This document shows, piece by piece, positions 1-64,000 of a stretch of 64,000 nt of DNA. The notes under the pieces were generated by a model that saw only the letters and a list, made by a program, of their open reading frames with translations, made no database searches and was not told where the DNA came from. Within the stretch, counting starts at the first letter, position 1; each line of letters opens with the position of its first letter. The stretch spans positions 641,210-705,209 of the forward strand of contig JAAEQR010000072.1 in the NCBI GenBank assembly GCA_024231215.1, written 5' to 3'. The stretch comes from PVC group bacterium. Lineage in GTDB: Bacteria > Omnitrophota > Gorgyraeia > B26-G9. The translations under genes and the position numbers were made by a program.

Positions 1-1
1 G

Positions 2-223
2 AAAAAAATACTTTTTTTTCTTTTTGCTTTGCCGATTGCCTTGGCGTCAAATATCGTGCGGATTATGATGTTGATTTTCGTGTTTTATGTTTACGGATCA
101 GAAATAGCAATGGGTTGGTTTCATGATTTCTCGGGGATGCTGGTTTTTATTGTAGCATTCATGGGATTGGTATTATTGAGAAAGTTGTTTTTATTATGTC
201 CGGAAAAAAAATTGATAACTTAA
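2..223 (+). CDS. exosortase (XrtA/EpsH-like), C-terminal fragment; the 5' end lies outside the window
   Basis: The reading frame is open from the window edge. It encodes hydrophobic TM helices with an 'ASNIVRI' motif that resembles the conserved Asn/Arg motif of exosortases. EpsI follows immediately and PEP-CTERM cargo genes lie downstream. Confidence 0.45.
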   Translation, partial: KKILFFLFALPIALASNIVRIMMLIFVFYVYGSEIAMGWFHDFSGMLVFIVAFMGLVLLRKLFLLCPEKKLIT

Positions 224-819
224 CAATAAGTGTTCTTGTGCTTTTTGTGTTTGTTTTATTGACGATGCGTATTGTTTCGTCGCGGGAAGAGTTTGCCTTA
301 GAAGTTGAAAAGCCTTCAATCCCGGCAGAGCTTGCGGATTGGAAATTATTAGGTGAGGTTGTAATTCCCGAAGATATCCTAAAAATATTGGGTACAAAAG
401 CCGCGACTTTGGGAGAATATAGAAATGCTGCGGGAGAAAAGATAGACCTATACATCTTAAAGAGTTCAGGCCGTCGTTCTACAATACATTCTCCGGAGTA
501 TTGTTATCTTGGTTCGGGTAAGAATGAACTCTTAAAAAGGGGCAAATACGATGTTTCACTTGATTCGGGAAAAACATTAAAAGTAAACTATTTGTTCATC
601 CAAATTGAAGGTGGATTTCAAACGGTTGTATATTTTTATACGGCAAATCAATTGAAAACACACAACTATTATAAACAGCAATTATTTTTCATTTTGAAAC
701 GGCTAAAGAATGAGCCAGTGGAAGGGTGCTTGATGAGAGTTGCAAAATTCTCTAGAAATAATGATTTGGAGCCATCTTTAGAATCATTGCAACCTGTTGT
801 TAGGGAGTTGGTTAGGTGA
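196..819 (+). CDS. EpsI-family exosortase-associated protein
   Basis: Single N-terminal TM helix plus an 'HSPEYCYLGSG' motif that matches the EpsI HxPExC signature. It overlaps the exosortase 3' end. Confidence 0.55.
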   Translation: MSGKKIDNLTISVLVLFVFVLLTMRIVSSREEFALEVEKPSIPAELADWKLLGEVVIPEDILKILGTKAATLGEYRNAAGEKIDLYILKSSGRRSTIHSPEYCYLGSGKNELLKRGKYDVSLDSGKTLKVNYLFIQIEGGFQTVVYFYTANQLKTHNYYKQQLFFILKRLKNEPVEGCLMRVAKFSRNNDLEPSLESLQPVVRELVR

Positions 820-865
820 TTATTTTTCTGTATTTTTAAAAAGTTTTAAAAAGTTTTCAGCAATC

Positions 866-894
866 TTGACAGGTTGAACTTTATGTGGTATACT
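866..894 (+). promoter_or_regulatory. sigma-70-like promoter: TTGACA, 17-nt spacer, TATACT, with an extended TGTGG element
   Basis: TTGACA at 866-871 and TATACT at 889-894, with an exact 17-nt spacer, upstream of the 937 CDS. Confidence 0.45.
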
Positions 895-936
895 TTTGAT
901 AGTTTTTATTATTCAGAAACACAAAATTAATTTTGG

Positions 937-2046
937 GTGTCGATTATGAAAAGAAAAGCTTATCCTATAAATCGAATAGCGCAAGTACTTATCGCAATAA
1001 TAGGCATGTTGTCTGTTAGTGTTACAGGCCTATTTGCGGCAAGTTGTGATATTGGAGCATTTGTTGGTAATGATGATCATCGTGCTCCTTATGATTATGA
1101 AGTGCGTGATTTTGAGAATATAACCGGACATCATTTAGATTCAGTCCAGTTGTTCTGGGCATGGAACGATGGTAGTTTTCCGGGTGCTGATTTGGATACC
1201 GGAGTTCGTTATCATGATGGTTATAACACGCAGACCAGTCTTCAGCTTACTTGGGAGCCTTGGTCCAGAGCTGGTGGAACCGACGCTTCTTATACTCTTC
1301 CAAATATAATCAATGGTACATACGATTCTTATATTACACAATTCGCAAACGATTGCTATAGCTGGCAGGCACCGATTAGATTACGTTTTGCGCATGAAAT
1401 GATTACTCCTTCTGGAACTGACAATTGGTATCCATGGCAGAATAACCCCACAGAATATACTCAAGCCTGGCGTCATATTTACAATATTTTTGAACAGGAA
1501 TCCGCATCACGCGCGGTAGACAATGTGGAATTTGTTTGGGCGCCGTTAGGAGCGATTGGTAACACGACAACGTTACAGCAGTATTATCCGGGACAGGAAT
1601 ATGTTGATTGGATTGGTATGGGAGGACATAATGCCGGAGAAGATGGTGAACCGGGATGGCCTTACTGGCAGAATTTTGATGATTTGTTTGCTAATGTTTA
1701 TAATGTTGTAACTCAGCATCCGGAAATCTTTGGTGATAAAGAGATGATGATTGCTGAATTTTCATCTGCAGATGGCGATAGTCCTAGCGATAAAGCGACT
1801 TGGATTGCACAAGCTTTTTCAAGAATAAAAAATAACTATACAAAAATTAGCGCGTTTTACTGGTTCAATACCGTGAAAGAACATGACTGGCGGATTAATT
1901 CTACTCCGGAAAGTCTTGCGGCATTCCAGTATTTTATGGAAGATGAATATTTCACATCCCATGTTGTACCTGAACCAAGCGGAATAATTCTATTCGGAGC
2001 GGGATTGACATATTTGTTAGGAATTTGTAAAAGAATTAATGTGTAG
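937..2046 (+). CDS. PEP-CTERM-anchored secreted glycoside hydrolase, GH26-like (putative beta-mannanase)
   Basis: Signal peptide present. 'RLRFAHEM...WYPWQ' resembles the GH26 'RP.HE.NG.WFWWG' catalytic-acid region. The C-terminal 'VPEPSGIILFGAGL...KR' is a PEP-CTERM sorting signal. Confidence 0.55.
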   Translation: MSIMKRKAYPINRIAQVLIAIIGMLSVSVTGLFAASCDIGAFVGNDDHRAPYDYEVRDFENITGHHLDSVQLFWAWNDGSFPGADLDTGVRYHDGYNTQTSLQLTWEPWSRAGGTDASYTLPNIINGTYDSYITQFANDCYSWQAPIRLRFAHEMITPSGTDNWYPWQNNPTEYTQAWRHIYNIFEQESASRAVDNVEFVWAPLGAIGNTTTLQQYYPGQEYVDWIGMGGHNAGEDGEPGWPYWQNFDDLFANVYNVVTQHPEIFGDKEMMIAEFSSADGDSPSDKATWIAQAFSRIKNNYTKISAFYWFNTVKEHDWRINSTPESLAAFQYFMEDEYFTSHVVPEPSGIILFGAGLTYLLGICKRINV

Positions 2047-2064
2047 GAAGGGAGGGAATACGAA

Positions 2065-2658
2065 TTGACTAAGAAGCTTTTATTAATAATTTGCGCAGTA
2101 AGTTTGCTGGTTGTTCCAGCGGTAGTTAGCGCAGCGGATGATTTCCAGGGGTTTGGAGTATATCTTGACCGAGGTAGTCGTGCTAATCATTATTCTCCGT
2201 CAGGATGGATGGGTGATTATGGTGACCTTAAGATTACCCAAGGACATAAAGACAATCCATATTCCGGGAAGACTTGTATTAAAATTACTTATACCGCAGA
2301 AGGAAAACAGGGTGCGAACTGGGCAGGGATGTACTGGCAGTGGCCGCCAAATAACTGGGGTGAAAGAAACGGTGGTTTTGATCTGACTGGTGCGACAAAA
2401 CTGACTTTCTGGGCTCGCGGAGAAACCGGTGACGAACATATAGTGGAATTTAAGGTCGGCGGATTAACCGGCACATATTCTGACACTGATTCTAATAGTA
2501 TTGGGCCGGTAGAATTAACTTCTGAATGGACACAATACGAGATTGATTTAACTGACCTTGATTTATCATACATTAGTGGTGGATTTGCCTGGGTAACTAA
2601 TTCTATGGCAAACCAAGAAGGATGTGTTTTCTATCTTGATGATATTAGATACGAATAA
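2065..2658 (+). CDS. secreted protein with a beta-sandwich/CBM-like region and no PEP-CTERM
   Basis: Signal peptide 'LLVVPAVVSAADD', aromatic/Gly-rich composition, and a good ORF in an operon with PEP-CTERM genes. Confidence 0.45.
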   Translation: MTKKLLLIICAVSLLVVPAVVSAADDFQGFGVYLDRGSRANHYSPSGWMGDYGDLKITQGHKDNPYSGKTCIKITYTAEGKQGANWAGMYWQWPPNNWGERNGGFDLTGATKLTFWARGETGDEHIVEFKVGGLTGTYSDTDSNSIGPVELTSEWTQYEIDLTDLDLSYISGGFAWVTNSMANQEGCVFYLDDIRYE

Positions 2659-2730
2659 AAAGAGAGAGAGGTGATCAGGATGAATAATTTATTAAGTATT
2701 ACTAACGAAAAAATGAAAGGAGGTGAAATA

Positions 2731-3360
2731 ATGAAAAAGGTATTTGCAATTATAGCTATGATTACTTTGTTAAGCATTCCTGCGATAGCACAAGCAAACT
2801 TATTGGTCAACGGAAGTTTTGAGCAGGCACCAGGACCTAGCGATCCTCGTTTCCCAGGTTGGGATAGTTCATGGGGTGAAGCATATAATAACTGGTTGAG
2901 AACAGCAACTGCTCCTTATGCTACTGATGGAAGTTGGTATGCAAAGTGTTGGTGGGATGGCGGTATTGTACAGTCTGTAAGTGTCACCGGAGACCAAACC
3001 TATGAATTGCTCTTCGATTGGTGGTGTGCAGATAATGCTGTTGGAGAAGGATGGGCTACTGAAGCAAAGATTGAGTATTTCAATGCTTCAGACATATCTG
3101 TTGGCACTGAGAGTTTTGCCCTTACTAGTTTAGCTGATGGTAATTGGCATGAAGATATTGGCGGAACTACAGTTGCTCCAACCCCAGCGGTAACAGCGGA
3201 ACTCACTTTTTTTACATGGGCGGATGCTACTACCGAACCAGGTAACCCAACAGGTTGGGATAACGTAAGATTTGACGTAATTCCAGAGCCGAGCAGTCTT
3301 TTGCTTTTAGGTACTGGTATTATGGGTATGCTTTCCGCGGTAAGAAAAAAGAAAGCATAA
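2731..3360 (+). CDS. PEP-CTERM domain secreted protein (CBM-like)
   Basis: RBS AAAGGAGG lies upstream of the ATG at 2731. The protein has a signal peptide and ends in 'IPEPSSLLLLGTGIMGMLSAVRKKKA', a PEP-CTERM motif with a TM helix and basic tail. Confidence 0.6.
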   Translation: MKKVFAIIAMITLLSIPAIAQANLLVNGSFEQAPGPSDPRFPGWDSSWGEAYNNWLRTATAPYATDGSWYAKCWWDGGIVQSVSVTGDQTYELLFDWWCADNAVGEGWATEAKIEYFNASDISVGTESFALTSLADGNWHEDIGGTTVAPTPAVTAELTFFTWADATTEPGNPTGWDNVRFDVIPEPSSLLLLGTGIMGMLSAVRKKKA

Positions 3361-3390
3361 ATAAATAATACGCTATTTTATAGGTAAGCT

Positions 3391-3428
3391 AAAAGAGCAG
3401 GAGTTTTACTCCTGCTCTTTTGTTTTCT
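3391..3428 (+). terminator. rho-independent terminator
   Basis: Perfect 14-bp hairpin AAAAGAGCAGGAGT / ACTCCTGCTCTTTT with loop TTT, followed by a T-run. Confidence 0.7.
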
Positions 3429-3437
3429 GTAGAGCCA

Positions 3438-3466
3438 TTGTATGTGCATTTTTCTTATGGTATAAT
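3438..3466 (+). promoter_or_regulatory. sigma-70 promoter with extended -10 (TTGTAT, 17-nt spacer, TGgTATAAT)
   Basis: TTGTAT at 3438-3443 and TATAAT at 3461-3466, preceded by TGG, upstream of the 3517 CDS. Confidence 0.5.
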
Positions 3467-3516
3467 TATATTCAGCTATAAGATATTTAAGATATTATTT
3501 TAATTAGGAAGTAGTA

Positions 3517-6102
3517 ATGAAAAAGATAAAACGCTCCGGGATTGCCTTGATCATGGCTGTCGGGATACTTGCTATCCTGGCTATGGTTGCTATCGGTTTT
3601 TCTGTGTTTGCTCGTATGGAATTAAAATCTTCTACAGGTTATGAAAATCAATTCCAGGCAGATTGTATTGCAGAGGCCGGGATCTCTCAGACTATCTGGG
3701 ATTTGAAATACGGAGCAAAGGGAGTAAAAGCAGAACTCTATGATACGCCTTTAGATGATTGGTATTATGAAGGTGATGGAGGTTCTAACCCTGTAGCCGA
3801 TGATCTGAAAACTGCAGCAACACCTTCCTTTGGCGTTCCGCAAGCTTTTGGCGGTGGTACTTATAAACTTAAAGTTATTGATTGTGCAAGTCTAGTAAAT
3901 ATCAATGTGCCTTTCCCTGGGAGTAATCCAAATGTTAGGAATGGCTTGCAGGCTGTCTTAGGTGGATTATTAAGTAGTTCTTCAAAAGCAACTGATATAT
4001 TAAACTATCGTCAAACTCTCCCTAATAACAAGTTTATTTCCAAAGAAGAGATGAAATTGGTTAGTACTGTTAATGATAGTGATTATAATAATATTAAAGA
4101 TTATATAACCTTGTATGGGGGTGTTGATACTGGTGATTATACCTTGGGTCAGACGTTAGGGGCTCAGCCTGGGCATACAGAGATGTGTTTTATAAATGTT
4201 AATACTGCCCCAGCAGTTGTATTGGATACGGTTTTAGATCCGATTATGTCAGGCAGTACAGCTACGCTGATTAGCCATATTATTAGTCGGAGGAATAGTA
4301 ATCCTTTTGATGGGTCTAATACAGGGACTGATAATTTCTCTTCAGCTTTAGGTGAGTGGCAGTGGTTTTTACAGAATGAGGAGGCTAACGGTGATATTAG
4401 TGTAGGAGACTTGGCAAGTTTACTTGATGAAACCAACCCCAATCGTTATGAGCCAGGTGTAGCTGTTACTCCTAGTACTTATTTTTCTTTTGATTCTGGG
4501 GGGTATTATGAAATAGAGGCGATTGGGGATTATAACGGAGCAAGTAAACGCATAACCAAAGCAGTGCATATCTATAATAAAATATATCAGACAAGTAAAG
4601 AAGATTTTGATACTAAAAATGATCCTCTGCGCACTACACGTGTAACCTGGAAAGATTCCTGTCCGGTTACCTATGGTTGTTTAAAAAAACATATCTATGA
4701 TCCTACTGCAACAGATGTGGAATTAATGCTGGGTTCTATAAAATTAGGATTTTGGGATGATTTTGATGAAGACTATGATCATAGCAATCCTAATGATAAA
4801 GGGGATTGGGTTACTTTGCAGGAGAGTTTTAATATTGCAGTGGATCCAAATGATTCAAATAATTGGATTCTTAGAACTTGGCCTATCGGAGGACCGGGTA
4901 GTTTTGTGCAGGGCAGAAATTATTTTCCGAATGTAGAACTTGATAGGGATAAATGGAGGGTTAATGGTTTTTCGATTTGTGTTCGTTTAATTGACGAATT
5001 AGATGATGTTAAGGCACCTGCTGGATGGAGAACGGATCTTCCTTGGCCGAATATTCCTAATGGTGGAAATTGGGGAAATGATGCAGATACTAGTACTTGC
5101 CCTGATCCATCGAGAATTAAGTCTGGAAAATACCATGAGCGTTTTATGAATGTAGCGCATTTGAAATTTGGAGTGAATCCTATGGATTGTGCTGGAGTAT
5201 ATTGTTCTTTCCCGCAGGAATACGATATACTTCCGGATGGTACAGATAATGTATTGTATAGTCAATGGGTTGATTATGATGGTACTGGTTATATATATTT
5301 TGCGCCTGCTCCTGACCCAGCAAATCCAGCTATAGATGTTACTCTTAAACCTTTTAGTGTTTTGCGTGAGCCACAGTTAATGGTTATATTTGATAGTTGG
5401 TGGTGGCCGGATTCCTCTCCCTCAGGCTTCCGTGGATCTGAAGAAGGGACTGAATGTAAGTCTATGGTATCTTATGGTTACCAGCATGATAAAACTTTTT
5501 GTTTATCAACCAAGGGTCCAATGAATATTGATATAACTGTTTATTTCCCTGGCAATTCTATGTCTGCTAAAAACCCGGATATACCTAATGACTGGAATGG
5601 AGGTTTTATGGCATATCCATCGTATAATGATTGGGAAAATAGAATTATTACAATGTCGGGGATTAACAGTCTCTTTGATATGGATAATGTTCGAATTATT
5701 CCCGAACAAGGAGTATATACTGCAGGGAATTTTGATCCTACTAATACTGGTGGGACTTTAAATATGATTGAATGGGGAACGTTGTCTTCTGGGGTTAGCT
5801 TGCCTCAAAATGCTAATAAGGATAAAGAAAGAGTGTTTTTGCATACTAACTTTTTCGGATTAGATACTTATGCTTTGCCAGGACCAGGTGATGTAGAACC
5901 CGTATCGGCAGGGGTGTATTCTCCTGCAGGAGGTTCTTTAGGCGCTGGGACTTATCCTGTAATACGGTATCGAATTTATATGTTTTCAGATGATGATCGG
6001 GTGGTTGCTAGTAGTTATAAGTTTGAAAATACTCCGGTTGTAGAGGATGTAACAATTACCTACATGCCGCAGACAAAAATATTAGCTATGAATAAGAATT
6101 AA
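3517..6102 (+). CDS. giant GspK/PilX-like minor pseudopilin (861 aa) with a large extracellular domain
   Basis: N-terminus 'KRSGIALIMAVGILAILAMVAIGF...ARMELKSS...QADCIAEAG' matches the GspK N-terminal TM plus 'QA..AE.G' pattern. It lacks the pilin Glu5. The remaining ~800 aa are Asn/Gly/Trp/Tyr-rich and look like a surface domain. Confidence 0.5.
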   Translation: MKKIKRSGIALIMAVGILAILAMVAIGFSVFARMELKSSTGYENQFQADCIAEAGISQTIWDLKYGAKGVKAELYDTPLDDWYYEGDGGSNPVADDLKTAATPSFGVPQAFGGGTYKLKVIDCASLVNINVPFPGSNPNVRNGLQAVLGGLLSSSSKATDILNYRQTLPNNKFISKEEMKLVSTVNDSDYNNIKDYITLYGGVDTGDYTLGQTLGAQPGHTEMCFINVNTAPAVVLDTVLDPIMSGSTATLISHIISRRNSNPFDGSNTGTDNFSSALGEWQWFLQNEEANGDISVGDLASLLDETNPNRYEPGVAVTPSTYFSFDSGGYYEIEAIGDYNGASKRITKAVHIYNKIYQTSKEDFDTKNDPLRTTRVTWKDSCPVTYGCLKKHIYDPTATDVELMLGSIKLGFWDDFDEDYDHSNPNDKGDWVTLQESFNIAVDPNDSNNWILRTWPIGGPGSFVQGRNYFPNVELDRDKWRVNGFSICVRLIDELDDVKAPAGWRTDLPWPNIPNGGNWGNDADTSTCPDPSRIKSGKYHERFMNVAHLKFGVNPMDCAGVYCSFPQEYDILPDGTDNVLYSQWVDYDGTGYIYFAPAPDPANPAIDVTLKPFSVLREPQLMVIFDSWWWPDSSPSGFRGSEEGTECKSMVSYGYQHDKTFCLSTKGPMNIDITVYFPGNSMSAKNPDIPNDWNGGFMAYPSYNDWENRIITMSGINSLFDMDNVRIIPEQGVYTAGNFDPTNTGGTLNMIEWGTLSSGVSLPQNANKDKERVFLHTNFFGLDTYALPGPGDVEPVSAGVYSPAGGSLGAGTYPVIRYRIYMFSDDDRVVASSYKFENTPVVEDVTITYMPQTKILAMNKN

Positions 6103-6121
6103 AGAAAAGGAGAGAGGAGAT

Positions 6122-6427
6122 ATGTCAGAGAAGAGAAAATATAAAAGGTTAAGTCAGGTTGTGCCGGTGCGTCATCGCAAACAAAAAGAAGCCAATGTGA
6201 AATCCAGTCAGGCTTTGGATATCTCTACCGGAGGTATGCGTATTGCCTCTGAGGCGCAGCTGGAGATTGGCTCAGAATTAAATATCGAAATGCATATTAA
6301 TAAATCAGCCCAGCCTTTTTATGCTAAAGGAGAAGTAGTTTGGCTTAAGGAAAAAGAGAATAAAACTTTTGATGTTGGGATAAAGTTTGTGCGTGTTGTG
6401 CAAAAAACTGAAATAGAAGGATTTTAA
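6122..6427 (+). CDS. PilZ domain protein (c-di-GMP effector)
   Basis: Canonical 'RKYKR' (RxxxR) and 'DISTGGMRI' (DxSxGG) motifs. Confidence 0.7.
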   Translation: MSEKRKYKRLSQVVPVRHRKQKEANVKSSQALDISTGGMRIASEAQLEIGSELNIEMHINKSAQPFYAKGEVVWLKEKENKTFDVGIKFVRVVQKTEIEGF

Positions 6428-6438
6428 TCTTTCATTAA

Positions 6439-7935
6439 ATGGATTTTAAGAAAAATTTATATAGATTACTGAAGGTTCTCGTTATCGCTTTTTGGCTGGT
6501 GATGATGGGAACCTTATTTGCAAAAAATTTAATCTTCTACAACAGCCTTACCGCGTATCAGCCTTTTCTATCTAAAAATACGCTTCTTTCCGACCAGTGG
6601 ATGGGAATTTACTTTAATGATAACCATGTTGGATTTTCACACACTTCTATTGAGCCTTATAATATCAAAAGTGGCGTTTCAGGATACCGGATCATAAGCC
6701 GTACAAACATGAATTTTTTACTTTTAAGAAAAAGGCAGCGTGTCTGGTTTGACGCGGCGGCAATCGTTGATGAGAATTACCAATTAGTAAACTTTGAATT
6801 CTATCTGCGTTCCGGGATGCATAAGATTAATGTAAAAGGCCTGGTATCAAAGGCAAATGAAATAAACCTGGCTATTGATTCGCAAGGGGTAGTTAGCAGC
6901 CGCAAGATCGTTCTGCCTGAGCAGGAAGGCGTGATCTTGGCTAGTATTATCAGTCCGTTTAATTCGTTCGGCAACTTAAGTGTAGGGGCAAAATATAATT
7001 TAAAAGTATTAAATCCTTTTACCCTTGCACTTGAACCATTAGCTTTAGAAGTTGCCGGTAAGGAGATGCTCGAGCATGAAGGAGAACAGATAGAAGTATT
7101 TATCGTAAAATCCGATTACCGCGGTTTTAAACAGACAGCCTGGGTAAATAAAGAAGGAGAAATTATAAAAGAAGAAACAGCTTTAGGCTGGATTCTTCGA
7201 AAAGAATCGCCGGATATTGCAACGAGGTTATTAGAGACAGCTGATAGATCAGATACGGAATTATTAGAATTTGTATCTTTAACTTCAAATATGAACTTAG
7301 ATAAAAAGGATGCTGTGTATTTAAAACTTGCCTTATCCGGGGTGGGAGATGAATTTCCCCTTGAAAACCAGCGGCAGAGACTTGAATCTAAAGAAGTGCT
7401 GATTATAAATAAAGAATCAATTAAACCAGAGGAAGCTTTAAGTTTACCGATTGATAAGTATAGTGAGTTCCTTAAGGCGACTGATTTTCTCCAGGTAAAT
7501 GACGAAAAGATTCAAAAGATGGCCAAACGGATCTTAAAGAATGAAAATAATAGCTGGCTAGCTGCGAAAAAAATAAATGACTGGGTGTATAAGACGATCC
7601 GAAAAACACCGGTAGTAAGTATTCCTTCAGCTATAGATGTTTTAAATACGCGGGAAGGAGACTGTAATGAACATACCGCTTTATTTACTGCTTTGGCGCG
7701 TGCTGCAGGAATTCCTGCGAAAGTTCATGTCGGACTTGTGTATTTGAAAGGCAGATTTTATTATCATGCCTGGCCCAGTGTGTACGTGGGAAAATGGATA
7801 GATATGGATCCTACGTTTGGCCAGGATATCGCGGATGTTAGTCATATAAAGCTTTTAGAAGGAGATTTGAATAAACAATTGGATATTGTTAAACTGATCG
7901 GTAAGATTGCATTGGAGGTGATTGAATATAGATGA
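6439..7935 (+). CDS. transglutaminase-like cysteine protease domain membrane protein
   Basis: N-terminal TM helix. C-terminal 'GDCNEHTALFTALARAAGIPAKVHVG...YHAWPSV...DMDPT' carries the Cys-His-Asp transglutaminase core. Confidence 0.65.
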   Translation: MDFKKNLYRLLKVLVIAFWLVMMGTLFAKNLIFYNSLTAYQPFLSKNTLLSDQWMGIYFNDNHVGFSHTSIEPYNIKSGVSGYRIISRTNMNFLLLRKRQRVWFDAAAIVDENYQLVNFEFYLRSGMHKINVKGLVSKANEINLAIDSQGVVSSRKIVLPEQEGVILASIISPFNSFGNLSVGAKYNLKVLNPFTLALEPLALEVAGKEMLEHEGEQIEVFIVKSDYRGFKQTAWVNKEGEIIKEETALGWILRKESPDIATRLLETADRSDTELLEFVSLTSNMNLDKKDAVYLKLALSGVGDEFPLENQRQRLESKEVLIINKESIKPEEALSLPIDKYSEFLKATDFLQVNDEKIQKMAKRILKNENNSWLAAKKINDWVYKTIRKTPVVSIPSAIDVLNTREGDCNEHTALFTALARAAGIPAKVHVGLVYLKGRFYYHAWPSVYVGKWIDMDPTFGQDIADVSHIKLLEGDLNKQLDIVKLIGKIALEVIEYR

Positions 7936-8663
7936 TTAAGACGGAGAATTTAAGAAAAGAATTTGGGGATTTAGTGGCTCTTAATGATCTTTCTTTGGAT
8001 ATTGCTGAAGGAGAGTTCTTTGCTTTTTTAGGGCCTAATGCCGCGGGCAAGACAACCACAATAAAGCTATTGATTGGATTGCTTAAGCCGACAAAAGGCA
8101 CGGCTTATGTTTGCGGTTATAATATACAAAAAGATTATGTGGAAGCTAAAAAACATATAAGTTATATTCCAGATTTTCCTTTTTTATATGAAAAGCTTAC
8201 AGCCCGGGAGTTTTTGCATTTTGTCTGTGATTTGTATCCAGAACAGGAGATGAAAAACAGGAAGACTGTAATCGATGATCTTTTATTAAAATTCAACTTG
8301 AATGAACATCAAAATCATTTGATTGAGCATTATTCGCATGGTATGCGGCAGAAGCTGGTGTTTGCCGCGTCTTTGATCCATGATCCGAAGGTGATGATTA
8401 TTGATGAACCAATGGTTGGATTAGATCCGCATTCTACACGTGTAGTGAAAGATATTTTAAAAGAAAAGTCAAAACAGGGTGTGACGATATTTTTATCGAC
8501 TCATACTTTAAGCGTGGCTGAAGAATTGGCTGATCGTATTGGAATAATAGATCACGGCAAGCTGATTGCGATAGGAACCTTAGATGAACTGAGAAAATCC
8601 TCAGGTGAAGGCGGTAGATTAGAAGATGTGTTTTTGCGACTTACCGAGGAGGAAGGTTCGTAA
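7932..8663 (+). CDS. ABC transporter ATP-binding protein
   Basis: Walker A 'GPNAAGKTT', ABC signature 'YSHGMRQKL' and Walker B 'MIIDEP'. Its start overlaps the upstream gene. Confidence 0.85.
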   Translation: MIKTENLRKEFGDLVALNDLSLDIAEGEFFAFLGPNAAGKTTTIKLLIGLLKPTKGTAYVCGYNIQKDYVEAKKHISYIPDFPFLYEKLTAREFLHFVCDLYPEQEMKNRKTVIDDLLLKFNLNEHQNHLIEHYSHGMRQKLVFAASLIHDPKVMIIDEPMVGLDPHSTRVVKDILKEKSKQGVTIFLSTHTLSVAEELADRIGIIDHGKLIAIGTLDELRKSSGEGGRLEDVFLRLTEEEGS

Positions 8664-8670
8664 ATAAATT

Positions 8671-10347
8671 ATGAATGAAATAATTACGATTTTAAATATC
8701 CGGTTTGCAATATTAAAGAATAAATTGCGTAACGCGCATCAGCATTCGCGGCTTAAGATCTTTGTTGTTTGGTTTATGATCATCGGGATTCTAGGCGCTA
8801 CGTTTTATGTGCCGTACAAGGCATTTGTGTTTTTGCAGTCTATGGATCATGTGGGCAATGTGATTATTGAGCGCTTAATGTATTTATTGTTCATGGGGTT
8901 GTTTATGATGCTGGTTTTTTCAAATAGTATAATTTGTTATTCTACAGGCTATCGAGCCAGAGAGACTACCTATTTTTTTACACTTCCGATTAAATATGCC
9001 AATATATTCTTTGTGAAATTTATCGACTCAATAATCTTAAGCTCCTGGGCGTTTTTGTGTTTTTTACTACCGATCATGGCTGCATATGCTCATGTGAAAA
9101 ATCTTGGATTTATGTTTTATCTTACGCTTATTGTGTTTTTTGTGCCGTTTGCCGTGGTGGCTGCGGCAATTGGCAGTATGATCACTATGGCGATTGTCCG
9201 GTTCTTCCCGAGAAAGTTATATGCTATTCTGGGCTGGATTTTAGGTGTAGGGCTTGTTGCAGGGATTATCTGGCTGATTATTATCGGCAAAGGAGCAAAG
9301 ACCGAAGATGAATTTCTATTTGTGTTGACCAATCTAATTCCGCACTTTAGATTTACCCAGTTTGTTTTCGCGCCCAATTACTGGATCAGCGAAGGTATTT
9401 TTAAGGCTATTGCCTATGACTATGAAGGCAGTTTTTATTGGTGGCTTTTGCTTTTAAGTAACGCGTTAATGCTTGGACAGGCTGCGTATTTATGGTCAAA
9501 AAGAATATATTATGATGGCTGGGTAAATACTTCTTTTTCCGGGATAACGAAGAACTATTATGCGGGAAAAGGTATGGCTGATAAAATATGTCGCAGATTA
9601 TCTTGTGTTCCGCTTTGGATGCGTAGTTTAATCGTAAAGGATATAAAAGTTTTTTGCCGGGATCCAGTTCAGTGGTCGCAGTTCACTGTATTCTTTGGGC
9701 TCTTAGCGATCTATTTTGTGAATATTCGCAATTTCGGGTATGCAAATTTAATTCCGTTTTGGAAAAATATTGTTAGTTTTTTAAATCTAACATCCACGAA
9801 TTTAACATTGGCATCATTATCAGTAAGATTTGTCTTCCCTCAGCTAAGTTTAGAAGGGAAGAGTTTCTGGATATTGGGACTGGCTCCGATAAAAAGACAG
9901 AGTTTATTATTTGAAAAATTCTGGTTAAATAGTATTGCCGCATTATGTATAAGCTTGCCTTTGATCACGATTTCCAATTTGATGCTTAATGTTTCTCCAT
10001 TACAGATAATATTATCTATTTTTGTTGTGATATTGATGTGTTTTTCTTTGATTGCGCTATGTGTGGGGCTGGGAGCCTTGTTTCCGAATTTTAAAGAAGA
10101 CAATCCAGCCCAGATTGTTTCCGGCTTTGGCGGAACTTTGGCTTTGGTTTTATGTTTGGTATATATAGCGCTTAATGTTATGGCCCTGGCTATGCCGTTT
10201 CATTTACTGGTAACCGAGCAGATAGGGCAGGGGGCATTTCAGAAACTGCTGTGTATATCCTGCGTATTTGTTTTTATCCTCGGAGCGGTAAGTATTTTCT
10301 TGTCCTTATTTTTCGGCTCTCGAGCCTTGAAAAATCTAGAGATGTGA
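8671..10347 (+). CDS. ABC transporter permease (ABC-2-like, 10-12 TM helices)
   Basis: Highly hydrophobic 558-aa protein starting 8 nt after the ATPase gene. Confidence 0.6.
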   Translation: MNEIITILNIRFAILKNKLRNAHQHSRLKIFVVWFMIIGILGATFYVPYKAFVFLQSMDHVGNVIIERLMYLLFMGLFMMLVFSNSIICYSTGYRARETTYFFTLPIKYANIFFVKFIDSIILSSWAFLCFLLPIMAAYAHVKNLGFMFYLTLIVFFVPFAVVAAAIGSMITMAIVRFFPRKLYAILGWILGVGLVAGIIWLIIIGKGAKTEDEFLFVLTNLIPHFRFTQFVFAPNYWISEGIFKAIAYDYEGSFYWWLLLLSNALMLGQAAYLWSKRIYYDGWVNTSFSGITKNYYAGKGMADKICRRLSCVPLWMRSLIVKDIKVFCRDPVQWSQFTVFFGLLAIYFVNIRNFGYANLIPFWKNIVSFLNLTSTNLTLASLSVRFVFPQLSLEGKSFWILGLAPIKRQSLLFEKFWLNSIAALCISLPLITISNLMLNVSPLQIILSIFVVILMCFSLIALCVGLGALFPNFKEDNPAQIVSGFGGTLALVLCLVYIALNVMALAMPFHLLVTEQIGQGAFQKLLCISCVFVFILGAVSIFLSLFFGSRALKNLEM

Positions 10348-10454
10348 TCCTAATGAGACCAAAGGAGCCAGACTTATTTGGTCTTATTGAATAGGATTAT
10401 TTTCGTCTTTTATTTTTACCTTGTTTGTGTTAAAATATACGGTTAGTTGAAGAT

Positions 10455-11195
10455 ATGAAGCGATTTATATTTATTCTTATAATTTCTGTTTTTGTTAGCG
10501 GGTGCGCGACTTTTTTGAATCCACTTACCGGTAAGAAGGAAACTATCTTGCTGGATACTCCATATGAAGTTGCTTTGGGTGGGCATTTTAGTCGGCAGGT
10601 AGCTGGTCAATATAAAATCGAAGATGGTTTTGAATATAATGACCGGATACAGGTAATTACCCGGAAACTGGTTTCTGTGTGTGATCGCAAAGACTTGGCT
10701 TATCAGGTAAAGGTAATAAAAAATAAACAAATGAATGCCTTTGCCATGCCTGGTGGTTTTATTTATGTTAATACCGGGCTTATGGATAGTGTTGATGATG
10801 ATGAGCTGGCGGGTGTATTAGCGCATGAAATGGGGCATGTTGTAGCCCGGCACGGGGTGAAAAAACTAGCTGCAAACCTGGGAGCCGGAGTTGTAATGAG
10901 TATTGTGTTGCGTTCGGAGGATGATAAGGAGTTACAACAGCTAGTTGCTACTGGTTTTACTTTGGTAACTTTAGGCTATAGTCGTCAGGATGAGTATCAA
11001 GCAGACAAACTGGCGATTAAATATACATATTTGGCGGGGTATAATCCCCGAGGTGTAGTCAGTTTATTTGAAAAACTGAGGAGGGAACATGGTGATATCG
11101 CGGGTTTTGAAATCTGGTCAAGCACTCATCCACCGCTTTCGCAAAGAATCAACCACGCGGAAGAACAGATCAAGCGCTACCAGAGTGGCGGGTAA
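10455..11195 (+). CDS. M48-family zinc metallopeptidase lipoprotein
   Basis: Lipobox 'VSGCAT', 'HEMGHVVARH' (HExxH) and a downstream Glu. Confidence 0.75.
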   Translation: MKRFIFILIISVFVSGCATFLNPLTGKKETILLDTPYEVALGGHFSRQVAGQYKIEDGFEYNDRIQVITRKLVSVCDRKDLAYQVKVIKNKQMNAFAMPGGFIYVNTGLMDSVDDDELAGVLAHEMGHVVARHGVKKLAANLGAGVVMSIVLRSEDDKELQQLVATGFTLVTLGYSRQDEYQADKLAIKYTYLAGYNPRGVVSLFEKLRREHGDIAGFEIWSSTHPPLSQRINHAEEQIKRYQSGG

Positions 11196-11568
11196 TGTCT
11201 CTACCGGAACTACAAGTAATGACAGGAGAAAATTTTTTCGTTTAAGAGCTTTACTCGATGGGAAGTTTAAAACAGAAGATGGTGGTAACGGGTTAATGAG
11301 ACTTACTGATTTTACAAGGGAAGGTGTGCGGGCTTGTTTTAATCGTAAAGTGGAGTTGGGCAAGACAGTTGCGTTCGAAATATGGTTTCCTGGAAAAGTT
11401 GCCACAGCTAATGCCTCGGGGACGGTTGTCTGGCTAAAGCGAAATTCAAAAGCCTGGACCGGAAAATTTGACGCAGGTGTTAAGATAGAGGATATTTCTC
11501 CGGATGACCGGTGGAGAATTCTCGATTATGCTTATCAATATTGGAATCAGGAAAGAAAAAAAGCATGA
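11185..11568 (+). CDS. PilZ domain protein (second copy)
   Basis: 'RRKFFRLR' (RxxxR) and 'TDFTREGVRA' (D.T..G) motifs. The long ORF 11089-11568 overlaps the M48 gene; a GTG at 11185 is the likely start. Its stop overlaps the pyk start (ATGA). Confidence 0.5.
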   Translation: MAGNVSTGTTSNDRRKFFRLRALLDGKFKTEDGGNGLMRLTDFTREGVRACFNRKVELGKTVAFEIWFPGKVATANASGTVVWLKRNSKAWTGKFDAGVKIEDISPDDRWRILDYAYQYWNQERKKA

Positions 11569-12983
11569 AGCAATACTGGAATAAGACAAAGGTGATTTGT
11601 ACAATTGGTCCGGCTTGTACTAAATCATCAATTTTAAAAAAGATGATCTTATCCGGTATGGATGTAGCCAGGTTTAATTTTTCACACGGTAAGCCGGCTG
11701 AACAGGTAGCTGTGATAAAATCTTTGCAGGTTATTGCTCAGCGTTTAAAAATGCCTACAGCTATTTTGCAGGATTTGCCGGGGCCGAAGATCAGGATCGG
11801 ACGTTTAAAAGATGATGTGGCTGTACTTGAAGAAGGCCAGACATTTTTTCTTACCGGTAAGAATGTGATCGGTAGTTCTCTTGGGGCATATGTTAATAAT
11901 AAACGGTTCCTGAAGGCTTTAAAGACGAATAATGTTTTATATCTTAATGACGGCTTGGTTAAGCTGAGAGTAATGTCTCGGCGCAGGGATAATGTTATTT
12001 GTGAAGTCATGGCCGGAGGCCGGGTTTATTCCCGAAAAGGAGTTAATTGTCCTGGCTTGTTTGATCTTGATCCGGTTACGGATTATGATCTTAAATGTCT
12101 TCAGTACGGAATAAAGGCAGGGGTTGACTATGTCGCGGTTTCTTTTGTGCAAAAAGCCAGGGATATCGAAAAGGTTAAAAAATACTTACAGCGTAGAGGA
12201 AGTAAGGATATTTTAGTTGTAGCAAAGATAGAGCGGAAAGTTGCGTTTGAAAATATTGACAAGATTATTAAGGTTAGTGACGCGGTAATGGTTGCGCGGG
12301 GAGATTTAGGGATAGAAGCTAATTTAGAAGAAATCCCGTTTTTACAGAAAGAAATCATAAAAAAGTGTAATGCTTATGGACGGCCGGTAATTACGGCGAC
12401 GCAGATGCTTGAATCAATGGTTGTTAATCCGAGGCCGACAAGAGCTGAGGTTACGGATATTGCTAATGCGATTATTGACGGAACAGATGCTTTGATGCTT
12501 TCTGAAGAAACAGCGATTGGTAAATATCCGGTAAAAGCTTTACAGGCGATGCTCAAGATAGCGAGTAAGACTGAGGAAAAACTTAAATCTTTTTCCAAGT
12601 CGATTAACTATGAGACTGAAGTTGATAATCAGGTAAGAGAATTAAGCCGGGCGGCTGTAAGCGTAGCAAATAATCTGGATGCTAAGGCGATTGTTGTGCC
12701 GACTGAGAATGTTCATTCTATTTCCTGGCTGAGCCGTTTGCGTCCGGATAGTACTATTGCCGGAGTAACGAGTGATATGTCGGTATTTAAAAAGTTAATA
12801 TTATTCTGGGGAGTATACCCGGTAATGGTGAAAAAATTTAAGGGGTTAAGTCAAACTCTGAATATGTGTGTAAAATTAGTCGAAAAACGAGGCTTGTTAA
12901 AGAAGAATGATAATGCGGTAATCCTTTTAACCGATGATAACCGTTTGTTCTCTTCAAATATAATGGAAGTCCGTAAAGTGTAA
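11565..12983 (+). CDS. pyk: pyruvate kinase
   Basis: 'KTKVICTIGPA', 'RFNFSHG' and 'MVARGDLGIE' motifs. Full-length, about 470 aa. Confidence 0.85.
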   Translation: MKQYWNKTKVICTIGPACTKSSILKKMILSGMDVARFNFSHGKPAEQVAVIKSLQVIAQRLKMPTAILQDLPGPKIRIGRLKDDVAVLEEGQTFFLTGKNVIGSSLGAYVNNKRFLKALKTNNVLYLNDGLVKLRVMSRRRDNVICEVMAGGRVYSRKGVNCPGLFDLDPVTDYDLKCLQYGIKAGVDYVAVSFVQKARDIEKVKKYLQRRGSKDILVVAKIERKVAFENIDKIIKVSDAVMVARGDLGIEANLEEIPFLQKEIIKKCNAYGRPVITATQMLESMVVNPRPTRAEVTDIANAIIDGTDALMLSEETAIGKYPVKALQAMLKIASKTEEKLKSFSKSINYETEVDNQVRELSRAAVSVANNLDAKAIVVPTENVHSISWLSRLRPDSTIAGVTSDMSVFKKLILFWGVYPVMVKKFKGLSQTLNMCVKLVEKRGLLKKNDNAVILLTDDNRLFSSNIMEVRKV

Positions 12984-13009
12984 ACCTTAAACCTATTCTG
13001 TTTATCCTT

Positions 13010-14272
13010 ATGAAAATGAAAAATTATTTATTCTTGTTTTTGTTGTGTGTGAGTATGCTTTGTATCGATGTCAGTTTTTTGTCGGCAGAAGTAGAGGCTC
13101 CTTTTCCCATGATTACTGTGGCTTCTCCTGAATACGGTGTGTCGGATATTGATACAACTACAGATATATTGGTTACGTTTAGTGGTGTAATGCATAAGAA
13201 ATCAGTAGAGGAAAGTTTTTATATCTTTCCGGAAATAAAAGGGAAGTTTAAGTGGGAAAAAAACACCCTAGTATTTAAGCCGCGTAAGCAATTGCTTCCG
13301 TCTACATCGTATTTTGTTACGTTTACTTCAGGTGTGAAAGGCGCAAACGGGATGCCTCTTATCCTGACGTATTTTAGTACTACCCCACAAGCATTGTGTG
13401 TAGGCCCAGAAGGAGAGTTGCAGATAGTCGGGAAGAATACTCAGGTGGAAAAGCTCAAGGTTAAAGGGAATAATCCTGTGTGGTCATCTGATAACAGCCG
13501 GATTGTATATGATTATGAAGGAGAAATCTGGACGGTAGATAGTGATGGTAAGGATGAAATACAGCTTACTGAAGATGAATCTCTTATTGCCAGCTACCCC
13601 AGATGTAATCCATTTACAGAATTAATTGCTTTTGTTGGAACAAACTCTGCCGGAGGAGCTAATGTTTTTACGGTTGAAACAGAAACAAAGATTATTAGAC
13701 AGCTGACTGCTTTTTTTGATTCACAGGGTGTTAATGAAATTAAATGGTCTCCGGATGGACTTTATTGTGCTTTTCTGCGGGGTGGACAGATCTGGATTAT
13801 GAACCCGGACGGAACGAATATGCGTCGACTGACAACGAATGACTTGCAGTGTGAAGGGAATTTTTCCTGGTCTCCGGCCGGTACCAAGATCGCGTTTTCC
13901 GGAGATGAAAATGTTTGGGTCGGAGATATCTATTCTTTAGAGTTCAGGAAGCTTTCTTTTGATAATCCAAAAACCGGCAGACTTGACTGGGCGAAGAACA
14001 ATAAAGTAGTTTATGAGGCTGAAGGGTTAACAATTATGGATTCCGATGGTAGTGCGGAAATCCAGGTAGCTACAGCCGGTAAAAATCCGCTTTGGATCAA
14101 CTCCGGGAAATATTTAAGTTATATTTTACCGCTTTATAATAAAAAAAATACCGCACAACTCTGGCTAATGAGCGCAGACGGTCTAACTAAAGAAAAGATT
14201 GCTGTTATTGGTGCAGGCAGTGATTTTGTGTCTTGGTCTAAGAATATCGGTTTTTCCCGTTTAAACCAATAA
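13010..14272 (+). CDS. secreted TolB-like PD40/WD40 beta-propeller protein with an N-terminal Ig-like domain
   Basis: Signal peptide and repeated 'W(S)PDG' PD40 motifs ('IKWSPDGLYCAF', 'FSWSPAGTKIAF'). Confidence 0.6.
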   Translation: MKMKNYLFLFLLCVSMLCIDVSFLSAEVEAPFPMITVASPEYGVSDIDTTTDILVTFSGVMHKKSVEESFYIFPEIKGKFKWEKNTLVFKPRKQLLPSTSYFVTFTSGVKGANGMPLILTYFSTTPQALCVGPEGELQIVGKNTQVEKLKVKGNNPVWSSDNSRIVYDYEGEIWTVDSDGKDEIQLTEDESLIASYPRCNPFTELIAFVGTNSAGGANVFTVETETKIIRQLTAFFDSQGVNEIKWSPDGLYCAFLRGGQIWIMNPDGTNMRRLTTNDLQCEGNFSWSPAGTKIAFSGDENVWVGDIYSLEFRKLSFDNPKTGRLDWAKNNKVVYEAEGLTIMDSDGSAEIQVATAGKNPLWINSGKYLSYILPLYNKKNTAQLWLMSADGLTKEKIAVIGAGSDFVSWSKNIGFSRLNQ

Positions 14273-14290
14273 TCTAATATGAAATCAGGT

Positions 14291-15745
14291 TTATGATCTT
14301 CTTCGTAGGTGAGAGGAAGGTATTTTTAATGCGTTACGATACTTGGTTACTGCCCTTCGGGAAATATGTATTCCTTGTTTAGCTAGATTATCTACAATTT
14401 GCTGGTCACTAAGAGGAGTCTGAGGTGACTCTGTTTTGACCATCTCATCGATAGTTACCTTTACTTTCTGACTGGACATATCTCCGTTTTCAGAAGCAAT
14501 AGATTGGCTGAAGAAGTTTTTCAGAGCAAAAGTTCCGTGTGGCGTCTGGATATATTTATTTGCTACCGTGCGGCTGATCGTTGAAGGATGTACCTGCATA
14601 AGTTCTGCAATTTCCTTTAACTTTAAAGGTTTAAGATCGGAAATGCCTTTTTCTAAAAAATCCTGCTGGTATTCAATGATGTGACTAGTTACTTTCTTTA
14701 AAGTCAGCTGTCTTTGTGTGAGTCCACTGATTAGATTTTCTGCACTTTTTAGTTTTTCTTTGATAAACTTCAGTGTTTCTTCAGGGCATGATTTATCTTT
14801 AAGCATTTTTTTGTATAGTTTGCTTATCGAGAATTGAGGGATGTTTTTTGTATTGATAATTATCTCATAATTGTCCGAAGTTTTTTCCAGAAGTATATCA
14901 GGGACTATTCTTAGTGCTTCCTGAGAATAATTGCGGCATGGTTTAGGATCAAGGCGGCTAATGTTATAAACATACTTTTTTATCTGAGGCAAAGATATTT
15001 TTAAAGCTTTACTTATTTTTTGATATTTCTTTGCGGCAAGCTCTGGGAGGAATCCGGCGACAATTGTAGCTTCCGGGGAATCTTCTTTACCGTTACGTTT
15101 TAATTGGATAAGCAGGCATTCTTTTAAATCTCTAGCTGCTACTCCGGAAGGCTCTAACTCTTGTATTTGTTTAAGTATTTCATCAACTTTTTCTACTGTA
15201 CAATTTAAACTTTGGGCGATTTCATCTGTTGAGGTGGGTAAATATCCGTTTTCATTAATGCTTCCGATTATTTGTTCAGCAATTATCCGGTCATCTTCGT
15301 CGGTATTTATTAACCGGAATTGTTGAGTAAGTTCTTCCTGAATTGTGATTGATTTTGTGATCAGGGTTTGCTGAAAATCGTGTTTTTCCATGGATTGGGA
15401 AATTCTATTCTTATCAACGAATTCCGAACTCCAGATATTATCATTACTCAGCCAGTCTAATTCCAGATTAGCGTTATTTTTCTGATCGTCGATTATCTTT
15501 TGATCTACTTCAGTTGGCTCTGTTTCTACGGGTGGGGAAGGCTCAGTTGTTTTGTTCTCCTCTGGGGTATTTTCAGCCGGAGTAGCAATTTCTTCTTCGA
15601 TTACCGGATTAGTGGCTAGTTCTTCAGCAATAAGTTGATTGAGTTCTAAGATCGGCAGCTGCAGGATGTGCATGGACTGCTGCATCTTAGCTGTCATAAT
15701 TAGTTTTTGTACTTGTTTTTGTTGTAGTCGTTGGTGTAGCTCCAT
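14291..15745 (-). CDS. rpoN: RNA polymerase sigma-54 factor
   Basis: N-terminal 'MELHQRLQQKQ...LQLP..EL' glutamine-rich region and a C-terminal RpoN box 'ISRRAVTKYRNALKIP'. An AGGAGG RBS sits 8 nt upstream of the ATG at 15745. Confidence 0.85.
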   Translation of the reverse strand: MELHQRLQQKQVQKLIMTAKMQQSMHILQLPILELNQLIAEELATNPVIEEEIATPAENTPEENKTTEPSPPVETEPTEVDQKIIDDQKNNANLELDWLSNDNIWSSEFVDKNRISQSMEKHDFQQTLITKSITIQEELTQQFRLINTDEDDRIIAEQIIGSINENGYLPTSTDEIAQSLNCTVEKVDEILKQIQELEPSGVAARDLKECLLIQLKRNGKEDSPEATIVAGFLPELAAKKYQKISKALKISLPQIKKYVYNISRLDPKPCRNYSQEALRIVPDILLEKTSDNYEIIINTKNIPQFSISKLYKKMLKDKSCPEETLKFIKEKLKSAENLISGLTQRQLTLKKVTSHIIEYQQDFLEKGISDLKPLKLKEIAELMQVHPSTISRTVANKYIQTPHGTFALKNFFSQSIASENGDMSSQKVKVTIDEMVKTESPQTPLSDQQIVDNLAKQGIHISRRAVTKYRNALKIPSSHLRRRS

Positions 15746-15844
15746 CTTATGTTTTCCTCCTGAGTTCAATTATAACTCAAGTTTAAAAGCAAAGCAAGAT
15801 GTCAATTTGCCGTCGGATGAAAGTTGTGTTATACTCATAACTTA

Positions 15845-17221
15845 ATGGAAAAAATTCTTCTACTTAATCCTCCGGGTAAGCATCAATATCTAAGGGATCA
15901 ATACTGTAGTTCATCGACAAAGGCCGATTATTACTGGCCGCCGGTTGATCTTTTGGTTTTAAGCGGTATTCTTGGTAGTTGTTTTGAGCTGGGGGTATTG
16001 GATGCTATTGTCGAAAGAGTGGATAACGCTTATGTTCTTGAATGCATCGAACATGGTGGCTATGAAGTTGTAGTTGCTTTGTCTTCGGGGGCAAGCAAAC
16101 AAGAAGATTTCGCTTTATTTAAAGAGATAAAGCGGCGTTTTAATATCCCGCTTATTGTTAATGCCGGATTTTTGCGGTTTGATACAGGGGCTTATCTTAC
16201 AAAATATCCATTCATAGACGCAGTGATCACAGATTATACTGAGCCAGGAATCATTGATTTTCTTAAAGGAGAGAGAATTAAATCTCTGAGAGGGATATCA
16301 TATCTAAACAATTCCGGGTTATTGTGCGATTGGAATACAGAAGACGCTGATTTTTCTTATCCAATGCCGCAGCATGAGCTTTTTACTCTGGATAAGTATT
16401 ACTCCCCGCAGGTGAAACAATATCCGTTTAGTTGTGTTATTGTTTCCAGTGGTTGTAAATATAAATGCCGCTTTTGTGCCAATGCCAAGATAAAATATCG
16501 TCGCAGAGATCTGAACAATATCATTGAGGAGTTGCGATATTTGAAAAAGATTGGGATTAATGAAGTGCATTTTCCCGATTTTACGTTTACTGCGGATCGG
16601 GAGCATTGTTTGGGAATTTGCCGGGTAATGATTAAAGAGGACTTAGGTATGTCCTGGGATTGTTTGACCCGGGCTGACTGCTTTGATGAAGAACTCGCTT
16701 GTATAATGAAGCAAGCCGGGTGTCACACTATACAGTTTGGACTTGAATCAAAAAATGAGACAGTGCTTAAAAACATGGCTAAACCCATGAGAAACGAAGT
16801 AGTAAGAAAGGCTTTTTCTGCATGTCGCAAGCTTGGGATTGAAACTTTGGGGTTTTTTATTATCGGATTACCGGGGGAAAATAAACAGAGCATAAAAGAT
16901 ACAGTGGCTTTTGCCCGGGAGCTTGATTGTGATTATGTTTCTTTTTCGATATTTGTGCCGGATTTTGGCAGTGATATTCGGGATGAACTAATAGAACAAA
17001 ATCCAGAGCTTAAGAATGTGGAGTGTTTTGACCGGACTAAATTCCCGGTTTTGGGAAATGAGTTTTTGAGTAAAGATGATATCTGGGGTTTAAGAAAAAA
17101 AGCATTAAAGGATTTTTATTTTCGTCCTGGGTATATCTGGAAGCGTTTGAAAAAGATGAAAAGTTTGACTGATTTAAAATCTGCGGTTCGGATCTTCGGG
17201 ACGCTGTTGCGAGGTTGCTAA
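15845..17221 (+). CDS. class B (B12-binding domain) radical SAM protein 1
   Basis: N-terminal B12-binding-like Rossmann region and 'SSGCKYKCRFCAN' (CxxxCxxC). The ATG at 15845 lies about 10 nt downstream of a TTGCCG, 17-nt spacer, TGtTATACT promoter, so the mRNA may be leaderless. Confidence 0.7.
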   Translation: MEKILLLNPPGKHQYLRDQYCSSSTKADYYWPPVDLLVLSGILGSCFELGVLDAIVERVDNAYVLECIEHGGYEVVVALSSGASKQEDFALFKEIKRRFNIPLIVNAGFLRFDTGAYLTKYPFIDAVITDYTEPGIIDFLKGERIKSLRGISYLNNSGLLCDWNTEDADFSYPMPQHELFTLDKYYSPQVKQYPFSCVIVSSGCKYKCRFCANAKIKYRRRDLNNIIEELRYLKKIGINEVHFPDFTFTADREHCLGICRVMIKEDLGMSWDCLTRADCFDEELACIMKQAGCHTIQFGLESKNETVLKNMAKPMRNEVVRKAFSACRKLGIETLGFFIIGLPGENKQSIKDTVAFARELDCDYVSFSIFVPDFGSDIRDELIEQNPELKNVECFDRTKFPVLGNEFLSKDDIWGLRKKALKDFYFRPGYIWKRLKKMKSLTDLKSAVRIFGTLLRGC

Positions 17222-18495
17222 TGAAGATAGCGATTATTGGTGCAGGGATAAGCGGGCTTTTAACGGCATATTATCTAAAGGGGTATGCGGATGTTACTGT
17301 ATATGAAAAAGAAGCAGATGCCGGCGGCTTAAGTGCGAGTATAGCTCATGACGGAATTCGGGTTGAAAAATATAATCATTTTATAAGTGTAAAAGATGAG
17401 GAATTTATCCGGGTAGTGTCTATGTTGGGCCTTGAAGAAGAGCTGCAGTGGGCCCGGGTAAAGCACGGGTTTATTCTGGGGGATAATTTGTGGGGCATGA
17501 ATACCCCAGGAGAGTTGTTTTTCTTTTCTCATTTAAGTTGGACGGGGAAAATCAAGCTGGCAAAGTTTATGATAAAAGCGAGTTTGCGTTCCGATGCCCG
17601 GGATTTGCAAGATATAAGTGCTAGAGATTGGATAGAGAAAGAATGCGGCAAAGATGTATTTAGGAGTTTTTTTGAGCCGCTTTTAGAGTATAAATTCACG
17701 CACTTTGAAGATGTAACAGCTGCGTATTTATGGGCGAGAATAAATGAAGGAAAGAAGAATAAAATAGGATGTTTGCGTAATGGCTTGGATGTCGTATTTG
17801 GAGAATTAAAAAAACAGGTAAGTCAAAAGGCACAGGTTTTGTTCAACAGTCCGGTAAAGAAGATTGTGAAAAATGATTCAGGTCTTTGGAGGGTGATTAC
17901 AAATAGGGAAGATAAATTATATGATCTGGTGATCTCTACCATATCAATAAAACAGACTTCACAGCTTGGACCGGAATTGTTGAAAATTACCGGGGATTTG
18001 AACCGAATTGATTATCTTAGCGTGTCTTCTTTGATCTTAGCAGTGGATCAGCCTTTAAAAAACGGCTGGTGGCTGTTTATGGCTGATCAGGGGCACGGGG
18101 GAAAATTCGGGATGAGGGTAGTTGTGGATGCTTTTTTTATTGCCGGTAAGAATTTTGTTTATTTCCCGGTCTATCAGCGTCAGAGTCAGGAGTCTATAAT
18201 CGAGAAAGAACAATTGCTGCAGGAGTGTTTCCAAGTCTTAAAAAGAATAAATCCTGGTTTTAATGAAGCATGGGTTAAAAAACATTATTTTTTCCAGGAT
18301 AAGTTTGTAGAACCGGTACTGAATAAGAATTTTTTCAGGTTGCTGAATGTATTACCAGAAGATAGTAAAGGTCTATATATCCATGAAGCGGTATTTCAAG
18401 AAGGACTATTGAAAACTTTAAATACATCTGCGATAAAAAGCAGAATTATCGCAGAACAGATAAGGAATAATGATGTACGGAACAATTCAGGTTGA
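17221..18495 (+). CDS. FAD/NAD(P)-dependent oxidoreductase (amine oxidase / phytoene desaturase-like fold)
   Basis: 'IAIIGAGISGLLTAYYL...VYEKEADAGGL' dinucleotide-binding motif. TAATG overlap with the upstream gene. Confidence 0.7.
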   Translation: MKIAIIGAGISGLLTAYYLKGYADVTVYEKEADAGGLSASIAHDGIRVEKYNHFISVKDEEFIRVVSMLGLEEELQWARVKHGFILGDNLWGMNTPGELFFFSHLSWTGKIKLAKFMIKASLRSDARDLQDISARDWIEKECGKDVFRSFFEPLLEYKFTHFEDVTAAYLWARINEGKKNKIGCLRNGLDVVFGELKKQVSQKAQVLFNSPVKKIVKNDSGLWRVITNREDKLYDLVISTISIKQTSQLGPELLKITGDLNRIDYLSVSSLILAVDQPLKNGWWLFMADQGHGGKFGMRVVVDAFFIAGKNFVYFPVYQRQSQESIIEKEQLLQECFQVLKRINPGFNEAWVKKHYFFQDKFVEPVLNKNFFRLLNVLPEDSKGLYIHEAVFQEGLLKTLNTSAIKSRIIAEQIRNNDVRNNSG

Positions 18496-19381
18496 TTTAG
18501 ATGGTCTCTGGACATATCGGCGTTATTTTGGGCAGAGCCAACCGGGATCAGCAGAGGTAGTAGACCCTGTTTATGCCGAAGGGCTAATGCGTTTTCTGGA
18601 ATTATTTAAAAAGTATAATGTGAAAGCTACTTTTTTTATTGTGGGTAAAGATGCTCAACAGCCGGAACAACGAAAACTTATTGCGAGGCTTGTTGAAGCA
18701 GGGCACGAGATTGCTAATCATACAATGTCTCATCCTCAGCACTTTAATCTTCTTTCTGCAGAACAAGTAGAAGATGAAATTTCAGATTGTGATAAAATCC
18801 TACAGGAGATAGGGACAAAAGCTATCGCTGGTTTCCGGGCTCCGGGGTTTAGTATTCAGGCTGATACGTTATCAATATTGAGGGAAAAAGGGTATATGTA
18901 TGATACCTCGGTTATTCCCTCATCTTTGATTCCGTTTATTATGAATATTTCTCATTCTATTTTGCGTCGTAAGCCGGTGTGTATGGGGGCAGGCAGGATA
19001 GGGTTTGGTTTTGCGCCATTGGATGTATATAATCCGGACCAAAAGAGGATTTGGAAAAAAGGGGACAGTTTGTTGTTTGAGGTGCCGGTTTCTGTAATCC
19101 CTGGATTACGGTTGCCTTTACATAGTTCATATGTATTTATGTTTGGAAAAGGGTATTTTAGATACGGATTAAAGCGTTTACAGAAAAATAATGTTTCACC
19201 CTGCTATTTGTTTCATGGGATAGATTTGGTGGATTTGGAAAAACAGAAAGTAAGCATTCCGTTTTTTAAAACTTTAGAAAAAAGATTGAATGTCTGTGAG
19301 TATATTATAAAATCTTTTAGCAAGAAGTATGAATTGTTAACAACCAGACAGCTGGTCCAGACGAATGGGATGGGATTATGA
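18470..19381 (+). CDS. polysaccharide deacetylase (NodB/ArnD-like)
   Basis: 'EIANHTMSHP' NodB motif and 'RAPGFS'. It overlaps the upstream gene. Confidence 0.7.
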   Translation: MMYGTIQVDLDGLWTYRRYFGQSQPGSAEVVDPVYAEGLMRFLELFKKYNVKATFFIVGKDAQQPEQRKLIARLVEAGHEIANHTMSHPQHFNLLSAEQVEDEISDCDKILQEIGTKAIAGFRAPGFSIQADTLSILREKGYMYDTSVIPSSLIPFIMNISHSILRRKPVCMGAGRIGFGFAPLDVYNPDQKRIWKKGDSLLFEVPVSVIPGLRLPLHSSYVFMFGKGYFRYGLKRLQKNNVSPCYLFHGIDLVDLEKQKVSIPFFKTLEKRLNVCEYIIKSFSKKYELLTTRQLVQTNGMGL

Positions 19382-20121
19382 TTTATATTCTTTTACCCGC
19401 ATATAATGAAGCGAAAAACATAGAAGCTGTAGTTTCTGGAATCAGTGGGGTTTTACTGGATAAAGAATACTGTATTGTTATTGTAAACGATGGTAGTACG
19501 GATAATACTCAGGATGTGATCTCAGGATTATGTAGAGGGGTGCCTGAGTTGAAAAGCATTAATTTTCCAGAAAATCGTGGTGTGGGAGAGGTTTTTAAGC
19601 AGGGGATAAAGTATGTTTCTGAGTTGGCTCTGAAAAATCAGGACATACTTATTTCTTTAGATTGTGACCGTTCTCATCCAGCCAATGCAATTAATGGAGT
19701 TATCGAAGCGTTGGAGGCAGGGAATGATATTGTTGTTGCTTCGCGATATCATCCACAAAGTAAAACGCAAGGGTTACCGTTTGTTCGGGAATTAATGAGT
19801 AATACTATAAATTTTTGGCTGAAAGTCTTTTTCCCTTTAAAAGGGGTAAAAGATTATACTACTTTTTTCCGCGGATACAGAGTCGGTTTATTACTAAAAG
19901 CGCAGGAGCATTACAGAGAATCTTTCATTGCGGAAAAGGGATTTTCCTGTATGGCTGAGATATTGATAAAACTACGCAGGTTTAGACCTAAAGCAACAGA
20001 GGTTCCTCTTGTGTTACGGTTTGATTTGCGTACCGGTAGAAGCAAGATGAAAGTACTGGAAACGATCGCAGGTTATCTACGTTTAATACTAGATTATTTT
20101 CTTTTTTCAAGAAAAAGGTAA
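19378..20121 (+). CDS. GT2 glycosyltransferase (polyprenyl-phosphate sugar synthase, DPM/ArnC-like)
   Basis: 'LLPAYNEAKNIEAVV', 'VNDGSTDNT', 'DCDRSH' and C-terminal hydrophobic helices. Confidence 0.75.
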   Translation: MIYILLPAYNEAKNIEAVVSGISGVLLDKEYCIVIVNDGSTDNTQDVISGLCRGVPELKSINFPENRGVGEVFKQGIKYVSELALKNQDILISLDCDRSHPANAINGVIEALEAGNDIVVASRYHPQSKTQGLPFVRELMSNTINFWLKVFFPLKGVKDYTTFFRGYRVGLLLKAQEHYRESFIAEKGFSCMAEILIKLRRFRPKATEVPLVLRFDLRTGRSKMKVLETIAGYLRLILDYFLFSRKR

Positions 20122-21512
20122 GAGAACAAGTATCCGCCTAATTTTGCCAGATGTATTATTTCCCGGGGATCTTTAAGTTTTTTTAACAGGGATAGCAGGA
20201 ATCCGGGGCTGAAAACATATCTTAGATAAATCTGCTTTTGAAGTTTTGTTAATTTTTCTGCAGATACATGTTTTGTTCCCCAGTGGGGCGTAGAGTGCAT
20301 GAAATTAAACTTTGACCAGTCAATATCCTTTATCATACCCTCTTTTTTCATAATCGAGTAGATCTCTGTTCCTGGATAAGGGCAGATAATGCCTAATTGA
20401 AAGATATCTGGCTTTATCTGACGAATTAGCTGTTCTGTTTGCTTAATATCTTCGATATCCTCATCCGGATGAGTTCCTAAAATAAAAAACCCGCAAGCAA
20501 CAAGGCCGGCTTTATGGGTGAGCTTAAAAGCTTTTTTAACCTGATCTATCGTAATATTCTTTTTCATGAGTTTAAGCATTTTAGGACTGCCGGATTCTAC
20601 CCCATAAGCGATTTTTAAACAGCCGCAATCAGCCATTTTCTTGATGAATTCTTTGTCGACAAAACTTACCTTTGTCTGACAATCCCAGGTTAATCCCAGT
20701 GATTTAAGACCATCACAGATTTTAAAAAAGCGATTTCTGTCCAAGGTGAAATTTGTATCTTCAAAAGTTATATGATTATACCCGTATTTATCTTTACATT
20801 CGGTAAGTTCCTGAATGACATTTTCCGCACTTCTAAAGCGTACTTTTGGGCCGGATGTTTTTTTTACGGCACAGAAGGTGCAGTCTTGTGAACAACCCCG
20901 GGAAGTAAATACTACGGTAGATCTTTTACCGGACATGTTGATACCGGCGGCGTAAATATGTTTATATTGTTCCGGGCAAAGTAGAGAGCGGTCTGGGAAT
21001 GGTAGAGAATCCAGATTTTCAATTGGTGCTGTCGGAGTATTGACCAGAATATTATTGTTTTTTCGATAAGCAATTCCCGGGATGGCAGCAGGAGTCTTTT
21101 TTTCTTTTATTGCTTGGCAAAGCTTGGAAAACGCAATTTCACCTTCGGTAATTACAATATAATCGAATGCCGGGAAATTGCGCAGTGATTCTTCCGGGAG
21201 AGCTGATACATGCGGGCCTCCGGCAACTGTCTTGATCTTTGGATCGAGTTTTTTTAATAATTGTGCAACGTTGTGTGCATTCTTGATTGTCGGGGTCATG
21301 GAAGTGATCCCGGCGATTGATATATTTTCAGTCTCTATCCTTTTTTTGATTATATCTGGGTTGTAATCTTCTACTTCAAAGTCCCAGATAGATACTCCAA
21401 ACCCTTTATTTTTAAGAAAGGTTGCCAGGTAGAGGATATTGATTGGTTCCTGGATAAGGATTTTTTCAAAAACACCAGATATCTTGGGGGGTCTTATTAA
21501 TGCGATATTCAT
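20094..21512 (-). CDS. class B (B12-binding) radical SAM protein 2
   Basis: 'TSRGCSQDCTFCAV' cluster motif and a B12-binding N-domain. Convergent with the GT2 gene, overlapping it by 28 nt. Confidence 0.75.
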   Translation of the reverse strand: MNIALIRPPKISGVFEKILIQEPINILYLATFLKNKGFGVSIWDFEVEDYNPDIIKKRIETENISIAGITSMTPTIKNAHNVAQLLKKLDPKIKTVAGGPHVSALPEESLRNFPAFDYIVITEGEIAFSKLCQAIKEKKTPAAIPGIAYRKNNNILVNTPTAPIENLDSLPFPDRSLLCPEQYKHIYAAGINMSGKRSTVVFTSRGCSQDCTFCAVKKTSGPKVRFRSAENVIQELTECKDKYGYNHITFEDTNFTLDRNRFFKICDGLKSLGLTWDCQTKVSFVDKEFIKKMADCGCLKIAYGVESGSPKMLKLMKKNITIDQVKKAFKLTHKAGLVACGFFILGTHPDEDIEDIKQTEQLIRQIKPDIFQLGIICPYPGTEIYSIMKKEGMIKDIDWSKFNFMHSTPHWGTKHVSAEKLTKLQKQIYLRYVFSPGFLLSLLKKLKDPREIIHLAKLGGYLFSYLFLEKRK

Positions 21513-21632
21513 ATCAATATTTTGTTCCTTTTTGAAAGATATTCGATAGTATGATAGAATCTATAGTATCTTGATTTCTCTTACAAGTCAATATCCGGGC
21601 GAGTGCTACCTATTACCAAAAGAGATGTTTTA

Positions 21633-23129
21633 ATGACCCAAAAGATAAAAAAAATAATGCTGATTTTTCCTACGGGAAAAGTTTTAAAAGGGCATTTTCA
21701 TCATTGTGAAATTCCAATGGGATTAGCGTATTTAGCGGCGGTGTTGCGTGATGATTTTGAAGTTAAGGTATTGGATGGTAGGGCAAAGTTTAAAAGAATA
21801 GTTGTTCCAGGAAGCAAATGGGAGTATTTTGGCTATACGCCCCAACAGATACTGGAACAAATAAAAGAATACTCACCGGAAGTAGTTGGTATTAGCTGTC
21901 TTTCTTCTTTTCACTTTCCTGATGTAATAGACCTGTTCAAGAAAATAAAAAAAGCGGATAAAAACATTATTACCGTAACCGGCGGGACGCATCCTACATT
22001 TCTTGCAGATCAGGTTATGAGCCGGCATCCGGAAGTTGATTTTATTGTGCTGGGAGAGGGAGAGGAAACTTTCCGTAATTTGCTTTTAGCGATTGATTCA
22101 GGCTCTCGATATCAGGGGTTGGATGGTTTGGCTTTTCGGAATGACAATGACGGAGAGGTTAGAGTTAACCCCAAAACGCAGTATATTAAAGAGCTGGATA
22201 GTTTGCCTTTCCCTGCACTTGATTTGTTTCCATTGGATTTTTATGAAAAGAAAAGTATTCCATTTAGTGTTACCTGTCGGAGTAAAAAGACAGCGCCGAT
22301 TTTAACTAGTCGCGGTTGTTCATCTAGCTGTGTATTTTGTGCTTCCAAAAACTATTGGGGAAGACATTATCGCATGCGATCAGCTAAGAATGTTCTGGAT
22401 GAAATTGAATATCTGATTAATAAGTACGGGGTTAAAGAAATCCAGTTTATCGATGATAATTTAACGTTGGATAAAAAACGGGCGATAGATATCTTTAACG
22501 GTATTATTGAAAGGAAACTGGATATTTACTGGAATACTCCCAATGGGGTTGCGGTGTGGACACTTGATGAACCACTTTTGGAATTAATGAAAAAGAGCGG
22601 GTGCTATGAATTAACTGTGGCATTTGAAAGTGGAGATCAGGATGTGCTGAATAAAATAATAAAGAAGCCGCTTAATCTTCAATATGCGGCGCGTATGGTT
22701 AATAAGATGAAAGAGCTGGGTATTCAAGTTCATTCTTTCTTTATCTCAGGGTTTCCCGGAGAAACAAAGGAGCAAATATTGCGAAGTTTTGCTTTTGCTA
22801 ATAAGATGGATTTAGATAGCGCCTGGTTTTTTATTGCTAATCCTACTCCTGGATCTGAATTGTATGATATTTGTGTGGAAAAAGGGTATATAAGTAAGGA
22901 TTTTTCTTTTGAAGATATAGAATATAATCTGCCGCATATTGAAACTGAAGATTTCACGAAGCAGGAGGTGGAAAAACTGGTCTTAACACAATTTAATAAA
23001 TATAATATAAGCCTCATTTTTCGGCATCCTATGCGGTTTTTTAAAAAGTATATGATTTTAATGATTACGCATCCGATTATGACATTTAGAAGTATCTTTG
23101 CTGATTTGGTAAAAATTATAGGAAAATGA
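21633..23129 (+). CDS. class B (B12-binding) radical SAM protein 3
   Basis: 'TSRGCSSSCVFCAS'. Paralogue of the next gene: same length, with shared 'SRGC...FC', 'YR.R' and 'WNTPNG' blocks. Confidence 0.75.
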   Translation: MTQKIKKIMLIFPTGKVLKGHFHHCEIPMGLAYLAAVLRDDFEVKVLDGRAKFKRIVVPGSKWEYFGYTPQQILEQIKEYSPEVVGISCLSSFHFPDVIDLFKKIKKADKNIITVTGGTHPTFLADQVMSRHPEVDFIVLGEGEETFRNLLLAIDSGSRYQGLDGLAFRNDNDGEVRVNPKTQYIKELDSLPFPALDLFPLDFYEKKSIPFSVTCRSKKTAPILTSRGCSSSCVFCASKNYWGRHYRMRSAKNVLDEIEYLINKYGVKEIQFIDDNLTLDKKRAIDIFNGIIERKLDIYWNTPNGVAVWTLDEPLLELMKKSGCYELTVAFESGDQDVLNKIIKKPLNLQYAARMVNKMKELGIQVHSFFISGFPGETKEQILRSFAFANKMDLDSAWFFIANPTPGSELYDICVEKGYISKDFSFEDIEYNLPHIETEDFTKQEVEKLVLTQFNKYNISLIFRHPMRFFKKYMILMITHPIMTFRSIFADLVKIIGK

Positions 23130-24649
23130 TAGAGTCTAAGCAGAAGATAAATAAAATATTACTTATCTTTCCAGCAGTTATTTTTTCTGGAGAGAGTCCA
23201 AAACAGATAATGCCGCCGTTAGGGATAAGTTATCTGGCGGCCTACTTAAGGCCTGATTATGAGGTAAAGCTGCTTGATGCGGCAGTAGAAGGGTATAATC
23301 AGGAAAGCAGGATTTCTACGCGTTTCTTCCAATATGGTCTGGATAACGATCATATTCGTAAAAGAATAATTGATTTTGCTCCGGATGTAGTTGGGGTTTC
23401 ATGTTTGTTTTCCAGCCAGTTTCTGTCTGCTGCTTCAGTTTGTGCGATAGCTAAGAATGTTTCGCCGGAAATAGTAACTGTTATGGGAGGGACTCACCCG
23501 ACTTTTTTAAGTGAACAGTGTTTAGCTGATAGGAATATCGATTTTATCGTGAGGGGGGAAGGCGAACGGACATTTAAAGAGTTACTGGATTGTTTGCGTT
23601 GTGGACAGTCATTTAAAGATGTAGGAGGTATTGCTTTTAGGCAGGATAATCTGGTGCGGATAAATCCAGCTCCAATGATTGCAGAAGATATTGACCGGAT
23701 TCCGGTTCCGGCAAGAGATTTATTACCGCTAGAGAAGTATTTTCAGATTAATATGCCGATGGGATTGATAAGTAGACAGACTCCGGCAATGAACATGATT
23801 ACTTCCCGGGGATGTTCTTTTGATTGTTCTTTTTGTTCTTCCTGTCATTTTTGGGGAAGGCGTTATCGCCCGAGGTTGGTAGAAAATGTATTGGATGAAA
23901 TGGAACAATTGAAAGATATGGGTATTAAAGAGCTGAAATTTTTTGATGATAATCTTACGCTTGACCGGGAACGTGCGAAAAAATTATTTCGAGGAATGAT
24001 TGCTCGTAAATTTAATTTTTCCTGGAATACTCCGAATGGAATTGCGGCGCAGACATTGGATGAAGAAATGGTTCTCCTAATGAAAGAAAGCGGGTGTTAT
24101 GAGATCACCCTGGCCGTGGAAAGCGGGGATGAGCAGATTCTGCGTGATGTCTTGAAAAAACCGATTAATTTAAAGCATACACTTCATATCGCCGAAATAA
24201 TTAAAAATTGCGGTATTGATACCTATGGATTTTTTATTATTGGATTTCCCCAGGAGACAAAAAAACAAATATATAATACACTGCATTTCATGGATAAGAT
24301 CAGGCTGGATAGAATATCATTGTTTATTGCCAATCCTTTGCCGGGTACGGAGATATATCGTATTTGCCGGGAAAAAGGATATTTGTCGGGAGATTTTGAG
24401 CAAAAGCCGTTAGACTATTTTCAATCGGTATTTCAGACTCCTGAGTTTGACTCAAAATTTTTAGAAAGCACGCGACGTCGATGGTACTGGAGGTACAACA
24501 GTAAACTCTTATTAAGAAACCCTTTTAAATTTTTCCGGAAGTATAGTATATTTATATTTAAACGACCGTTATTCTTATTGCGGATAATTATTAATAAATT
24601 AATCGTTCCGAGTTTAAATTATGCAAGAAACCAAACAGAAAAAAAATAA
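23126..24649 (+). CDS. class B (B12-binding) radical SAM protein 4 (tandem paralogue)
   Basis: 'TSRGCSFDCSFCSS'. ATGA overlap with the upstream paralogue. Confidence 0.75.
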   Translation: MIESKQKINKILLIFPAVIFSGESPKQIMPPLGISYLAAYLRPDYEVKLLDAAVEGYNQESRISTRFFQYGLDNDHIRKRIIDFAPDVVGVSCLFSSQFLSAASVCAIAKNVSPEIVTVMGGTHPTFLSEQCLADRNIDFIVRGEGERTFKELLDCLRCGQSFKDVGGIAFRQDNLVRINPAPMIAEDIDRIPVPARDLLPLEKYFQINMPMGLISRQTPAMNMITSRGCSFDCSFCSSCHFWGRRYRPRLVENVLDEMEQLKDMGIKELKFFDDNLTLDRERAKKLFRGMIARKFNFSWNTPNGIAAQTLDEEMVLLMKESGCYEITLAVESGDEQILRDVLKKPINLKHTLHIAEIIKNCGIDTYGFFIIGFPQETKKQIYNTLHFMDKIRLDRISLFIANPLPGTEIYRICREKGYLSGDFEQKPLDYFQSVFQTPEFDSKFLESTRRRWYWRYNSKLLLRNPFKFFRKYSIFIFKRPLFLLRIIINKLIVPSLNYARNQTEKK

Positions 24650-26642
24650 ATTCAGAAGTATTGATGCTTTGATCATTGGAGGTGTTTTTTTTGTCGCCTT
24701 TTTTCTGAGGCTTGTCTATTTGTATCAGTATAAAAACAATCCTTTTTTTCTTAGCCCTGTTATTGATGCTTTATCTCACTACTTGTACGCTATGCGAATG
24801 TCCCAGGGGGACTGGTTGTTAAAGGGGGAGGTTGTTGGGCGTGCGCCCTTATATGTGTATTTTTTGGCGTTTCTTTTTAAAATGTTCGGCTCCGGATATT
24901 TTGCAGCGCGTATTGTGCAAATGCTGCTTGGTGCTTTAAATTGCGTTTTAGTCTATTTCTTGGGTAAAAAAGTGTTTAATAGATATGTGGGTGCGATCGC
25001 TGCGTTTATTTGTAGTGCCTACGGGGTATTGATTTATTTTGATGCTGAGTTTTTATACGTTGGGTTGGGAATATTTGTAAATCTGTTATTGTTATTATTT
25101 GTTTTGCATACAGTAGAAAGTCCCCGGTTTTGGAAATGGATTTGTTGTGGAATGCTTTTTGGTATGGGGTTGCAGACAAATGCGTTAATAATTTTATTTT
25201 TGCCGTTTTTACTTATCTGGATATATTTATATAGCAATAAAAAAGCAGTTACTGCGGTGCTTCTGGTTGTGCTTGGGGCTGTAGTTTTTGTTCTTCCTTT
25301 TGCCCTGCGCAATTATTTGGAGGGTGGTGACGTTATGCTTATTTCTTCGGCGGCAGGGATTAATCTTTATATTGGTAATAATCCAGGTGCTGATGGTAAA
25401 AGTGCTTTTGTACCATCCCGGGATTTTTCATATGCAGAAGGCTGGCAGGATAATGTTTTAACTTCTTCGATTAAGGCTGCTGAAAGAGAACTCGGACATG
25501 AATTGACCCCGTCAGAGGTTTCGCGATTCTGGACTTTAAAAGCAGCCAGCTTTATTTTAAAAGATCCCGGGAGTTTCTGTTTGCTTTTAATAAGAAAGTT
25601 TTTTTACTTTTTCAACGGTTATGAAATTGCCGAAAACCAAAGTATTTATTTCTTTCGGGTCTGGTCGTCTCTTTTGAAAATTACCGTATTTGAAAATTCC
25701 GTGATTGCTTTTCCTTTTGGGCTGATATGTCCGTTTGCTTTATTGGGGATATTTGTATCCTTTAGGAAGGGTAAAGGAGCTCATCTGCTTAGATTTTTTG
25801 TGCTGGCTAATTTTATATTATTGATGATTTTCTTTGTCTGCAGCCGGTATCGTACTAATGTAGTGCCGTATTTTATTATTTTTAGTGCGTACGGAGTATT
25901 CTGGATTTTTAATAATTTAAAGAAGAAAAATTTTAAGCCGGTAGTATGCTCTGTCTTTCCCTTGTTGCTGCTATCCTCGTTTAGTAATTCCACTTTATTA
26001 GGTGTCAGGGAAGAGGACGATTCCCGGTGGTTTTTTAATTTAGGTGCTGCATTTAGTTATAAGGGACAAAAAGAAAGAGCTTTAAAATCTTTTCAAAGCG
26101 CAAAAGATATAAATCCTAAAAATCCGGATGTTTTATATAACTTGGGAGTATTATATCTAAAAAAAGGGGATGAGCAGCAAGCAGCCGAAGAATTTGAGCA
26201 GGTAGTTGAGATCGATCCGGATGATTCTGCTGCACATACTAATTTAGGTATCGTTTATTTTAGACAAGGGAAGTTTGAAAAGGCAATCAAAAGTTATGAG
26301 GCTGCTTTAGGTATTGACGAAGAAGATATAGGTGTGATGGTGAACTTAGGTGCTGCGTATACCAAGACCGGAGATTTTTCAAATGCCTCGGTTGTGTTTA
26401 AGAAAGCAAAGTCTTTGGAGCCTGGTTTTGCGCCGTTGCATCAGCATCTCGCTATACTTTATGAAAAAACAAATGATTATAAAAATGCGGAGATGGAGTA
26501 TTTATTAGCCATACAGCAAAAGCCTGATTATTTTGAGGCTTATAATAACCTTGCTTTGTTATATGAAAAAATGGAGCAGCCTGAAGAAGCCAAAGTGTAT
26601 CGTCTTAAAGCCCTTGAAATCCTGCCGGATATGACGCATTGA
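24621..26642 (+). CDS. GT-C family (ArnT/PMT, GT39/83-like) membrane glycosyltransferase fused to C-terminal TPR repeats
   Basis: About 12 predicted TM helices N-terminally. The C-terminus has at least 6 TPR units ('AAFSYKGQKERALKSFQSA', 'NLGVLYLKKGDEQQAAEEF' and others). Confidence 0.65.
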   Translation: MQETKQKKNKFRSIDALIIGGVFFVAFFLRLVYLYQYKNNPFFLSPVIDALSHYLYAMRMSQGDWLLKGEVVGRAPLYVYFLAFLFKMFGSGYFAARIVQMLLGALNCVLVYFLGKKVFNRYVGAIAAFICSAYGVLIYFDAEFLYVGLGIFVNLLLLLFVLHTVESPRFWKWICCGMLFGMGLQTNALIILFLPFLLIWIYLYSNKKAVTAVLLVVLGAVVFVLPFALRNYLEGGDVMLISSAAGINLYIGNNPGADGKSAFVPSRDFSYAEGWQDNVLTSSIKAAERELGHELTPSEVSRFWTLKAASFILKDPGSFCLLLIRKFFYFFNGYEIAENQSIYFFRVWSSLLKITVFENSVIAFPFGLICPFALLGIFVSFRKGKGAHLLRFFVLANFILLMIFFVCSRYRTNVVPYFIIFSAYGVFWIFNNLKKKNFKPVVCSVFPLLLLSSFSNSTLLGVREEDDSRWFFNLGAAFSYKGQKERALKSFQSAKDINPKNPDVLYNLGVLYLKKGDEQQAAEEFEQVVEIDPDDSAAHTNLGIVYFRQGKFEKAIKSYEAALGIDEEDIGVMVNLGAAYTKTGDFSNASVVFKKAKSLEPGFAPLHQHLAILYEKTNDYKNAEMEYLLAIQQKPDYFEAYNNLALLYEKMEQPEEAKVYRLKALEILPDMTH

Positions 26643-26666
26643 GGGTATAATATTATTGAATGCCTC

Positions 26667-26695
26667 TTGACAGTAGGGGGAGTATGTGGTATAGT
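26667..26695 (+). promoter_or_regulatory. sigma-70 promoter of the pyr operon (TTGACA, 17-nt spacer, TATAGT)
   Basis: TTGACA at 26667-26672 and TATAGT at 26690-26695, with an extended TGTGG element. Confidence 0.55.
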
Positions 26696-26718
26696 TACTG
26701 AAAATAAACCTTTAAATC

Positions 26719-26810
26719 GGTTCTGCGAGGCCGAAAAGGAGAATTAAAACATGAATAATAAAACCTGTTTATCCGAATATAATAATATGCGGAAGGCAGG
26801 TTATTTTTTT
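26719..26810 (+). promoter_or_regulatory. PyrR-binding loop plus intrinsic terminator (pyr transcription attenuator)
   Basis: 'GGUUCUGCGAGGCC' at 26719-26732 resembles the PyrR RNA box (ARUCCnGnGAGGYU). It is followed by an imperfect hairpin ACCTG...CAGGT at 26763-26801 and TTATTTTTTT, directly upstream of pyrR. Confidence 0.5.
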
Positions 26811-26845
26811 GTCTGGCCAGGATGTTTCATATTCTGACTAACTAG

Positions 26846-27403
<558 letters not shown>

Positions 27404-27405
27404 AA

Positions 27406-28362
27406 ATGACTGAGAAAATGACTGATTGGAAGAGAAAAGATCTTTTAGGAATTGAGGAATTAAGCGCGGAGGAAATTGAATTGATTCTGCAAACAGCAGA
27501 TTCTTTTAAAGAGATTTCCAGCCGTCCAGTGAAAAAAGTTCCTACATTGAGAGGTAAGACAATTGTCCTTTTCTTTTTTGAACCATCTACGCGGACAAGG
27601 TCCAGTTTTGAATTAGCGGCAAAACGTTTAAGTGCTGACACTCTGAGTATTACTAAATCCTCCAGTTCTATCCAAAAAGGAGAGACTTTAAAAGATACTA
27701 TAAAAAATATTGAAGCTATGCAGGTGGATGTAATTATTCTGCGGCATTCTTCGAGCGGGGCGCATCATATATTAGCACCTCAAGTAACGCCTTCGATTAT
27801 TAATGCAGGGGATGGTTGTCATGAACATCCAACTCAAGCATTGCTGGATATGTTTACGATAAAAGAGAAAAAAGGTAAAATCAAGGGATTAAAAGTTACC
27901 ATACTTGGTGATATTGCACATTCCCGGGTGGCACGTAGTAATATTTGGGGCTTAAAAAAAATGGGGGCAGAGGTTACTATTTGCGGCCCAAAAACATTAT
28001 TGCCGAGGGATATTGATAAAATGGGTGTAAAAGTTACAACTTGCTTAGCCGAAGCATTAAAAGGTGCTGATGTAGTAAATATCCTGCGGATTCAGAAAGA
28101 ACGGCAGCAAGTCGGGTTGTTTCCTTCTTTGCGTGAATATGCAAGTGAGTTTGGAGTTTCAAGGGAAAAATTAGATAAATATGCAAAAAAAGATATATTG
28201 ATCATGCATCCGGGACCTATTAACCGGGGTATTGAAATAACGCCTGATGTAGCAGACGGTAAATATTCGGTGATTTTAGATCAGGTGACTAACGGTATTG
28301 CAATAAGAATGGCGGTGCTTTATTTGGTGTCTCAGGCCGGCATATCCGAACAACAGGAGTAG
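27406..28362 (+). CDS. pyrB: aspartate carbamoyltransferase catalytic subunit
   Basis: 'STRTR' and 'HPTQALLD' motifs. An AGGAAGG RBS sits 6 nt upstream of the ATG at 27406. Confidence 0.9.
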   Translation: MTEKMTDWKRKDLLGIEELSAEEIELILQTADSFKEISSRPVKKVPTLRGKTIVLFFFEPSTRTRSSFELAAKRLSADTLSITKSSSSIQKGETLKDTIKNIEAMQVDVIILRHSSSGAHHILAPQVTPSIINAGDGCHEHPTQALLDMFTIKEKKGKIKGLKVTILGDIAHSRVARSNIWGLKKMGAEVTICGPKTLLPRDIDKMGVKVTTCLAEALKGADVVNILRIQKERQQVGLFPSLREYASEFGVSREKLDKYAKKDILIMHPGPINRGIEITPDVADGKYSVILDQVTNGIAIRMAVLYLVSQAGISEQQE

Positions 28363-28366
28363 TAAG

Positions 28367-29644
28367 ATGAGTTTATTGATAAAAAACGGAAGAGTAGTTG
28401 ATGCGAAAAATAAACAAGACGGTGTGTTTGATATATTAGTCGAAGGGGCTAAAATATCCAAGATTGCAAAAAATATTGTGAGCAAAGATGATAATGTTTT
28501 TGACGCTAAAGGAATGCTTGTAGTCCCGGGATTAATAGACTTGCATGTGCATCTTAGGGAGCCGGGATATGAATACAAAGAAACAATACTTAGTGGCAGC
28601 CAAGCTGCTGCGCGAGGTGGATTTACAAGTATTTGCTGTATGCCGAACACAAACCCGGTCATCGATAACCAGGGTGTAGTGGATTTTGTTTTCGCAGAAA
28701 GTAAAAAAGCCGGATTAGTAAATGTTTTTCCGGTCGGAGCAATTACTAAGGGTTTAAAGGGAGAGGATCTGGCGGATATTGCAGATATGAAAGAATCAGG
28801 AGTTGTTGCTCTTTCTGATGACGGTTATGAAGTTGCAAGTGCGGCACTTTTAAGAATGGCCATGGAATATGCATCGATGTTTGATCTGCCGATTATTGCG
28901 CATTGTGAAGATAAAGAACTTTCAAGTGGTGGAGTTATGAATGAAGGGTACATGTCTACGGTACTTGGTTTAAAAGGCATTCCGCGAGTGGCTGAGATAA
29001 CTATGGTTAGCCGGGATATTGAACTTGCTCGTTTTACAGGGACAAAATTGCATATTGCACATGTAAGCTGTAAAGAGTCTGTAGCATTAATAAAGAAAGC
29101 AAAAAAAGAAGGAGTCAAAGTAACTTCGGAATGCTGCCCTCATCATTTTAGTTTAACTGAAGAGGCTGTTGAGCAGTATGATACTAATACAAAGGTCAAT
29201 CCACCGTTACGTACAAAAGAAGATGTTGAAGCAATAAAAAAAGGATTGAAAGACGGAACTATAGATTGTATCGCTACGGATCATGCTCCGCATTCAATTT
29301 CTGAAAAAGATACCGAGTATGATCTGGCTCCGTTTGGCATAATTGGCAGTGAAACAGCTCTAGGATTGGTTATGACCGAATTAGTGGATAAAGGGATATT
29401 ATCTATAGAGCAGGTAGTGGAAAAGATGGCATTGAATCCGGCAAGAGTTATCGGTCAGGATAAGGGGTATTTATCCGAAGGTGGTTGTGCGGATATTACT
29501 ATAATTGATCCAAAGCAGGAATGGGTTGTGGAAAAGGATGGATTTGTTTCCAAATCAAGCAACTCGCCTTTTATCGGAAAAACACTTACCGGTCAGGTTA
29601 TGGCGACTATTGTTTCCGGAAAAATAGTGTTTGAAAAGAGTTAA
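28367..29644 (+). CDS. pyrC: dihydroorotase
   Basis: 'DLHVHLREPG' metal-binding motif. About 425 aa. Confidence 0.9.
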   Translation: MSLLIKNGRVVDAKNKQDGVFDILVEGAKISKIAKNIVSKDDNVFDAKGMLVVPGLIDLHVHLREPGYEYKETILSGSQAAARGGFTSICCMPNTNPVIDNQGVVDFVFAESKKAGLVNVFPVGAITKGLKGEDLADIADMKESGVVALSDDGYEVASAALLRMAMEYASMFDLPIIAHCEDKELSSGGVMNEGYMSTVLGLKGIPRVAEITMVSRDIELARFTGTKLHIAHVSCKESVALIKKAKKEGVKVTSECCPHHFSLTEEAVEQYDTNTKVNPPLRTKEDVEAIKKGLKDGTIDCIATDHAPHSISEKDTEYDLAPFGIIGSETALGLVMTELVDKGILSIEQVVEKMALNPARVIGQDKGYLSEGGCADITIIDPKQEWVVEKDGFVSKSSNSPFIGKTLTGQVMATIVSGKIVFEKS

Positions 29645-30891
29645 TGGAATTTATAGCAGATCTTCATATACATTCTAAGTATAGTCGGGCTACATCTCCG
29701 CAGATGAATGTGGAAAGCTTGGCGAAGTGGGCTAAGATCAAAGGGATTGATTTAATTGGTACCGGAGATTTTACGCATCATTTATGGGTTAAGGAATTAA
29801 AGGAAAAGCTTGAGCCGGCAGGTAATGGCTTATATGTGCATGAAGATGTGCATTTTATGCTGACGGCTGAGATCAGCAGCATTTATTCTAAGAACGGACG
29901 CTGTTATAGAATCCATAATGTTATATTTGCGCCTTCTATTGAAACTGTGGAGAAAATTAATAAGGTTTTAGGAAGTATCGGAAATATTGTTTCCGATGGC
30001 AGGCCGATACTTGGGCTTGATGCTGCAAAACTTGCTAGAATCATATTTGATATTGATGAAAATTGCGTGATTGTTCCCGCCCATATCTGGACGCCTTGGT
30101 TTAGCTTGTTTGGATCAATGTCCGGGTTTGACCGCTTAGAGGATTGTTTTGAAGAGCAGTCGGAAAAGATATTCTGTCTTGAAACCGGACTTTCATCTGA
30201 TCCGGCGATGAACTGGCGTTTAAGCGCTTTAGATAGATACTCTCTAATTTCTAATTCAGATTCACATTCTCCCCAGAAGATCGGTAGAGAAGCAAATGTA
30301 TTTGATTGTGACCTGTCGTATTATGAAATCAGGGATGCTTTAAAAACTAAAGATAAAAAAAGATTTCTATATACTATAGAATTTTTCCCGGAAGAGGGGA
30401 AATATCATTATGACGGGCATAGAAACTGTGGGGTTAGATGTTCTCCTCGTGAAACTAAAGATTTTAATGGGATTTGCCCTGAATGCGGAAAAAATTTAAC
30501 TGTGGGGGTTACTAATAGGGTCGATGTTTTAGCGGATCGCGACGAAGGGATTAAACCAAAAAATGCTATCCCATATAAAAATTTCATTCCATTAATTGAA
30601 ATTATTTCTGAAGCGCGTGGTGTAGGAGTTAATTCTAAGGCTGTAAATAAAGAATATATGGAAGCTATTGAACATTTTGGTACTGAGTTTGAAATTCTAA
30701 TGAGGGCAACTGAATATGATTTAAAAAAAGCCTTAACTGAGCGTACTGCCGAAGGGGTTTTAAAAGTGCGTCGAGGAGAAGTTAATATCAATCCGGGTTT
30801 TGACGGAGAATACGGGAAAGTAAAGATATTTAAAAGGGAAGAAACTAAAACTAAAAATAAAATTGACGGAAAACAATTGAGGTTTTTTTAA
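29644..30891 (+). CDS. PHP-domain nuclease, endonuclease Q-like (TIGR00375 family)
   Basis: N-terminal 'DLHIHSKYSRATS' PHP motif and a C-terminal 'CPECGKNLTVGVTNRVDVLADR' zinc-finger region, the architecture of EndoQ. TAATG overlap with pyrC. Confidence 0.55.
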   Translation: MEFIADLHIHSKYSRATSPQMNVESLAKWAKIKGIDLIGTGDFTHHLWVKELKEKLEPAGNGLYVHEDVHFMLTAEISSIYSKNGRCYRIHNVIFAPSIETVEKINKVLGSIGNIVSDGRPILGLDAAKLARIIFDIDENCVIVPAHIWTPWFSLFGSMSGFDRLEDCFEEQSEKIFCLETGLSSDPAMNWRLSALDRYSLISNSDSHSPQKIGREANVFDCDLSYYEIRDALKTKDKKRFLYTIEFFPEEGKYHYDGHRNCGVRCSPRETKDFNGICPECGKNLTVGVTNRVDVLADRDEGIKPKNAIPYKNFIPLIEIISEARGVGVNSKAVNKEYMEAIEHFGTEFEILMRATEYDLKKALTERTAEGVLKVRRGEVNINPGFDGEYGKVKIFKREETKTKNKIDGKQLRFF

Positions 30892-30892
30892 T

Positions 30893-31384
30893 ATGAAAAA
30901 AGCAATAATCACATTTTATTCGTATACGGGGAATACTAAATTAGTTGCCGAATCTTTAAAGGAAGAACTTGGACAAGGTTATCAGACAGATCTAATGCAG
31001 ATTGACACGTTAGATGAATCTCCTACTTTTATTGGACAGGCTGTGCGTGCTTTTCTTAAGAAAGAAGCAAAAATATCTAAAGAAACAGTGTCTGATTTCT
31101 CGCCGTATGATTTAATTGCAATTGGAACACCGGTGTGGGCGTTTGGTCCAGCGCCGGCAGTACGCACTTTGTTGAATGGTTGTACCGGGATACAAGATAA
31201 AAAGATAATTTTATTTTCCACCTATGGCAGTGGTACCGGGAAAAATAAGTGTATGAGGGAAATGGAGACAATCGTCAAAGATAAAGGAGCAGCCCAGACA
31301 GTCTTATTTGGTGTGCAGCAGTTTGAATTGAAAAATAAGGAAAAAGTAATCAATAGTGTTAAAACTGCGATATCTAAAATATGA
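30893..31384 (+). CDS. flavodoxin-like protein
   Basis: 'IITFYSYTGNTKLVAE' flavodoxin FMN-binding N-terminus. 163 aa. Confidence 0.65.
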   Translation: MKKAIITFYSYTGNTKLVAESLKEELGQGYQTDLMQIDTLDESPTFIGQAVRAFLKKEAKISKETVSDFSPYDLIAIGTPVWAFGPAPAVRTLLNGCTGIQDKKIILFSTYGSGTGKNKCMREMETIVKDKGAAQTVLFGVQQFELKNKEKVINSVKTAISKI

Positions 31385-31842
31385 ATAAAAAATTTTTGAT
31401 TTCAGTTGTTGGTGGACATAAGACAGATAAAAAAACTGCAAAATTGGCGCATGAGGTGGGGAAGGTAATTGCCGCAGCCGGGGCAATAATGATTTGCGGT
31501 GGTTTGTCCGGAGTTATGGAGTGTGCGGCAAAAGGAGTAAAAGATGCGGGTGGTGTAACTGTTGGTATTCTGCCGGGTAAAGATAAAAATGAAGCAAATA
31601 AATATATTGATATCCCTATTCCTACGGGGTTAGGATATACTCGAAATACATTGGTAGCAGGATGTGCAGATATGGTTATTGCCTTTCCGGGCAAAGAAGG
31701 TACTTTATCTGAGATTGGTTTTGCTTTGAGCGAGAAGAAGCCAGTAATTGGATTAAATACCTGGGATATCCCCGGGGTTAAAAAAGTAAAATCAGTTCAG
31801 GAAGTCGAAAAGACGATAAAAAAGATTATGGCTAAGGGGTGA
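31381..31842 (+). CDS. TIGR00725 / SLOG-LOG-like Rossmann-fold nucleotide-binding protein
   Basis: 'ICGGLSGVMECAAKGVKDAGGVTVGILP' and 'GKEGTLSE', typical of the LOG/TIGR00725 family. Confidence 0.6.
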   Translation: MNKKFLISVVGGHKTDKKTAKLAHEVGKVIAAAGAIMICGGLSGVMECAAKGVKDAGGVTVGILPGKDKNEANKYIDIPIPTGLGYTRNTLVAGCADMVIAFPGKEGTLSEIGFALSEKKPVIGLNTWDIPGVKKVKSVQEVEKTIKKIMAKG

Positions 31843-31843
31843 A

Positions 31844-32233
31844 ATGGAAAAGATATCCGTAAAGACAACCGGACAGGTAGAATTAGTTGATATTACCTCA
31901 AAGATACAGGCAGTTGTAAATAAGATTGGCAAAAAAGAAGGGATATGTGTTGTGTTTGTCTCTCATACAACTGCGGCAGTGACAATTAATGAAAATGCAG
32001 ATCCTGATGTACGCCGGGATATTATAAAAGAAGTGAATAAAATAGTTCCATTTAATGACGGCTATGCTCATTGTGAAGGGAACTCTGCAGCGCATATAAA
32101 AGCATCTTTATTTGGTTTTTCAGAAACGGTGGTTATTGAAAAAGGGGCTTTGCAATTAGGCACTTGGCAGGGTATATATTTTGCTGAATTTGACGGGCCG
32201 CGTAATCGTGAAGTATGGATAAAAATAATATAA
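31844..32233 (+). CDS. yjbQ: YjbQ family (UPF0047) secondary thiamine-phosphate synthase-like protein
   Basis: 'VFVSHTTAAVTINENADPDV...HIKASLFG' is characteristic of YjbQ. Confidence 0.7.
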   Translation: MEKISVKTTGQVELVDITSKIQAVVNKIGKKEGICVVFVSHTTAAVTINENADPDVRRDIIKEVNKIVPFNDGYAHCEGNSAAHIKASLFGFSETVVIEKGALQLGTWQGIYFAEFDGPRNREVWIKII

Positions 32234-32237
32234 TAGT

Positions 32238-33053
32238 ATGCCTGAATTACCAGAAGTTGAAACAATAAGAAAAGATCTGAAAAAGGTTCTTTTAAATGAA
32301 AAAATTAATGAGATTGTTGTTAATAACCCAAAGGTTATTAAGGAGCCATCGCTAAAGAAGTTTAATCAACTGCTGATAAAATCACGTGTTATAGATATAT
32401 TTCGCAGAGGTAAATTATTAGTGTTAGGAATTGAAAAAAGTGGGGAAAAGTATTTTTTTGCGATTCATTTAAGAATGTCCGGACAGATTATTTATGGGCA
32501 GAAGAATATCAAAAGCAGAGTTAGTTTTAAACTATCCAATAATAAATGGCTTAATTATAATGATCAGCGTTTATTAGGTGTGTTAAGAGTTGTTAGGGAT
32601 TGGCAAAATCTTAGTGTCATAAAAAAAATGGGTCCTGAGCCTCTGGGTAAGGAGTTTACCCAGAGTGAGTTTAAACAGCGAGTAAGTAAAAGAAAAGGGA
32701 AAATAAAATCGCTTTTACTGGATCAGACTTTTGTTGCGGGTATCGGAAACATTTACGCAGCAGAGTCTTTGTTTTTATCCGGAATTAATCCTCAGCGGAG
32801 AGCCGATACTTTGCGGGATAATGAAATTAAAAAGTTATTTGATAGTATCAGGAAGGTTCTTGCCGAAGCGATTAAATATCGTGGAACATCTTTTAGCATG
32901 TACCGGGACGGACACGGAGAAGGCGGAAAGTTCTTGAACCGTCTTTTTGTCTATGGACGAAAAGGAAAATCTTGTTTAAAATGTAAGACACCGGTCAGAA
33001 GAATTGTCTTGGCCGGAAGAGGAACGTATTTTTGCGAGAAATGTCAGAGTTAA
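32238..33053 (+). CDS. mutM: formamidopyrimidine-DNA glycosylase
   Basis: N-terminal 'MPELPEVET' and a C-terminal zinc finger 'CLKCKTPV...CEKCQ'. Confidence 0.85.
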   Translation: MPELPEVETIRKDLKKVLLNEKINEIVVNNPKVIKEPSLKKFNQLLIKSRVIDIFRRGKLLVLGIEKSGEKYFFAIHLRMSGQIIYGQKNIKSRVSFKLSNNKWLNYNDQRLLGVLRVVRDWQNLSVIKKMGPEPLGKEFTQSEFKQRVSKRKGKIKSLLLDQTFVAGIGNIYAAESLFLSGINPQRRADTLRDNEIKKLFDSIRKVLAEAIKYRGTSFSMYRDGHGEGGKFLNRLFVYGRKGKSCLKCKTPVRRIVLAGRGTYFCEKCQS

Positions 33054-33102
33054 ATTGTAGGGGCGGCGCTTGTCTTTGCCCGAATAAAAGGAGTAGAGGA
33101 TA

Positions 33103-33933
33103 TTGATTTACGATGTTAAAGCTACAATAGTTAGTAATACAAAAATAGCGCATGACGTTTACCGCTTAGAGATGGATGTGCCCAAATTGGCGACTAAGCT
33201 GCGTCCCGGTCAGTTTATGCATTTAAGGGTTGGGACAGGGATTGATCCTTTGCTTCGCCGGCCGTTTAGCACTTATCGAATAATAAAAAAACGTGGTAAT
33301 AAGCGTGATCTTGTCGGTATAATCTATCGCGTGGTTGGTAAAGGGACTGATTTACTTACGCAAAAGTGTAGAGGAGAGCAGATAGATGTACTTGGGGCAT
33401 TAGGTAACGGATTTGATATTAGTCCTAAGTTTTTAAAAAAGTCTCAGATTATTTTAGTTGGTGGTGGAATAGGAGTTGTTCCGTTGGTGTATCTTGCGGA
33501 GACATTAAAAAAGAAAAGTAAAGCAGAGGTTATTGCTTTTATTGGTGCAGCAACAAAACAAGATATTGTATGTATTAAAGATTTAAAAGAGCATGGGTGT
33601 AAAGTCAATATTTCCACGGATGACGGAACTCAAGGATATAAGGGGTATGTATCGGATATGTTAGAACAGTATTTAAGCGATACACAATGCTTCGAAAACC
33701 CATATATTTATGCCTGTGGACCGTTTCCCATGCTTAAGGCGTTAAGTATGCTTGCATGTAAATTCGGGTTAGACGGACAGGTTTCAGTGGACGAGATGAT
33801 GGGCTGTGGGATAGGTGCTTGTCTTGGCTGTGTAATAAAAACGAAAAATCTTTCAGATAATACCTCGGGGTATAAAAGAATTTGTAAAGACGGTCCTGTA
33901 TTTGACATTAATGAAATTGTTTGGGAGGATTAA
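33103..33933 (+). CDS. pyrK: dihydroorotate dehydrogenase electron transfer subunit
   Basis: FNR-like FAD/NAD domain and C-terminal 'CGIGACLGC' 2Fe-2S motif. TTG start with an AGGAG RBS. Confidence 0.8.
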   Translation: MIYDVKATIVSNTKIAHDVYRLEMDVPKLATKLRPGQFMHLRVGTGIDPLLRRPFSTYRIIKKRGNKRDLVGIIYRVVGKGTDLLTQKCRGEQIDVLGALGNGFDISPKFLKKSQIILVGGGIGVVPLVYLAETLKKKSKAEVIAFIGAATKQDIVCIKDLKEHGCKVNISTDDGTQGYKGYVSDMLEQYLSDTQCFENPYIYACGPFPMLKALSMLACKFGLDGQVSVDEMMGCGIGACLGCVIKTKNLSDNTSGYKRICKDGPVFDINEIVWED

Positions 33934-34292
33934 CTATGACATGGGTACATATTGTCATTGGTCTGGTTGCGGGAATCTGCGGCGGCTTTTTTGGTATTGG
34001 CGGCGCAACTGTGATTGTTCCGGCGTTAGTGCTTTTTTTAGGCTTTTCTCAGCATCAGGCTCAAGGAACCACGCTTGCGGCGATGATTCCTCCTATTGGT
34101 CTTTTAGCGGCATTGCGTTATTATCAGCAGGGTAATGTTAAGATTTCTGCGGCGTTATTTATTGCCTTGGGATTTTTTATCGGGGCTTATTTTGGGGCGC
34201 AGTTAGTGGAGAAAGTTCCTGATATATTGTTGAAGAGACTATTTGGTTGTTTTCTTTTAATTATTGCGGTACGATTGATTCTAACAAAATAG
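33921..34292 (+). CDS. TauE/SafE (DUF81) family small membrane protein, half-size at 4 TM helices
   Basis: 'GGFFGIGGATVIVPALVLFLG' and 'TLAAMIPPIGLLAALRY' TauE/SafE signatures. It overlaps the pyrK 3' end and may start at 33936. Confidence 0.5.
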   Translation: MGGLTMTWVHIVIGLVAGICGGFFGIGGATVIVPALVLFLGFSQHQAQGTTLAAMIPPIGLLAALRYYQQGNVKISAALFIALGFFIGAYFGAQLVEKVPDILLKRLFGCFLLIIAVRLILTK

Positions 34293-34311
34293 AAAGTAAT
34301 ATAATAAAATT

Positions 34312-35253
34312 ATGAATCTACACGTTAAATTAGGAAAATTAAAATTAAAAAATCCGGTTACGGTTGCTTCCGGGACTTTTGGATATGCGAAAGAGTTTGA
34401 GGATTTAGTATCGGTTAAAAGTCTGGGCGCAATTATTACCAAAACAATTACGGTAAATCCGCGTTTAGGTAATCCTCCGCCGCGTTTAGCGGAAACAGCT
34501 TCAGGTATGTTGAATGCAATTGGTCTACAGAATGAAGGTTTGGATAATTTTTTAAAGTTCAAATATCCTGCACTTAAGAAAATAGGAACTGAAGTTATTG
34601 TGAGTATAAGCGCGCAAACAAAAAAGGATTTTATTTTTCTGGCTCAGAACCTTGAGTCTGCCGGGGTTAAGGCAGTAGAAGTAAATCTTTCATGTCCGAA
34701 TATATCTTATGCCGCAAATAATTCAAAGAAAAACCAACAGATAAGTAGGGCTAAATCTTTTGCCCAGGATGCAAAGGCTACATATGATGTAGTTTCGGCT
34801 TTGCGTAAAAAAACAAAATTAACTTTGATTGTAAAACTTACCCCAAATGTTACTGATATCACTGAAATTGCACTTGCTGCCGAACGTGCCGGGGCCGATG
34901 TGTTGAGCTTAGTGAATACATTTTTAGGGATGGCGATAGATGTTGAAACCCGCTTGCCAAAAATAGCTAATATTACCGGCGGGTTGAGTGGTCCGGCAAT
35001 AAAACCGCTTGCGGTACGTATGGTATATGATGTTGCACGTGCTGTTAAAATTCCGGTAATTGGGGTCGGTGGGATAATGTCGGCCGAAGATGCACTTGAA
35101 TTTATGATTGCCGGAGCTAGAGCAATTAGTGTGGGTACAGCTAGTTTTGTTAATCCAAAAGCGGCAATAGAGATAATAGAAGGATTGAAACTATATTGTA
35201 AAGAGAATAAAATTAAAGATATTAATAAGCTGGTAGGGAAAATCAGTTTATAG
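34312..35253 (+). CDS. pyrD: dihydroorotate dehydrogenase (class 1B) catalytic subunit
   Basis: 'NPVTVASGTFGY' and 'NLSCPN' motifs. Confidence 0.85.
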   Translation: MNLHVKLGKLKLKNPVTVASGTFGYAKEFEDLVSVKSLGAIITKTITVNPRLGNPPPRLAETASGMLNAIGLQNEGLDNFLKFKYPALKKIGTEVIVSISAQTKKDFIFLAQNLESAGVKAVEVNLSCPNISYAANNSKKNQQISRAKSFAQDAKATYDVVSALRKKTKLTLIVKLTPNVTDITEIALAAERAGADVLSLVNTFLGMAIDVETRLPKIANITGGLSGPAIKPLAVRMVYDVARAVKIPVIGVGGIMSAEDALEFMIAGARAISVGTASFVNPKAAIEIIEGLKLYCKENKIKDINKLVGKISL

Positions 35254-35320
35254 TTTATGGTTGATAGTTCATAGAAAAAGCAAAAAACTAAAAATAAAAG
35301 ACATCTAGGAGAAATTTATT

Positions 35321-36049
35321 ATGAAAAAAAACACAGAACTTATAGTTGCGTTGGATACCGAGTCTCTAGATGAGGCGCGTAGTATTGTAGATAAATTATC
35401 CGGAGTGGTTAGATTTTTTAAAATAGGCAGTCAGTTATTTACTGCGGCTGGGCCAATTGCAGTGGAAATGGTTCGTAATAATAAGGCCGAGGTTTTTTTG
35501 GATCTAAAATTTCATGATATACCTAACACCGTAGCGAATGCAGCGATAAGTTCTATCCGGCTTGGTATTTCCATGTTCAATGTACATGCAATGGGTGGGA
35601 AAGCAATGCTTATCAAAACCATGGAGGCGGTTAACGCTGAATGTGAACAAAGCGGGGTGAAAAAGCCGATTGTTTTAGGAGTAACTGTGCTTACGAGTAT
35701 GGATCGTCAGCAGCTTAACAGTATCGGGGTGGCGCGTAGCGTGAAAAATCAGGTAGGCTTTTTAGCTAAGTTATGCCAAAAGAGTGGCTTGGATGGTGTT
35801 GTTTGTTCCGGTAAGGAGATAAAGCTTTTGCGTCGAATCACAAATAAAGATTTTATCTTGGTAGTTCCCGGAGTCAGGCCGAAAGATTCTTTGCTTAATG
35901 ATCAAAAAAGAGTTATTACTCCGACTGATGCTGTGCGATTGGGGGCTGACTTTATTGTTGTAGGCAGACCTATAGTAGCAAACAAAGATCCGTCGCAGGC
36001 AGCAAAGGCGATTTTACAGGAAATACAAGCGGCCGCATCACTAGCTTAA
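35321..36049 (+). CDS. pyrF: orotidine 5'-phosphate decarboxylase
   Basis: 'LIVALDT' and 'DLKFHDIPNTV' motifs. Confidence 0.85.
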   Translation: MKKNTELIVALDTESLDEARSIVDKLSGVVRFFKIGSQLFTAAGPIAVEMVRNNKAEVFLDLKFHDIPNTVANAAISSIRLGISMFNVHAMGGKAMLIKTMEAVNAECEQSGVKKPIVLGVTVLTSMDRQQLNSIGVARSVKNQVGFLAKLCQKSGLDGVVCSGKEIKLLRRITNKDFILVVPGVRPKDSLLNDQKRVITPTDAVRLGADFIVVGRPIVANKDPSQAAKAILQEIQAAASLA

Positions 36050-36055
36050 CTTATG

Positions 36056-36084
36056 TTGACTTTTGTCCCAACCTCTAGTAAAAT
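36056..36084 (+). promoter_or_regulatory. sigma-70-like promoter (TTGACT, 17-nt spacer, TAAAAT) upstream of yicC
   Basis: TTGACT at 36056-36061 and TAAAAT at 36079-36084. Confidence 0.4.
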
Positions 36085-36163
36085 TAAAGTTTAGCACTAT
36101 TGCAAAAAATACATCTGCAACAGTGCTAGTTCAATAAAATAAACAAAATAAAGGAGAAGTATT

Positions 36164-37042
36164 TTGATAAAGAGCATGACCGGCTTTGGGCGGGGAAAAG
36201 CTGCTTTTGGCGGTGGTAATTTTACGGTAGAGTTTAAGACATATAATCATAAATTTTTCGAATTGAGTTATAAACTGCCGGAACAGCTTCAAACATATGA
36301 TGATCAGGTGAAGAAGTTGATCAAAAAGCAGATAATGCGTGGTAAAGTATACCTTTGGGTTAATTATGAGCGATGCTCAGATGATAGCTTGAATCTCACC
36401 GTAGATGAGAAAAGGGTGCGGCGGTACTACAATTTACTGGCTGAAGTGAAAAAGAAATTCAAGCTAAAAGACGATATTACACTTGAGCAATTGTTATCTT
36501 TTCCTGAGGTTATAGTTTGTAAGCCACATAAAGAAAATCAGACAGTCCTTTGGCGTGCAGCTAATATAGCTTTGAAAAAGGCTTTAGCAGCTTTGGTCCT
36601 GATGCGGCGTAAAGAAGGACGGTTTTTATATCAGGACTTGAATGAAAGAGCTAAAAACATAGAAAAAGCGTTAAAGAAAATAGAAAAATATATTCCTCAG
36701 GTATTGCATCGTTATGAAAGTAAACTGAAGAAAAGAGCTAAGAGCGCTGTAGACAGGAATGGCGGTCGGGGGGAGCGAGTACAGACAGAGTTGGCTGCAT
36801 TTGCCAAGAACTGTGATGTAAGTGAAGAAATGTCCCGTTTGAGCGCGCATATAAAAAACTTCAAGACTACATTGAAAACTAATAAAGAGACAGGTAAAGT
36901 TCTTGATTTTATTGCGCAGGAAGCGCAGAGAGAGATCAATACCTTAGGTGCTAAATGTTCTGATTTTAAAATTTCCAAAGAGGTTATTTATATTAAAGGA
37001 GAGATTGAAAAAATCAGAGAACAAGTCCAGAATGTGGAATAA
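36164..37042 (+). CDS. yicC: YicC family stress-induced protein
   Basis: N-terminal '[11 protein letters not shown]'. TTG start 11 nt after an AGGAGA RBS. Confidence 0.75.
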
Positions 37043-37296
37043 TGCTGTCAAATAAACATTTTATAAATATCGGATACAATAATGTAATTGTTTTAAAAAG
37101 GGTAATTGCGATTGTTAACCCGGATGCTGCTCCTGTAAAGAGATTAAAAGAAGAAGCAAGACGTCTTAATAAACTTATTGATGCAACGAACGGGCGGCGT
37201 ACCCGCGCGGTAATTATAACTGATAGCGACCATGTTGTTCTTTCCAGTATTCAGCCGGAAACAGTGGCGCAGAGGATAGAAGATAGAGATGAGTAG
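37042..37296 (+). CDS. DUF370 / RemA-like protein
   Basis: '[21 protein letters not shown]...SAPVKRL' is the conserved DUF370 core. ATGA coupling with yicC. Confidence 0.65.
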
Positions 37297-37885
37297 TAAA
37301 GGAAGTTTATTTGTAGTATCAGCTCCTTCCGGAGCGGGTAAGACAACCCTATGTGAGAAGTTGCTTAAAACACTTCCTAATATAGTTAATTCTATTTCCA
37401 TGACAACTCGGCCGTTACGTTCCGGAGAAAAAAATAAAAATGATTATTTTTTTGTTTCCGAGACGGAATTTAAAAAGAAAATCAAAAATAACGGGTTATT
37501 AGAATATGCCAAAGTTTTTGGAAACTATTACGGTACTCCTAAAAGATTTGTGGAACAGAATTTGGCAAAGGGTAACGATGTTTTATTAAATATTGATGTT
37601 CAGGGTGCAATGCAAATCCGGAGGAAATTCCGGAGAAATTCCCGGTTTATTTTCATTCTGCCGCCTTCAATGAATGATTTAAAAAAACGGTTACTATTAA
37701 GAAAAACAGATACAAAACTTCAAATAAAAAAGAGATTAGATATGGCTAAAAAAGAATTAGCATATTTAAATTCTTATGACTATAAAATAGTTAATGATGA
37801 TTTAAAAAAAGCGTTTGGGCAACTCTTATCAATTGTTGTTGCGGCCCGTTGCGAGACAGAAAAAAGAAAGGTGAATCTTAAATGA
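37289..37885 (+). CDS. gmk: guanylate kinase
   Basis: P-loop '[11 protein letters not shown]'. Confidence 0.9.
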
Positions 37886-38076
37886 TAAGTATTCCGGTAG
37901 AAGATTTAATTGAAAAAACAGGAAGTCTTTTTAAATTGGTTGTTCTTGCATCACAAAGAACCGTGGAGTTGAATGACGGTAGTGATCCGAGAATAGAGAA
38001 TACGAAAAATAAAAAGACAGCAGCTATTGCTTTGCATGAAATTGCCGAAGGTAAGGTTGATTTTACTTTAGAATAA
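37882..38076 (+). CDS. rpoZ: DNA-directed RNA polymerase subunit omega
   Basis: 64 aa, 'SLFKLVVLASQRTVEL', immediately downstream of gmk as in many bacteria. Confidence 0.75.
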   Translation: MISIPVEDLIEKTGSLFKLVVLASQRTVELNDGSDPRIENTKNKKTAAIALHEIAEGKVDFTLE

Positions 38077-38089
38077 AGAATAAGATGTT

Positions 38090-38632
38090 ATGAAGAAAAA
38101 ACCTAAAGAAATAGTTATTGGTGTAACCGCCGGGATTAGTGCATACAAGGCTTGCGAGGTGGTGCGTAGTTTAAAGAAAAAAGGCCATTCCGTAACGGTG
38201 CTAATGACCAAAGATGCGGTTAATTTTATCGGGCCCTTGACGTTTAAAACTTTGTCTGAACGGCCGGTGGTTATTGATATGTTTGAAGAAAATATGCAAT
38301 GGGATCCTTGCCATATTGCGTTGGCGGATAAAGCTGATGTGATTGCAATAGTTCCGGCAACAGCACAGATGATTGCTAAACTGGCTCTAGGATTATGTGA
38401 TGATATTATTAGTTGTGTTATTTTAGCAGCAAAATTAAAACCGGTTATTTGTCCGGCTATGAATGATAATATGTATAAACATCCGGCAACTCAGACTAAT
38501 CTGAAAAAACTAAAAGATTTTGGATATAAAATTATTTCGCCGATTAAAGGTAAGCTTGCCTGTGGAAAATACGGGATCGGCCATTTAGCGCCGGTTGATG
38601 TTATTGTTTCCGAAATAGAGAAACAGCTCTAA
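38090..38632 (+). CDS. coaC: phosphopantothenoylcysteine decarboxylase (flavoprotein), stand-alone
   Basis: 'IVIGVTAGISAYKA' and 'PAMNDNMY' motifs. Confidence 0.8.
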   Translation: MKKKPKEIVIGVTAGISAYKACEVVRSLKKKGHSVTVLMTKDAVNFIGPLTFKTLSERPVVIDMFEENMQWDPCHIALADKADVIAIVPATAQMIAKLALGLCDDIISCVILAAKLKPVICPAMNDNMYKHPATQTNLKKLKDFGYKIISPIKGKLACGKYGIGHLAPVDVIVSEIEKQL

Positions 38633-39306
38633 TGAAAAAGAAACAATCTTCTTTCAATATTCTTATTACCGCCGGGCCTACTCGTGAATATCTTGATCCT
38701 GTCCGATTTATTTCAAATCCTTCTACCGGGAAAATTGGATATCTATTAGCTAGTGCGGCTAAAAAAAAGGGGCATAAGGTTGTCTTGCTTTCCGGGCCGA
38801 CTTATTTAAAACCGCCGCAAGGCGTGAAAGTCTTATCATTTAATACGGCTTTGGAATTGAAAAAACTAGCTAAGCAGCATTTTGCTTGGGCAGATTGCGT
38901 CATTTGTGCTAGTGCGGTGAGCGATTACCGGCCGCTCAAGACATCCAAACAAAAGATTAAAAAAGCCGGGAAAACAAAAACTATTGTTTTTAGCAAAAAC
39001 CCGGATATATTACAGGAACTTGGTAGAATGAAGAAAAATCAGGTATTGGTCGGTTTTGCCCTGGAAACCCGGGATTTAATAAAAAATGCCGAAAAAAAAC
39101 TAAAAGAGAAAAATCTTGATTTTATCGTTGCTAATATGCTTTCCCGGGAGTTTGATCCATTTGGGGAAGGCCGGACTTCGGCCGTGATTCTATCCGAAAA
39201 AGATATTGAAAAGCTTCAACATATTAAAAAAGAACAACTTGCCCGAATTATTCTTGACAGGGTATTCAACTTATGCTATAGTTTATTGGGTAAAAAAAGG
39301 AGGTAA
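38632..39306 (+). CDS. coaB: phosphopantothenate-cysteine ligase, stand-alone
   Basis: 'ILITAGPTREYLDPVRFISNPSTGK'. ATGA overlap with coaC. Confidence 0.8.
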   Translation: MKKKQSSFNILITAGPTREYLDPVRFISNPSTGKIGYLLASAAKKKGHKVVLLSGPTYLKPPQGVKVLSFNTALELKKLAKQHFAWADCVICASAVSDYRPLKTSKQKIKKAGKTKTIVFSKNPDILQELGRMKKNQVLVGFALETRDLIKNAEKKLKEKNLDFIVANMLSREFDPFGEGRTSAVILSEKDIEKLQHIKKEQLARIILDRVFNLCYSLLGKKRR

Positions 39307-39309
39307 ATA

Positions 39310-39777
39310 GTGTTAAAAATGTTTAGGCAGAAAAAAGGTTTTACTCTCGTAGAATTACTTGTGGTAATGGCTGTTTTGGCGATTTTAGCGGGTGGTCTTT
39401 TACCTGCGTTGAGCCGTGCACGTGAACAGGGCCGTAGAACGACTTGTATGAACAATCTAAAACAGATCGGTCTGGCAATATCTATGTATCGTTTGGATAA
39501 TAATGATAGTTTTCCAGCTGATTTGAATGCGCTTTATAATAGTACGACACCAACTGATGGATATATTGATAATCTTGATATTTTTATTTGTCCGAGTACG
39601 GGGGCTGCAACACCAGCCAATCCTGCGGCCGGAGATTATGATTATACAGCTCCTGGTACGAATAATCCAGCATCTACAGTTACCATTGTTGCGGATAAAG
39701 CTGCTAATCATAAAGGTGGTAAAAATACTCTTTATGTAGATGGTCATGTATCATGGGTACCTACAGCTACCCCATGA
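39310..39777 (+). CDS. prepilin-type N-terminal cleavage/methylation domain protein with a C-terminal H-X9-DG motif (DUF1559-like pseudopilin)
   Basis: '[19 protein letters not shown]' class III signal and the C-terminus '[17 protein letters not shown]'. Confidence 0.65.
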
Positions 39778-39838
39778 TCAGGATATATGAGCAACAGTTG
39801 GGGAAACAGGGGATGTTAGAGTGTTAAGTAATTATAGA

Positions 39839-39878
39839 AGCACTTAAGAAAGAAGTGTTCTTAAGTGCTTTCTTTTAT
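39839..39878 (+). terminator. rho-independent terminator
   Basis: 12-bp perfect stem AGCACTTAAGAA / TTCTTAAGTGCT with a 7-nt loop, followed by TTCTTTT. Confidence 0.65.
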
Positions 39879-39892
39879 AGAGGATATTCGCG

Positions 39893-39967
39893 GGCGGCGT
39901 AGCCAAGCGGGAAGGCAGAGGTCTGCAAAACCTTTATTCAGCGGTTCGAATCCGCTCGCCGCCTCCA
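39893..39967 (+). tRNA. tRNA-Cys (GCA)
   Basis: Cloverleaf folded by hand: acceptor GGCGGCG/CGCCGCC, anticodon loop CTGCAAA, T-arm AGCGG-TTCGAAT-CCGCT, CCA encoded. Confidence 0.8.
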
Positions 39968-40045
39968 AAGACTTGAACGACAAGGATTCGAACAACAAAG
40001 TGATTTTTGATATAATAATAGTTTATTGTTAATTGATAAATTTTC

Positions 40046-40129
40046 CGGGCGAGTGGTGGAATGGCATACACGATGGACTTAAAATCCATTGGCTTAACGG
40101 CCGTAAGGGTTCGAATCCCTTCTCGCCCA
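40046..40129 (+). tRNA. tRNA-Leu (TAA), long variable arm
   Basis: Acceptor GGGCGAG/CTCGCCC, anticodon loop CTTAAAA, 16-nt variable arm, T-arm AAGGG-TTCGAAT-CCCTT. Confidence 0.8.
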
Positions 40130-40244
40130 TTTTTAAAAAAGTCTTAAGCTGTAAGTTTTAAGTTTTATGTAAAAACAAAAAGATATTTAATATCAAACAG
40201 AAAAAATCTTACAACTTATAACTTAAAGCTTACAACTGAACTTT

Positions 40245-40321
40245 GGGCGGTTAGCTCAGTTGGTTAGAGCGTTGCGTTGACATCGCAGAGGTCACAGATT
40301 CGAGTTCTGTACCGCCCACCA
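40245..40321 (+). tRNA. tRNA-Val (GAC)
   Basis: Acceptor GGGCGGT/ACCGCCC, D-arm GCTCAGTTGGTTAGAGC, anticodon loop TTGACAT, CCA encoded. Confidence 0.85.
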
Positions 40322-40332
40322 ATTTGAAAAAT

Positions 40333-42060
40333 ATGGATATAAATACATTAAGACATAGTTGTTCTCATGTAATGGCGCAGGCGGTTACTGAACTGTTTTC
40401 GGATGTTAAAGTGGCGATTGGACCATCAATCGAAGATGGTTTTTATTATGACTTTGATAAACCAGAGCCGTTTAGCCCGGAAGACTTAGAAAAGATAGAA
40501 GCCAAAATGAGAGAAATCATTAAGGCAAATCTTCCGTTTCTTTGTGAAGAATGGGATAAAGAAAAAGCAACAGCTTATTTTAAAGAACATGGAGAAAAGT
40601 ATAAGCTGGAATTAATCAAAGATATTCCGGATGATACTGTTTCAATATATAAAACAGGTGACGGATTTTTAGATTTGTGCCGGGGACCGCATATTAGTTC
40701 TACCGGAGAAATAAAGGTATTTAAGCTATTATCGATTGCCGGTGCATATTGGCGTGGTGATGAACGTAATGCTATGCTGCAGCGGATTTACGGTACTTGT
40801 TTTGCTACAGATAAAGAACTGAAACAATACTTAAATCGTATAGAAGAAGCAAAGAAAAGAGATCATCGCAAGCTGGGAACAGAGCTTGGGTTCTTTGAAA
40901 TGTCTCCGGAAATGGGCGCGGGATTAGTATTATATCATCCTAAGGGCGCGTTGCTGCGGACACTCATTGAAGATTACGAGAAGAAAGAGCATTTTAAACG
41001 CGGCTATAAGATGATTATCGGACCGCATGTTATGAAGTCGGATGTTTGGATTCGTTCCGGACATTATGAATATTATAAAGATAATATGTATATCTTCGAG
41101 ATCGAAGGCCAGGAATATGCTATAAAGCCGATGAATTGTCCTGGGCATATTATGGTGTATCAATCTAAGATTCGCAGTTATCGTGATCTGCCGCTTAGAT
41201 TTTTTGAATTAGGAACTGTGTATAGACACGAAAAATCAGGAGTATTGCATGGGCTTTTACGTGTGCGCGGTTTTACACAAGACGATGCTCACATATTTTG
41301 TACTGAAGACCAGTTAAAAGATGAAATAAAAAGCATTATTGATTTTGTTGCCGATACAATGAAAGTATTTGGTTTTAAAGAGTGGATTGTAGAGTTAAGT
41401 ACTCGACCGGAAAAATCAATTGGCACAGATGAAGATTGGGTTAGAGCTACTACAGCTTTGAAAGATTCTTTGACAGAAAAAGGTTTAGAATTCGAGATCA
41501 ATGAAGGCGACGGAGCTTTTTACGGGCCTAAGATTGATATTAAACTTAAAGATGCGATTGGCAGATCATGGCAATGCGCGACAATACAATGCGATTTTGC
41601 TTTACCAAATCGGTTTGATCTTCATTACGCGGCAGATGACGGTACTTTGAAAAAGCCAATTATGTTACACCGGGTACTTTTAGGTAGTTTGGAAAGATTC
41701 CTGGGAGCGTTAATTGAACACTATGCCGGAGCGTTTCCTGTATGGTTGTCTCCGGAGCAGGTGCGTATTGTGCCGGTAACAGATAAACAGCATGGATTTG
41801 TTAAGCAATTAAAAGAAAAGCTGGATATTGCTGAAATCCGAACCGAGCTCGATTTGCGCAATGAAAAAGTAGGATATAAGATCAGAGAAGCTGTAACTCA
41901 GAAAGTTCCTTATATTTTAGTTGTTGGCGAAAAAGAAGTTACTTCTGGAATGCTCTCAGTTCGTTATGAACGTGGAGAAAACAAAGGGCAGGTTGAGAAT
42001 AACATTAATATAGAAGATTTCATTAGTCAGGTAAAAGAGAAAATTTCATTAAGGAATTAG
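40333..42060 (+). CDS. thrS: threonine--tRNA ligase (N-terminal TGS domain absent)
   Basis: 'HSCSHVMAQA...IGPSIEDGFYYDFD' editing domain, class II catalytic core and a C-terminal anticodon-binding domain. 578 aa. Confidence 0.9.
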   Translation: MDINTLRHSCSHVMAQAVTELFSDVKVAIGPSIEDGFYYDFDKPEPFSPEDLEKIEAKMREIIKANLPFLCEEWDKEKATAYFKEHGEKYKLELIKDIPDDTVSIYKTGDGFLDLCRGPHISSTGEIKVFKLLSIAGAYWRGDERNAMLQRIYGTCFATDKELKQYLNRIEEAKKRDHRKLGTELGFFEMSPEMGAGLVLYHPKGALLRTLIEDYEKKEHFKRGYKMIIGPHVMKSDVWIRSGHYEYYKDNMYIFEIEGQEYAIKPMNCPGHIMVYQSKIRSYRDLPLRFFELGTVYRHEKSGVLHGLLRVRGFTQDDAHIFCTEDQLKDEIKSIIDFVADTMKVFGFKEWIVELSTRPEKSIGTDEDWVRATTALKDSLTEKGLEFEINEGDGAFYGPKIDIKLKDAIGRSWQCATIQCDFALPNRFDLHYAADDGTLKKPIMLHRVLLGSLERFLGALIEHYAGAFPVWLSPEQVRIVPVTDKQHGFVKQLKEKLDIAEIRTELDLRNEKVGYKIREAVTQKVPYILVVGEKEVTSGMLSVRYERGENKGQVENNINIEDFISQVKEKISLRN

Positions 42061-42081
42061 GAGTTTAATTTTAAGAAGGAG

Positions 42082-42597
42082 GTGGGTAGTATTTCTAAGT
42101 TTACAAGAGTCAATGGGCAGATTAGAGCATCTCAAATACGTTTGATCGGGTCCCAGGGAGAACAGGTAGGCGTCGTGGCTACGGCAGAAGCACTTGATAA
42201 AGCCAAAGGCGAGGAACTGGATCTTGTTGAAGTAGCTCCACAGGCTTCACCGCCGGTATGCAGAATTATGGATTATAGCAAGTTTCGTTTTGACCAGAAG
42301 AAAAAAGAGCGGGAAGCAAAAAAGAAACAACACGCAACGCAGCTTAAAGAATTACGTTTAAAACCTAAAATTCAAGAACATGATTATCAGGTCAAGTTAA
42401 GAAATCTGGAGAAATTTCTCAAACACCATGATAAAGTCAAAGTAAGAATGACTTTTCGAGGTAGAGAAATGGCTCATATGGAATTTGGCCAGAAAATCAT
42501 TGATCGTTTAATAACGGAAACTACCGAATTTGGGGAGTTGGAACGGCCTCAGGTTCGTGAGGGAAGAAACATTATATTGATTTTTAAACCAAAATGA
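42082..42597 (+). CDS. infC: translation initiation factor IF-3
   Basis: 'IRLIGSQGEQVGV...' IF3 N- and C-domains. The true start is probably ATT at 42091, 6-7 nt after AAGGAGGTG. Confidence 0.85.
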   Translation: MGSISKFTRVNGQIRASQIRLIGSQGEQVGVVATAEALDKAKGEELDLVEVAPQASPPVCRIMDYSKFRFDQKKKEREAKKKQHATQLKELRLKPKIQEHDYQVKLRNLEKFLKHHDKVKVRMTFRGREMAHMEFGQKIIDRLITETTEFGELERPQVREGRNIILIFKPK

Positions 42598-42620
42598 GAA
42601 GAGAAAAGAGGTAAGGAGTT

Positions 42621-42815
42621 ATGCCAAAACTGAAAACAAAAAAAGGTGCGGCCAAGAGATTTAAAAAAACCGGCTCAGGTAAGGTCAAAAGAAGCCAGGC
42701 TAATAAAGGCCATTTGAAGACATGCAAGAACGCAAAAAGAAAAAGAAATTTGAGAAAATCTGCGATGGTGGATAAAACAGAAGAGAAGCAATTTAAGATA
42801 ATGTTGCCTTATTAA
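42621..42815 (+). CDS. rpmI: 50S ribosomal protein L35
   Basis: '[24 protein letters not shown]'. Confidence 0.85.
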
Positions 42816-42830
42816 AGGAGGAAAATAACA

Positions 42831-43184
42831 ATGCCACGTGTAAAAAGAGCCCCAGCAACTAAAGAGAGAAAAAAGAAGATTATAAAGCAAGCAAAAGGTG
42901 CGTTCGGTAAACGGAAGAATGTTTATCGCAGAGCTAAAGAGACGGTACAAAGAGCATTAGCATTTGCTTACACCGGACGCAAGCTTAAAAAACGCACTTT
43001 TCGTCAGCTTTGGACAGTTCGTATTAATGCAGCGTTAAAAGACTATGATTTGTCTTACAGTAAGTTTATCGGAGCTTTGAAGAAATCTAATATTGCGATT
43101 GATAGAAAGATATTGGCTGAGTTGGCTGTAGAAGATAAAAATGCTTTTGCGGCAGTAGTAGAACAGAGTAAAGCAGCTAACTAA
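42831..43184 (+). CDS. rplT: 50S ribosomal protein L20
   Basis: 'MPRVKR...AFAYTGRK..KR.FRQLW'. Confidence 0.9.
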   Translation: MPRVKRAPATKERKKKIIKQAKGAFGKRKNVYRRAKETVQRALAFAYTGRKLKKRTFRQLWTVRINAALKDYDLSYSKFIGALKKSNIAIDRKILAELAVEDKNAFAAVVEQSKAAN

Positions 43185-43212
43185 TTAGTCAAGACGATTT
43201 GATTTATATCTT

Positions 43213-44229
43213 ATGGAAGATAAATTAATTAATTTAAAGAAAGCATTTGATGAGGATATTGCGAATTCTTCTTCCCGGGAGAATCTTGAATCAATAAAGA
43301 TAAAATACCTGGGCAGAAAAGGCGCGGTAACTCAAGTCTTTAAAGAATTAGGCCAGGTACCGGCGGATAAGAAGCCTGTTATCGGGCAGAAGATAAATCA
43401 ACTTAAAGGTGAAATCTCTCAGTCCCTTGAAGCAAAGGAAAAAGAACTTGAGAATGGCCAAATCTCCGGGAGTACAGGTAATTTTGACATATCTCTTCCG
43501 GCAATAACGAAAGATGTTGGTTCGCCGCATCCTTTGACGATCGTAAAAGATGAAGTTTGCAGTCTTTTTGTGGAGATGGGTTTTAAAATTGTAGAAGGCC
43601 CGGAAATCGAGACTGAGCACTATAACTTTGAAGCGCTAAATATCCCGTTAGAGCATCCTTCCCGGGAATCATTCGATACATTCTATATCAAAGACAAATT
43701 TTTATTACGCAGTCACACTTCTCCGGTACAGATTAGAGTCATGGAAAAAGAAGAGCCTCCGGTACAGATTATCGTACCTGGAAAGGTTTATCGTCCGGAC
43801 GCCGTAGATGCCAGCCATTCCTATATGTTTCATCAGATAGAAGGACTTCTTGTGGATAAAGGCATAACCTTTGCCCATTTAAAAGGGGTTCTTTCTGTTT
43901 TTACTAAGAAATTATTTGGAGAAAAAACCAAAACCAGATTTCGTCCCAGTTTTTTTCCGTTTACCGAGCCTAGCGCAGAAGTAGATGTATCATGTTTTAT
44001 CTGTGGAGGCACAGGCTGTAGTGTATGCGGACAGAGTGGATGGATTGAAATCCTTGGTGCGGGTATGGTTCACCCGAAAGTATTAAAAGCAGGTGAAATT
44101 GATAGTAAAGAATACTCCGGATTTGCCTTTGGCATGGGAGTAGATCGTATTGCTATGCTTAAATATGGAATTAATGATATTCGTTTATTTTATGAAAACG
44201 ATTTAAGATTTACAAAACAGTTTAGTTAA
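43213..44229 (+). CDS. pheS: phenylalanine--tRNA ligase alpha subunit
   Basis: Class II motifs 'FRPSFFPFTEPS' and 'GFAFGMGVDRIAM'. Confidence 0.9.
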   Translation: MEDKLINLKKAFDEDIANSSSRENLESIKIKYLGRKGAVTQVFKELGQVPADKKPVIGQKINQLKGEISQSLEAKEKELENGQISGSTGNFDISLPAITKDVGSPHPLTIVKDEVCSLFVEMGFKIVEGPEIETEHYNFEALNIPLEHPSRESFDTFYIKDKFLLRSHTSPVQIRVMEKEEPPVQIIVPGKVYRPDAVDASHSYMFHQIEGLLVDKGITFAHLKGVLSVFTKKLFGEKTKTRFRPSFFPFTEPSAEVDVSCFICGGTGCSVCGQSGWIEILGAGMVHPKVLKAGEIDSKEYSGFAFGMGVDRIAMLKYGINDIRLFYENDLRFTKQFS

Positions 44230-44241
44230 TAAAGAGTACTT

Positions 44242-46299
44242 ATGAAAGCAACATACAATTGGTTAAAAGATTATATTAATATCGAGATCTCTGTGGAGGA
44301 GTTGGTGAAGAAGATTACCAGCGCCGGTCTTTTAGTTGAAGGCATTGAAAAACACGGGGATGATTCGGTGTTTGATATTGAAATTACTTCCAATCGTCCG
44401 GATTGGTTGAGCATGATTGGTATTGCCCGGGAATTATCGGCGCTTACCGGCCAGGACAAAAAGCCGGTTAAGATTTATTCTCCAAAAGCAAAAGATACAG
44501 AAGTTGCCGAAAAACCTTCCTTTACTATTGAAATCGAAGATAAAGAAGCATGTTCTAGATACGTAGGTAAGGTTATCCGTGATGTAAAGATAGCAGAATC
44601 ACCGGATTGGATAAAAAAGTACTTAGAAGCTGTGGGATCCCGCTTAGTAAATAATGCCGCGGATATAACTAATTTCTGTCTATTTGAAACAGGACAGCCC
44701 TTACATGCTTTTGATTTGGATAAATTAGAAGGCGGCAAGCTGATTGTACGTCGTGCTAAAAAAGGGGAAGAGATTGTTACGATTGATGGTATTACCCGGA
44801 AACTGGATAAGTCTATCCTGGTAATTGCCGATGCTAAGAAACCAGTAGCTATTGCCGGGATTATGGGCGGGCTGGGTACAGAAGTTAATGAAAAGACAAA
44901 GAATATTTTATTAGAGAGCGCTTATTTTGATCCGGTTACAATAAGAAGAGCTTCCCGTAAGCTGGGAGTAACTACCGAGTCAAATTACCGTTTTGAGCGT
45001 AAAGTGGATATTGAAAACGTTATGTTTTCCTCAGATCGTGCCGCATTGTTACTAGAAGAGTTGACCGGCGGAAAAGTCCAGGGAAGTACGATTGATGTAA
45101 ATTATACACAGCAGGAAACTTATCAGATAGAAATGAACGTTGAATTTCCCAGTAAACTTATCGGAGCTGATATAAGTAAAAAAGAAATTATTGATATATT
45201 AAGCGCGCTTGATTTTAAAGTCACCGAAGATAATAATTCAGGAGTTTTAAAAATAGAAGTTCCGGGTTTTCGCAGCGACGTTCGTATTGCCGAAGACCTT
45301 GTGGAAGAAATCATTCGTATTTGGGGATATGACCGGATTGAACCGGCAATGCCGGCGATCAAGGCGCATGTCGAGCCCGCTCAAGGCAAACTAATTGAAT
45401 ATAAAGATAAAATACGGCAGATTATGCTGGGGCTGGGCTTAGACGAGGTGGTTACGTACACTTTATCCGGTAAAAACGCTTTGATTGATTCTAAAACATT
45501 ACCGGAGAAACCGGTTAGTATTCAAAATCCGCTTAGCAGTGAGCAGGAGTATATGAAAAGCTCTCTGTTACCGGCATTTCTAAAGGTAATCAATAATAAT
45601 CTTAATCGTAAGATAAAAGAGATAAAGATATTTGAGTTGGGTAAGATATATGAACAGGTAAAAGAAGGTTTTAACGAGCGGGAGATGCTGGGGATAGGGG
45701 TATGCGGTACTCGTTATGCTAATTGGCAGGATCATGTTAAGAAGCTTGAGTTTTATGATTTAAAGGGGCTTGCAGAAGCATTAGCGGCACGTTTAGGTAT
45801 AAAAAATCTTATTATAAAAAGAAAATCATTTGATTTTTTTAGTTTGGCTGAATCAGTTGAATTATATATTAATGATCAGCTTGCCGGGTGTTTAGGGAAG
45901 GTTGATAAGAAGGTATTAAAGAATTTTGATATTAGCGAAGATGTGTTTTTCGCTCAGATCCAAATAGATAAGCTGGTCAAAGCCGTAAAAACAGATTATC
46001 GATATACTGCTTTAAATAAATATCCATCTGCAGCACGGGATATAGCACTTGTGGTCAATGAATCAGTATCTTGTGCAGAGGCTCTAGACATAATTAAGAC
46101 CACAGCTGGTGATTTAGCGGTAAATGTTGAACTTTTCGATGTATACCAGGGTGACCAGGTACCTAAAGGAAGTAAAAGTTTAGCCTATTCTATTGTATAT
46201 CAAAGCCCCGACAGAACTCTTACCGACGAGGAAGTATCTGATTTGCACGGCAAAGTCCAAGAAACCTTACTCACTCGCCTTAAAGCTAGTTTGCGATAA
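44242..46299 (+). CDS. pheT: phenylalanine--tRNA ligase beta subunit (short form lacking the N-terminal tRNA-binding OB domain)
   Basis: B1 'MKATYNWLKDYI' leads directly to B3/B4, B5, B6/7 and FDX-ACB domains. 685 aa against about 795 in typical bacteria. Confidence 0.85.
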   Translation: MKATYNWLKDYINIEISVEELVKKITSAGLLVEGIEKHGDDSVFDIEITSNRPDWLSMIGIARELSALTGQDKKPVKIYSPKAKDTEVAEKPSFTIEIEDKEACSRYVGKVIRDVKIAESPDWIKKYLEAVGSRLVNNAADITNFCLFETGQPLHAFDLDKLEGGKLIVRRAKKGEEIVTIDGITRKLDKSILVIADAKKPVAIAGIMGGLGTEVNEKTKNILLESAYFDPVTIRRASRKLGVTTESNYRFERKVDIENVMFSSDRAALLLEELTGGKVQGSTIDVNYTQQETYQIEMNVEFPSKLIGADISKKEIIDILSALDFKVTEDNNSGVLKIEVPGFRSDVRIAEDLVEEIIRIWGYDRIEPAMPAIKAHVEPAQGKLIEYKDKIRQIMLGLGLDEVVTYTLSGKNALIDSKTLPEKPVSIQNPLSSEQEYMKSSLLPAFLKVINNNLNRKIKEIKIFELGKIYEQVKEGFNEREMLGIGVCGTRYANWQDHVKKLEFYDLKGLAEALAARLGIKNLIIKRKSFDFFSLAESVELYINDQLAGCLGKVDKKVLKNFDISEDVFFAQIQIDKLVKAVKTDYRYTALNKYPSAARDIALVVNESVSCAEALDIIKTTAGDLAVNVELFDVYQGDQVPKGSKSLAYSIVYQSPDRTLTDEEVSDLHGKVQETLLTRLKASLR

Positions 46300-46384
46300 A
46301 CTGATAGAGATAATTTAATCTATAGACATCATTTTTCAGAAAAAACGACATGTCGTATATTGATTGTTAGAAAGGAAAAATAAT

Positions 46385-46714
46385 ATGAATATTAAAAAAT
46401 GGCCATATTGGTTAAAAAGTGGATTTTTATTTGGGATTATCGGCGGATTGATAATTGCTATTCTTCCAGAGGAATTCATTAATATTGCTTCTGCTCAATG
46501 GTATTTGGCCGGAATTGTTGAGCCTGTTTTTTTAATATTTATGGGTATATGTATTATTTTTAATATCGATTTCGTAAGTAATTCTGAGGATGCTATACAT
46601 TTATTCATTCTTGATATGGTTGGAATTTTTTCGTACTTTGTTGTATTTTTCTTAATTGGTTCACTTATAGGAAGTATTAGTAGGTTAATAAAATCTAAAA
46701 AGACAAAAAAATAA
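46385..46714 (+). CDS. small hypothetical membrane protein (3-4 TM)
   Basis: AAAGGA RBS before the ATG at 46385. Hydrophobic. Confidence 0.4.
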   Translation: MNIKKWPYWLKSGFLFGIIGGLIIAILPEEFINIASAQWYLAGIVEPVFLIFMGICIIFNIDFVSNSEDAIHLFILDMVGIFSYFVVFFLIGSLIGSISRLIKSKKTKK

Positions 46715-46829
46715 AAGTCTAACAAATCACTACAGCTACCTCCGCCATAGCGGGGCGAGCTGGTGGGAGCGTGTTTAGCCTGCATTTGCGGGAGTGAGCT
46801 CGATGTTAGATTTAAAAAGGAGGAAGAAT

Positions 46830-47786
46830 ATGAGTAATGAATATCCATCAATGGTTAGAGTGATTGAAGCAACAAGTGATTTATATGCAGAACCTCGCAT
46901 TGAATCATCCATTATAAAAACAATAGAGATCGGAGATGTTATTCATTTAGGAAAGACAATAAAAAAGAATGGAAAACAGTGGGTAGAAGCAATGTGCGGT
47001 AATGAAAAGGGATTCATCTTAGGGGACGCAATGATTTTTACGATTCAAAAGGCAAAGTTAAATCAGAAAGATGTTGATATTTATGAGAAACCATTTTCTG
47101 AATCAAAAATAAAAGGAAAATACAACAAAAGTGATGTTTTCTATCTGACGGATAAAATTACAAAAGACGGTAAAGAATGGGTAAAAGCTCGCGATCTTTC
47201 AAATAACGTGGGTTATCTTGACGGGGATACACAGATCGAGATTATTGCACCGCTTCCTGATATGAAATCTGACCTTGGTTCGTGGGGAATAGGGCTCATT
47301 GTTATAGGAATAATAAGCAATCTGATCCCTAATTTTTTAGATGCTAGATGGGGGATTATTGTTATTATTTTGGGTTGTGTTGTTCTAGCTGTTAGAAAAC
47401 GTTTTATGTATATTGTGCTTGGAATTGGATTGTTTATTGTGGGTGCGATGAATCTTTTATCGGGTAATCCCGGCGGGTGGACTGTTTTTGGTTTTTTTCA
47501 GCTCTATTGGGGGTTTCAGGAAATACAAAAATTTTGGAAATACAAAAAACTTGAAGAAAAAGGTGTTGAAGACAAAGATATTTTATTAAATATAGAGCAA
47601 GATAAAACAGAGATAGAAGATCTTATTTGCAATGAAACAGTTGAAGTAGAAGGCAGTATTTCCAAAGAAAAACTTCCGGTTGAAGTAATAGACGGAATCT
47701 GGTCTTGCCCTGGATGCGGAGTGAGAAGCCGGGCAGATTGTGAGATTTGTGATGAATGTGGGCAGTCGGTAGAATTAGAGGTATAA
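46830..47786 (+). CDS. membrane protein with N-terminal SH3b-like repeats and a C-terminal zinc ribbon
   Basis: AAAAGGAGG RBS before the ATG at 46830. Two similar 'GK.WV.A....GYL/IL' SH3-like units, 3-4 TM helices, and a 'CPGCG...CEICDECG' motif. Confidence 0.45.
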   Translation: MSNEYPSMVRVIEATSDLYAEPRIESSIIKTIEIGDVIHLGKTIKKNGKQWVEAMCGNEKGFILGDAMIFTIQKAKLNQKDVDIYEKPFSESKIKGKYNKSDVFYLTDKITKDGKEWVKARDLSNNVGYLDGDTQIEIIAPLPDMKSDLGSWGIGLIVIGIISNLIPNFLDARWGIIVIILGCVVLAVRKRFMYIVLGIGLFIVGAMNLLSGNPGGWTVFGFFQLYWGFQEIQKFWKYKKLEEKGVEDKDILLNIEQDKTEIEDLICNETVEVEGSISKEKLPVEVIDGIWSCPGCGVRSRADCEICDECGQSVELEV

Positions 47787-47795
47787 GAGGAGAAT

Positions 47796-48233
47796 ATGAG
47801 GAATTATAGCTTGAATGTTTTTAGAAATAGTTATATTGCTTTATTGCTTTTATTGCTTTTTCCCTCAAAAGCGTTTGCTTGCATTACATGTATTTTTAAG
47901 ATGTTAGATGCAGTTGTTCCTTTTTATAAAAATTGGATGCTAGTATTCTTTGTGTGGCTTGTTGTTTTTCTGACAATAAAGATATTCACAAAGCAATTCA
48001 CGAAAAAAATATTTTTTAATTATTTAAAGGGAATATTGCTTTTATTTGTGAGTATTGCTTTTCATCCGCTTTTTCCCATATATCTAATCACTTTATTTGT
48101 TTTATGGGTGAGAAGTTATTCTAAGTGTTATAAAAGAGTGAAAATAAACGAGCTTTTAATAGATGATAAAGCCTTTTTAATGGTCAATCATATAACTGTC
48201 GTGGCGTTGATAATAGCTGCTTTCCTAAGATAA
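47796..48233 (+). CDS. hypothetical small membrane protein
   Basis: Hydrophobic ORF, signal/TM-like N-terminus. Confidence 0.35.
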   Translation: MRNYSLNVFRNSYIALLLLLLFPSKAFACITCIFKMLDAVVPFYKNWMLVFFVWLVVFLTIKIFTKQFTKKIFFNYLKGILLLFVSIAFHPLFPIYLITLFVLWVRSYSKCYKRVKINELLIDDKAFLMVNHITVVALIIAAFLR

Positions 48234-48237
48234 CTTG

Positions 48238-48265
48238 TTGAAAAATTCCCAAAATCGTGTAAAAT
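48238..48265 (+). promoter_or_regulatory. possible sigma-70 promoter (TTGAAA, 16-nt spacer, TAAAAT) for the cyclase gene
   Basis: Motif spacing only. The ATG at 48276 follows closely. Confidence 0.3.
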
Positions 48266-48275
48266 AGTTTATATT

Positions 48276-49769
48276 ATGAAACATAAGACACTTACAATCG
48301 TTTTTGCTGATGTTCAGGGGTTTACCAGCCGTACCGGCCGGCAGACGCGTGAGCAAAACGAATTATTTCTCAAAGAAATTTCGTCGTTCGTCAAGAAACA
48401 CGTCAAGAATAAAGGCGGGGTTCTGGTTAAGACAATGGGCGACGGATTCCTGATCACTTTTGACTCTCCGACAGATGCAGTTGCCTGCGGACAGCAGATG
48501 CAGAAGGAAATAGAACTGCGCAATGCTAATATCATGGATCAGGATAAGTTTATAAAATTCCATATCGGCATATGCACTGGTGAGGTTACGGTTGATGATA
48601 ATAAGGATGTGCATGGTGATGCTGTAAACATTGCCGCACGGATTGAAAGTTTTGCCGGGCCTAATGACGTTTATATCGGAGAAGCTACTTATCTGGCGAT
48701 GAACAAGTCTGAAATAAATGCTTTGGACTTGGGCCCGCAAAGGTTCAAAAATGTTGTTCAGGAAGTAAGAGTATATAAAGTAACTGATGGGAAAACAGAT
48801 TTTAAGGATTTAGCTCCGAAAAAATCAAGGAATAAAACTGCTTTAATCGCTGGAATTGTTATTGTTGTTGGTATAATAATTCTTTCATTTTTTCTCTCTA
48901 GAAAACCGGAACAGATTGCGGAGGTGCGATTACCAGCTGATAATCGCCAAAACGACGACTCGTTGCAGCGACAGAAACTTGATAGACTTATGGAGTTTGT
49001 GGATAGTTATGAACGTAACGAAGAATATTCAGAAGCTATACAAGTTCTGGGCCAGTATATTACCAAAGAGACAGATAAAGATCTAAAAGAGCTGGCGTTA
49101 TTAAGGCTTAAGGGCTTAGAACGTCGTATAGAAGAACGAAAGCGTCGTGAGGAAGAAGAACAGCAACAACGGGAAGATGAGCAGCAGCAACAGAAAGAGG
49201 ACGAACGTCGGGCAGAAGAATTAAGACAGCGGGAAGAAGAATTGGAGCGCCGGACAGAGATAGGACGGCAGGCAGAAGAAGACCGTCGAAACGAAGAGCT
49301 GGAGCGCCGGGACGAAGAGTTAAGACGTCGTGAAGAAGAGTTGGAGCGCCGGGCGGCAGAAAACAGGAATTCCTCAGGGGGGATGTCTCAGAATCAGAGT
49401 AACAATAGATCTGGACAGCAAAAAGAAAATCCAAGGCAGCTTTTGCAGTCTGGTAAATATGATGAAGTTATTGATCTTGTTAAGGAAAGACTTAAGAGAA
49501 ACCCCAATAATCCCCAGCTATATATATTAGCCGGACAGGCGTATTTTAAAAAACAACAATATTCTCAGGCAGAACAATACTTTCAGGATGCAGTTGATCT
49601 TAACCCTAATAATCCAATTGTTTATCAGGGATTAGCTTCAGTCTATGAACAGTCCGGCGAAATACAAGATGCGATTAGTATGCTTAGGAAATTGATAGAT
49701 ATAGAGCCGAGTGAGCATCGCAGAGAGAAAGCCCGTCAACAAATAGAGCGACTAGAACGCCGCCTCTAA
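48276..49769 (+). CDS. class III adenylate cyclase (CHD) - TM - ER/K-rich single alpha-helix - TPR protein
   Basis: 'IVFADVQGFT' and 'KTMGDGFLITF' metal/substrate motifs with 'HGDAVNIAARIES' (Lys and Asp give adenine specificity). One TM helix. About 90 aa of E/R/Q repeats ('EELERR'). C-terminal TPRs. Confidence 0.75.
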   Translation: MKHKTLTIVFADVQGFTSRTGRQTREQNELFLKEISSFVKKHVKNKGGVLVKTMGDGFLITFDSPTDAVACGQQMQKEIELRNANIMDQDKFIKFHIGICTGEVTVDDNKDVHGDAVNIAARIESFAGPNDVYIGEATYLAMNKSEINALDLGPQRFKNVVQEVRVYKVTDGKTDFKDLAPKKSRNKTALIAGIVIVVGIIILSFFLSRKPEQIAEVRLPADNRQNDDSLQRQKLDRLMEFVDSYERNEEYSEAIQVLGQYITKETDKDLKELALLRLKGLERRIEERKRREEEEQQQREDEQQQQKEDERRAEELRQREEELERRTEIGRQAEEDRRNEELERRDEELRRREEELERRAAENRNSSGGMSQNQSNNRSGQQKENPRQLLQSGKYDEVIDLVKERLKRNPNNPQLYILAGQAYFKKQQYSQAEQYFQDAVDLNPNNPIVYQGLASVYEQSGEIQDAISMLRKLIDIEPSEHRREKARQQIERLERRL

Positions 49770-49785
49770 TTCTGCAACAGTCACA

Positions 49786-52700
49786 TTATTGCTGAAGAAC
49801 TGTTTCTCCGGGGCGTATTATATTTCCATTAATGTCGGGGTAGGCTTGTATTGCTATTTCGGGCTCATCAAAGTTTGTTATGAAATCTTCTTCGTTCAGG
49901 CCTAATATGAATGCCAGTTTTTTTCTATCTTTATGTAGTGGAGCCCAGTACTTATCGGATAATATCCATTTTTTTGCACTTTCTCCAAAAGTTTCATGTT
50001 TTACCATTAATCCATAGGCTTCTGTTTCCTGGGAAGATTGAATAAGCGCCAGAGCTTCTAGCGCTACGTTTATGTCAGTGATATATTTCTTAGCAGCCTG
50101 TTCTATTTGGATATTTTCTAAGAGACTATTGATTTTCTCTACAGCTTGTAAGGTTAATTCGGGATGGCCTGAATATGCAGCGAAAAGAGCATATCTTATG
50201 AGGGGATAAAACATCTTATCTCCTTTATCGTCAATTTGTTTTTCCTGATCGTGAGCTTTTAGGCAGAGATCACCAATGCATAGTAGCGGCATACCTGCTT
50301 TTATTATTCTATTGAGTTCATCTGGGTCAAATAGCTGCATTGCATATTTGTTAGATATTTCGCTAAACAATTCAAATGCTTCTTTTTTAAATCCAACATC
50401 ACAAAGCTGAAATGCTTTTAGGATTTTTGTTGTAGCATCAAATGCTTCGTCTAATGTTTTCACATCAATATTAATATCAAACGGTAAAGCTGCTACTCTT
50501 AATTCTTTTTCAATTTTACCAGTAATATAAATGCTTCTTCCGTCTGGGGCAAAGGAAAGCATTGTTATCTCATTAAATTTAGATGATTTTCGGAATATAT
50601 GAGCTATTTTCGCGTCCTTTTTTAACCAAATATCATAGCGTCCATTTTTATGAGAAGTCACAAAATAATTTCCATCAGGGTGGAAGGCTGCTTTGCTTGC
50701 ATTGCCCATATTGTCGAAGATAACTTTTTTATTTTCAATGTCCCACATTTCCAGGTCACGTTTATCGTACCCAAATAGAAGTGCCAGATTATCTGTAGGG
50801 CTAAAGCATAGCTCTGGAACGCTGTTTGTTTTTTCTTTGAATCTGTAAAAATTAGAGGCATCTTCAGAGTCAATTAACATGCGTATTTCTTTAGCCATGT
50901 CCATGCCATTATTTGTTCCCGAATAATCATGAAGCACAAAAGTTAAATAGTTGTTGTCATTATGAACGTCAAGTGACATATAGTTGTAATCCTTGCCTTG
51001 CCGGCCTTCATAGATTGTTTTTATAATGCTTCCGGACTCTATTTTAAATAGCCGGATAGTATTATCTTCAGTTTCTGGATTAAAATCAGAGATGAATAAA
51101 TGTTTATTGTCTTTTGCAAAGTGAATTCCGCCCAAGTTGATTTCTCCGTTGGCATTTAATAGACGGTGTTTGATGTATCCAGAGGGTATTGCTATTATTT
51201 CTATCCATTGATAATCTTTTTTTAATCCGGCGATAAGGTTGCCGTCAGGACTCATTGACACAGTATATGATTGAATGTCTTGACCAATTCTATTGATTAA
51301 TTCTCCTGTTTGAGCGTCCCAGATAAAGATAACTCCTTTTGATTTTTGCTCGTTTCTGACGGCAAGTTCTTTTTTGCTGTCGCCTGTCTCAAAAATGGCA
51401 GATGTGACAATGTATTTTCCGTCTGGGGTGACTTCGAAAAAAGCAAAATTATCAAAGGGAAGGGCATCATTGAATAAGTATAATTCAGGTATGCCGCGAA
51501 TTTTTTTAGCTGCTATTTCTCTATTTATTGTTTTTATGTAATTTTTTGCGTCTTTATCTCCGGCACTTTTGGCTTTATTGAGCCACTTTAAAGCTTTGTC
51601 GTAGTCTTTTGGTACGCCTAGTCCTTGTTGATACATATACCCTAAGTGTTTCATGGGAACGGAACTTGGATTGTCCTGGCGGGCAGCTTTTTTAAACCAT
51701 TTCAAGGCTTCTGCATAGTCATGGTCAGCGTCTTTACCTTCTAAAAGCAGCTGCCCTAATAAAATTTGTGAATTTGCATCACCTAGTTTCGCAGCCATTC
51801 TTAATTGTTCAATATTTTTTGCGGCATAATCTTTGGCTAGATTATAATCTTTGTTTTCTCGAGCTTCTAATGATTTTTGATTAAACTCTTTGCTTTTTTT
51901 GATATAATTTTTTGCGTATTCAAGACATTTTTTCTTTGCTTTCTTGTGCTCCATCTTAGCAGACATTGCGAATAATTCTTCTGCTTTTCCAATGTCTTTT
52001 TTTACGCCTTTACCTTTTTCATATAATAATGCAAGGTTATAAATACCGCGTTTATTTTCAAGTTCCAATGCTTTTTTGTATAAATCAGCAGCTTTTTTGA
52101 GATCTTTTTCTACGCCTTTGCCGTTTTCGTATAAAGACCCTAATTTATTTACGCAAGTACCATGTTCCAATTCTGCTCCGAGAGTATACCACTTTACAGC
52201 TTTATTGATATTTTCTTTTGTTCCTTTGCCATGTTCATAAAGATATGCTAGCCATTTTATGCTTGATCGTAAATTCTGTTCTGCAGATTTTTTATACCAG
52301 ACAAACGCTTGTTTTTCATTTTTTTTCACAAAGGTACCTTTATAATAAAACTCTGCAAGTTCGGCTTGACTAACAGCATTACCTCTTGCTGCAGACTGTT
52401 TAATTAATTTTAATAATTGCTTTTCCTTTTTAAGATTGGCAGTTTTAGATTGATATAACTTAGCGAGAGAGAATTGTGCATATGTATCCCGTTTTTTAGA
52501 TTGTTTCAATAAGCCATCTAATGCTTTGTCATATAATTCTTTTGCTTTTTCTTTATCCTTTTTTACTCCTTGCCCATAATCATATGCTTCGGCAAGATTG
52601 AAATATCCGAGAGGGGAGTCTTGTTCGACAGCTTGTTTGATCCATTTTAGTCCTTGATCATGATTTTTTTTATGGAAGTAACCGCATCTGAGGGAGGCCC

Positions 52701-52866
52701 CGAAGAGAGCTTGATAATAAGCATCACCTTCCTCGGCTTTTTGTCCCCACATTTCCGGTAATATTTTTGTTGTTTTTGCGGCTGTTATTTCTGTAGGAAT
52801 AAAGATGTGAAGGGTTAAGATTATAATGATAAGTATTCTGGAATAAGTTAGAAATTTGTTCCCCAT
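49786..52866 (-). CDS. secreted Sel1-repeat (about 12 repeats) plus beta-propeller plus alpha-helical-domain protein, 1026 aa
   Basis: Signal peptide and repeated 'A...LG.MY..G.GV..D...A..W..KAA' Sel1 units. The central region has WD40/PD40-like strand repeats. Confidence 0.6.
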   Translation of the reverse strand: MGNKFLTYSRILIIIILTLHIFIPTEITAAKTTKILPEMWGQKAEEGDAYYQALFGASLRCGYFHKKNHDQGLKWIKQAVEQDSPLGYFNLAEAYDYGQGVKKDKEKAKELYDKALDGLLKQSKKRDTYAQFSLAKLYQSKTANLKKEKQLLKLIKQSAARGNAVSQAELAEFYYKGTFVKKNEKQAFVWYKKSAEQNLRSSIKWLAYLYEHGKGTKENINKAVKWYTLGAELEHGTCVNKLGSLYENGKGVEKDLKKAADLYKKALELENKRGIYNLALLYEKGKGVKKDIGKAEELFAMSAKMEHKKAKKKCLEYAKNYIKKSKEFNQKSLEARENKDYNLAKDYAAKNIEQLRMAAKLGDANSQILLGQLLLEGKDADHDYAEALKWFKKAARQDNPSSVPMKHLGYMYQQGLGVPKDYDKALKWLNKAKSAGDKDAKNYIKTINREIAAKKIRGIPELYLFNDALPFDNFAFFEVTPDGKYIVTSAIFETGDSKKELAVRNEQKSKGVIFIWDAQTGELINRIGQDIQSYTVSMSPDGNLIAGLKKDYQWIEIIAIPSGYIKHRLLNANGEINLGGIHFAKDNKHLFISDFNPETEDNTIRLFKIESGSIIKTIYEGRQGKDYNYMSLDVHNDNNYLTFVLHDYSGTNNGMDMAKEIRMLIDSEDASNFYRFKEKTNSVPELCFSPTDNLALLFGYDKRDLEMWDIENKKVIFDNMGNASKAAFHPDGNYFVTSHKNGRYDIWLKKDAKIAHIFRKSSKFNEITMLSFAPDGRSIYITGKIEKELRVAALPFDINIDVKTLDEAFDATTKILKAFQLCDVGFKKEAFELFSEISNKYAMQLFDPDELNRIIKAGMPLLCIGDLCLKAHDQEKQIDDKGDKMFYPLIRYALFAAYSGHPELTLQAVEKINSLLENIQIEQAAKKYITDINVALEALALIQSSQETEAYGLMVKHETFGESAKKWILSDKYWAPLHKDRKKLAFILGLNEEDFITNFDEPEIAIQAYPDINGNIIRPGETVLQQ

Positions 52867-53147
52867 AGATATGTACTCCTTCCCGTTTAAGATTTAAGGT
52901 TATTATATAAATACTATAAGATTAAATCAAGAATAAGTTGTAATTAGAAATTAATTTAGGAATATAATCAAGTTTGACAATAAACAAATTAGATGGCATT
53001 ATATGATTTATAGGAACTTTAAATGGTTTTAATTAGTTTTAATATAGTATTGTACGGTATTGTGTAGTATAAATGGTTTTGAGTGTCCCCACATTTTTAT
53101 ATGGATTTTATGAAATTATTAATTTATAATAAGTAGAGGTGGGTATT

Positions 53148-53510
53148 ATGAGTAAAAAAGTTTTAGTTATAGATGATGAACCAGCCATGTTGGAGGTGCT
53201 TAAGCAGCATTTAAAACGAGATGGTTATGATCCAATTACTGCCTCTAACGGAGAGAATGGGCTACAGAAAGTAAAAACAGAACAGCCTGATTTAATCATT
53301 CTGGATATTATGATGCCGCGGTTGGATGGATATACTTTTGTTCAGAAAGTAAAATATAACAATGCAATTACTCCTATTCCCATTATAGTTCTCACAGGAA
53401 TGGAAATGTTTAAATCTGTGTTTGAGTTTGAAGGAGTGAAGGAATATCTTCTAAAACCATTTAAATTGAAAGAATTGAGTGAAAAAATAAATAAGCATAT
53501 CAGACATTAA
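53148..53510 (+). CDS. single-domain response regulator (CheY-like receiver)
   Basis: 'VLVIDDEP', 'DLIILDIMMPRLDG' (phospho-acceptor Asp) and 'KPF'. GAGGTGG RBS before the ATG at 53148. Confidence 0.75.
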   Translation: MSKKVLVIDDEPAMLEVLKQHLKRDGYDPITASNGENGLQKVKTEQPDLIILDIMMPRLDGYTFVQKVKYNNAITPIPIIVLTGMEMFKSVFEFEGVKEYLLKPFKLKELSEKINKHIRH

Positions 53511-53540
53511 GAGTAATTGAGACATTAATAATTGTTTTTA

Positions 53541-53566
53541 GAGCCGACAAAAGTCGGTTTTTTTGT
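53541..53566 (+). terminator. rho-independent terminator
   Basis: GCCGAC-AAAA-GTCGG hairpin followed by TTTTTTT. Confidence 0.5.
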
Positions 53567-53590
53567 TGTAGAGAAGGTCTTAAATTTTTC

Positions 53591-53619
53591 TTGATTTGTA
53601 ACGGTGTATCTGATATATT
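53591..53619 (+). promoter_or_regulatory. sigma-70-like promoter (TTGATT, 17-nt spacer, TATATT) driving a ~240-nt leader before rarA
   Basis: TTGATT at 53591-53596 and TATATT at 53614-53619. Confidence 0.4.
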
Positions 53620-53868
53620 ATTTTATAGATATGTAGATAATAATTTTCCCTGCCATGCTCGTGAGCACTTGGTAATTATGAGCCATTAACGCTTAAAAGG
53701 GAACCTAACTTCAGGCTGTCTTAGGGCGGTTTGAGAGGGTGCCCACCTGGATGAAACCGGGTTCAATAATTCTCAGGTGTTTACGGCAGTGAGCGGGGAA
53801 TTTTTTTCCCGCCATGTTGTGTGGCGGATAAATCCCGCCAAGGCGGGATAAAATAAAAGGCAGTTATT

Positions 53869-55200
53869 ATGAGTGGCAAGACCGATCTTTTTAACTCTAA
53901 AAATACAGCTGAATCTGAAACAAAAGGAAAAGATGTTCCGCTTTCTTTAAGGATGCGTCCCCGGACTTTAGGGGAATTTCTCGGGCAAAGACATATCCTT
54001 GGTGAGGGGAAGCTGTTGCGTCGTCTAATAGATTCTGATCGTATTAATTCTCTTATTCTCTACGGTCCTCCAGGCACGGGTAAAAGTGCGCTTGCTTTTA
54101 TCGTCAGTGGCATTACTAATTCAGTATTTGAATATATAAATGCTACGTTGTCCGGGGTAAGTGAACTTAAAAAGGTAACCCAGCAAGCTAAAATAAGAAA
54201 GCAGACAAATAATAAGCGAACTATTCTGTTTATTGACGAAATACATCGTTTTAATAAAGCGCAGCAGGATGTACTTCTGAATGACGTGGAGTTGGGAAAT
54301 GTAATCATCATTGGGGCAACAACCCATAATCCATTTTTTTATATTAACCCGGCTTTGATTTCCCGGTCTCAGGTTTTTGAGTTCAAGACACATTCTGAAG
54401 CTGATTTAATGTGTCTTCTTAAAAATGCGATAAATGATAAAGAACGTGGTTTGGGTAATATGCCTGTTGTGGCTGAAGAAGAGGCTTTGCGGTTTTTATC
54501 TAAGGTAAGTGATGGTGATGCGCGCCGTGTACTTAATGCTTTAGAGGTAGGGGTATTGACTACTCCTGAGGGGAAAGATGGAAAGATTTATTTTACACAA
54601 GAGGTAGCGCAGGAATCAATTCAGAAGAAAATTGTCCGATATGACCGTGATGGAGATGATCACTACGATACAATATCTGCGTTTATTAAAAGTATGAGAG
54701 GAACTGATCCAGATGCAGCTTTGTATTGGCTGGCAAAAATGTTATATGCAGGAGAAGATCCTCGCTTTATTGCCCGCAGAATAGTGATTTGTGCAGCAGA
54801 AGATGTTGGTAATGCTGATCCACAGGCACTTATTTTAGCAAATGCGGCATTTCAGTCGGTAGAATATCTTGGCATGCCGGAAGCACGCATTCCGCTTGCC
54901 CAAGCTACAGTGTATATTGCCTGTGCTCCGAAAAGCAATGCGGCGTATGCGGCGTTAGAAACAGCAACTCAGGATGTAAGTCGTGAGGTTACAGAAGAAG
55001 TACCACAACATTTAAAAGATAAATCTTATAAAGGGGCAAAACAATTGCAGCATGGTCAGGGGTATCAATATTCACATGATTTTAAGAATCACTATGTGGA
55101 ACAAAAATATACGCATAAATCAAAAAAATATTATCAGCCTACACTGATGGGCTATGAAAAGAAGATAAGAGAATGGCTGTCTCAGTTAAAGAAAGAATAA
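53869..55200 (+). CDS. rarA: replication-associated recombination protein A (AAA+ ATPase)
   Basis: 'LILYGPPGTGKS' Walker A, 'LFIDEIHRFNKAQQD' and a C-terminal MgsA helical domain. Confidence 0.85.
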   Translation: MSGKTDLFNSKNTAESETKGKDVPLSLRMRPRTLGEFLGQRHILGEGKLLRRLIDSDRINSLILYGPPGTGKSALAFIVSGITNSVFEYINATLSGVSELKKVTQQAKIRKQTNNKRTILFIDEIHRFNKAQQDVLLNDVELGNVIIIGATTHNPFFYINPALISRSQVFEFKTHSEADLMCLLKNAINDKERGLGNMPVVAEEEALRFLSKVSDGDARRVLNALEVGVLTTPEGKDGKIYFTQEVAQESIQKKIVRYDRDGDDHYDTISAFIKSMRGTDPDAALYWLAKMLYAGEDPRFIARRIVICAAEDVGNADPQALILANAAFQSVEYLGMPEARIPLAQATVYIACAPKSNAAYAALETATQDVSREVTEEVPQHLKDKSYKGAKQLQHGQGYQYSHDFKNHYVEQKYTHKSKKYYQPTLMGYEKKIREWLSQLKKE

Positions 55201-56261
55201 AAAAATATTTATTAGCAGTTAATGCCTCCACAGAAAAAGATTTAAAAGGAACTCTGGTAAGGGGATTCCTTTTTGTGCTTTCGTGTGTATATGGAATTGT
55301 TCTTAAATTGAGGTTGTTTTTTTATAAGCGTGGAATATTTGGGACAAAACGCTTTAAGGCAAAAGTAATTAGTGTAGGCAATATAACAGTAGGTGGAACA
55401 GGTAAAACACCTTTGGCAGCAACAATTGTTGCTTATTTATTATCAAAAGAGTGTAAGCCGGCAGTAGTTACGCGTGGATATACTCCTGAGCAGGCAGGGG
55501 TGGGGAAAAAACCAGATGAACCGTTAATGCTTAAAAAAGAATTTCCCGAGGTTCCGATAATAATTTCTCCGGATAGAGTTTCCGGGATTAGGGAAGCTGA
55601 AAAAAAACATAACGCTGGATGTGTAGTTCTTGATGATGCTTTCGGAAATCTTAAAGTTTTTAAAGATTTAAATATTGTTTGTATTGATTGTACTAATCCG
55701 TTTGGGAATGAAATGGTTTTGCCGCGGGGGATAATGCGTCTTCCGTTTATTTATTTAAAGCAAGCAGATGTATTTGTATTGACCAATGCTGATTTTAATA
55801 AATTAGCTGTGCCGGAAATTGCAAAAAAACTGCAAATATTTAATGAAGAAGCGATGATTTGCCAGGGGGTTCATGCTCCTCAATATTTCTATGACTTAAG
55901 AAAAGGTGACAAAAAGGAATTAGCTAGCATTAAGGGGAAGCGAACAGCTTTATTATCCGGGCTGGGGAATCCGGATAATTTTACTCGTACTGTGGGAAAA
56001 TGCGGGGCAGAAGTTGTTGTTAAACTTAGATATCCGGACCATTATAAATATACAGCTGAGGATATTGATAAATGTATTCAGATATGCCGGGATCAAAAGG
56101 TTGAAGTTCTTGTGGTTACGGCAAAGGATGAAGTGAAATTACAAGAAGCTTTTCAGAGTTGTGTTACTGAGTTTGATGTATTGGTTTTAAAAATAAAAAT
56201 GGAAATAGTTGAAAATGAAGAAAGATTCTTTACTATCTTATCTAATATATATTCCACTTAG
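55173..56261 (+). CDS. lpxK: tetraacyldisaccharide 4'-kinase
   Basis: 'VISVGNITVGGTGKTP' P-loop typical of LpxK. It overlaps the rarA 3' end. Confidence 0.8.
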   Translation: MAVSVKERIKKYLLAVNASTEKDLKGTLVRGFLFVLSCVYGIVLKLRLFFYKRGIFGTKRFKAKVISVGNITVGGTGKTPLAATIVAYLLSKECKPAVVTRGYTPEQAGVGKKPDEPLMLKKEFPEVPIIISPDRVSGIREAEKKHNAGCVVLDDAFGNLKVFKDLNIVCIDCTNPFGNEMVLPRGIMRLPFIYLKQADVFVLTNADFNKLAVPEIAKKLQIFNEEAMICQGVHAPQYFYDLRKGDKKELASIKGKRTALLSGLGNPDNFTRTVGKCGAEVVVKLRYPDHYKYTAEDIDKCIQICRDQKVEVLVVTAKDEVKLQEAFQSCVTEFDVLVLKIKMEIVENEERFFTILSNIYST

Positions 56262-58155
56262 CCTGGTTTTGTTAGTGACTAAAGTGTTTCCGTTTGAGGC
56301 TGTTTGTGCTTTTGGGCGGTGGCTGGGCATGATAGCTTGTTTTTTTTCCGGGAAAAGGCAGCGGGTGGCGCGGTCAAATCTAAAGGCGGCGTTTGGCGAT
56401 CGATATTCTCATAATGAGCGGAAACAAATAGTAAACAATATTTTTAAAAGGATGGGGCAGAATTTTTGTGAACTTCTTTTTGCGCCAAGAATGGACGAAA
56501 GGTTTTTCAATAAATATACTAGTATTAAAAATTTTGATAAGGTTAAAGCTGCTGCGGAATTAAATAAGGGGCTAATATTTCTAAGTGCTCATTATGGGAA
56601 TTGGGAGCTTCCTGCGAAGATATCAGCTTTTCATGGGCGTCCCATGTTGGGACTCGCTAGGGAACAGAAGCCTTATTTTTTAAATGATATTTTGAATAAA
56701 TATCGGCAGATAAACGGCCCGCAAATAACCGGTAAAGGAGCACAGCTTAGGAATATAGTTAAACATTTAAAAGATGGTGGAATTGTTGGGATGCTGGGAG
56801 ATCAGAGCGGTAAACAGGGAAAGCAAATGGATTTTTTTGGGCGTCCGGTATATATGGCAGAAGGGGCTTTTCGTATTGCGGCAGCTACGGGCAGTCCGAT
56901 TGTTCCGGCGTTTACTATTGCCGATGGACATACTCATCAGTTGGTGTGGGAGGAGCCGATATTTATTGCCCAGGGGGAAAAGGATGAGCGGAAGATTGAA
57001 TTAGCAATGCTTAAATATCGGGATATGTTAGAGGAATATATTTCAAGGGATCCACAGCAATGGATGTGGGTTAATAAACGCTGGAAATATACAAGGGGGA
57101 AATCAATACTATTACTTACTGATGGGAAAATGGGGCATTTGCGTCAAGCCCAGGCAGTAGCTAATGAAATTATGGCTCAGAGGCCGCGTTCGAAGATTAA
57201 TACTGTTCAGATTGCTTTTAAAAGTTCTTGGCATCGAAATATTGTTACTACTTTAACATTTTTATTCCGTAATTTTATCAGTGATCCAATGAAATTATTG
57301 CGGTATGGATTGACTGGTAATTGTTATTGCGATCTTGAAAATACATTTGCTGATGTTATTATTTGTTGTGGATCATTAACTAGAGCAGGTGCATTGCTTC
57401 TTGGGCGGGAAAATCAGGCCAAGGTTATTGCTCTTATGAATCCCGCACCGTTTTTTGCCAGTAATTTTGATCTGGCTATCATTGCTCGTCATGATTACCC
57501 GACACAGATGAAAAAGGTAGTTGTTATCGATGGAGCGCTTAATTTAATTTCTCCTGAGTATATGAAAGAGCAGGTAGATAAGTTGAAACAAACTTGTGAT
57601 TTATCGCAAAAGCTGAAGATCGGATTACTTATCGGGGGTGATTCAAAAGACTATATTATTACGCTTGAGAGGATAAAAGAGATCGTTGTCCAGGTTAAAA
57701 AATTCCTTAAGGAATTTGATGTAGAACTTCTTCTGACAACATCGAGGAGAACTCCTGCTCAGGTGCAGGAATATTTAATTCAGAGTTTTAAAGATGATAA
57801 GCAGTGTGTTTTGTCTGCGTTTCCTGAGCAAGCTTGTTTCGATTTCGCGATGGGAGGGATATTAGGGGCTTGTAGTGTTGTGATCGTGTCTGGGGAAAGT
57901 GTTTCAATGGTGTCCGAAGCAGCAACTTCGGGAGCATACACTATAGTTTTTCCTCTGGAAGCGCGGGATCCTCGAAAAGTTAAAAAGCATGAGGTATTTT
58001 TAAGAGAATTAAAACGGTTGAAACATCTTTGTATTGTGAAGGGTGATTCATTGTATGAAGAGCTTTTACAGTATAAACGCAATCCTGCAATGCTACATAA
58101 ACTTGATGATCGAAAGAAACTTAAAACCGTAATAAAAGAAAAGATATTGAATTAA
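56209..58155 (+). CDS. fusion protein: LpxL/HtrB-family lipid A acyltransferase plus an ELM1/DUF1022-like domain
   Basis: N-terminal 300 aa: 'HYGNWELP', '...GMLGDQ...' LPLAT motifs. C-terminal 340 aa: 'LLLTDGKMGHLRQAQAVA' ELM1-family start motif. Confidence 0.6.
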   Translation: MKMKKDSLLSYLIYIPLSLVLLVTKVFPFEAVCAFGRWLGMIACFFSGKRQRVARSNLKAAFGDRYSHNERKQIVNNIFKRMGQNFCELLFAPRMDERFFNKYTSIKNFDKVKAAAELNKGLIFLSAHYGNWELPAKISAFHGRPMLGLAREQKPYFLNDILNKYRQINGPQITGKGAQLRNIVKHLKDGGIVGMLGDQSGKQGKQMDFFGRPVYMAEGAFRIAAATGSPIVPAFTIADGHTHQLVWEEPIFIAQGEKDERKIELAMLKYRDMLEEYISRDPQQWMWVNKRWKYTRGKSILLLTDGKMGHLRQAQAVANEIMAQRPRSKINTVQIAFKSSWHRNIVTTLTFLFRNFISDPMKLLRYGLTGNCYCDLENTFADVIICCGSLTRAGALLLGRENQAKVIALMNPAPFFASNFDLAIIARHDYPTQMKKVVVIDGALNLISPEYMKEQVDKLKQTCDLSQKLKIGLLIGGDSKDYIITLERIKEIVVQVKKFLKEFDVELLLTTSRRTPAQVQEYLIQSFKDDKQCVLSAFPEQACFDFAMGGILGACSVVIVSGESVSMVSEAATSGAYTIVFPLEARDPRKVKKHEVFLRELKRLKHLCIVKGDSLYEELLQYKRNPAMLHKLDDRKKLKTVIKEKILN

Positions 58156-60269
58156 TGAATATACTGCAAATTCTTCCACAACTTAAAAGCGGTGGAGTTG
58201 AAACAGGAACAGTGGATTTAGCCCGGGAATTGGTTAATCGTCAACATAAAGCCGTGGTTATTTCTTCCGGAGGGGCTTTAGTTGAAGAACTTACGCAGCT
58301 AGGAGCCAGGCATTATAAATTGCCGGTCCATAAAAAGTCCTTTCTTTCTGTTTTGAGTTTAATTCCTGCAGTTGCCCGGATTATAAAGAAAGAGAAGATT
58401 GATATCATTCATGCTCGCAGCCGTGTTCCCGCCTGGATTGGGTTTTTTGCGGCAAAGCTTTCCAAGACTATATTTATAACTACTTGTCATGGGTATTATG
58501 GCGAGCATTTTTTTAGCCGGGTTATGGGATTTGGCAAGTATGTTATTGTGATCAGTCAGATAATTGGTCGGAGAATGATCGATATATTTGGTGTAGCTAA
58601 TGAGAAAATCAGGCTTATTTATCGGGGCGTTGATTTAGAAAAATTCAAATTCAGGGGTTTTTTTACCCGGGATAATCCGAAAGAAAAAGTTGTCGGAATT
58701 ATTGGTCGCATTACACCGCTTAAAGGGCATGAACATTTTATAAAAGCATTACCGCAGATATTAAGTGAGTTTCCTGGATGTAAAATTCTTATTGCCGGAG
58801 ATGCTCCGAAACAGAAACGCGCATACTATAATTCATTGCTAACTTTAGTGGATAAATTGAAAATAAAGGACAGAGTTAAGTTTTTAGGGAATATCCAGGA
58901 TGTGCCGGAAGTATTAAAAAAACTGGATGTATTAGTTTTGTCTACTACAACTAATGAAGCGTTTGGCAGAGTAGTTATTGAGGCTGGAGCTGTGGGAGTT
59001 CCTGTAATTGCTACCAGAGTTGGTGGAGTTGTAGAGATAATAGATCACCAAGAGCATGGTTTATTGATTGATCCTGCGGATTCCTATCAATTAGCTAATG
59101 CGGTTGTTCGAATGTTAAAGGATAAGTCTTTGGCAGAAGCATGTGCGCAGCGTTTACAGGAGAAGGTGCGAACATGTTTTTCGCTAGAAAGACTTGCGGA
59201 TAAGACGATTGCTGTATATAAAGAAGCTTTAGAGAAGAGGAAGCTTTTAGTGGTTAAATTAGGGGCATTAGGAGATGTTATTTTAATAAGTCCGGCTTTA
59301 AAAGCCCTGAGGGAAAAGCATCCTAAAGCTTCTATTTCTTTGCTAATAAAGAAAGAATATAAAGATATTATCCAAGCTTGTCCTTTTATTGATGAGCTGA
59401 TAATTTTGAAGAATAAAGGCATTGGAGAAATAGTTAAGAATATTTTAAAACTAAAAAAAGAAGGTTTTGATGTTAGTATTGATTTTCAAAATAATAGATT
59501 AAGTCACTTAATGTGTTTCTTGGCTGGAATACCCCGGCGTTTTGGTTATAAAAATAATAAGTTCGGCTGGTTGCTAAATTGCGGAATTGCAAATAAAATT
59601 AAAAATATTGATCCGGTTGCTCATCAGGGATATGTATTACAGTCCCTAGGAGTAGAAATTTCTGATAAGAAGCTCAGTTTATGGATGAATGAAAGAAATG
59701 AAGAAAAAGCAAAAGGTTTTTTGGCTCGACAGTGGTTGGCTCAGGGGCAGATGCTTATTGGTATTAATGCTATAGCTAGCCGACGTTGGCAGAGTAAAGT
59801 ATGGTTGTCTGAATATTATGCACAGCTTGCAGATAAACTGGCAAATGAATTTAATGCACGTATTTTATTTACCGGCATAGATCAGAACAGAGATGAAATT
59901 GAAACTATAATTGCTCAGACCAATTGCAAACCGATTAACGCTTGTGGGAAAACTTCGTTGATTGAACTTGCTGCGCTGGTTAAATATTGTGCTGTTTTTT
60001 TGACTGTAGATAGTGCTCCAATGCATATCGCAGCGGCAGTAGGGACGCCATTTGTAGCTTTGTTTGGACCTACTGATCCGACAAGACATTTGCCATATGC
60101 GGAAAAATTTGTTTTAATAAAAAAGAACTTAGACTGTGCGCCATGTTACAAAACAAAATGTTTTGATAAAAAGTGCATGAAGGAAATTAGTGTGGATGAA
60201 GTGTATAGCGCAATGATCGAAAGTGTGGATAAAAAGAATGAATATATTACAATTAACAACCCATCTTAA
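58155..60269 (+). CDS. fusion protein: GT4 glycosyltransferase plus GT9 (LPS heptosyltransferase-like)
   Basis: N-terminal half is GT-B GT4 ('EAFGRVVIEAGAVGVPVIATRVGG'). C-terminal half has GT9 motifs 'LLVVKLGALGDVILISPALKAL' and 'DSAPMHIAAAVGTPFVALFGPT'. Confidence 0.7.
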   Translation: MNILQILPQLKSGGVETGTVDLARELVNRQHKAVVISSGGALVEELTQLGARHYKLPVHKKSFLSVLSLIPAVARIIKKEKIDIIHARSRVPAWIGFFAAKLSKTIFITTCHGYYGEHFFSRVMGFGKYVIVISQIIGRRMIDIFGVANEKIRLIYRGVDLEKFKFRGFFTRDNPKEKVVGIIGRITPLKGHEHFIKALPQILSEFPGCKILIAGDAPKQKRAYYNSLLTLVDKLKIKDRVKFLGNIQDVPEVLKKLDVLVLSTTTNEAFGRVVIEAGAVGVPVIATRVGGVVEIIDHQEHGLLIDPADSYQLANAVVRMLKDKSLAEACAQRLQEKVRTCFSLERLADKTIAVYKEALEKRKLLVVKLGALGDVILISPALKALREKHPKASISLLIKKEYKDIIQACPFIDELIILKNKGIGEIVKNILKLKKEGFDVSIDFQNNRLSHLMCFLAGIPRRFGYKNNKFGWLLNCGIANKIKNIDPVAHQGYVLQSLGVEISDKKLSLWMNERNEEKAKGFLARQWLAQGQMLIGINAIASRRWQSKVWLSEYYAQLADKLANEFNARILFTGIDQNRDEIETIIAQTNCKPINACGKTSLIELAALVKYCAVFLTVDSAPMHIAAAVGTPFVALFGPTDPTRHLPYAEKFVLIKKNLDCAPCYKTKCFDKKCMKEISVDEVYSAMIESVDKKNEYITINNPS

Positions 60270-61314
60270 TTACGGGGGAATAAGTTCTTACTGCTTGTCA
60301 TTGTCCAAGGAATTGGCAGTTAAGGGACACAATGTTTATATCGGCTCATCTCCGGGAGATATGGTGCCTCATTTGGAGAGAAGTGGTATTGACTATATCG
60401 AACTTCCAATACAAACAAAATCAGAACTAAGTCCACGAGTGTTATTAAGTACGGCTAAACTGGTGAAACTTATAAAAGATAAGCAGATTGATATTATCCA
60501 TGCACATACGCGTGTTACTCAGATAACCGCATATTACTTGAATAGACTAACAGGGGTGCCTTTTGTAACTACTTGTCATGGTTTTTTTAAAAGGAATCTT
60601 GGTAGACAGATCTGCCCGGCTTGGGGGAGTAAAGTTATTGCAATTAGTGAAGCAGTTAAAAAACATCTAAAAATAGATTTTTATTTGCCGGAAGATAGAA
60701 TTGCTTTGATTCCTAACGGAATAGATATTACTCGTTTTAGAGTGTCTTCTCGAAAGACAGATTTAGAATCTCCGGCAAGGATAGTGGGTATTATTGCTCG
60801 CTTATCATCAGTTAAGGGGCATACTTGTTTAATTGAAGCAATGGCACAAGTTATAAAGGAATTTCCGGAAGCTAAATTATATGTTTTTGGGGAAGGTCAT
60901 ATGAAATATAAACTTATTGAACAAGCTGAAAAAATGGGGATGAGTGAAAGGATGCTGTTTCTGCCGTCAGTTTCTAATACACAAGAGGTGTTGCAGGAAA
61001 TAGATATATTTGTTATGCCTTCTTTGCAAGAAGGTCTGGGGTTGTCTATTTTAGAAGCACAGGCATGTGGACTTCCGGTAATTGCTTCTAATGTAGGGGG
61101 AATACCTACAGTTGTGAAAAATGAATTAAATGGTTTGCTGGTACCTCCGCAAGAGCCAAATGCTCTAGCGGGAGCAATAATGAAGGTTATGGATAATAAA
61201 GAATTGGCTGTTAAGTTAGGCAGGCATGCCAGAGCGAATGTAGAAGAACACTTTAATTTAGAAAAAATGGTGTCTCCTATAGAAACAGTGTATGAAGGGA
61301 TTCTTAAAAAATGA
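60238..61314 (+). CDS. GT4 family glycosyltransferase
   Basis: 'MNILQLTT..GGIS' N-terminus and an 'EGLGLSILEAQACGLPVIASNVGG' donor-binding motif. Confidence 0.75.
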   Translation: MNILQLTTHLNYGGISSYCLSLSKELAVKGHNVYIGSSPGDMVPHLERSGIDYIELPIQTKSELSPRVLLSTAKLVKLIKDKQIDIIHAHTRVTQITAYYLNRLTGVPFVTTCHGFFKRNLGRQICPAWGSKVIAISEAVKKHLKIDFYLPEDRIALIPNGIDITRFRVSSRKTDLESPARIVGIIARLSSVKGHTCLIEAMAQVIKEFPEAKLYVFGEGHMKYKLIEQAEKMGMSERMLFLPSVSNTQEVLQEIDIFVMPSLQEGLGLSILEAQACGLPVIASNVGGIPTVVKNELNGLLVPPQEPNALAGAIMKVMDNKELAVKLGRHARANVEEHFNLEKMVSPIETVYEGILKK

Positions 61315-62111
61315 ACAGAAAGATTTTACCTGCGATAATTGGTGTTATTTCAATTGTTATTATTGCCTGTTTTTTGCATAGCGTATATTCAGTTCCAGTA
61401 CTCATGTACCACAGTATAAATGGAAATTCGCAAAATTCCCGCTTAAGCGTAAGTCCTGAAAGTTTTGAAAAACAAATGAGTTTTTTAAAAAAACATAATT
61501 ATGAGATACTGACGTTATCTGAATATGTGGATATGCTTAAACAAAAGAAAAAGCCTTCTAAGAGATCTGTGGTTATTACTTTCGATGACGGCTTTGATAA
61601 TAATTATACGATGGCTTACCCGATATTAAAGAAACACAATATCCCCGCAGTGATATTTATTGTTGTAAACTGGGTTGGTAATTCGGGTATGATGAATTGG
61701 TCAGAAATTAAGGAACTGGTTGATAGTAATCTGATTGAAATTGGAAGTCATACTTTAGCTCACGATGAACTGACGAAAATGGATAAAGAAGAAGCTTTTC
61801 GGGAAATTCAGGAATCAAAACAGATTTTAGAATCGAAACTTAATAAGCCGATTAAGTTTTTGTGTTATCCCTGCGGGAGTTTTAATGCAGGTATTAAAGA
61901 GATAGTAGAGAAAAGTGACTATAAAGGTGCGTGTGCAACTCATCCCGGGGCTGAGTTACCGTTAGATGATGCCTATGCGATCCGCAGAATACGCATATCA
62001 CGCTCTTCAGATAATATGTTTATCTTTTGGGGGCAGATCTCAGGGTACTATACATATTTTAAAGACCGTAAAATTCAGAATAAAGATCATGAAAAAAATA
62101 CTTGTTATTAA
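61311..62111 (+). CDS. polysaccharide deacetylase (NodB domain) with an N-terminal TM anchor
   Basis: 'VVITFDDGFDNNY' NodB motif 1 and 'HTLAHDEL'. Confidence 0.7.
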   Translation: MNRKILPAIIGVISIVIIACFLHSVYSVPVLMYHSINGNSQNSRLSVSPESFEKQMSFLKKHNYEILTLSEYVDMLKQKKKPSKRSVVITFDDGFDNNYTMAYPILKKHNIPAVIFIVVNWVGNSGMMNWSEIKELVDSNLIEIGSHTLAHDELTKMDKEEAFREIQESKQILESKLNKPIKFLCYPCGSFNAGIKEIVEKSDYKGACATHPGAELPLDDAYAIRRIRISRSSDNMFIFWGQISGYYTYFKDRKIQNKDHEKNTCY

Positions 62112-63099
62112 TGTTAATTGGTTAGGCGATGTTTTGTTTTCCACGCCGACATTAAAGGCTCTGCGTGCCAATGAGCCCGATGTTTATATAGCCTGTATTG
62201 TTGTATCTCGTTGCGAAGAAGTCTTGAAGTCCAATCCTGTGATTAATGAGATCATTGTCTATGATGAGTATGGTAAGCATCGCTCTTTTGGAGCGAAATT
62301 TCGTTTTATCCGTATGTTAAGGAAGAAGAAGTTTGATGTGGTATATGTTTTGCATCCTTCCCTGAAAAGGGCCATGATCGGATATCTAGCGGGAATTCCG
62401 GAAAGAATAGGCTATGACACTAAAAACAGATCTTTTTTGCTTACACGGCCTATTCCAGCTCCGGATCAACAGATGCATAAGATCGACTATTTTTTGAATC
62501 TCTTGAAAAACTGCGGGATAAAAACAGATGATCGAAAATGTGATTTTTTCATAAGTAGTGAAGATGAAGAAAAAGCGCAAGCATTGTTAGAAAGTAAAGG
62601 TCTTAAAGATGGAGAAAAGACTGTTCTTATAAATCCAGGAGGCAATTGGCTTCTAAAACGCTGGCCTGTGGAGTACTTTGCGAAGCTGGCAAATATCTTA
62701 AATGAAAAACAGAAGGTAAAGATAATTATTGCCGGAGCCAAAAAAGATTATGATTTAGCGAAGGAAATAGCGGATAAGATGATACGGGAACCTATAATAG
62801 TGACAGGCCAGACTAATTTGCCTGAGCTTGCTGCTGTTATGAAGCGTGCCGCTTGTGTTGTTTCGGCTGATTCAGGGCCTATGCATATTGCGTCTGCTTT
62901 TGGGGTTAATACCGTTGCTGTTTTTGGTCCGACTGCGGCGGACTTAACAGGTCCGATAGGTAATGCAAAGACTGTGATTTTGCAAAAAGATATTGGCTGT
63001 GAAATTCCGTGTTATCAGTTGAGTTGTGTTGATAATAAATGTATGAAGGCTGTTAGCCCCGAAGAAGTGGCGGATACGGTAAATAAATTTATGGAGTGA
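62089..63099 (+). CDS. GT9 family glycosyltransferase (ADP-heptose:LPS heptosyltransferase-like)
   Basis: 'MKKILVINVNWLGDVLFSTPTLKAL' and 'DSGPMHIASAFGVNTVAVFGPT'. It overlaps the deacetylase 3' end. Confidence 0.75.
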   Translation: MKKILVINVNWLGDVLFSTPTLKALRANEPDVYIACIVVSRCEEVLKSNPVINEIIVYDEYGKHRSFGAKFRFIRMLRKKKFDVVYVLHPSLKRAMIGYLAGIPERIGYDTKNRSFLLTRPIPAPDQQMHKIDYFLNLLKNCGIKTDDRKCDFFISSEDEEKAQALLESKGLKDGEKTVLINPGGNWLLKRWPVEYFAKLANILNEKQKVKIIIAGAKKDYDLAKEIADKMIREPIIVTGQTNLPELAAVMKRAACVVSADSGPMHIASAFGVNTVAVFGPTAADLTGPIGNAKTVILQKDIGCEIPCYQLSCVDNKCMKAVSPEEVADTVNKFME

Positions 63100-63106
63100 T
63101 TTTTTT

Positions 63107-63970
63107 ATGGATAAAAAGAAACTGTTACTTGTGTTGTTATGTATTTTTGTGTTTGCTTTAAATGGTTGTTCTTCCCGGTGTAAGTCTATTTCTGTAGAGA
63201 CTGCTGCAGAAAAACCGGTTGAAACTCAAATAGCTCCGCCGAAAGGTGTATTGAATATAGGTGAGAAATATTTCTATAAAGTAGGCTGGTTAGGACTTGA
63301 CGTAGGTTTAGCTACTATATATATAAAGGAAAAAACAGTAGTTGACGGGCGTGAAGTATATGAGGTTAACCTTACTACAGCAACAAATAAGTTTTTCTCA
63401 TTTTTTTACAAGGTGCGTGGTGAAGCTAATTCATACATAGACGCTCAGACGTTTAGGCCGGTTAAGCATAATTCATACACTAGCATAAATAAAAAGAAAA
63501 TATTCAAAAAGATAGAATATGATTTTGATAAGCTTATTGCTTATTCAGAGGATAAGAAAGGGCATCATGAAGTGCCTATCCCTGAGCATGTATTGGATCC
63601 ATTGGGAGTGTTTTATTATTTTTCTTTAAATACGGTTAAGCTGGGAGAGCCGGTAGAGTTGTTTCTAAATGCTGGCAAGAAGAATTTTCCGGTAACAGTC
63701 TTTGTTAAAACTCAAAGGCGTATTAGAACTCCGGCGGGTAGATTTTGGGCTTTTCTCGTAGAACCTACAGTACAGTCGGAACGGCAATTTGACGAGATTA
63801 TAAATGCTCAAGGACGTATGCGGGTGTGGTTTAGTTGTGATGATCGGCGTATTCCTTTAATTATTACTTTGAAAATTCCAGTTGGTACGGCTAAAGCGGT
63901 ATTAACTGATATTCAAGCTATTGAGGAAGAGATAGATTCTAATTCCGAAGAAGTTGTTACAGAGAGGTAG
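63107..63970 (+). CDS. DUF3108-like lipoprotein (hypothetical, LPS-cluster associated)
   Basis: Lipobox 'ALNGCSS' and beta-rich composition. The family assignment is tentative. Confidence 0.4.
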   Translation: MDKKKLLLVLLCIFVFALNGCSSRCKSISVETAAEKPVETQIAPPKGVLNIGEKYFYKVGWLGLDVGLATIYIKEKTVVDGREVYEVNLTTATNKFFSFFYKVRGEANSYIDAQTFRPVKHNSYTSINKKKIFKKIEYDFDKLIAYSEDKKGHHEVPIPEHVLDPLGVFYYFSLNTVKLGEPVELFLNAGKKNFPVTVFVKTQRRIRTPAGRFWAFLVEPTVQSERQFDEIINAQGRMRVWFSCDDRRIPLIITLKIPVGTAKAVLTDIQAIEEEIDSNSEEVVTER

Positions 63971-64000
63971 GAAAGATATGCGTTTAAAAAGGAGGTTTGA

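Follow-up and report, generated by a model that had tools for sequence, protein, structure and literature searches.

The pseudopilus of the type II secretion system (T2SS) is capped by GspK, also called XcpX (PDB 3ci0_K, 5vtm_X, 6utu_C and 9a1f_T), which has a class III-type N-terminus that lacks Glu5, a long alpha1 helix and a pilin beta-sheet into which a helical domain with helix-hairpin-helix (HhH) motifs is inserted. These features are shared, partly by structure prediction, by a protein (hereafter K) encoded in the stretch of Omnitrophota DNA analysed here (the window, 64,000 nucleotides). However, a C-terminal beta module of 500 aa, absent from GspK, makes K 2.5 times larger, and the two proteins are 12-14% identical in structural alignments. 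Moreover, K is encoded away from G/H/I/J genes, and the machine associated with it looks T4aP-like (PilT, PilMN).

Some modular pilins carry a ConA-like lectin module and serve as tip adhesins, PilC of Streptococcus sanguinis being an example (PMC9934059; PMC8179133). In PilC (pilin, Ig-like and ConA-like lectin parts) and PilB (pilin and vWA parts) of this species, as in K, the pilin module precedes a bulky C-terminal one that is expected at the tip (PMC9934059, PMC8179133). The likeness may extend to the added module, which in K is a predicted beta-sandwich with weak similarity to ConA-like lectins and glucanases. However, the pilin module of K is of the large GspK type, whereas theirs is a short pilin, and the extra module of K, a putative glycan binder, is about as large as two lectin domains and has no sequence-detectable signature. 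The K organism also differs in being a diderm of an uncultured phylum. The same idea of a bulky ligand-binding unit placed at the tip via the minor-pilin priming complex applies to PilY1/PilC tip adhesins and to large minor pilins of the ComZ/CofB type (PMC8179133, PMC9934059). PilY1 is a non-pilin with a beta-propeller and ComZ has a beta-solenoid inserted in the sheet, both unlike K, and no PilY1/PilC or ComZ/CofB-type protein was found among the Foldseek matches of the K model and of its C-terminal module.

In the PVC group, Verru_Chthon cassette protein A (NCBIfam TIGR02600, model length 1296), which is encoded with prepilin-type proteins, resembles K as a very large protein with a GspK-like N-terminus. 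Membership of K in this family was rejected: only residues 8-59 align (22.6 bits, cutoff 332.3), and the rest is unrelated by sequence. On the regulatory side, the control of type IV pilus assembly by c-di-GMP through PilZ, FimX and PilB likewise involves a small single-domain PilZ with a genetic link to a part of the pilus. The founding Pseudomonas aeruginosa PilZ is not known to have the canonical c-di-GMP-binding motifs, whereas the PilZ protein encoded next to K keeps them.

The Omnitrophota are an uncultured phylum of mostly ultra-small bacteria, and their presumed way of life is attachment to hosts or prey. To our knowledge, nothing is known about the ligands of their pili. T4aP are near-universal in the phylum and have been proposed to mediate host attachment, and type IV pili are its main candidate attachment device (PMC10066038). 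We found no literature on GspK in Omnitrophota.

K is a conserved gene with its own promoter

The open reading frame of K (Table 1) is a genuine gene, since 17 full-length homologues (748-872 aa) are conserved with it from end to end; these orthologues keep the large extension. The name given to the protein by NCBI is already GspK. The N-terminus quoted in the first-pass annotation of the window (KRSGIALIMAVGILAILAMVAIGFSVFARMELKSS...QADCIAEAG) matches the 861-aa translation exactly, and Glu5 is indeed missing: the sequence KRSG|IALIM places Gly8 at position -1 and Met at +5. The NCBIfam model T2SS_GspK aligns to residues 7-57 (E 3.4e-8), and I9, A10 and L11 are invariant in the alignment of the orthologues. 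At position -1, about 7 of the 17 orthologues have Ala instead of Gly, a replacement that would slow cleavage by the prepilin peptidase.

An extended -10 promoter belonging to K itself had also been proposed. We found TGGTATAAT downstream of the terminator of the preceding gene, and the pattern TGnTATAAT is present upstream of 15 of the 17 K orthologues, often just 16-25 nt before the ATG. Given an estimated chance of roughly 0.01 for one match in an upstream region of about 170 nt, this recurrence is far beyond chance. A consensus scan did not list the site because its -35 element matches at 3 of 6 positions only. An equivalent GC-rich hairpin followed by a T-run is visible upstream of most orthologues. 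The presence of a riboswitch upstream of K, for example one responding to c-di-GMP, was rejected, the Rfam matches being sub-threshold and all arising from the terminator hairpin.

Table 1. Features of the K locus (positions in the window)
Feature	Position	Strand	Description and basis
Exosortase (C-terminal end)/EpsI/GH26-like PEP-CTERM/PEP-CTERM cluster	2..3360	+	Neighbouring context only
Exosortase tail	2..208		
EpsI	196..819		
PEP-CTERM proteins	937..2046, 2671..3360		
Secreted protein of unknown function, 197 aa	2065..2658	+	Choice-of-anchor-J-like, sub-threshold (NCBIfam 23.6 bits, cutoff 30)
Intrinsic terminator hairpin	3390..3422	+	15-bp stem and T-run; terminates the preceding PEP-CTERM gene and sets it apart from K
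Promoter-like site	3438..3466	+	TTGTAT (3438-3443), 17-nt spacer including the TG extension, TGGTATAAT (3458-3466)
Shine-Dalgarno-like AGGAAG	3506..3511	+	5 nt before the K ATG; read from sequence
K, giant GspK-type modular minor pseudopilin gene	3517..6102	+	ATG start, 861 aa, NCBI MCP4649472.1
Class III signal peptide-like leader and long N-terminal helix	3517..3711	+	Leader residues 1-8, cleavage expected after Gly8; sequence, NCBIfam, predicted helix
GspK-like module, residues 1-360	3517..4596	+	Predicted pilin beta-sheet (strands 104-122, 330-358) split by a helical domain; AF2
Inserted alpha-domain with HhH motifs, residues 138-305	3928..4431	+	GspK hallmark; Pfam and model helices
C-terminal beta-rich module, residues 361-861	4597..6099	+	Family-specific; AF2, Foldseek, profile search
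Single-domain PilZ protein, 101 aa	6122..6427	+	Pfam 54.8 bits (cutoff 22.5); 19 nt after the K stop, own GGAG-rich ribosome-binding site
Transglutaminase-like membrane protein, ABC ATPase, 12-TM ABC_tran_2 permease	6439..10347	+	Pfam; tightly packed after PilZ

Residues 1-360 are predicted to fold as a GspK-type pseudopilin

The AF2 model of K (pLDDT 73, pTM 0.72; residues 1-360 mostly at pLDDT 70-95) shows both a pilin-like N-terminal helix and a GspK fold, with a helix at residues 7-65, strands at 104-122, helices at 138-305 and strands at 330-358. When the model was compared with the PDB by Foldseek, the top four matches were XcpX/GspK structures (probability 1.0, E 7e-8 to 4e-6, TM normalized to the target 0.51-0.65), while a sequence search of the whole protein against PDB chains gave no match. 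At the level of sequence families, Pfam HHH_3 matches residues 154-198 and T2SSK residues 226-267. The curated thresholds are above the scores obtained by K, both for T2SSK (PF03934, 21.8 bits, cutoff 24.2) and for NF037980 (33.4 bits, cutoff 130); among the 17 family members, T2SSK matches 12 (E <= 0.01, best 9.5e-9) and HHH_3 matches 11. According to the conservation profile, conservation of K peaks in the helix (residues 1-80) and in the strands of the pilin sheet (residues 321-360). The assignment of K to the GspK-type minor pseudopilins, as put forward in the first-pass annotation, is thus well supported by the N-terminal motif, by the predicted fold and by the placement of homologues in the K position of pilus operons (see below).

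The C-terminal module is family-specific and may be lectin-like

The roughly 500 additional residues that had been described as an insert are present, but they form a C-terminal extension. By prediction, K thus combines a pilin module with a separate beta-rich module (residues 361-861), the combination that defines modular type IV pilins (Raynaud et al. 2021), and the concept of modular pilins would then also cover minor pilins of the GspK class. The C-terminal module (AF2 pLDDT 71.5, pTM 0.79) has no match in Pfam, and its profile finds no sequence match among PDB chains. Among 1.84 billion representatives, this profile gave 150 matches, all of the same architecture, with the module found exclusively at the C-terminal end of such K-type proteins; this indicates an added module that is not promiscuous. 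Its centre (residues ~521-720) is variable and rich in indels, while both ends are conserved.

The composition of the module is biased as had been noted, but the bias concerns Trp, Asp, Pro, Asn and Gly rather than Asn, Gly and Trp only (W 3.2 vs 1.2%, D 9.8 vs 5.4%, P 8.0 vs 3.5%). In contrast, the repeated NxxxD/NW motifs did not hold up: NW occurs twice, NxxxD seven times where about 3.5 are expected, and internal repeats were ruled out by self-BLAST.

Foldseek matches of the module include VIP36, a legume lectin, calreticulin and GH16-like proteins (E ~1e-4, TM ~0.45). These superpositions have an rmsd of 9-13 A and involve long low-confidence loops, and the predicted module weakly resembles ConA-like lectin/glucanase folds. 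The matches to GH16-type beta-glucanases and to a porphyranase, together with a glycan-active gene neighbourhood, could indicate that K is a secreted GH16-like glucanase or another enzyme with a mere hydrophobic signal anchor. We consider this very improbable. The N-terminal 360 residues are predicted to fold as GspK and do not constitute a simple anchor, lectins and pseudo-glucanases score as well as enzymes, neither K nor its family members match any glycoside hydrolase family of Pfam, and no GH16 ExDxxE motif was apparent by eye in the conserved columns. A GH16-like enzyme was rejected on the last two grounds.

Large K proteins occupy the K position in Omnitrophota pilus operons

K had been singled out as a giant. 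Its 861 aa are real, but this size is the norm for proteins in the K position in Omnitrophota (664-1039 aa) and no peculiarity of one gene. The more distant full-length homologues, which span this range, are found across Omnitrophota, the restriction of the family to this phylum resting on the names attached to the homologue records. Several of them (L008, L009, L028-L030, L033, L036, L038 and L042) are encoded in operons of the order E-(T)-E-F-G-H-I-J-K-PilMN-Amuc_1100-like-secretin, where, as for GspK, they directly follow a J-like pilin and precede PilMN. The orthologue group and this distant group align over their whole length (hhalign probability 100, E 4e-99, 698 columns), and PA14 domains score above the Pfam cutoff in some relatives. 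Based on the models, the putative tip subunit in the K position of Omnitrophota operons is a modular protein of 650-1040 aa whose beta-sandwich head is specific to the family; its centre is variable, and some members also have PA14 domains. This makes it a concrete candidate determinant of host or glycan recognition.

The gspG-H-I-J genes directly preceding K in the operons of the distant homologues are missing at the window locus. No pilin or machinery genes were found in the flanks, either here or in ~20 orthologous loci, and no gene for a G/H/I/J-type pilin, PilD or an ATPase adjoins K. Pilus machinery is encoded in the same MAG, as shown by a PilMN fusion (MCP4650240.1, compared with MCP4649472.1 for K) that lies on another contig and was assigned to the MAG by accession proximity. 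It is 54% identical to the PilMN of assembly JAZDHZ01, which contains both a K orthologue in the arrangement of the window (L016) and a machinery operon (L046) with nothing between F and PilMN, i.e. without the whole G-K block. From this related genome, we infer that the minor-pilin block was lost from the machinery operon in the lineage of K. The stand-alone gene could also have been an extra copy beside an operon-encoded K; this was unsupported, as no scanned assembly has both (narrow scan patterns) and the K position of L046 is empty.

These data lead us to favour, with moderate confidence, a role of K as a tip-forming modular minor pilin of a T4aP-like or T2SS-like type IV filament, in which it would be linked to c-di-GMP signalling and would probably act as a glycan adhesin. 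Once cut after Gly8 by the prepilin peptidase, K would be seated at the top of the priming complex by its Glu5-less N-terminal helix and its GspK-like module. This would leave the C-terminal beta-sandwich module of 500 residues exposed at the tip of the filament, where it would most likely bind a glycan, either on the surface of host or prey cells or in the cell's own exopolysaccharide. We thus infer prepilin processing, tip location and glycan binding, as well as a link between PilZ and the assembly ATPase; the adhesin or cap function suggested in the first-pass annotation may fit this scheme. Points against the scheme are the lack of pilin, PilD and ATPase genes beside K, its scores below the curated cutoffs, the Ala at position -1 of many orthologues and the weakness of the lectin-like similarity; in addition, no I or J partner was located in the genome of K.

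Alternatively, K might be the tip of a T2SS pseudopilus whose C-terminal module contacts exoproteins or the secretin and helps to expel cargo, e.g. the neighbouring GH26-like and PEP-CTERM proteins. The nearest structures are those of T2SS GspK/XcpX, a T2SSG-type major pilin is encoded in related operons, several of which are without PilT (L028-L030, L042), and K adjoins secreted glycan-active and PEP-CTERM proteins in the window and in L040. However, a PilT-type ATPase together with PilM/N and PilO-like genes, a set typical of retractile T4aP, is encoded in the machinery operons of K's own lineage, and the PA14 and lectin-like modules point to the binding of surface ligands. The exosortase neighbourhood is missing in most orthologous loci, and PEP-CTERM proteins are sorted by the exosortase and not by the T2SS. 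We therefore regard this secretion role as unlikely.

A canonical PilZ gene follows K

The PilZ gene announced downstream of K was recovered (Table 1), and it directly follows K in every orthologous locus with a readable flank. Its product is a canonical PilZ protein and a predicted c-di-GMP receptor: the motifs RxxxR and DxSxxG read RKYKR and DISTGG in the window, and RxxxR is present in all 16 PilZ orthologues and (D/N)xSxxG in 15, the exception having Cys for Ser. The transglutaminase-like and ABC genes, which follow PilZ in most orthologous loci, probably share its transcript. They are reduced to mere fragments in L003, L004 and L014 and thus lie outside the invariant core. No pilus role is known for a transglutaminase-like protein and an ABC exporter in a tight operon with K, which counts against the tip-pilin reading.

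A tight operon with PilZ, transglutaminase-like and ABC genes in most orthologous loci, detached from all pilus genes and adjoined by an exosortase/EPS locus in six distinct loci, would also suit an exapted pilin-like bitopic protein of the inner membrane or periplasm. Such a glycan-binding protein would act outside filaments, with PilZ, the transglutaminase-like protein and the ABC exporter, in the c-di-GMP-controlled processing of the envelope or of exopolysaccharide, and the Ala at position -1 of many orthologues may impair cleavage. If K stays outside filaments, it would illustrate how a pseudopilin can be exapted to serve in the envelope. However, the pilin-specific parts (residues 1-80 and 321-360) are the most conserved, K and PilZ remain intact where the transglutaminase-like and ABC genes have decayed, and the machinery operon of the orthologue-bearing genome has no K of its own, so that the stand-alone K is probably still needed. 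This role outside filaments seems to us quite unlikely.

In the tip-pilin reading, K would be transcribed with the canonical PilZ from its own strong extended -10 promoter. With both genes on one transcript, the supply of the tip subunit and c-di-GMP signalling would probably be coupled; the assembly ATPases in related operons have c-di-GMP-binding MshEN domains. The locus would offer a clean natural case in which the minor-pilin genes have become scattered away from the machinery operon and the gene for K is linked to that of a PilZ c-di-GMP receptor. A broader and rather doubtful extension is that one Omnitrophota lineage took K out of the machinery operon and turned it, together with PilZ, into an independent unit under a strong promoter. 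The hypervariable head of K would bind glycans and set the host or surface to which these ultra-small, probably host-dependent cells attach, and the co-transcribed PilZ would license filament priming via c-di-GMP. If true, this would represent a previously undescribed regulation of type IV filaments that acts through their tip subunit.

The upstream exosortase genes are outside the conserved core

The proximity of K to an exosortase/PEP-CTERM locus, also pointed out from the first reading, is true in the window, but it falls outside the conserved core, as it was found in only six distinct orthologous loci with a readable upstream region. The exosortase system was rejected as an obligatory partner of K because most orthologous loci are without an exosortase. 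Copies of the 197-aa secreted protein (66-75% identical) precede K wherever the flank of an orthologous locus is readable, even in loci that have no exosortase.

The K protein and its pilin module

The 861-aa K protein joins a GspK-like pilin module (residues 1-360), whose helix lacks Glu5, to a family-restricted C-terminal beta module with a variable centre (residues 361-861, hereafter the C-module). The reading frame and N-terminal sequence given in the first-pass annotation are correct, the latter matching the translation exactly, and the protein is identical to NCBI MCP4649472.1 ('general secretion pathway protein GspK [PVC group bacterium]'). Seventeen full-length homologues (748-872 aa), nearly all labelled Omnitrophota, align with it end to end at 35-48% identity, showing that orthologues keep the large C-terminal region. 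The K gene is real. The leader reads KRSG/IALIM, with Met instead of Glu at +5, and prepilin peptidase would be expected to cut after Gly8.

The GspK-type identity of the first 360 residues is supported by motif, AlphaFold2 model and Foldseek matches. The NCBIfam GspK model aligns with residues 7-57 (E 3.4e-8) and Pfam T2SSK with residues 226-267 (21.8 bits, just below the 24.2 cutoff), and a faint HHH_3 match lies at residues 154-198; among the 17 homologues, 12 match T2SSK (best E 9.5e-9) and 11 HHH_3. The AlphaFold2 model, computed from the 17-sequence alignment (mean pLDDT 73, pTM 0.72), predicts an N-terminal helix of 59 residues, followed by a pair of strands (104-122), a helical domain (138-305) and a further three strands (330-358); as modelled, an alpha-domain splits the pilin sheet in the manner of GspK. 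The first four Foldseek matches in the PDB are XcpX/GspK chains (9a1f_T, 6utu_C, 3ci0_K and 5vtm_X; E 7e-8 to 4e-6, probability 1.0, target-normalised TM 0.51-0.65). By descent the K protein is a GspK-type minor pseudopilin and would work as one: predicted structure and motifs are those of the class, although its scores stay below the curated cutoffs and, in the window's lineage, the gene lies outside the operon position of the class. Membership of TIGR02600 was rejected, as that match covers the N-terminal 52 residues only.

The C-terminal beta module

Residues 361-861 gave no sequence match in Pfam, NCBIfam or the PDB. Modelled alone (pLDDT 71.5, pTM 0.79), the C-module is predicted to form ∼25 beta-strands and several long low-confidence loops. 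Its profile, run against 1.84 billion representative proteins, matched only 150; every match was to a fragment or fell at the C-terminal end of a protein of 650-1040 aa, and a GspK-like N-terminus was present in 20/20 sampled matches. This indicates a private feature of the family rather than a mobile domain. The repeated NxxxD/NW motifs once described here are not real: NW occurs twice and NxxxD seven times versus ∼3.5 expected, and self-BLAST of residues 361-861 revealed no internal repeats. The composition is biased (W 3.2%, D 9.8%, P 8.0%, N 7.2%, G 8.4%) relative to the other ORFs of the window (1.2, 5.4, 3.5, 4.7 and 6.2%, respectively).

Among orthologues, conservation is highest in the helix (residues 1-80), in the last pilin strands (321-360) and at the extreme C-terminus (721-760, 841-861); residues 521-720 are variable and indel-rich. 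PA14, known from pilins and adhesins as a module that binds carbohydrate (PMC8179133), scores above the Pfam cutoff (26-39 bits) in mid-protein in 4 of 9 relatives scanned. The K protein fits the definition of a modular pilin. Fold matches of the GH16 type would speak for a glucanase with a signal anchor; however, the N-terminal half has the GspK fold in the model and no glycoside hydrolase signature was found in the protein, which makes a glucanase very improbable.

K genes in pilus operons

Homologues of the K protein occupy the K slot of T4aP-like operons, and this slot is empty in a genome with a detached K gene. Loci from a species-representative genome scan (35 loci) were mapped, together with further loci, by tblastn markers. 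In setting B (L008, L009, L028-L030, L033, L036, L038, L042), more distant relatives (23-32% identity to the window protein) lie after a J-like pilin gene and before a PilM-PilN fusion (PilMN), in the order E-(PilT)-E-F-G-m148-m145-J-K-PilMN-Amuc_1100-like-secretin-secretin, K often being present in two or three tandem copies. These K-slot proteins measure 664-1039 aa, so that giant size is no peculiarity of the window gene. Moreover, hhalign of the proteins of setting B with those of setting A (detached K genes) spans the whole length (698 columns, probability 100, E 4e-99), including the C-module motifs KLGFWDDF and PV(V/L)EDVT(I/V)TY; sizes and alignment together indicate that giant size is ancestral for the K subunit of Omnitrophota. 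Seymour et al. class the Omnitrophota clusters, found in nearly all members, as T4aP and propose a role in host attachment, with no discussion of the K subunit (PMC10066038).

Locus L041 (CAZAEH010000003.1, 737..13108) holds a tandem array of three K-type genes (955, 1039 and 1037 aa), and after each of them come one or two uncharacterised genes of ∼355-375 aa. Such arrays also occur in L009 and L028-L030, and a ∼365-aa gene follows K in L008, L036, L039 and L028; it may be a recurring K partner, or the tandem K genes may be alternative tips. Part of the 1039-aa K gene (8405..8893) resembles the body of the 229-aa window PEP-CTERM protein at 2671..3360 (27% identity, E 1.5e-8), which suggests that the same beta-domain is used in PEP-CTERM surface proteins and pilus tip subunits. 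L040 (DAOVKU010000021.1, 5357..19653) provides a second, independent linkage of such surface proteins with pilin genes: in the few kb after its G-m148-m145-J-K pilin block lie genes for two PEP-CTERM proteins, for a GH26-like PEP-CTERM protein and for another 197-aa protein (Table).

The detached K gene and its surroundings

Setting A comprises the window and ∼20 orthologous loci, with no pilus machinery nearby. Two neighbours of K are invariant: upstream lies a gene for a secreted protein of 197-204 aa, and downstream one for a PilZ protein of ∼104 aa. Beyond PilZ, most loci encode a transglutaminase-like protein and an ABC ATPase/12-TM permease, decayed to fragments in L003/L004/L014, and five loci carry an orphan m148-like pilin gene 2-4 kb upstream of K. 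The neighbours given in the first-pass annotation (a PilZ gene and an exosortase/PEP-CTERM locus) are right, the latter containing an exosortase end, EpsI and PEP-CTERM proteins; the exosortase/PEP-CTERM adjacency holds in the window but is not a conserved trait, exosortase-EpsI-GH26 preceding K in only six distinct loci, window counted.

Table. Features of the window (window positions)
Feature	Position	Strand	Remarks
Exosortase end	2..208
EpsI	196..819
PEP-CTERM protein	937..2046
197-aa secreted protein	2065..2658	+	choice-of-anchor-J-like, 23.6 bits, below cutoff 30; no family assignment
PEP-CTERM protein	2671..3360
Terminator	3390-3422		15-bp stem; ends gene upstream of K
Promoter-like site before K	3458-3466		TGGTATAAT, the TG-extended TATAAT; TTGTAT lies upstream at a 17-nt spacing
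K gene	3517..6102	+	861 aa, ATG start
PilZ	6122..6427
Small ORF	11089..11568	+	159 aa; just before pyruvate kinase gene
Prepilin-type protein	39310..39777	+	155 aa; N_methyl 38.7 bits, DUF1559/SBP_bac_10 48 bits, T2SSG 23 bits
Three tRNA genes	39893..40318	+	Rfam
6S RNA	53644..53803	+	Rfam, 75 bits vs gathering score 46.4

The 197-aa protein is better conserved than K (66-75% identity between loci) and lies upstream of it in every orthologous locus with a readable flank, even without the exosortase cluster. In L006/L017 the gene caller reports it and the GH26-like protein as a single product of 568 aa, suggesting that it may be a carbohydrate-binding module.

In the species-representative scan (35 loci), the patterns of which were narrow, both settings were not found in one assembly. 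Assembly JAZDHZ01 combines a setting-A locus (L016) with a machinery operon (L046) on another contig, in the order major pilin (between pgk and tpi)-E-PilT-E-F-PilMN-Amuc_1100-like-x-secretin, where F and PilMN are separated by 270 bp only, with no pilin genes; L047 has the same layout. The window's own MAG encodes a PilMN fusion (MCP4650240.1) on a 498-kb contig, its accession 768 numbers from that of the K protein, with 52-54% identity to the L046/L047 PilMN but only 31% to that of setting B. On the simplest interpretation, this lineage has dispersed its G-H-I-J-K block and the window gene encodes the system's K subunit, as we infer for the window's own genome. Alternatively, the K protein could be an exapted, non-assembled membrane protein acting with PilZ, transglutaminase and ABC proteins, in keeping with its tight operon away from pilus genes; yet its pilin-specific parts are the best conserved and a machinery operon lacks its own K, and we regard exaptation as improbable. 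A secretion-type pseudopilus tip is somewhat less improbable, though still unlikely: T2SS GspK/XcpX are the closest solved structures, whereas PilT and PilMN are present in the lineage's machinery operons.

The T2SSG-type major pilin of L046/L047 (∼2296..2739/2131..2607) is an odd insertion between the glycolytic phosphoglycerate kinase and triose-phosphate isomerase genes, with a second PilMN-PilO pair just upstream.

Expression signals and PilZ

The proposal that K has its own extended -10 promoter agrees with the TGnTATAAT element upstream; a terminator followed by TGnTATAAT precedes K in 15/17 orthologues. By our estimate a single match has a chance of ∼0.01 in ∼170 nt of K-upstream composition, so this conservation is meaningful. 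In many orthologues (L003, L011, L013, L016, L018, L025 and others) just 16-25 nt separate the end of the element from the ATG. This implies very short leaders with little or no room for a Shine-Dalgarno sequence, and translation of these genes may start on mRNAs that have a very short leader or none. The window copy differs from them in having a 51-nt spacing with AGGAAG. An Rfam scan of the K leader found no family at threshold.

PilZ starts 19 nt past the K stop codon with its own ribosome-binding site, and the three genes after it follow with a gap of 11 nt, an overlap and a gap of 7 nt; this spacing suggests one transcript from 3517 to 10347. The predicted c-di-GMP receptor gene is indeed PilZ, canonical and conserved beside K in setting A: among 16 orthologues, RxxxR is present in 16 and (D/N)xSxxG in 15, one having Cys for Ser.

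A candidate tip subunit

GspK stands at the apex of the I-J-K priming complex of minor pilins, where a subunit can lack Glu5 because no other is stacked on top of it. The K protein would take the same place, and its C-terminus would then present whatever is fused to it at the tip of the filament. Many modular pilins exist, widely distributed (PMC8179133), and a direct precedent is S. sanguinis PilC, in which a pilin carries a ConA-like lectin module for binding host glycans (PMC9934059). From the apex position and this precedent, we propose that the C-module is a head which binds glycans at the filament tip. Through PilZ, c-di-GMP would be coupled to how K is supplied or used, perhaps via the MshEN-containing assembly ATPases seen in the operons. 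Four points weaken the tip-head proposal: I/J partners are missing, many orthologues have Ala at -1, the similarity to lectins is weak, and the transglutaminase/ABC genes are left unexplained.

The GspK name (NCBI) and the modular tip pilin concept were already established; the novelty lies in the architecture, which joins a GspK module to a private beta module of 500 aa, in its service as K subunit throughout the phylum, and in the detachment of K together with PilZ, and a literature search found no paper mentioning both Omnitrophota and GspK.

Other features of the window

The genes at the position of the 159-aa ORF in L002 and L006 have a PilZ match; if this ORF also encodes PilZ, the K locus would hold two PilZ proteins within 5 kb. 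The 155-aa prepilin-type protein, just before the tRNA genes, has the usual Glu5 (FTLVELLVV) and is one of the DUF1559 pilin-like proteins that are typical of the PVC group, with no link to the K gene.

Follow-up and report, generated by a model that had tools for sequence, protein, structure and literature searches.

An uncharacterised, conserved gene cluster of an Omnitrophota-like bacterium joins four radical SAM genes to genes of lipid-linked glycosylation type

The 64,000-nt stretch of DNA analysed here (the window) contains an uncharacterised conserved cluster of eight intact genes at 15824-26642, from an Omnitrophota-like bacterium. These encode four class-B-type radical SAM proteins (rSAM1 to rSAM4), a flavoenzyme with the PPOX/phytoene-desaturase fold, a NodB deacetylase, a DPMS/PpgS-type GT2 and a PMT_2 GT-C transferase with a TPR array (Table 1). 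We place the cluster within the theme of lipid-linked periplasmic glycosylation and, with a probability of about one half, read it as a conserved cell-envelope glycosylation pathway that proceeds via a lipid-linked amino sugar tailored by radical SAM enzymes. The preliminary description had named no characterised pathway with this gene combination, and our literature search likewise found no paper describing the cluster or such a pathway. We know of no characterised case in which a radical SAM enzyme acts on a sugar linked to polyprenyl phosphate.

Table 1. Genes and promoter-like sites of the cluster (window positions)
Feature	Position	Strand	Matches
Sigma-70-like hexamers TTGCCG-17-TATACT, with TG	15807..15835	+	Consensus match only; 75-bp gap before rSAM1
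rSAM1, class-B-like radical SAM, HpnJ/AprD4-like	15845..17221	+	Pfam: Radical_SAM only
FAD-dependent oxidoreductase, amine-oxidase/PPOX/phytoene-desaturase fold	17215..18495	+	PF01593, PF13450
NodB/CE4-type deacetylase	18470..19381	+	PF01522 (E 3.9e-24); DUF2334 above its cut-off
Small soluble GT2, polyprenyl-phosphate glycosyltransferase type (DPMS/GtrB/ArnC/PpgS/GacI-like), 247 aa	19378..20121	+	PF00535
rSAM2, radical SAM with B12-binding domain	20094..21512	-	PF02310, PF04055
Divergent promoter-like sites, rSAM2/rSAM3 gap	21532..21591		Consensus matches only
rSAM3, radical SAM with B12-binding domain	21633..23129	+	PF02310, PF04055
rSAM4, rSAM3 paralogue with B12-binding domain	23126..24649	+	PF02310, PF04055
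PMT_2 GT-C membrane glycosyltransferase with C-terminal TPR array	24621..26642	+	PMT_2 47.8 bits (cut-off 26.1); many TPR families

The open reading frames matched their previously listed coordinates exactly and none was a pseudogene. All four expected CxxxCxxC motifs were located (nt 16454-16477, 20871-20894 on the minus strand, 22317-22340 and 23813-23836), and each of the four proteins matched Pfam Radical_SAM with E values of 1e-22 to 1e-24. Pfam also placed the GT2, the deacetylase, the FAD enzyme and the GT-C with its TPR array in the families first proposed for them. The genes form three transcription units, rSAM1-FAD-NodB-GT2, rSAM2 and rSAM3-rSAM4-GT-C/TPR, and the gaps of 75, 120 and 212 bp leave no room in the cluster for an ORF of precursor-peptide size. 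The flavoenzyme gene overlaps the rSAM1 stop codon and is translationally coupled to rSAM1, rSAM4 is likewise coupled to rSAM3, and the 3' ends of rSAM2 and GT2 overlap by 28 bp on opposite strands. The mechanical ORF of rSAM1 runs from TTG 15824 and the database protein from ATG 15845, which is likely the true start; for rSAM3, whose mechanical ORF begins at GTG 21603, ATG 21633 is the likely start. The hexamers before rSAM1 end 9 nt ahead of its ATG, and in the rSAM2/rSAM3 gap the plus strand holds TTGAAA-17-TAGAAT and the minus strand TTGACT-17-TACTAT; the number of sigma-70-like sites in the region was not above chance. The gene rpoN lies directly upstream of the cluster, as had been noted. 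This adjacency looks incidental, since no sigma-54 promoter element was found near the cluster and relatives keep the same gene order across the whole stretch between pyruvate kinase and pyrR.

The gene order is the same in five further, distinct contigs of Omnitrophota type (L091, the same as L002; L092, the same as L001; L094; L095, near-identical to L003; and L096), and the cluster is not a random juxtaposition. Full-length orthologues were present in Omnitrophota-type contigs, with identities of 52-58% for rSAM1 (in five contigs), 62-67% for rSAM2, 58-74% for rSAM3, 64-71% for rSAM4 and 48-58% for the GT-C; rSAM2-4 (58-74%) were thus conserved like pyruvate kinase and RpoN (59-66%). Because the collinearity reaches from pyruvate kinase through rpoN to pyrR, part of it may stem from common descent and not from function.

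Only a few loci provide the evidence from other phyla: three each for rSAM1 and rSAM3, plus two plasmids. An rSAM1-like gene, NodB, a small GT2 and PMT_2 form a core that is found again in Chloroflexota and Aminicenantes, with DUF2304 (GacJ/Rv3632-type) in some loci; the rSAM1 homologues adjoining NodB, GT2 and PMT_2 in other phyla are 41-44% identical. The order in the Chloroflexota locus L099 is MT-rSAM1-MT-NodB-GT2-DUF2304-MT-PMT_2-PMT_2, and PpgS is the top NCBIfam model of its GT2. Locus L100 reads NodB-MT-B12rSAM-GT2-rSAM1, the rSAM1 homologue of the Aminicenantales contig L098 is flanked by two PMT_2/PMT genes, and a DUF2304 partner is also found in the related locus L102. Plasmid 1 of Lawsonia intracellularis carries a more distant version of the core, in which a 25.6%-identical rSAM1 homologue neighbours two copies of GT2 plus DUF2304, methyltransferases, heptose-type sugar genes and a DUF2142 membrane protein. 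The GT-Cs of the cross-phylum loci are not orthologues of the window GT-C; a phmmer comparison gave no match at E<1e-4.

Together, the family assignments and the recurrence of rSAM1-like, NodB, small GT2 (with or without DUF2304) and PMT_2 genes in unrelated phyla support, at the level of sequence, a putative logic of lipid-P-HexNAc synthase, deacetylase and GT-C. The GT2 has a DxD motif at 19657-19668 and no TM segment was found in its 247 residues. PpgS ranked first among its NCBIfam models, followed by PgfS, PgaC_IcaA, ArnC, AglJ and Dol-P-hexose transferase, all below cut-off, and its top PDB match was P. furiosus Dol-P-Man synthase (5mlz, E 5e-20), then GtrB and ArnC. The catalytic motifs of the deacetylase are intact (VDLD 18491-18502, HEIANHTMSH 18704-18733, FRAPGF 18833-18850 and LPLHS 19112-19126) and are kept in the orthologues and in the homologue from L099. 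The same three steps are found in ArnC/ArnD/ArnT, where a GT2 loads undecaprenyl phosphate, a deacylase (ArnD, likewise NodB-type) trims the sugar and periplasmic transfer is carried out by a GT-C. LgmABC and FlmF2/NaxD/FlmK are analogous systems. GacI/GacJ/GacL of S. pyogenes and PpgS/Rv3632/Rv3779 of M. tuberculosis also pair a GT-C with a small GT2, one from the same clade as here, and combine a polyprenyl-P-HexNAc synthase with side-chain transfer by the GT-C. GT2 plus DUF2304 is the experimentally defined synthase pair of these systems (GacI/GacJ, PpgS/Rv3632; 10.1101/180810), and the DUF2304 partner is present in L099 and L102. The window, in contrast, has no DUF2304 gene, adds the NodB deacetylase, the flavoenzyme, four radical SAM proteins and a TPR array fused to the GT-C, and its scores are all far below the equivalog cut-offs.

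The GT-C has about 11 TM helices (aa 1-460) followed by the TPR array (aa ~461-673, nt ~26001-26642), which hydropathy and the positive-inside rule would place outside the cytoplasm. Candidate acidic residues lie in VIDAL (24759-24773, first outward loop) and FDAEF (25038-25052). TMTC1-4, eukaryotic protein O-mannosyltransferases, are likewise PMT_2/ArnT-like GT-Cs, with about 11 TM helices ahead of a non-cytoplasmic TPR region, and use a polyprenyl-P-sugar donor (PMC7801869); the window protein is bacterial, and the likeness is one of architecture. By analogy, this shared architecture points to a protein rather than lipid A as the probable acceptor.

In the pathway that we propose, the small GT2, working on the cytoplasmic face, would use a nucleotide sugar to load polyprenyl phosphate with HexNAc, and the NodB enzyme would deacetylate it to polyprenyl-P-HexN. 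By analogy with the relatives described below, rSAM1 might then take a hydrogen from the hexosamine ring and dehydrate or rearrange the ring, with the coupled flavoenzyme performing the follow-up redox. The three B12-domain radical SAM proteins would modify the sugar further, C-methylation being most plausible for rSAM3 and rSAM4. The finished lipid-linked sugar would be flipped by a flippase encoded elsewhere (no flippase or nucleotide-sugar gene was found in the window cluster) and passed by the PMT_2 GT-C to an acceptor beyond the membrane, where the periplasmic TPR array probably selects a protein.

By its sequence, rSAM1 is classed as class-B-like without a detectable B12 signature: PF02310 was absent from 15824-17221, even when the N-terminal 185 aa were scanned at E<=1. 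Its AF2 model (pLDDT 93.7) has an N-terminal Rossmann-like domain, and its top and best full-length structural match was AprD4 (6fd2, TMq 0.77), a cobalamin-free diol dehydratase of apramycin C3'-deoxygenation that acts on the glucosamine ring and whose structure was solved with paromamine bound. Both proteins have two domains, with a B12-like domain lacking the B12 signature, but they share only 21% identity, and the AprD4 model gave 106 bits against a cut-off of 500. AprD4 has a redox partner, the reductase AprD3, comparable to the coupled flavoenzyme here; the partner of rSAM1 differs in being of FAD type, and class I methyltransferases take its slot in other phyla. Four B12-binding proteins had been proposed, which holds for rSAM2-4, all with PF02310, and not for rSAM1. 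The closest characterised relatives of rSAM1 are AprD4 and HpnJ, neither of them a methylase, so the general statement that class-B radical SAM enzymes typically methylate is unsafe here.

HpnJ is the top NCBIfam model of rSAM1 (171.8 bits) and rSAM2 (210.5 bits), both below its cut-off of 577.6, and true HpnJ proteins are the best annotated tblastn relatives of rSAM1 (27-29% identity). A route like that of HpnI/HpnK/HpnJ (bacteriohopanetetrol cyclitol ether) or calditol synthase Cds is thus an alternative, though in our view an unlikely one: the GT2 would put GlcNAc straight on a membrane lipid, NodB would deacetylate it and rSAM1 and/or rSAM2 would contract the ring to an aminocyclitol, giving a structural glycolipid head group instead of a glycosyl donor and leaving the GT-C a separate role. 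The triad of GT2, deacetylase and class-B-like radical SAM enzyme working on lipid-bound glucosamine is the HpnIKJ logic. Among genetically characterised proteins, HpnJ is the nearest to rSAM1 and rSAM2; it acts after HpnI and HpnK, has an assigned glucosamine-ring substrate and is implicated genetically in its ring contraction (PMC13459092). GpgSDF and HexSDF further show that direct amino-glycolipid synthesis by a GT and a deacetylase is possible (PMC12713373). However, the HpnJ model scores 172-210 bits, with similar values for all four paralogues, the GT2 matches polyprenyl-P glycosyltransferases and not HpnI, and the deacetylase is NodB-type, with the HpnK model TIGR03473 absent among its NCBIfam matches. 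True HpnJ is confined to genomes with SHC and HpnH (PMC12324291), and no hopanoid gene was found among the window ORFs scanned (all but about 21 of the 51 of at least 150 aa, those at roughly 30.9-47.8 kb). A GT-C is present here, and the repeated linkage to PMT_2 GT-Cs and DUF2304 argues for a lipid-linked donor.

For rSAM3 and rSAM4, which are 43% identical, the best-scoring curated family was that of the cobalamin-dependent Sden_1168/PhpK P-methyltransferases (NF038361), matched near full-length with 307.6 and 314.9 bits against a cut-off of 575. This suggests methyl transfer as their probable chemistry; no phosphonate genes (e.g. PEP mutase) were found in the cluster. A housekeeping identity of the radical SAM proteins was rejected, as BchE, HemN-type, HpnJ and all other NCBIfam equivalogs scored far below cut-off.

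The rSAM3/4-like genes also occur in paralogue arrays elsewhere, without GT2 or NodB. In L089 and L090 they have GT-Cs (YfhO and PMT_2) and a TPR protein as neighbours, a linkage in favour of the proposed pathway; against it, these two of the three array loci lack a GT2 within 10 kb, and at the third, L088, a GT-C is missing as well. The locus could be a composite of units merely collinear in this lineage, in which rSAM1-FAD-NodB-GT2 makes a modified sugar and rSAM3-rSAM4-GT-C/TPR does another job, such as radical C-methylation of a TPR-recognised protein or peptide. The division into three transcription units, with promoter-like sites in the gaps, would fit such an arrangement, as would the RiPP methylase models (ApyD, TIGR03975), with 118-188 bits for rSAM2/rSAM3 and 91-153 bits for rSAM4, and the wholly collinear pyruvate kinase-to-pyrR region means that collinearity alone proves little. 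We nevertheless consider a composite improbable: the gaps fit no precursor peptide, PMT_2 accompanies the core of the first unit in other phyla, and the TPR array fused to the GT-C would sit outside the membrane, apart from the cytoplasmic radical SAM enzymes. In addition, rSAM2-like genes bridge both contexts, adjoining GT2 and rSAM1 in L100 and rSAM3-like arrays in L089 and L090.

The flavoenzyme exceeded the cut-off of the NCBIfam 'hypothetical protein' family PRK07233 (NF005560; 286.7 bits, cut-off 252), and those of its close homologues (35-46% identity) that come from a named genome are all of Omnitrophota type. Its AF2 model (pLDDT 91.6) gave CgoX/PPOX and rice phytoene desaturase (TMq 0.82) as top Foldseek matches, followed by amine oxidases. 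The best of these use hydrophobic substrates (phytoene, protoporphyrinogen), so that action on a lipid chain fits the fold as well as action on a sugar.

Less probable still is that the radical SAM proteins and the flavoenzyme alter hydrocarbon chains by Mss/Grs/Gmm/HpnP-like coupling, cyclisation, methylation or desaturation, the GT2 and NodB supplying the head group of an unusual membrane lipid. Radical SAM enzymes with a B12 domain account for many of the characterised modifiers of lipid tails (PMC13459092), 15 of 267 Omnitrophota MAGs were reported to contain Mss homologues (PMC11868695), phytoene desaturase is among the flavoenzyme's fold matches and the ladderane-lipid model reached 75-115 bits. 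Yet the ladderane and HpnR models score lower than HpnJ and Sden_1168, all below cut-off, no fatty-acid, glycerol-ether or isoprenoid synthesis gene was found within or beside the cluster, and the neighbours that recur are genes for sugar handling and GT-Cs.

The proposed ArnC/ArnD/ArnT logic stood as a three-step scheme, by family and by recurrence across phyla, but not as Arn orthology (ArnC 41.8, ArnD 18.1 and ArnT 23.6 bits against cut-offs of 529, 382 and 567). A true Arn/Lgm/Flm-type system that decorates lipid A phosphates with a cationic amino sugar is very improbable even though ArnT is the sole NCBIfam match of the GT-C membrane domain and lipid A genes share the window, because profile searches (Pfam/NCBIfam) found no ArnA or ArnB, such systems have no use for the four radical SAM genes, and ArnT has a periplasmic domain not described as TPR (PMC7801869), in contrast to the TPR array of the window GT-C. 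The lipid A/core genes (LpxK, LpxL-like, GT9) form a separate cluster at 55-63 kb of the window, in agreement with the distinction drawn in the preliminary description.

The eight ORFs of the cluster, comprising four radical SAM proteins (rSAM1 to rSAM4), a flavoenzyme, a NodB-type deacetylase, a GT2 glycosyltransferase and a PMT_2 membrane glycosyltransferase fused to TPR repeats (GT-C/TPR), were found between rpoN and pyrR where the preliminary description had placed them. With a probability of about 0.5, we read them as a lipid-linked amino sugar pathway that is tailored by radical SAM enzymes and ends in GT-C transfer. Stop/start overlaps divided the genes into three units, namely rSAM1-flavoenzyme-NodB-GT2, rSAM2 alone, and rSAM3-rSAM4-GT-C/TPR. 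Since the gaps in the cluster were only 75, 120 and 212 bp, a small precursor-peptide or flippase gene does not fit into it. GT2 and rSAM2 converge, and their 3' ends overlap by 28 bp in the window (20094-20121), 32 bp in L001 (12873-12904) and 20 bp in L003 (12975-12994), the latter two being related loci; this conserved overlap could couple expression through antisense or termination effects. The G+C content of the window was about 38% with a uniformly positive GC skew, and the named homologues of the region's proteins belonged to Candidatus Omnitrophota/Omnitrophica.

Positions of the cluster and flanking genes, with amino acid identity to the window in five syntenic contigs
Gene	Position	Strand	Domains or place	Identity
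pyruvate kinase			flank	59-66%
rpoN	14291-15769	minus	5' flank of cluster	59-65%
rSAM1	15824/15845-17221		Pfam: Radical_SAM alone	52-58%
flavoenzyme	17215-18495		Amino_oxidase + NAD_binding_8	35-45%
NodB deacetylase	18470-19381			44-55%
GT2	19378-20121		247 aa	51-58%
rSAM2	20094-21512	minus	B12-binding + Radical_SAM	62-67%
rSAM3	21603/21633-23129		B12-binding + Radical_SAM	58-74%
rSAM4	23126-24649		B12-binding + Radical_SAM	64-71%
GT-C/TPR	24621-26642		673 aa; PMT_2 membrane domain + C-terminal TPR array	48-58%
pyrR	26855-27403		far flank of cluster

The gene order was identical in five other distinct contigs: L092 (the same as L001, GCA_004196255.1), L091 (the same as L002), L095 (near-identical to L003), L094 and L096. 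The shared order was pyruvate kinase, a Big_5/beta-propeller protein, rpoN, rSAM1, flavoenzyme, NodB, GT2, rSAM2, 0 or 2 further B12-domain radical SAM genes, rSAM3, rSAM4, GT-C/TPR and pyrR, so the gene set is not a chance juxtaposition. As the flanks were collinear too, synteny alone is no proof of functional coupling. The identities of rSAM2, rSAM3 and rSAM4 matched those of pyruvate kinase and RpoN, and these B12-domain enzymes are therefore under purifying selection comparable to that on core genes, suggesting that the cluster product matters for viability. A scan of metagenomes with the rSAM2 alignment, using very strict patterns, returned seven loci, mostly on contigs already known. Some Omnitrophota had two additional B12-domain radical SAM genes of very divergent sequence between rSAM2 and rSAM3 (L001 14501-17498; L002 15946-18808; L094 2331-5367), making six radical SAM genes in all, which indicates that the tailoring steps of the pathway are variable. 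One of these extra genes matched the ladderane-lipid model best (139 bits, below the cut-off).

The location next to rpoN had been pointed out, and a regulatory link was considered. A search for sigma-54 elements (TGGYAY-N5-TTGCW, one mismatch allowed) gave 7 matches against 7.7 expected, none of them upstream of a cluster unit, and the tie to rpoN was therefore rejected. Sigma-70 and terminator scans were also run, and the promoter matches were no better than chance. Sigma-70-like hexamers preceded rSAM1 (window 15807-15847; TTGCCG-17-TATACT, with TG) and ended 9 nt before the probable ATG; if they are real, the rSAM1 transcript would have no leader or hardly any, leaving no space for a Shine-Dalgarno sequence.

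All four radical SAM proteins matched PF04055 (E 1e-22 to 1e-24), and each contained the CxxxCxxC motif quoted for it in the preliminary description, with cysteines invariant in the orthologue alignments. The orthologues were full-length and conserved, arguing that the motif-bearing ORFs are not pseudogenes. All four had been described as B12-binding. This held for rSAM2, rSAM3 and rSAM4, in which PF02310 scored 82-90 bits against a cut-off of 32.1 and cobalamin use is predicted from the domain, but not for rSAM1, where PF02310 was absent at E<=0.01 on the whole protein and at E<=1 on aa 1-185. Thus three of the four carry the B12-domain signature, and the likeness of rSAM1 to class B is confined to its architecture. 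The set fell into three subfamilies: rSAM3 and rSAM4 were 43% identical, and all comparisons involving rSAM1 or rSAM2 gave about 30%.

These proteins were placed by their scores against NCBIfam models, and none of the four reached an equivalog cut-off. The HpnJ model TIGR03471 gave 171.8, 210.5, 206.3 and 171.8 bits for rSAM1 to rSAM4 (cut-off 577.6), AprD4 NF033070 gave 75-117 bits (cut-off 500) and PhpK TIGR04479 gave 120-146 bits (cut-off 600). The Sden_1168 model NF038361 scored 307.6 bits with rSAM3 and 314.9 bits with rSAM4 (cut-off 575). Housekeeping enzymes of the BchE/HemN type were dismissed, with 98-173 bits for BchE (cut-off 481.35) and about 28-32 bits for HemN/HemZ/HemW (cut-offs 205-653). 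Phosphonate P-methylation by rSAM3 and rSAM4 was rejected, as there were no phosphonate genes in the cluster.

The AlphaFold model of rSAM1, built from 50 homologues (pLDDT 93.7), had an N-terminal Rossmann-like domain and a radical SAM barrel. Over the full length it was matched best by AprD4 (6fd2; TMq 0.77), a cobalamin-free 1,2-diol dehydratase whose structure contains the aminoglycoside paromamine; TsrM, MgmA, OxsB and TokK came next. This likeness may be a lead to the mechanism of rSAM1; it is not family membership. In the N-terminal domain, a long insertion that separates the first strand from the first helix (aa 10-28, window 15872-15928) carried the invariant residues R-D-x2-C-x4-K-x2-Y-x-W-P-x2-D-L, common to 50 family members from several phyla. 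In true B12 enzymes cobalamin occupies the matching place, and the insertion is a possible substrate or cofactor site. At E<=1e-20 the family comprised 1,388 database proteins, among them sequences from Aminicenantes, Chloroflexota and Coatesbacteria that were about 40-44% identical. By sequence the closest characterised relative of rSAM1 was HpnJ, and by structure AprD4; a glucosamine-ring substrate is known or assigned for both, which is the main reason for placing rSAM1 after NodB. In the hopanoid pathway HpnJ acts after a GT2 and a deacetylase (PMC13459092).

GT2 matched PF00535 with 77 bits and had a DxD-type motif, LDCD, at aa 94-97. Its best PDB matches were the P. furiosus Dol-P-Man synthase 5mlz (E 5e-20, aa 3-238), GtrB and ArnC, and its best NCBIfam model was PpgS, which placed it by sequence in the polyprenyl-phosphate glycosyltransferase clade (DPMS/GtrB/ArnC/PpgS/GacI). 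GT2 together with DUF2304 is an experimentally defined polyprenyl-P-HexNAc synthase pair; GacI/GacJ supplies GlcNAc-P-undecaprenol for the GT-C GacL, and PpgS/Rv3632 makes polyprenyl-P-GalNAc (10.1101/180810). The cluster GT2 had no TM segment, and a DUF2304 partner gene was absent from the cluster. NodB belonged to the CE4/NodB deacetylases (PF01522, 85.4 bits against a cut-off of 23.1). The motifs D-x-D, H-x4-H-x3-H, R-x-P-x-F and L-P-x-H-S, in the window VDLD, HEIANHTMSH, FRAPGF and LPLHS, were kept in the orthologues and in a Chloroflexota homologue.

The flavoenzyme was a member of NCBIfam PRK07233 (NF005560; 286.7 bits against a cut-off of 252), a family annotated just as "hypothetical protein", so that membership gives no function. 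Its model (pLDDT 91.6) best matched CgoX/PPOX and rice phytoene desaturase (TMq up to 0.82), followed by amine oxidases. The modelled fold is clear, and the substrate could be an amine, a ring carbon or a lipid chain. The last of these bears on a reading in which the enzymes modify the lipid tail, which we consider quite unlikely. Only the Omnitrophota version of the pathway has the flavoenzyme; in other phyla class I methyltransferases take the rSAM1-coupled position. In a profile search of genome contigs, cluster partners were absent beside the matches listed (identity at most 28%), in which the generic FAD-binding N-terminal pattern dominated, so that this negative carries little weight. 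Two distant relatives (24-28% identity) were observed beside a gene of the LPG_synthase_TM flippase-like type (GpgF/AglD2; L005, 8959-11338) and beside a PMT_2 GT-C (L007, 169-3083), which hints at a link between the entire PRK07233 family and pathways for membrane glycoconjugates.

The membrane domain of GT-C/TPR matched PMT_2 (PF13231) with 47.8 bits against a cut-off of 26.1, in agreement with a GT-C enzyme. Hydropathy and the positive-inside rule predicted about 11 hydrophobic segments and a K/R-rich cytoplasmic N-terminus, with the acidic residue D49 in the first outward loop. As the TPR array follows the last predicted in-to-out helix, it would lie outside the cytoplasm. This predicted arrangement of some 11 helices and an outside TPR array resembles the one described for the protein O-mannosyltransferases TMTC1-4, whose membrane portion can be aligned with helices 1-11 of ArnT (PMC7801869).

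Homologous loci in other phyla were compared with the cluster. Each of the three rSAM1 homologue neighbourhoods examined (L098, L099 and L100) held cluster partners. In Chloroflexota (L099) the order was MT-rSAM1-MT-NodB-GT2(241 aa)-DUF2304-MT-PMT_2-PMT_2 (MT, methyltransferase), where GT2 had PpgS as its best model and NodB matched that of the window with 173 bits. L100 contained NodB-MT-B12rSAM-GT2-rSAM1, the B12-domain protein being rSAM2-like (281 bits), together with a DegT aminotransferase, a sugar epimerase/dehydratase and another B12-domain radical SAM gene; its GT2 matched AglJ best and PpgS third. In Aminicenantales (L098) rSAM1 lay between two PMT_2/PMT genes and overlapped a methyltransferase gene. 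A remoter rSAM1 homologue (25.6% identity) was found on plasmid 1 of Lawsonia intracellularis, among two DUF2304 genes adjoining GT2; the locus also encoded GalE, a DUF2142 membrane protein, another radical SAM protein and five class I methyltransferases, besides SIS/HAD/GHMP genes of the heptose type.

The rSAM3/4 family had more than 3,000 database proteins at E<=1e-30 and elsewhere forms arrays of 4-8 paralogues. Two of the three rSAM3-like arrays examined, those of L089 and L090, lay beside YfhO and/or PMT_2 GT-Cs, one of these also beside a TPR protein, and rSAM2-like genes were present in the array loci. A tblastn search of plasmids with rSAM3 gave remote relatives alone (identity at most 32%). 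The three array loci, L088 (Deltaproteobacteria CP070770.1, 8556-21224), L089 and L090, had 7-9 class-B genes, several about 50% identical to rSAM3. All three contained an alpha/beta hydrolase, L089 and L090 a SPASM radical SAM gene, and L089 a methyltransferase gene; the class-B array with hydrolase looks like an uncharacterised recurring locus type of its own.

The neighbourhoods therefore form a network in which rSAM1 is linked with GT2, NodB, PMT_2 and rSAM2, and rSAM2 with rSAM3/4 and GT-Cs; this cross-phylum evidence rests on few loci. The network bears on the possibility that the cluster combines unrelated units, with rSAM3/4 and GT-C/TPR acting on a protein or peptide. The separate rSAM3-rSAM4-GT-C/TPR unit and the occurrence of rSAM3-like arrays elsewhere without GT2 or NodB are consistent with such a composite, and the links through rSAM2 speak for one pathway; on balance we regard a composite as unlikely.

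The family and fold assignments, intact motifs, conservation and observed cross-phylum core linkage form the basis of the lipid-linked amino sugar pathway; from these we infer every substrate, the step order, each radical SAM chemistry and the acceptor. GT2 would form polyprenyl-P-HexNAc, which NodB would deacetylate. rSAM1 would then take a ring hydrogen and dehydrate or rearrange the hexosamine, with the coupled flavoenzyme finishing the redox step. Further radical modifications would be made by rSAM2, rSAM3 and rSAM4, methylation being most plausible for rSAM3/4 because they are near the Sden_1168/PhpK methyltransferase branch. An unlinked flippase would export the product, and GT-C/TPR would move the sugar onto a periplasmic acceptor, probably a protein. 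A fuller version is offered tentatively: an HpnJ/AprD4-type enzyme and the flavoenzyme may act directly on a polyprenyl-P-hexosamine and deoxygenate or rearrange its ring, three cobalamin-dependent paralogues may C-methylate it, and a TMTC-like GT-C/TPR may attach the resulting amino sugar, strongly modified at its carbons and not seen before, to periplasmic or surface proteins. This would be a core envelope trait of Omnitrophota at housekeeping level, and Chloroflexota, Aminicenantes and Desulfovibrionaceae would have simpler versions of it.

The scheme of loading on polyprenyl phosphate, trimming, flipping and GT-C transfer is shared with Arn, Gac and Ppg, and the GT2-deacetylase-radical SAM logic with HpnIKJ; by curated thresholds the cluster belongs to none of them. 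The likeness to HpnIKJ raises the alternative that the end-product is a Hpn/calditol-like membrane glycolipid, which we judge improbable. True HpnJ identity was rejected, with scores far under the TIGR03471 cut-off and no hopanoid genes (the SHC/HpnH context of HpnJ) in the scanned part of the window. For the Arn-like module proposed earlier, the load, trim, flip and transfer logic stands, but there were no Arn orthologues: the ArnC, ArnD and ArnT models gave 41.8, 18.1 and 23.6 bits against cut-offs of 529, 382 and 567, and no ArnA/ArnB-type genes (formyltransferase/dehydrogenase, aminotransferase) were found in the cluster, so that true Arn identity was rejected and an Arn-type lipid A modification is very improbable.

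In line with the view that no characterised pathway has this gene combination, no description of the cluster was found in literature on Omnitrophota, radical SAM/B12-binding, brGDGT, undecaprenyl or deacetylase. To our knowledge, the lipid-linked sugar donors of GT-Cs (Arn, Gac, Ppg, Gtr, PMT) are trimmed before transfer only by simple steps such as deacylation, and a characterised radical SAM step on sugars carried by polyprenyl phosphate is not known to us. If the inferred pathway is correct, radical C-H chemistry would be added to the lipid-linked donor stage, large orphan class-B branches (more than 1,300 database proteins for rSAM1 and more than 3,000 for rSAM3) would gain functions, and a core envelope trait of Omnitrophota would be identified. 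This phylum is for the most part uncultured, and its bacteria are very small and possibly dependent on hosts. What makes the cluster interesting is the proposed tailoring by radical SAM enzymes while the sugar is lipid-linked, together with a conservation like that of housekeeping genes in a phylum about which little is known. The simpler cross-phylum versions are more tractable entry points, among them the locus on the Lawsonia intracellularis plasmid, for which there is a named isolate and a complete record of the plasmid. Mss homologues occur in 15 of 267 Omnitrophota MAGs in a report that does not describe their gene context (PMC11868695).

Several other features of the window were recorded. 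The protein at 13010-14272, with Big_5 Ig-like and PD40/DPPIV-type beta-propeller domains, was found beside rpoN in all related contigs; its hydrophobic N-terminus is a probable signal peptide and it is possibly an envelope protein, while a role as the pathway acceptor is pure speculation. At 196-3360 were a DUF3485 protein, which we take to be of the EpsI-type exosortase-associated family, a GH26-like protein and one bearing a PEP-CTERM sorting signal, suggesting that an exosortase system is encoded at the window start. The best model for the cluster NodB was the XrtA-system polysaccharide deacetylase (84.7 bits, below the cut-off). Lipid A/core genes were present elsewhere in the window, including two unusual fusions at 56209-60269, Lip_A_acyltrans + ELM1-like (648 aa) and GT4 + GT9 heptosyltransferase (704 aa), followed by a second NodB-type deacetylase at 61311-62111. 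The minus-strand gene at 49786-52866 encodes a protein of 1,026 aa that combines Sel1 repeats with a WD40-type beta-propeller; it lies in the sole stretch of the window with a GC skew of about zero, where G+C fell to 34-36%. The 415-aa ORF at 29644-30891 had no Pfam match at E<=1e-5; it starts with DLHIHSKYSRA, contains CPECGKNLTVG and presumably resembles PHP-domain/zinc-finger endonuclease Q-type proteins.
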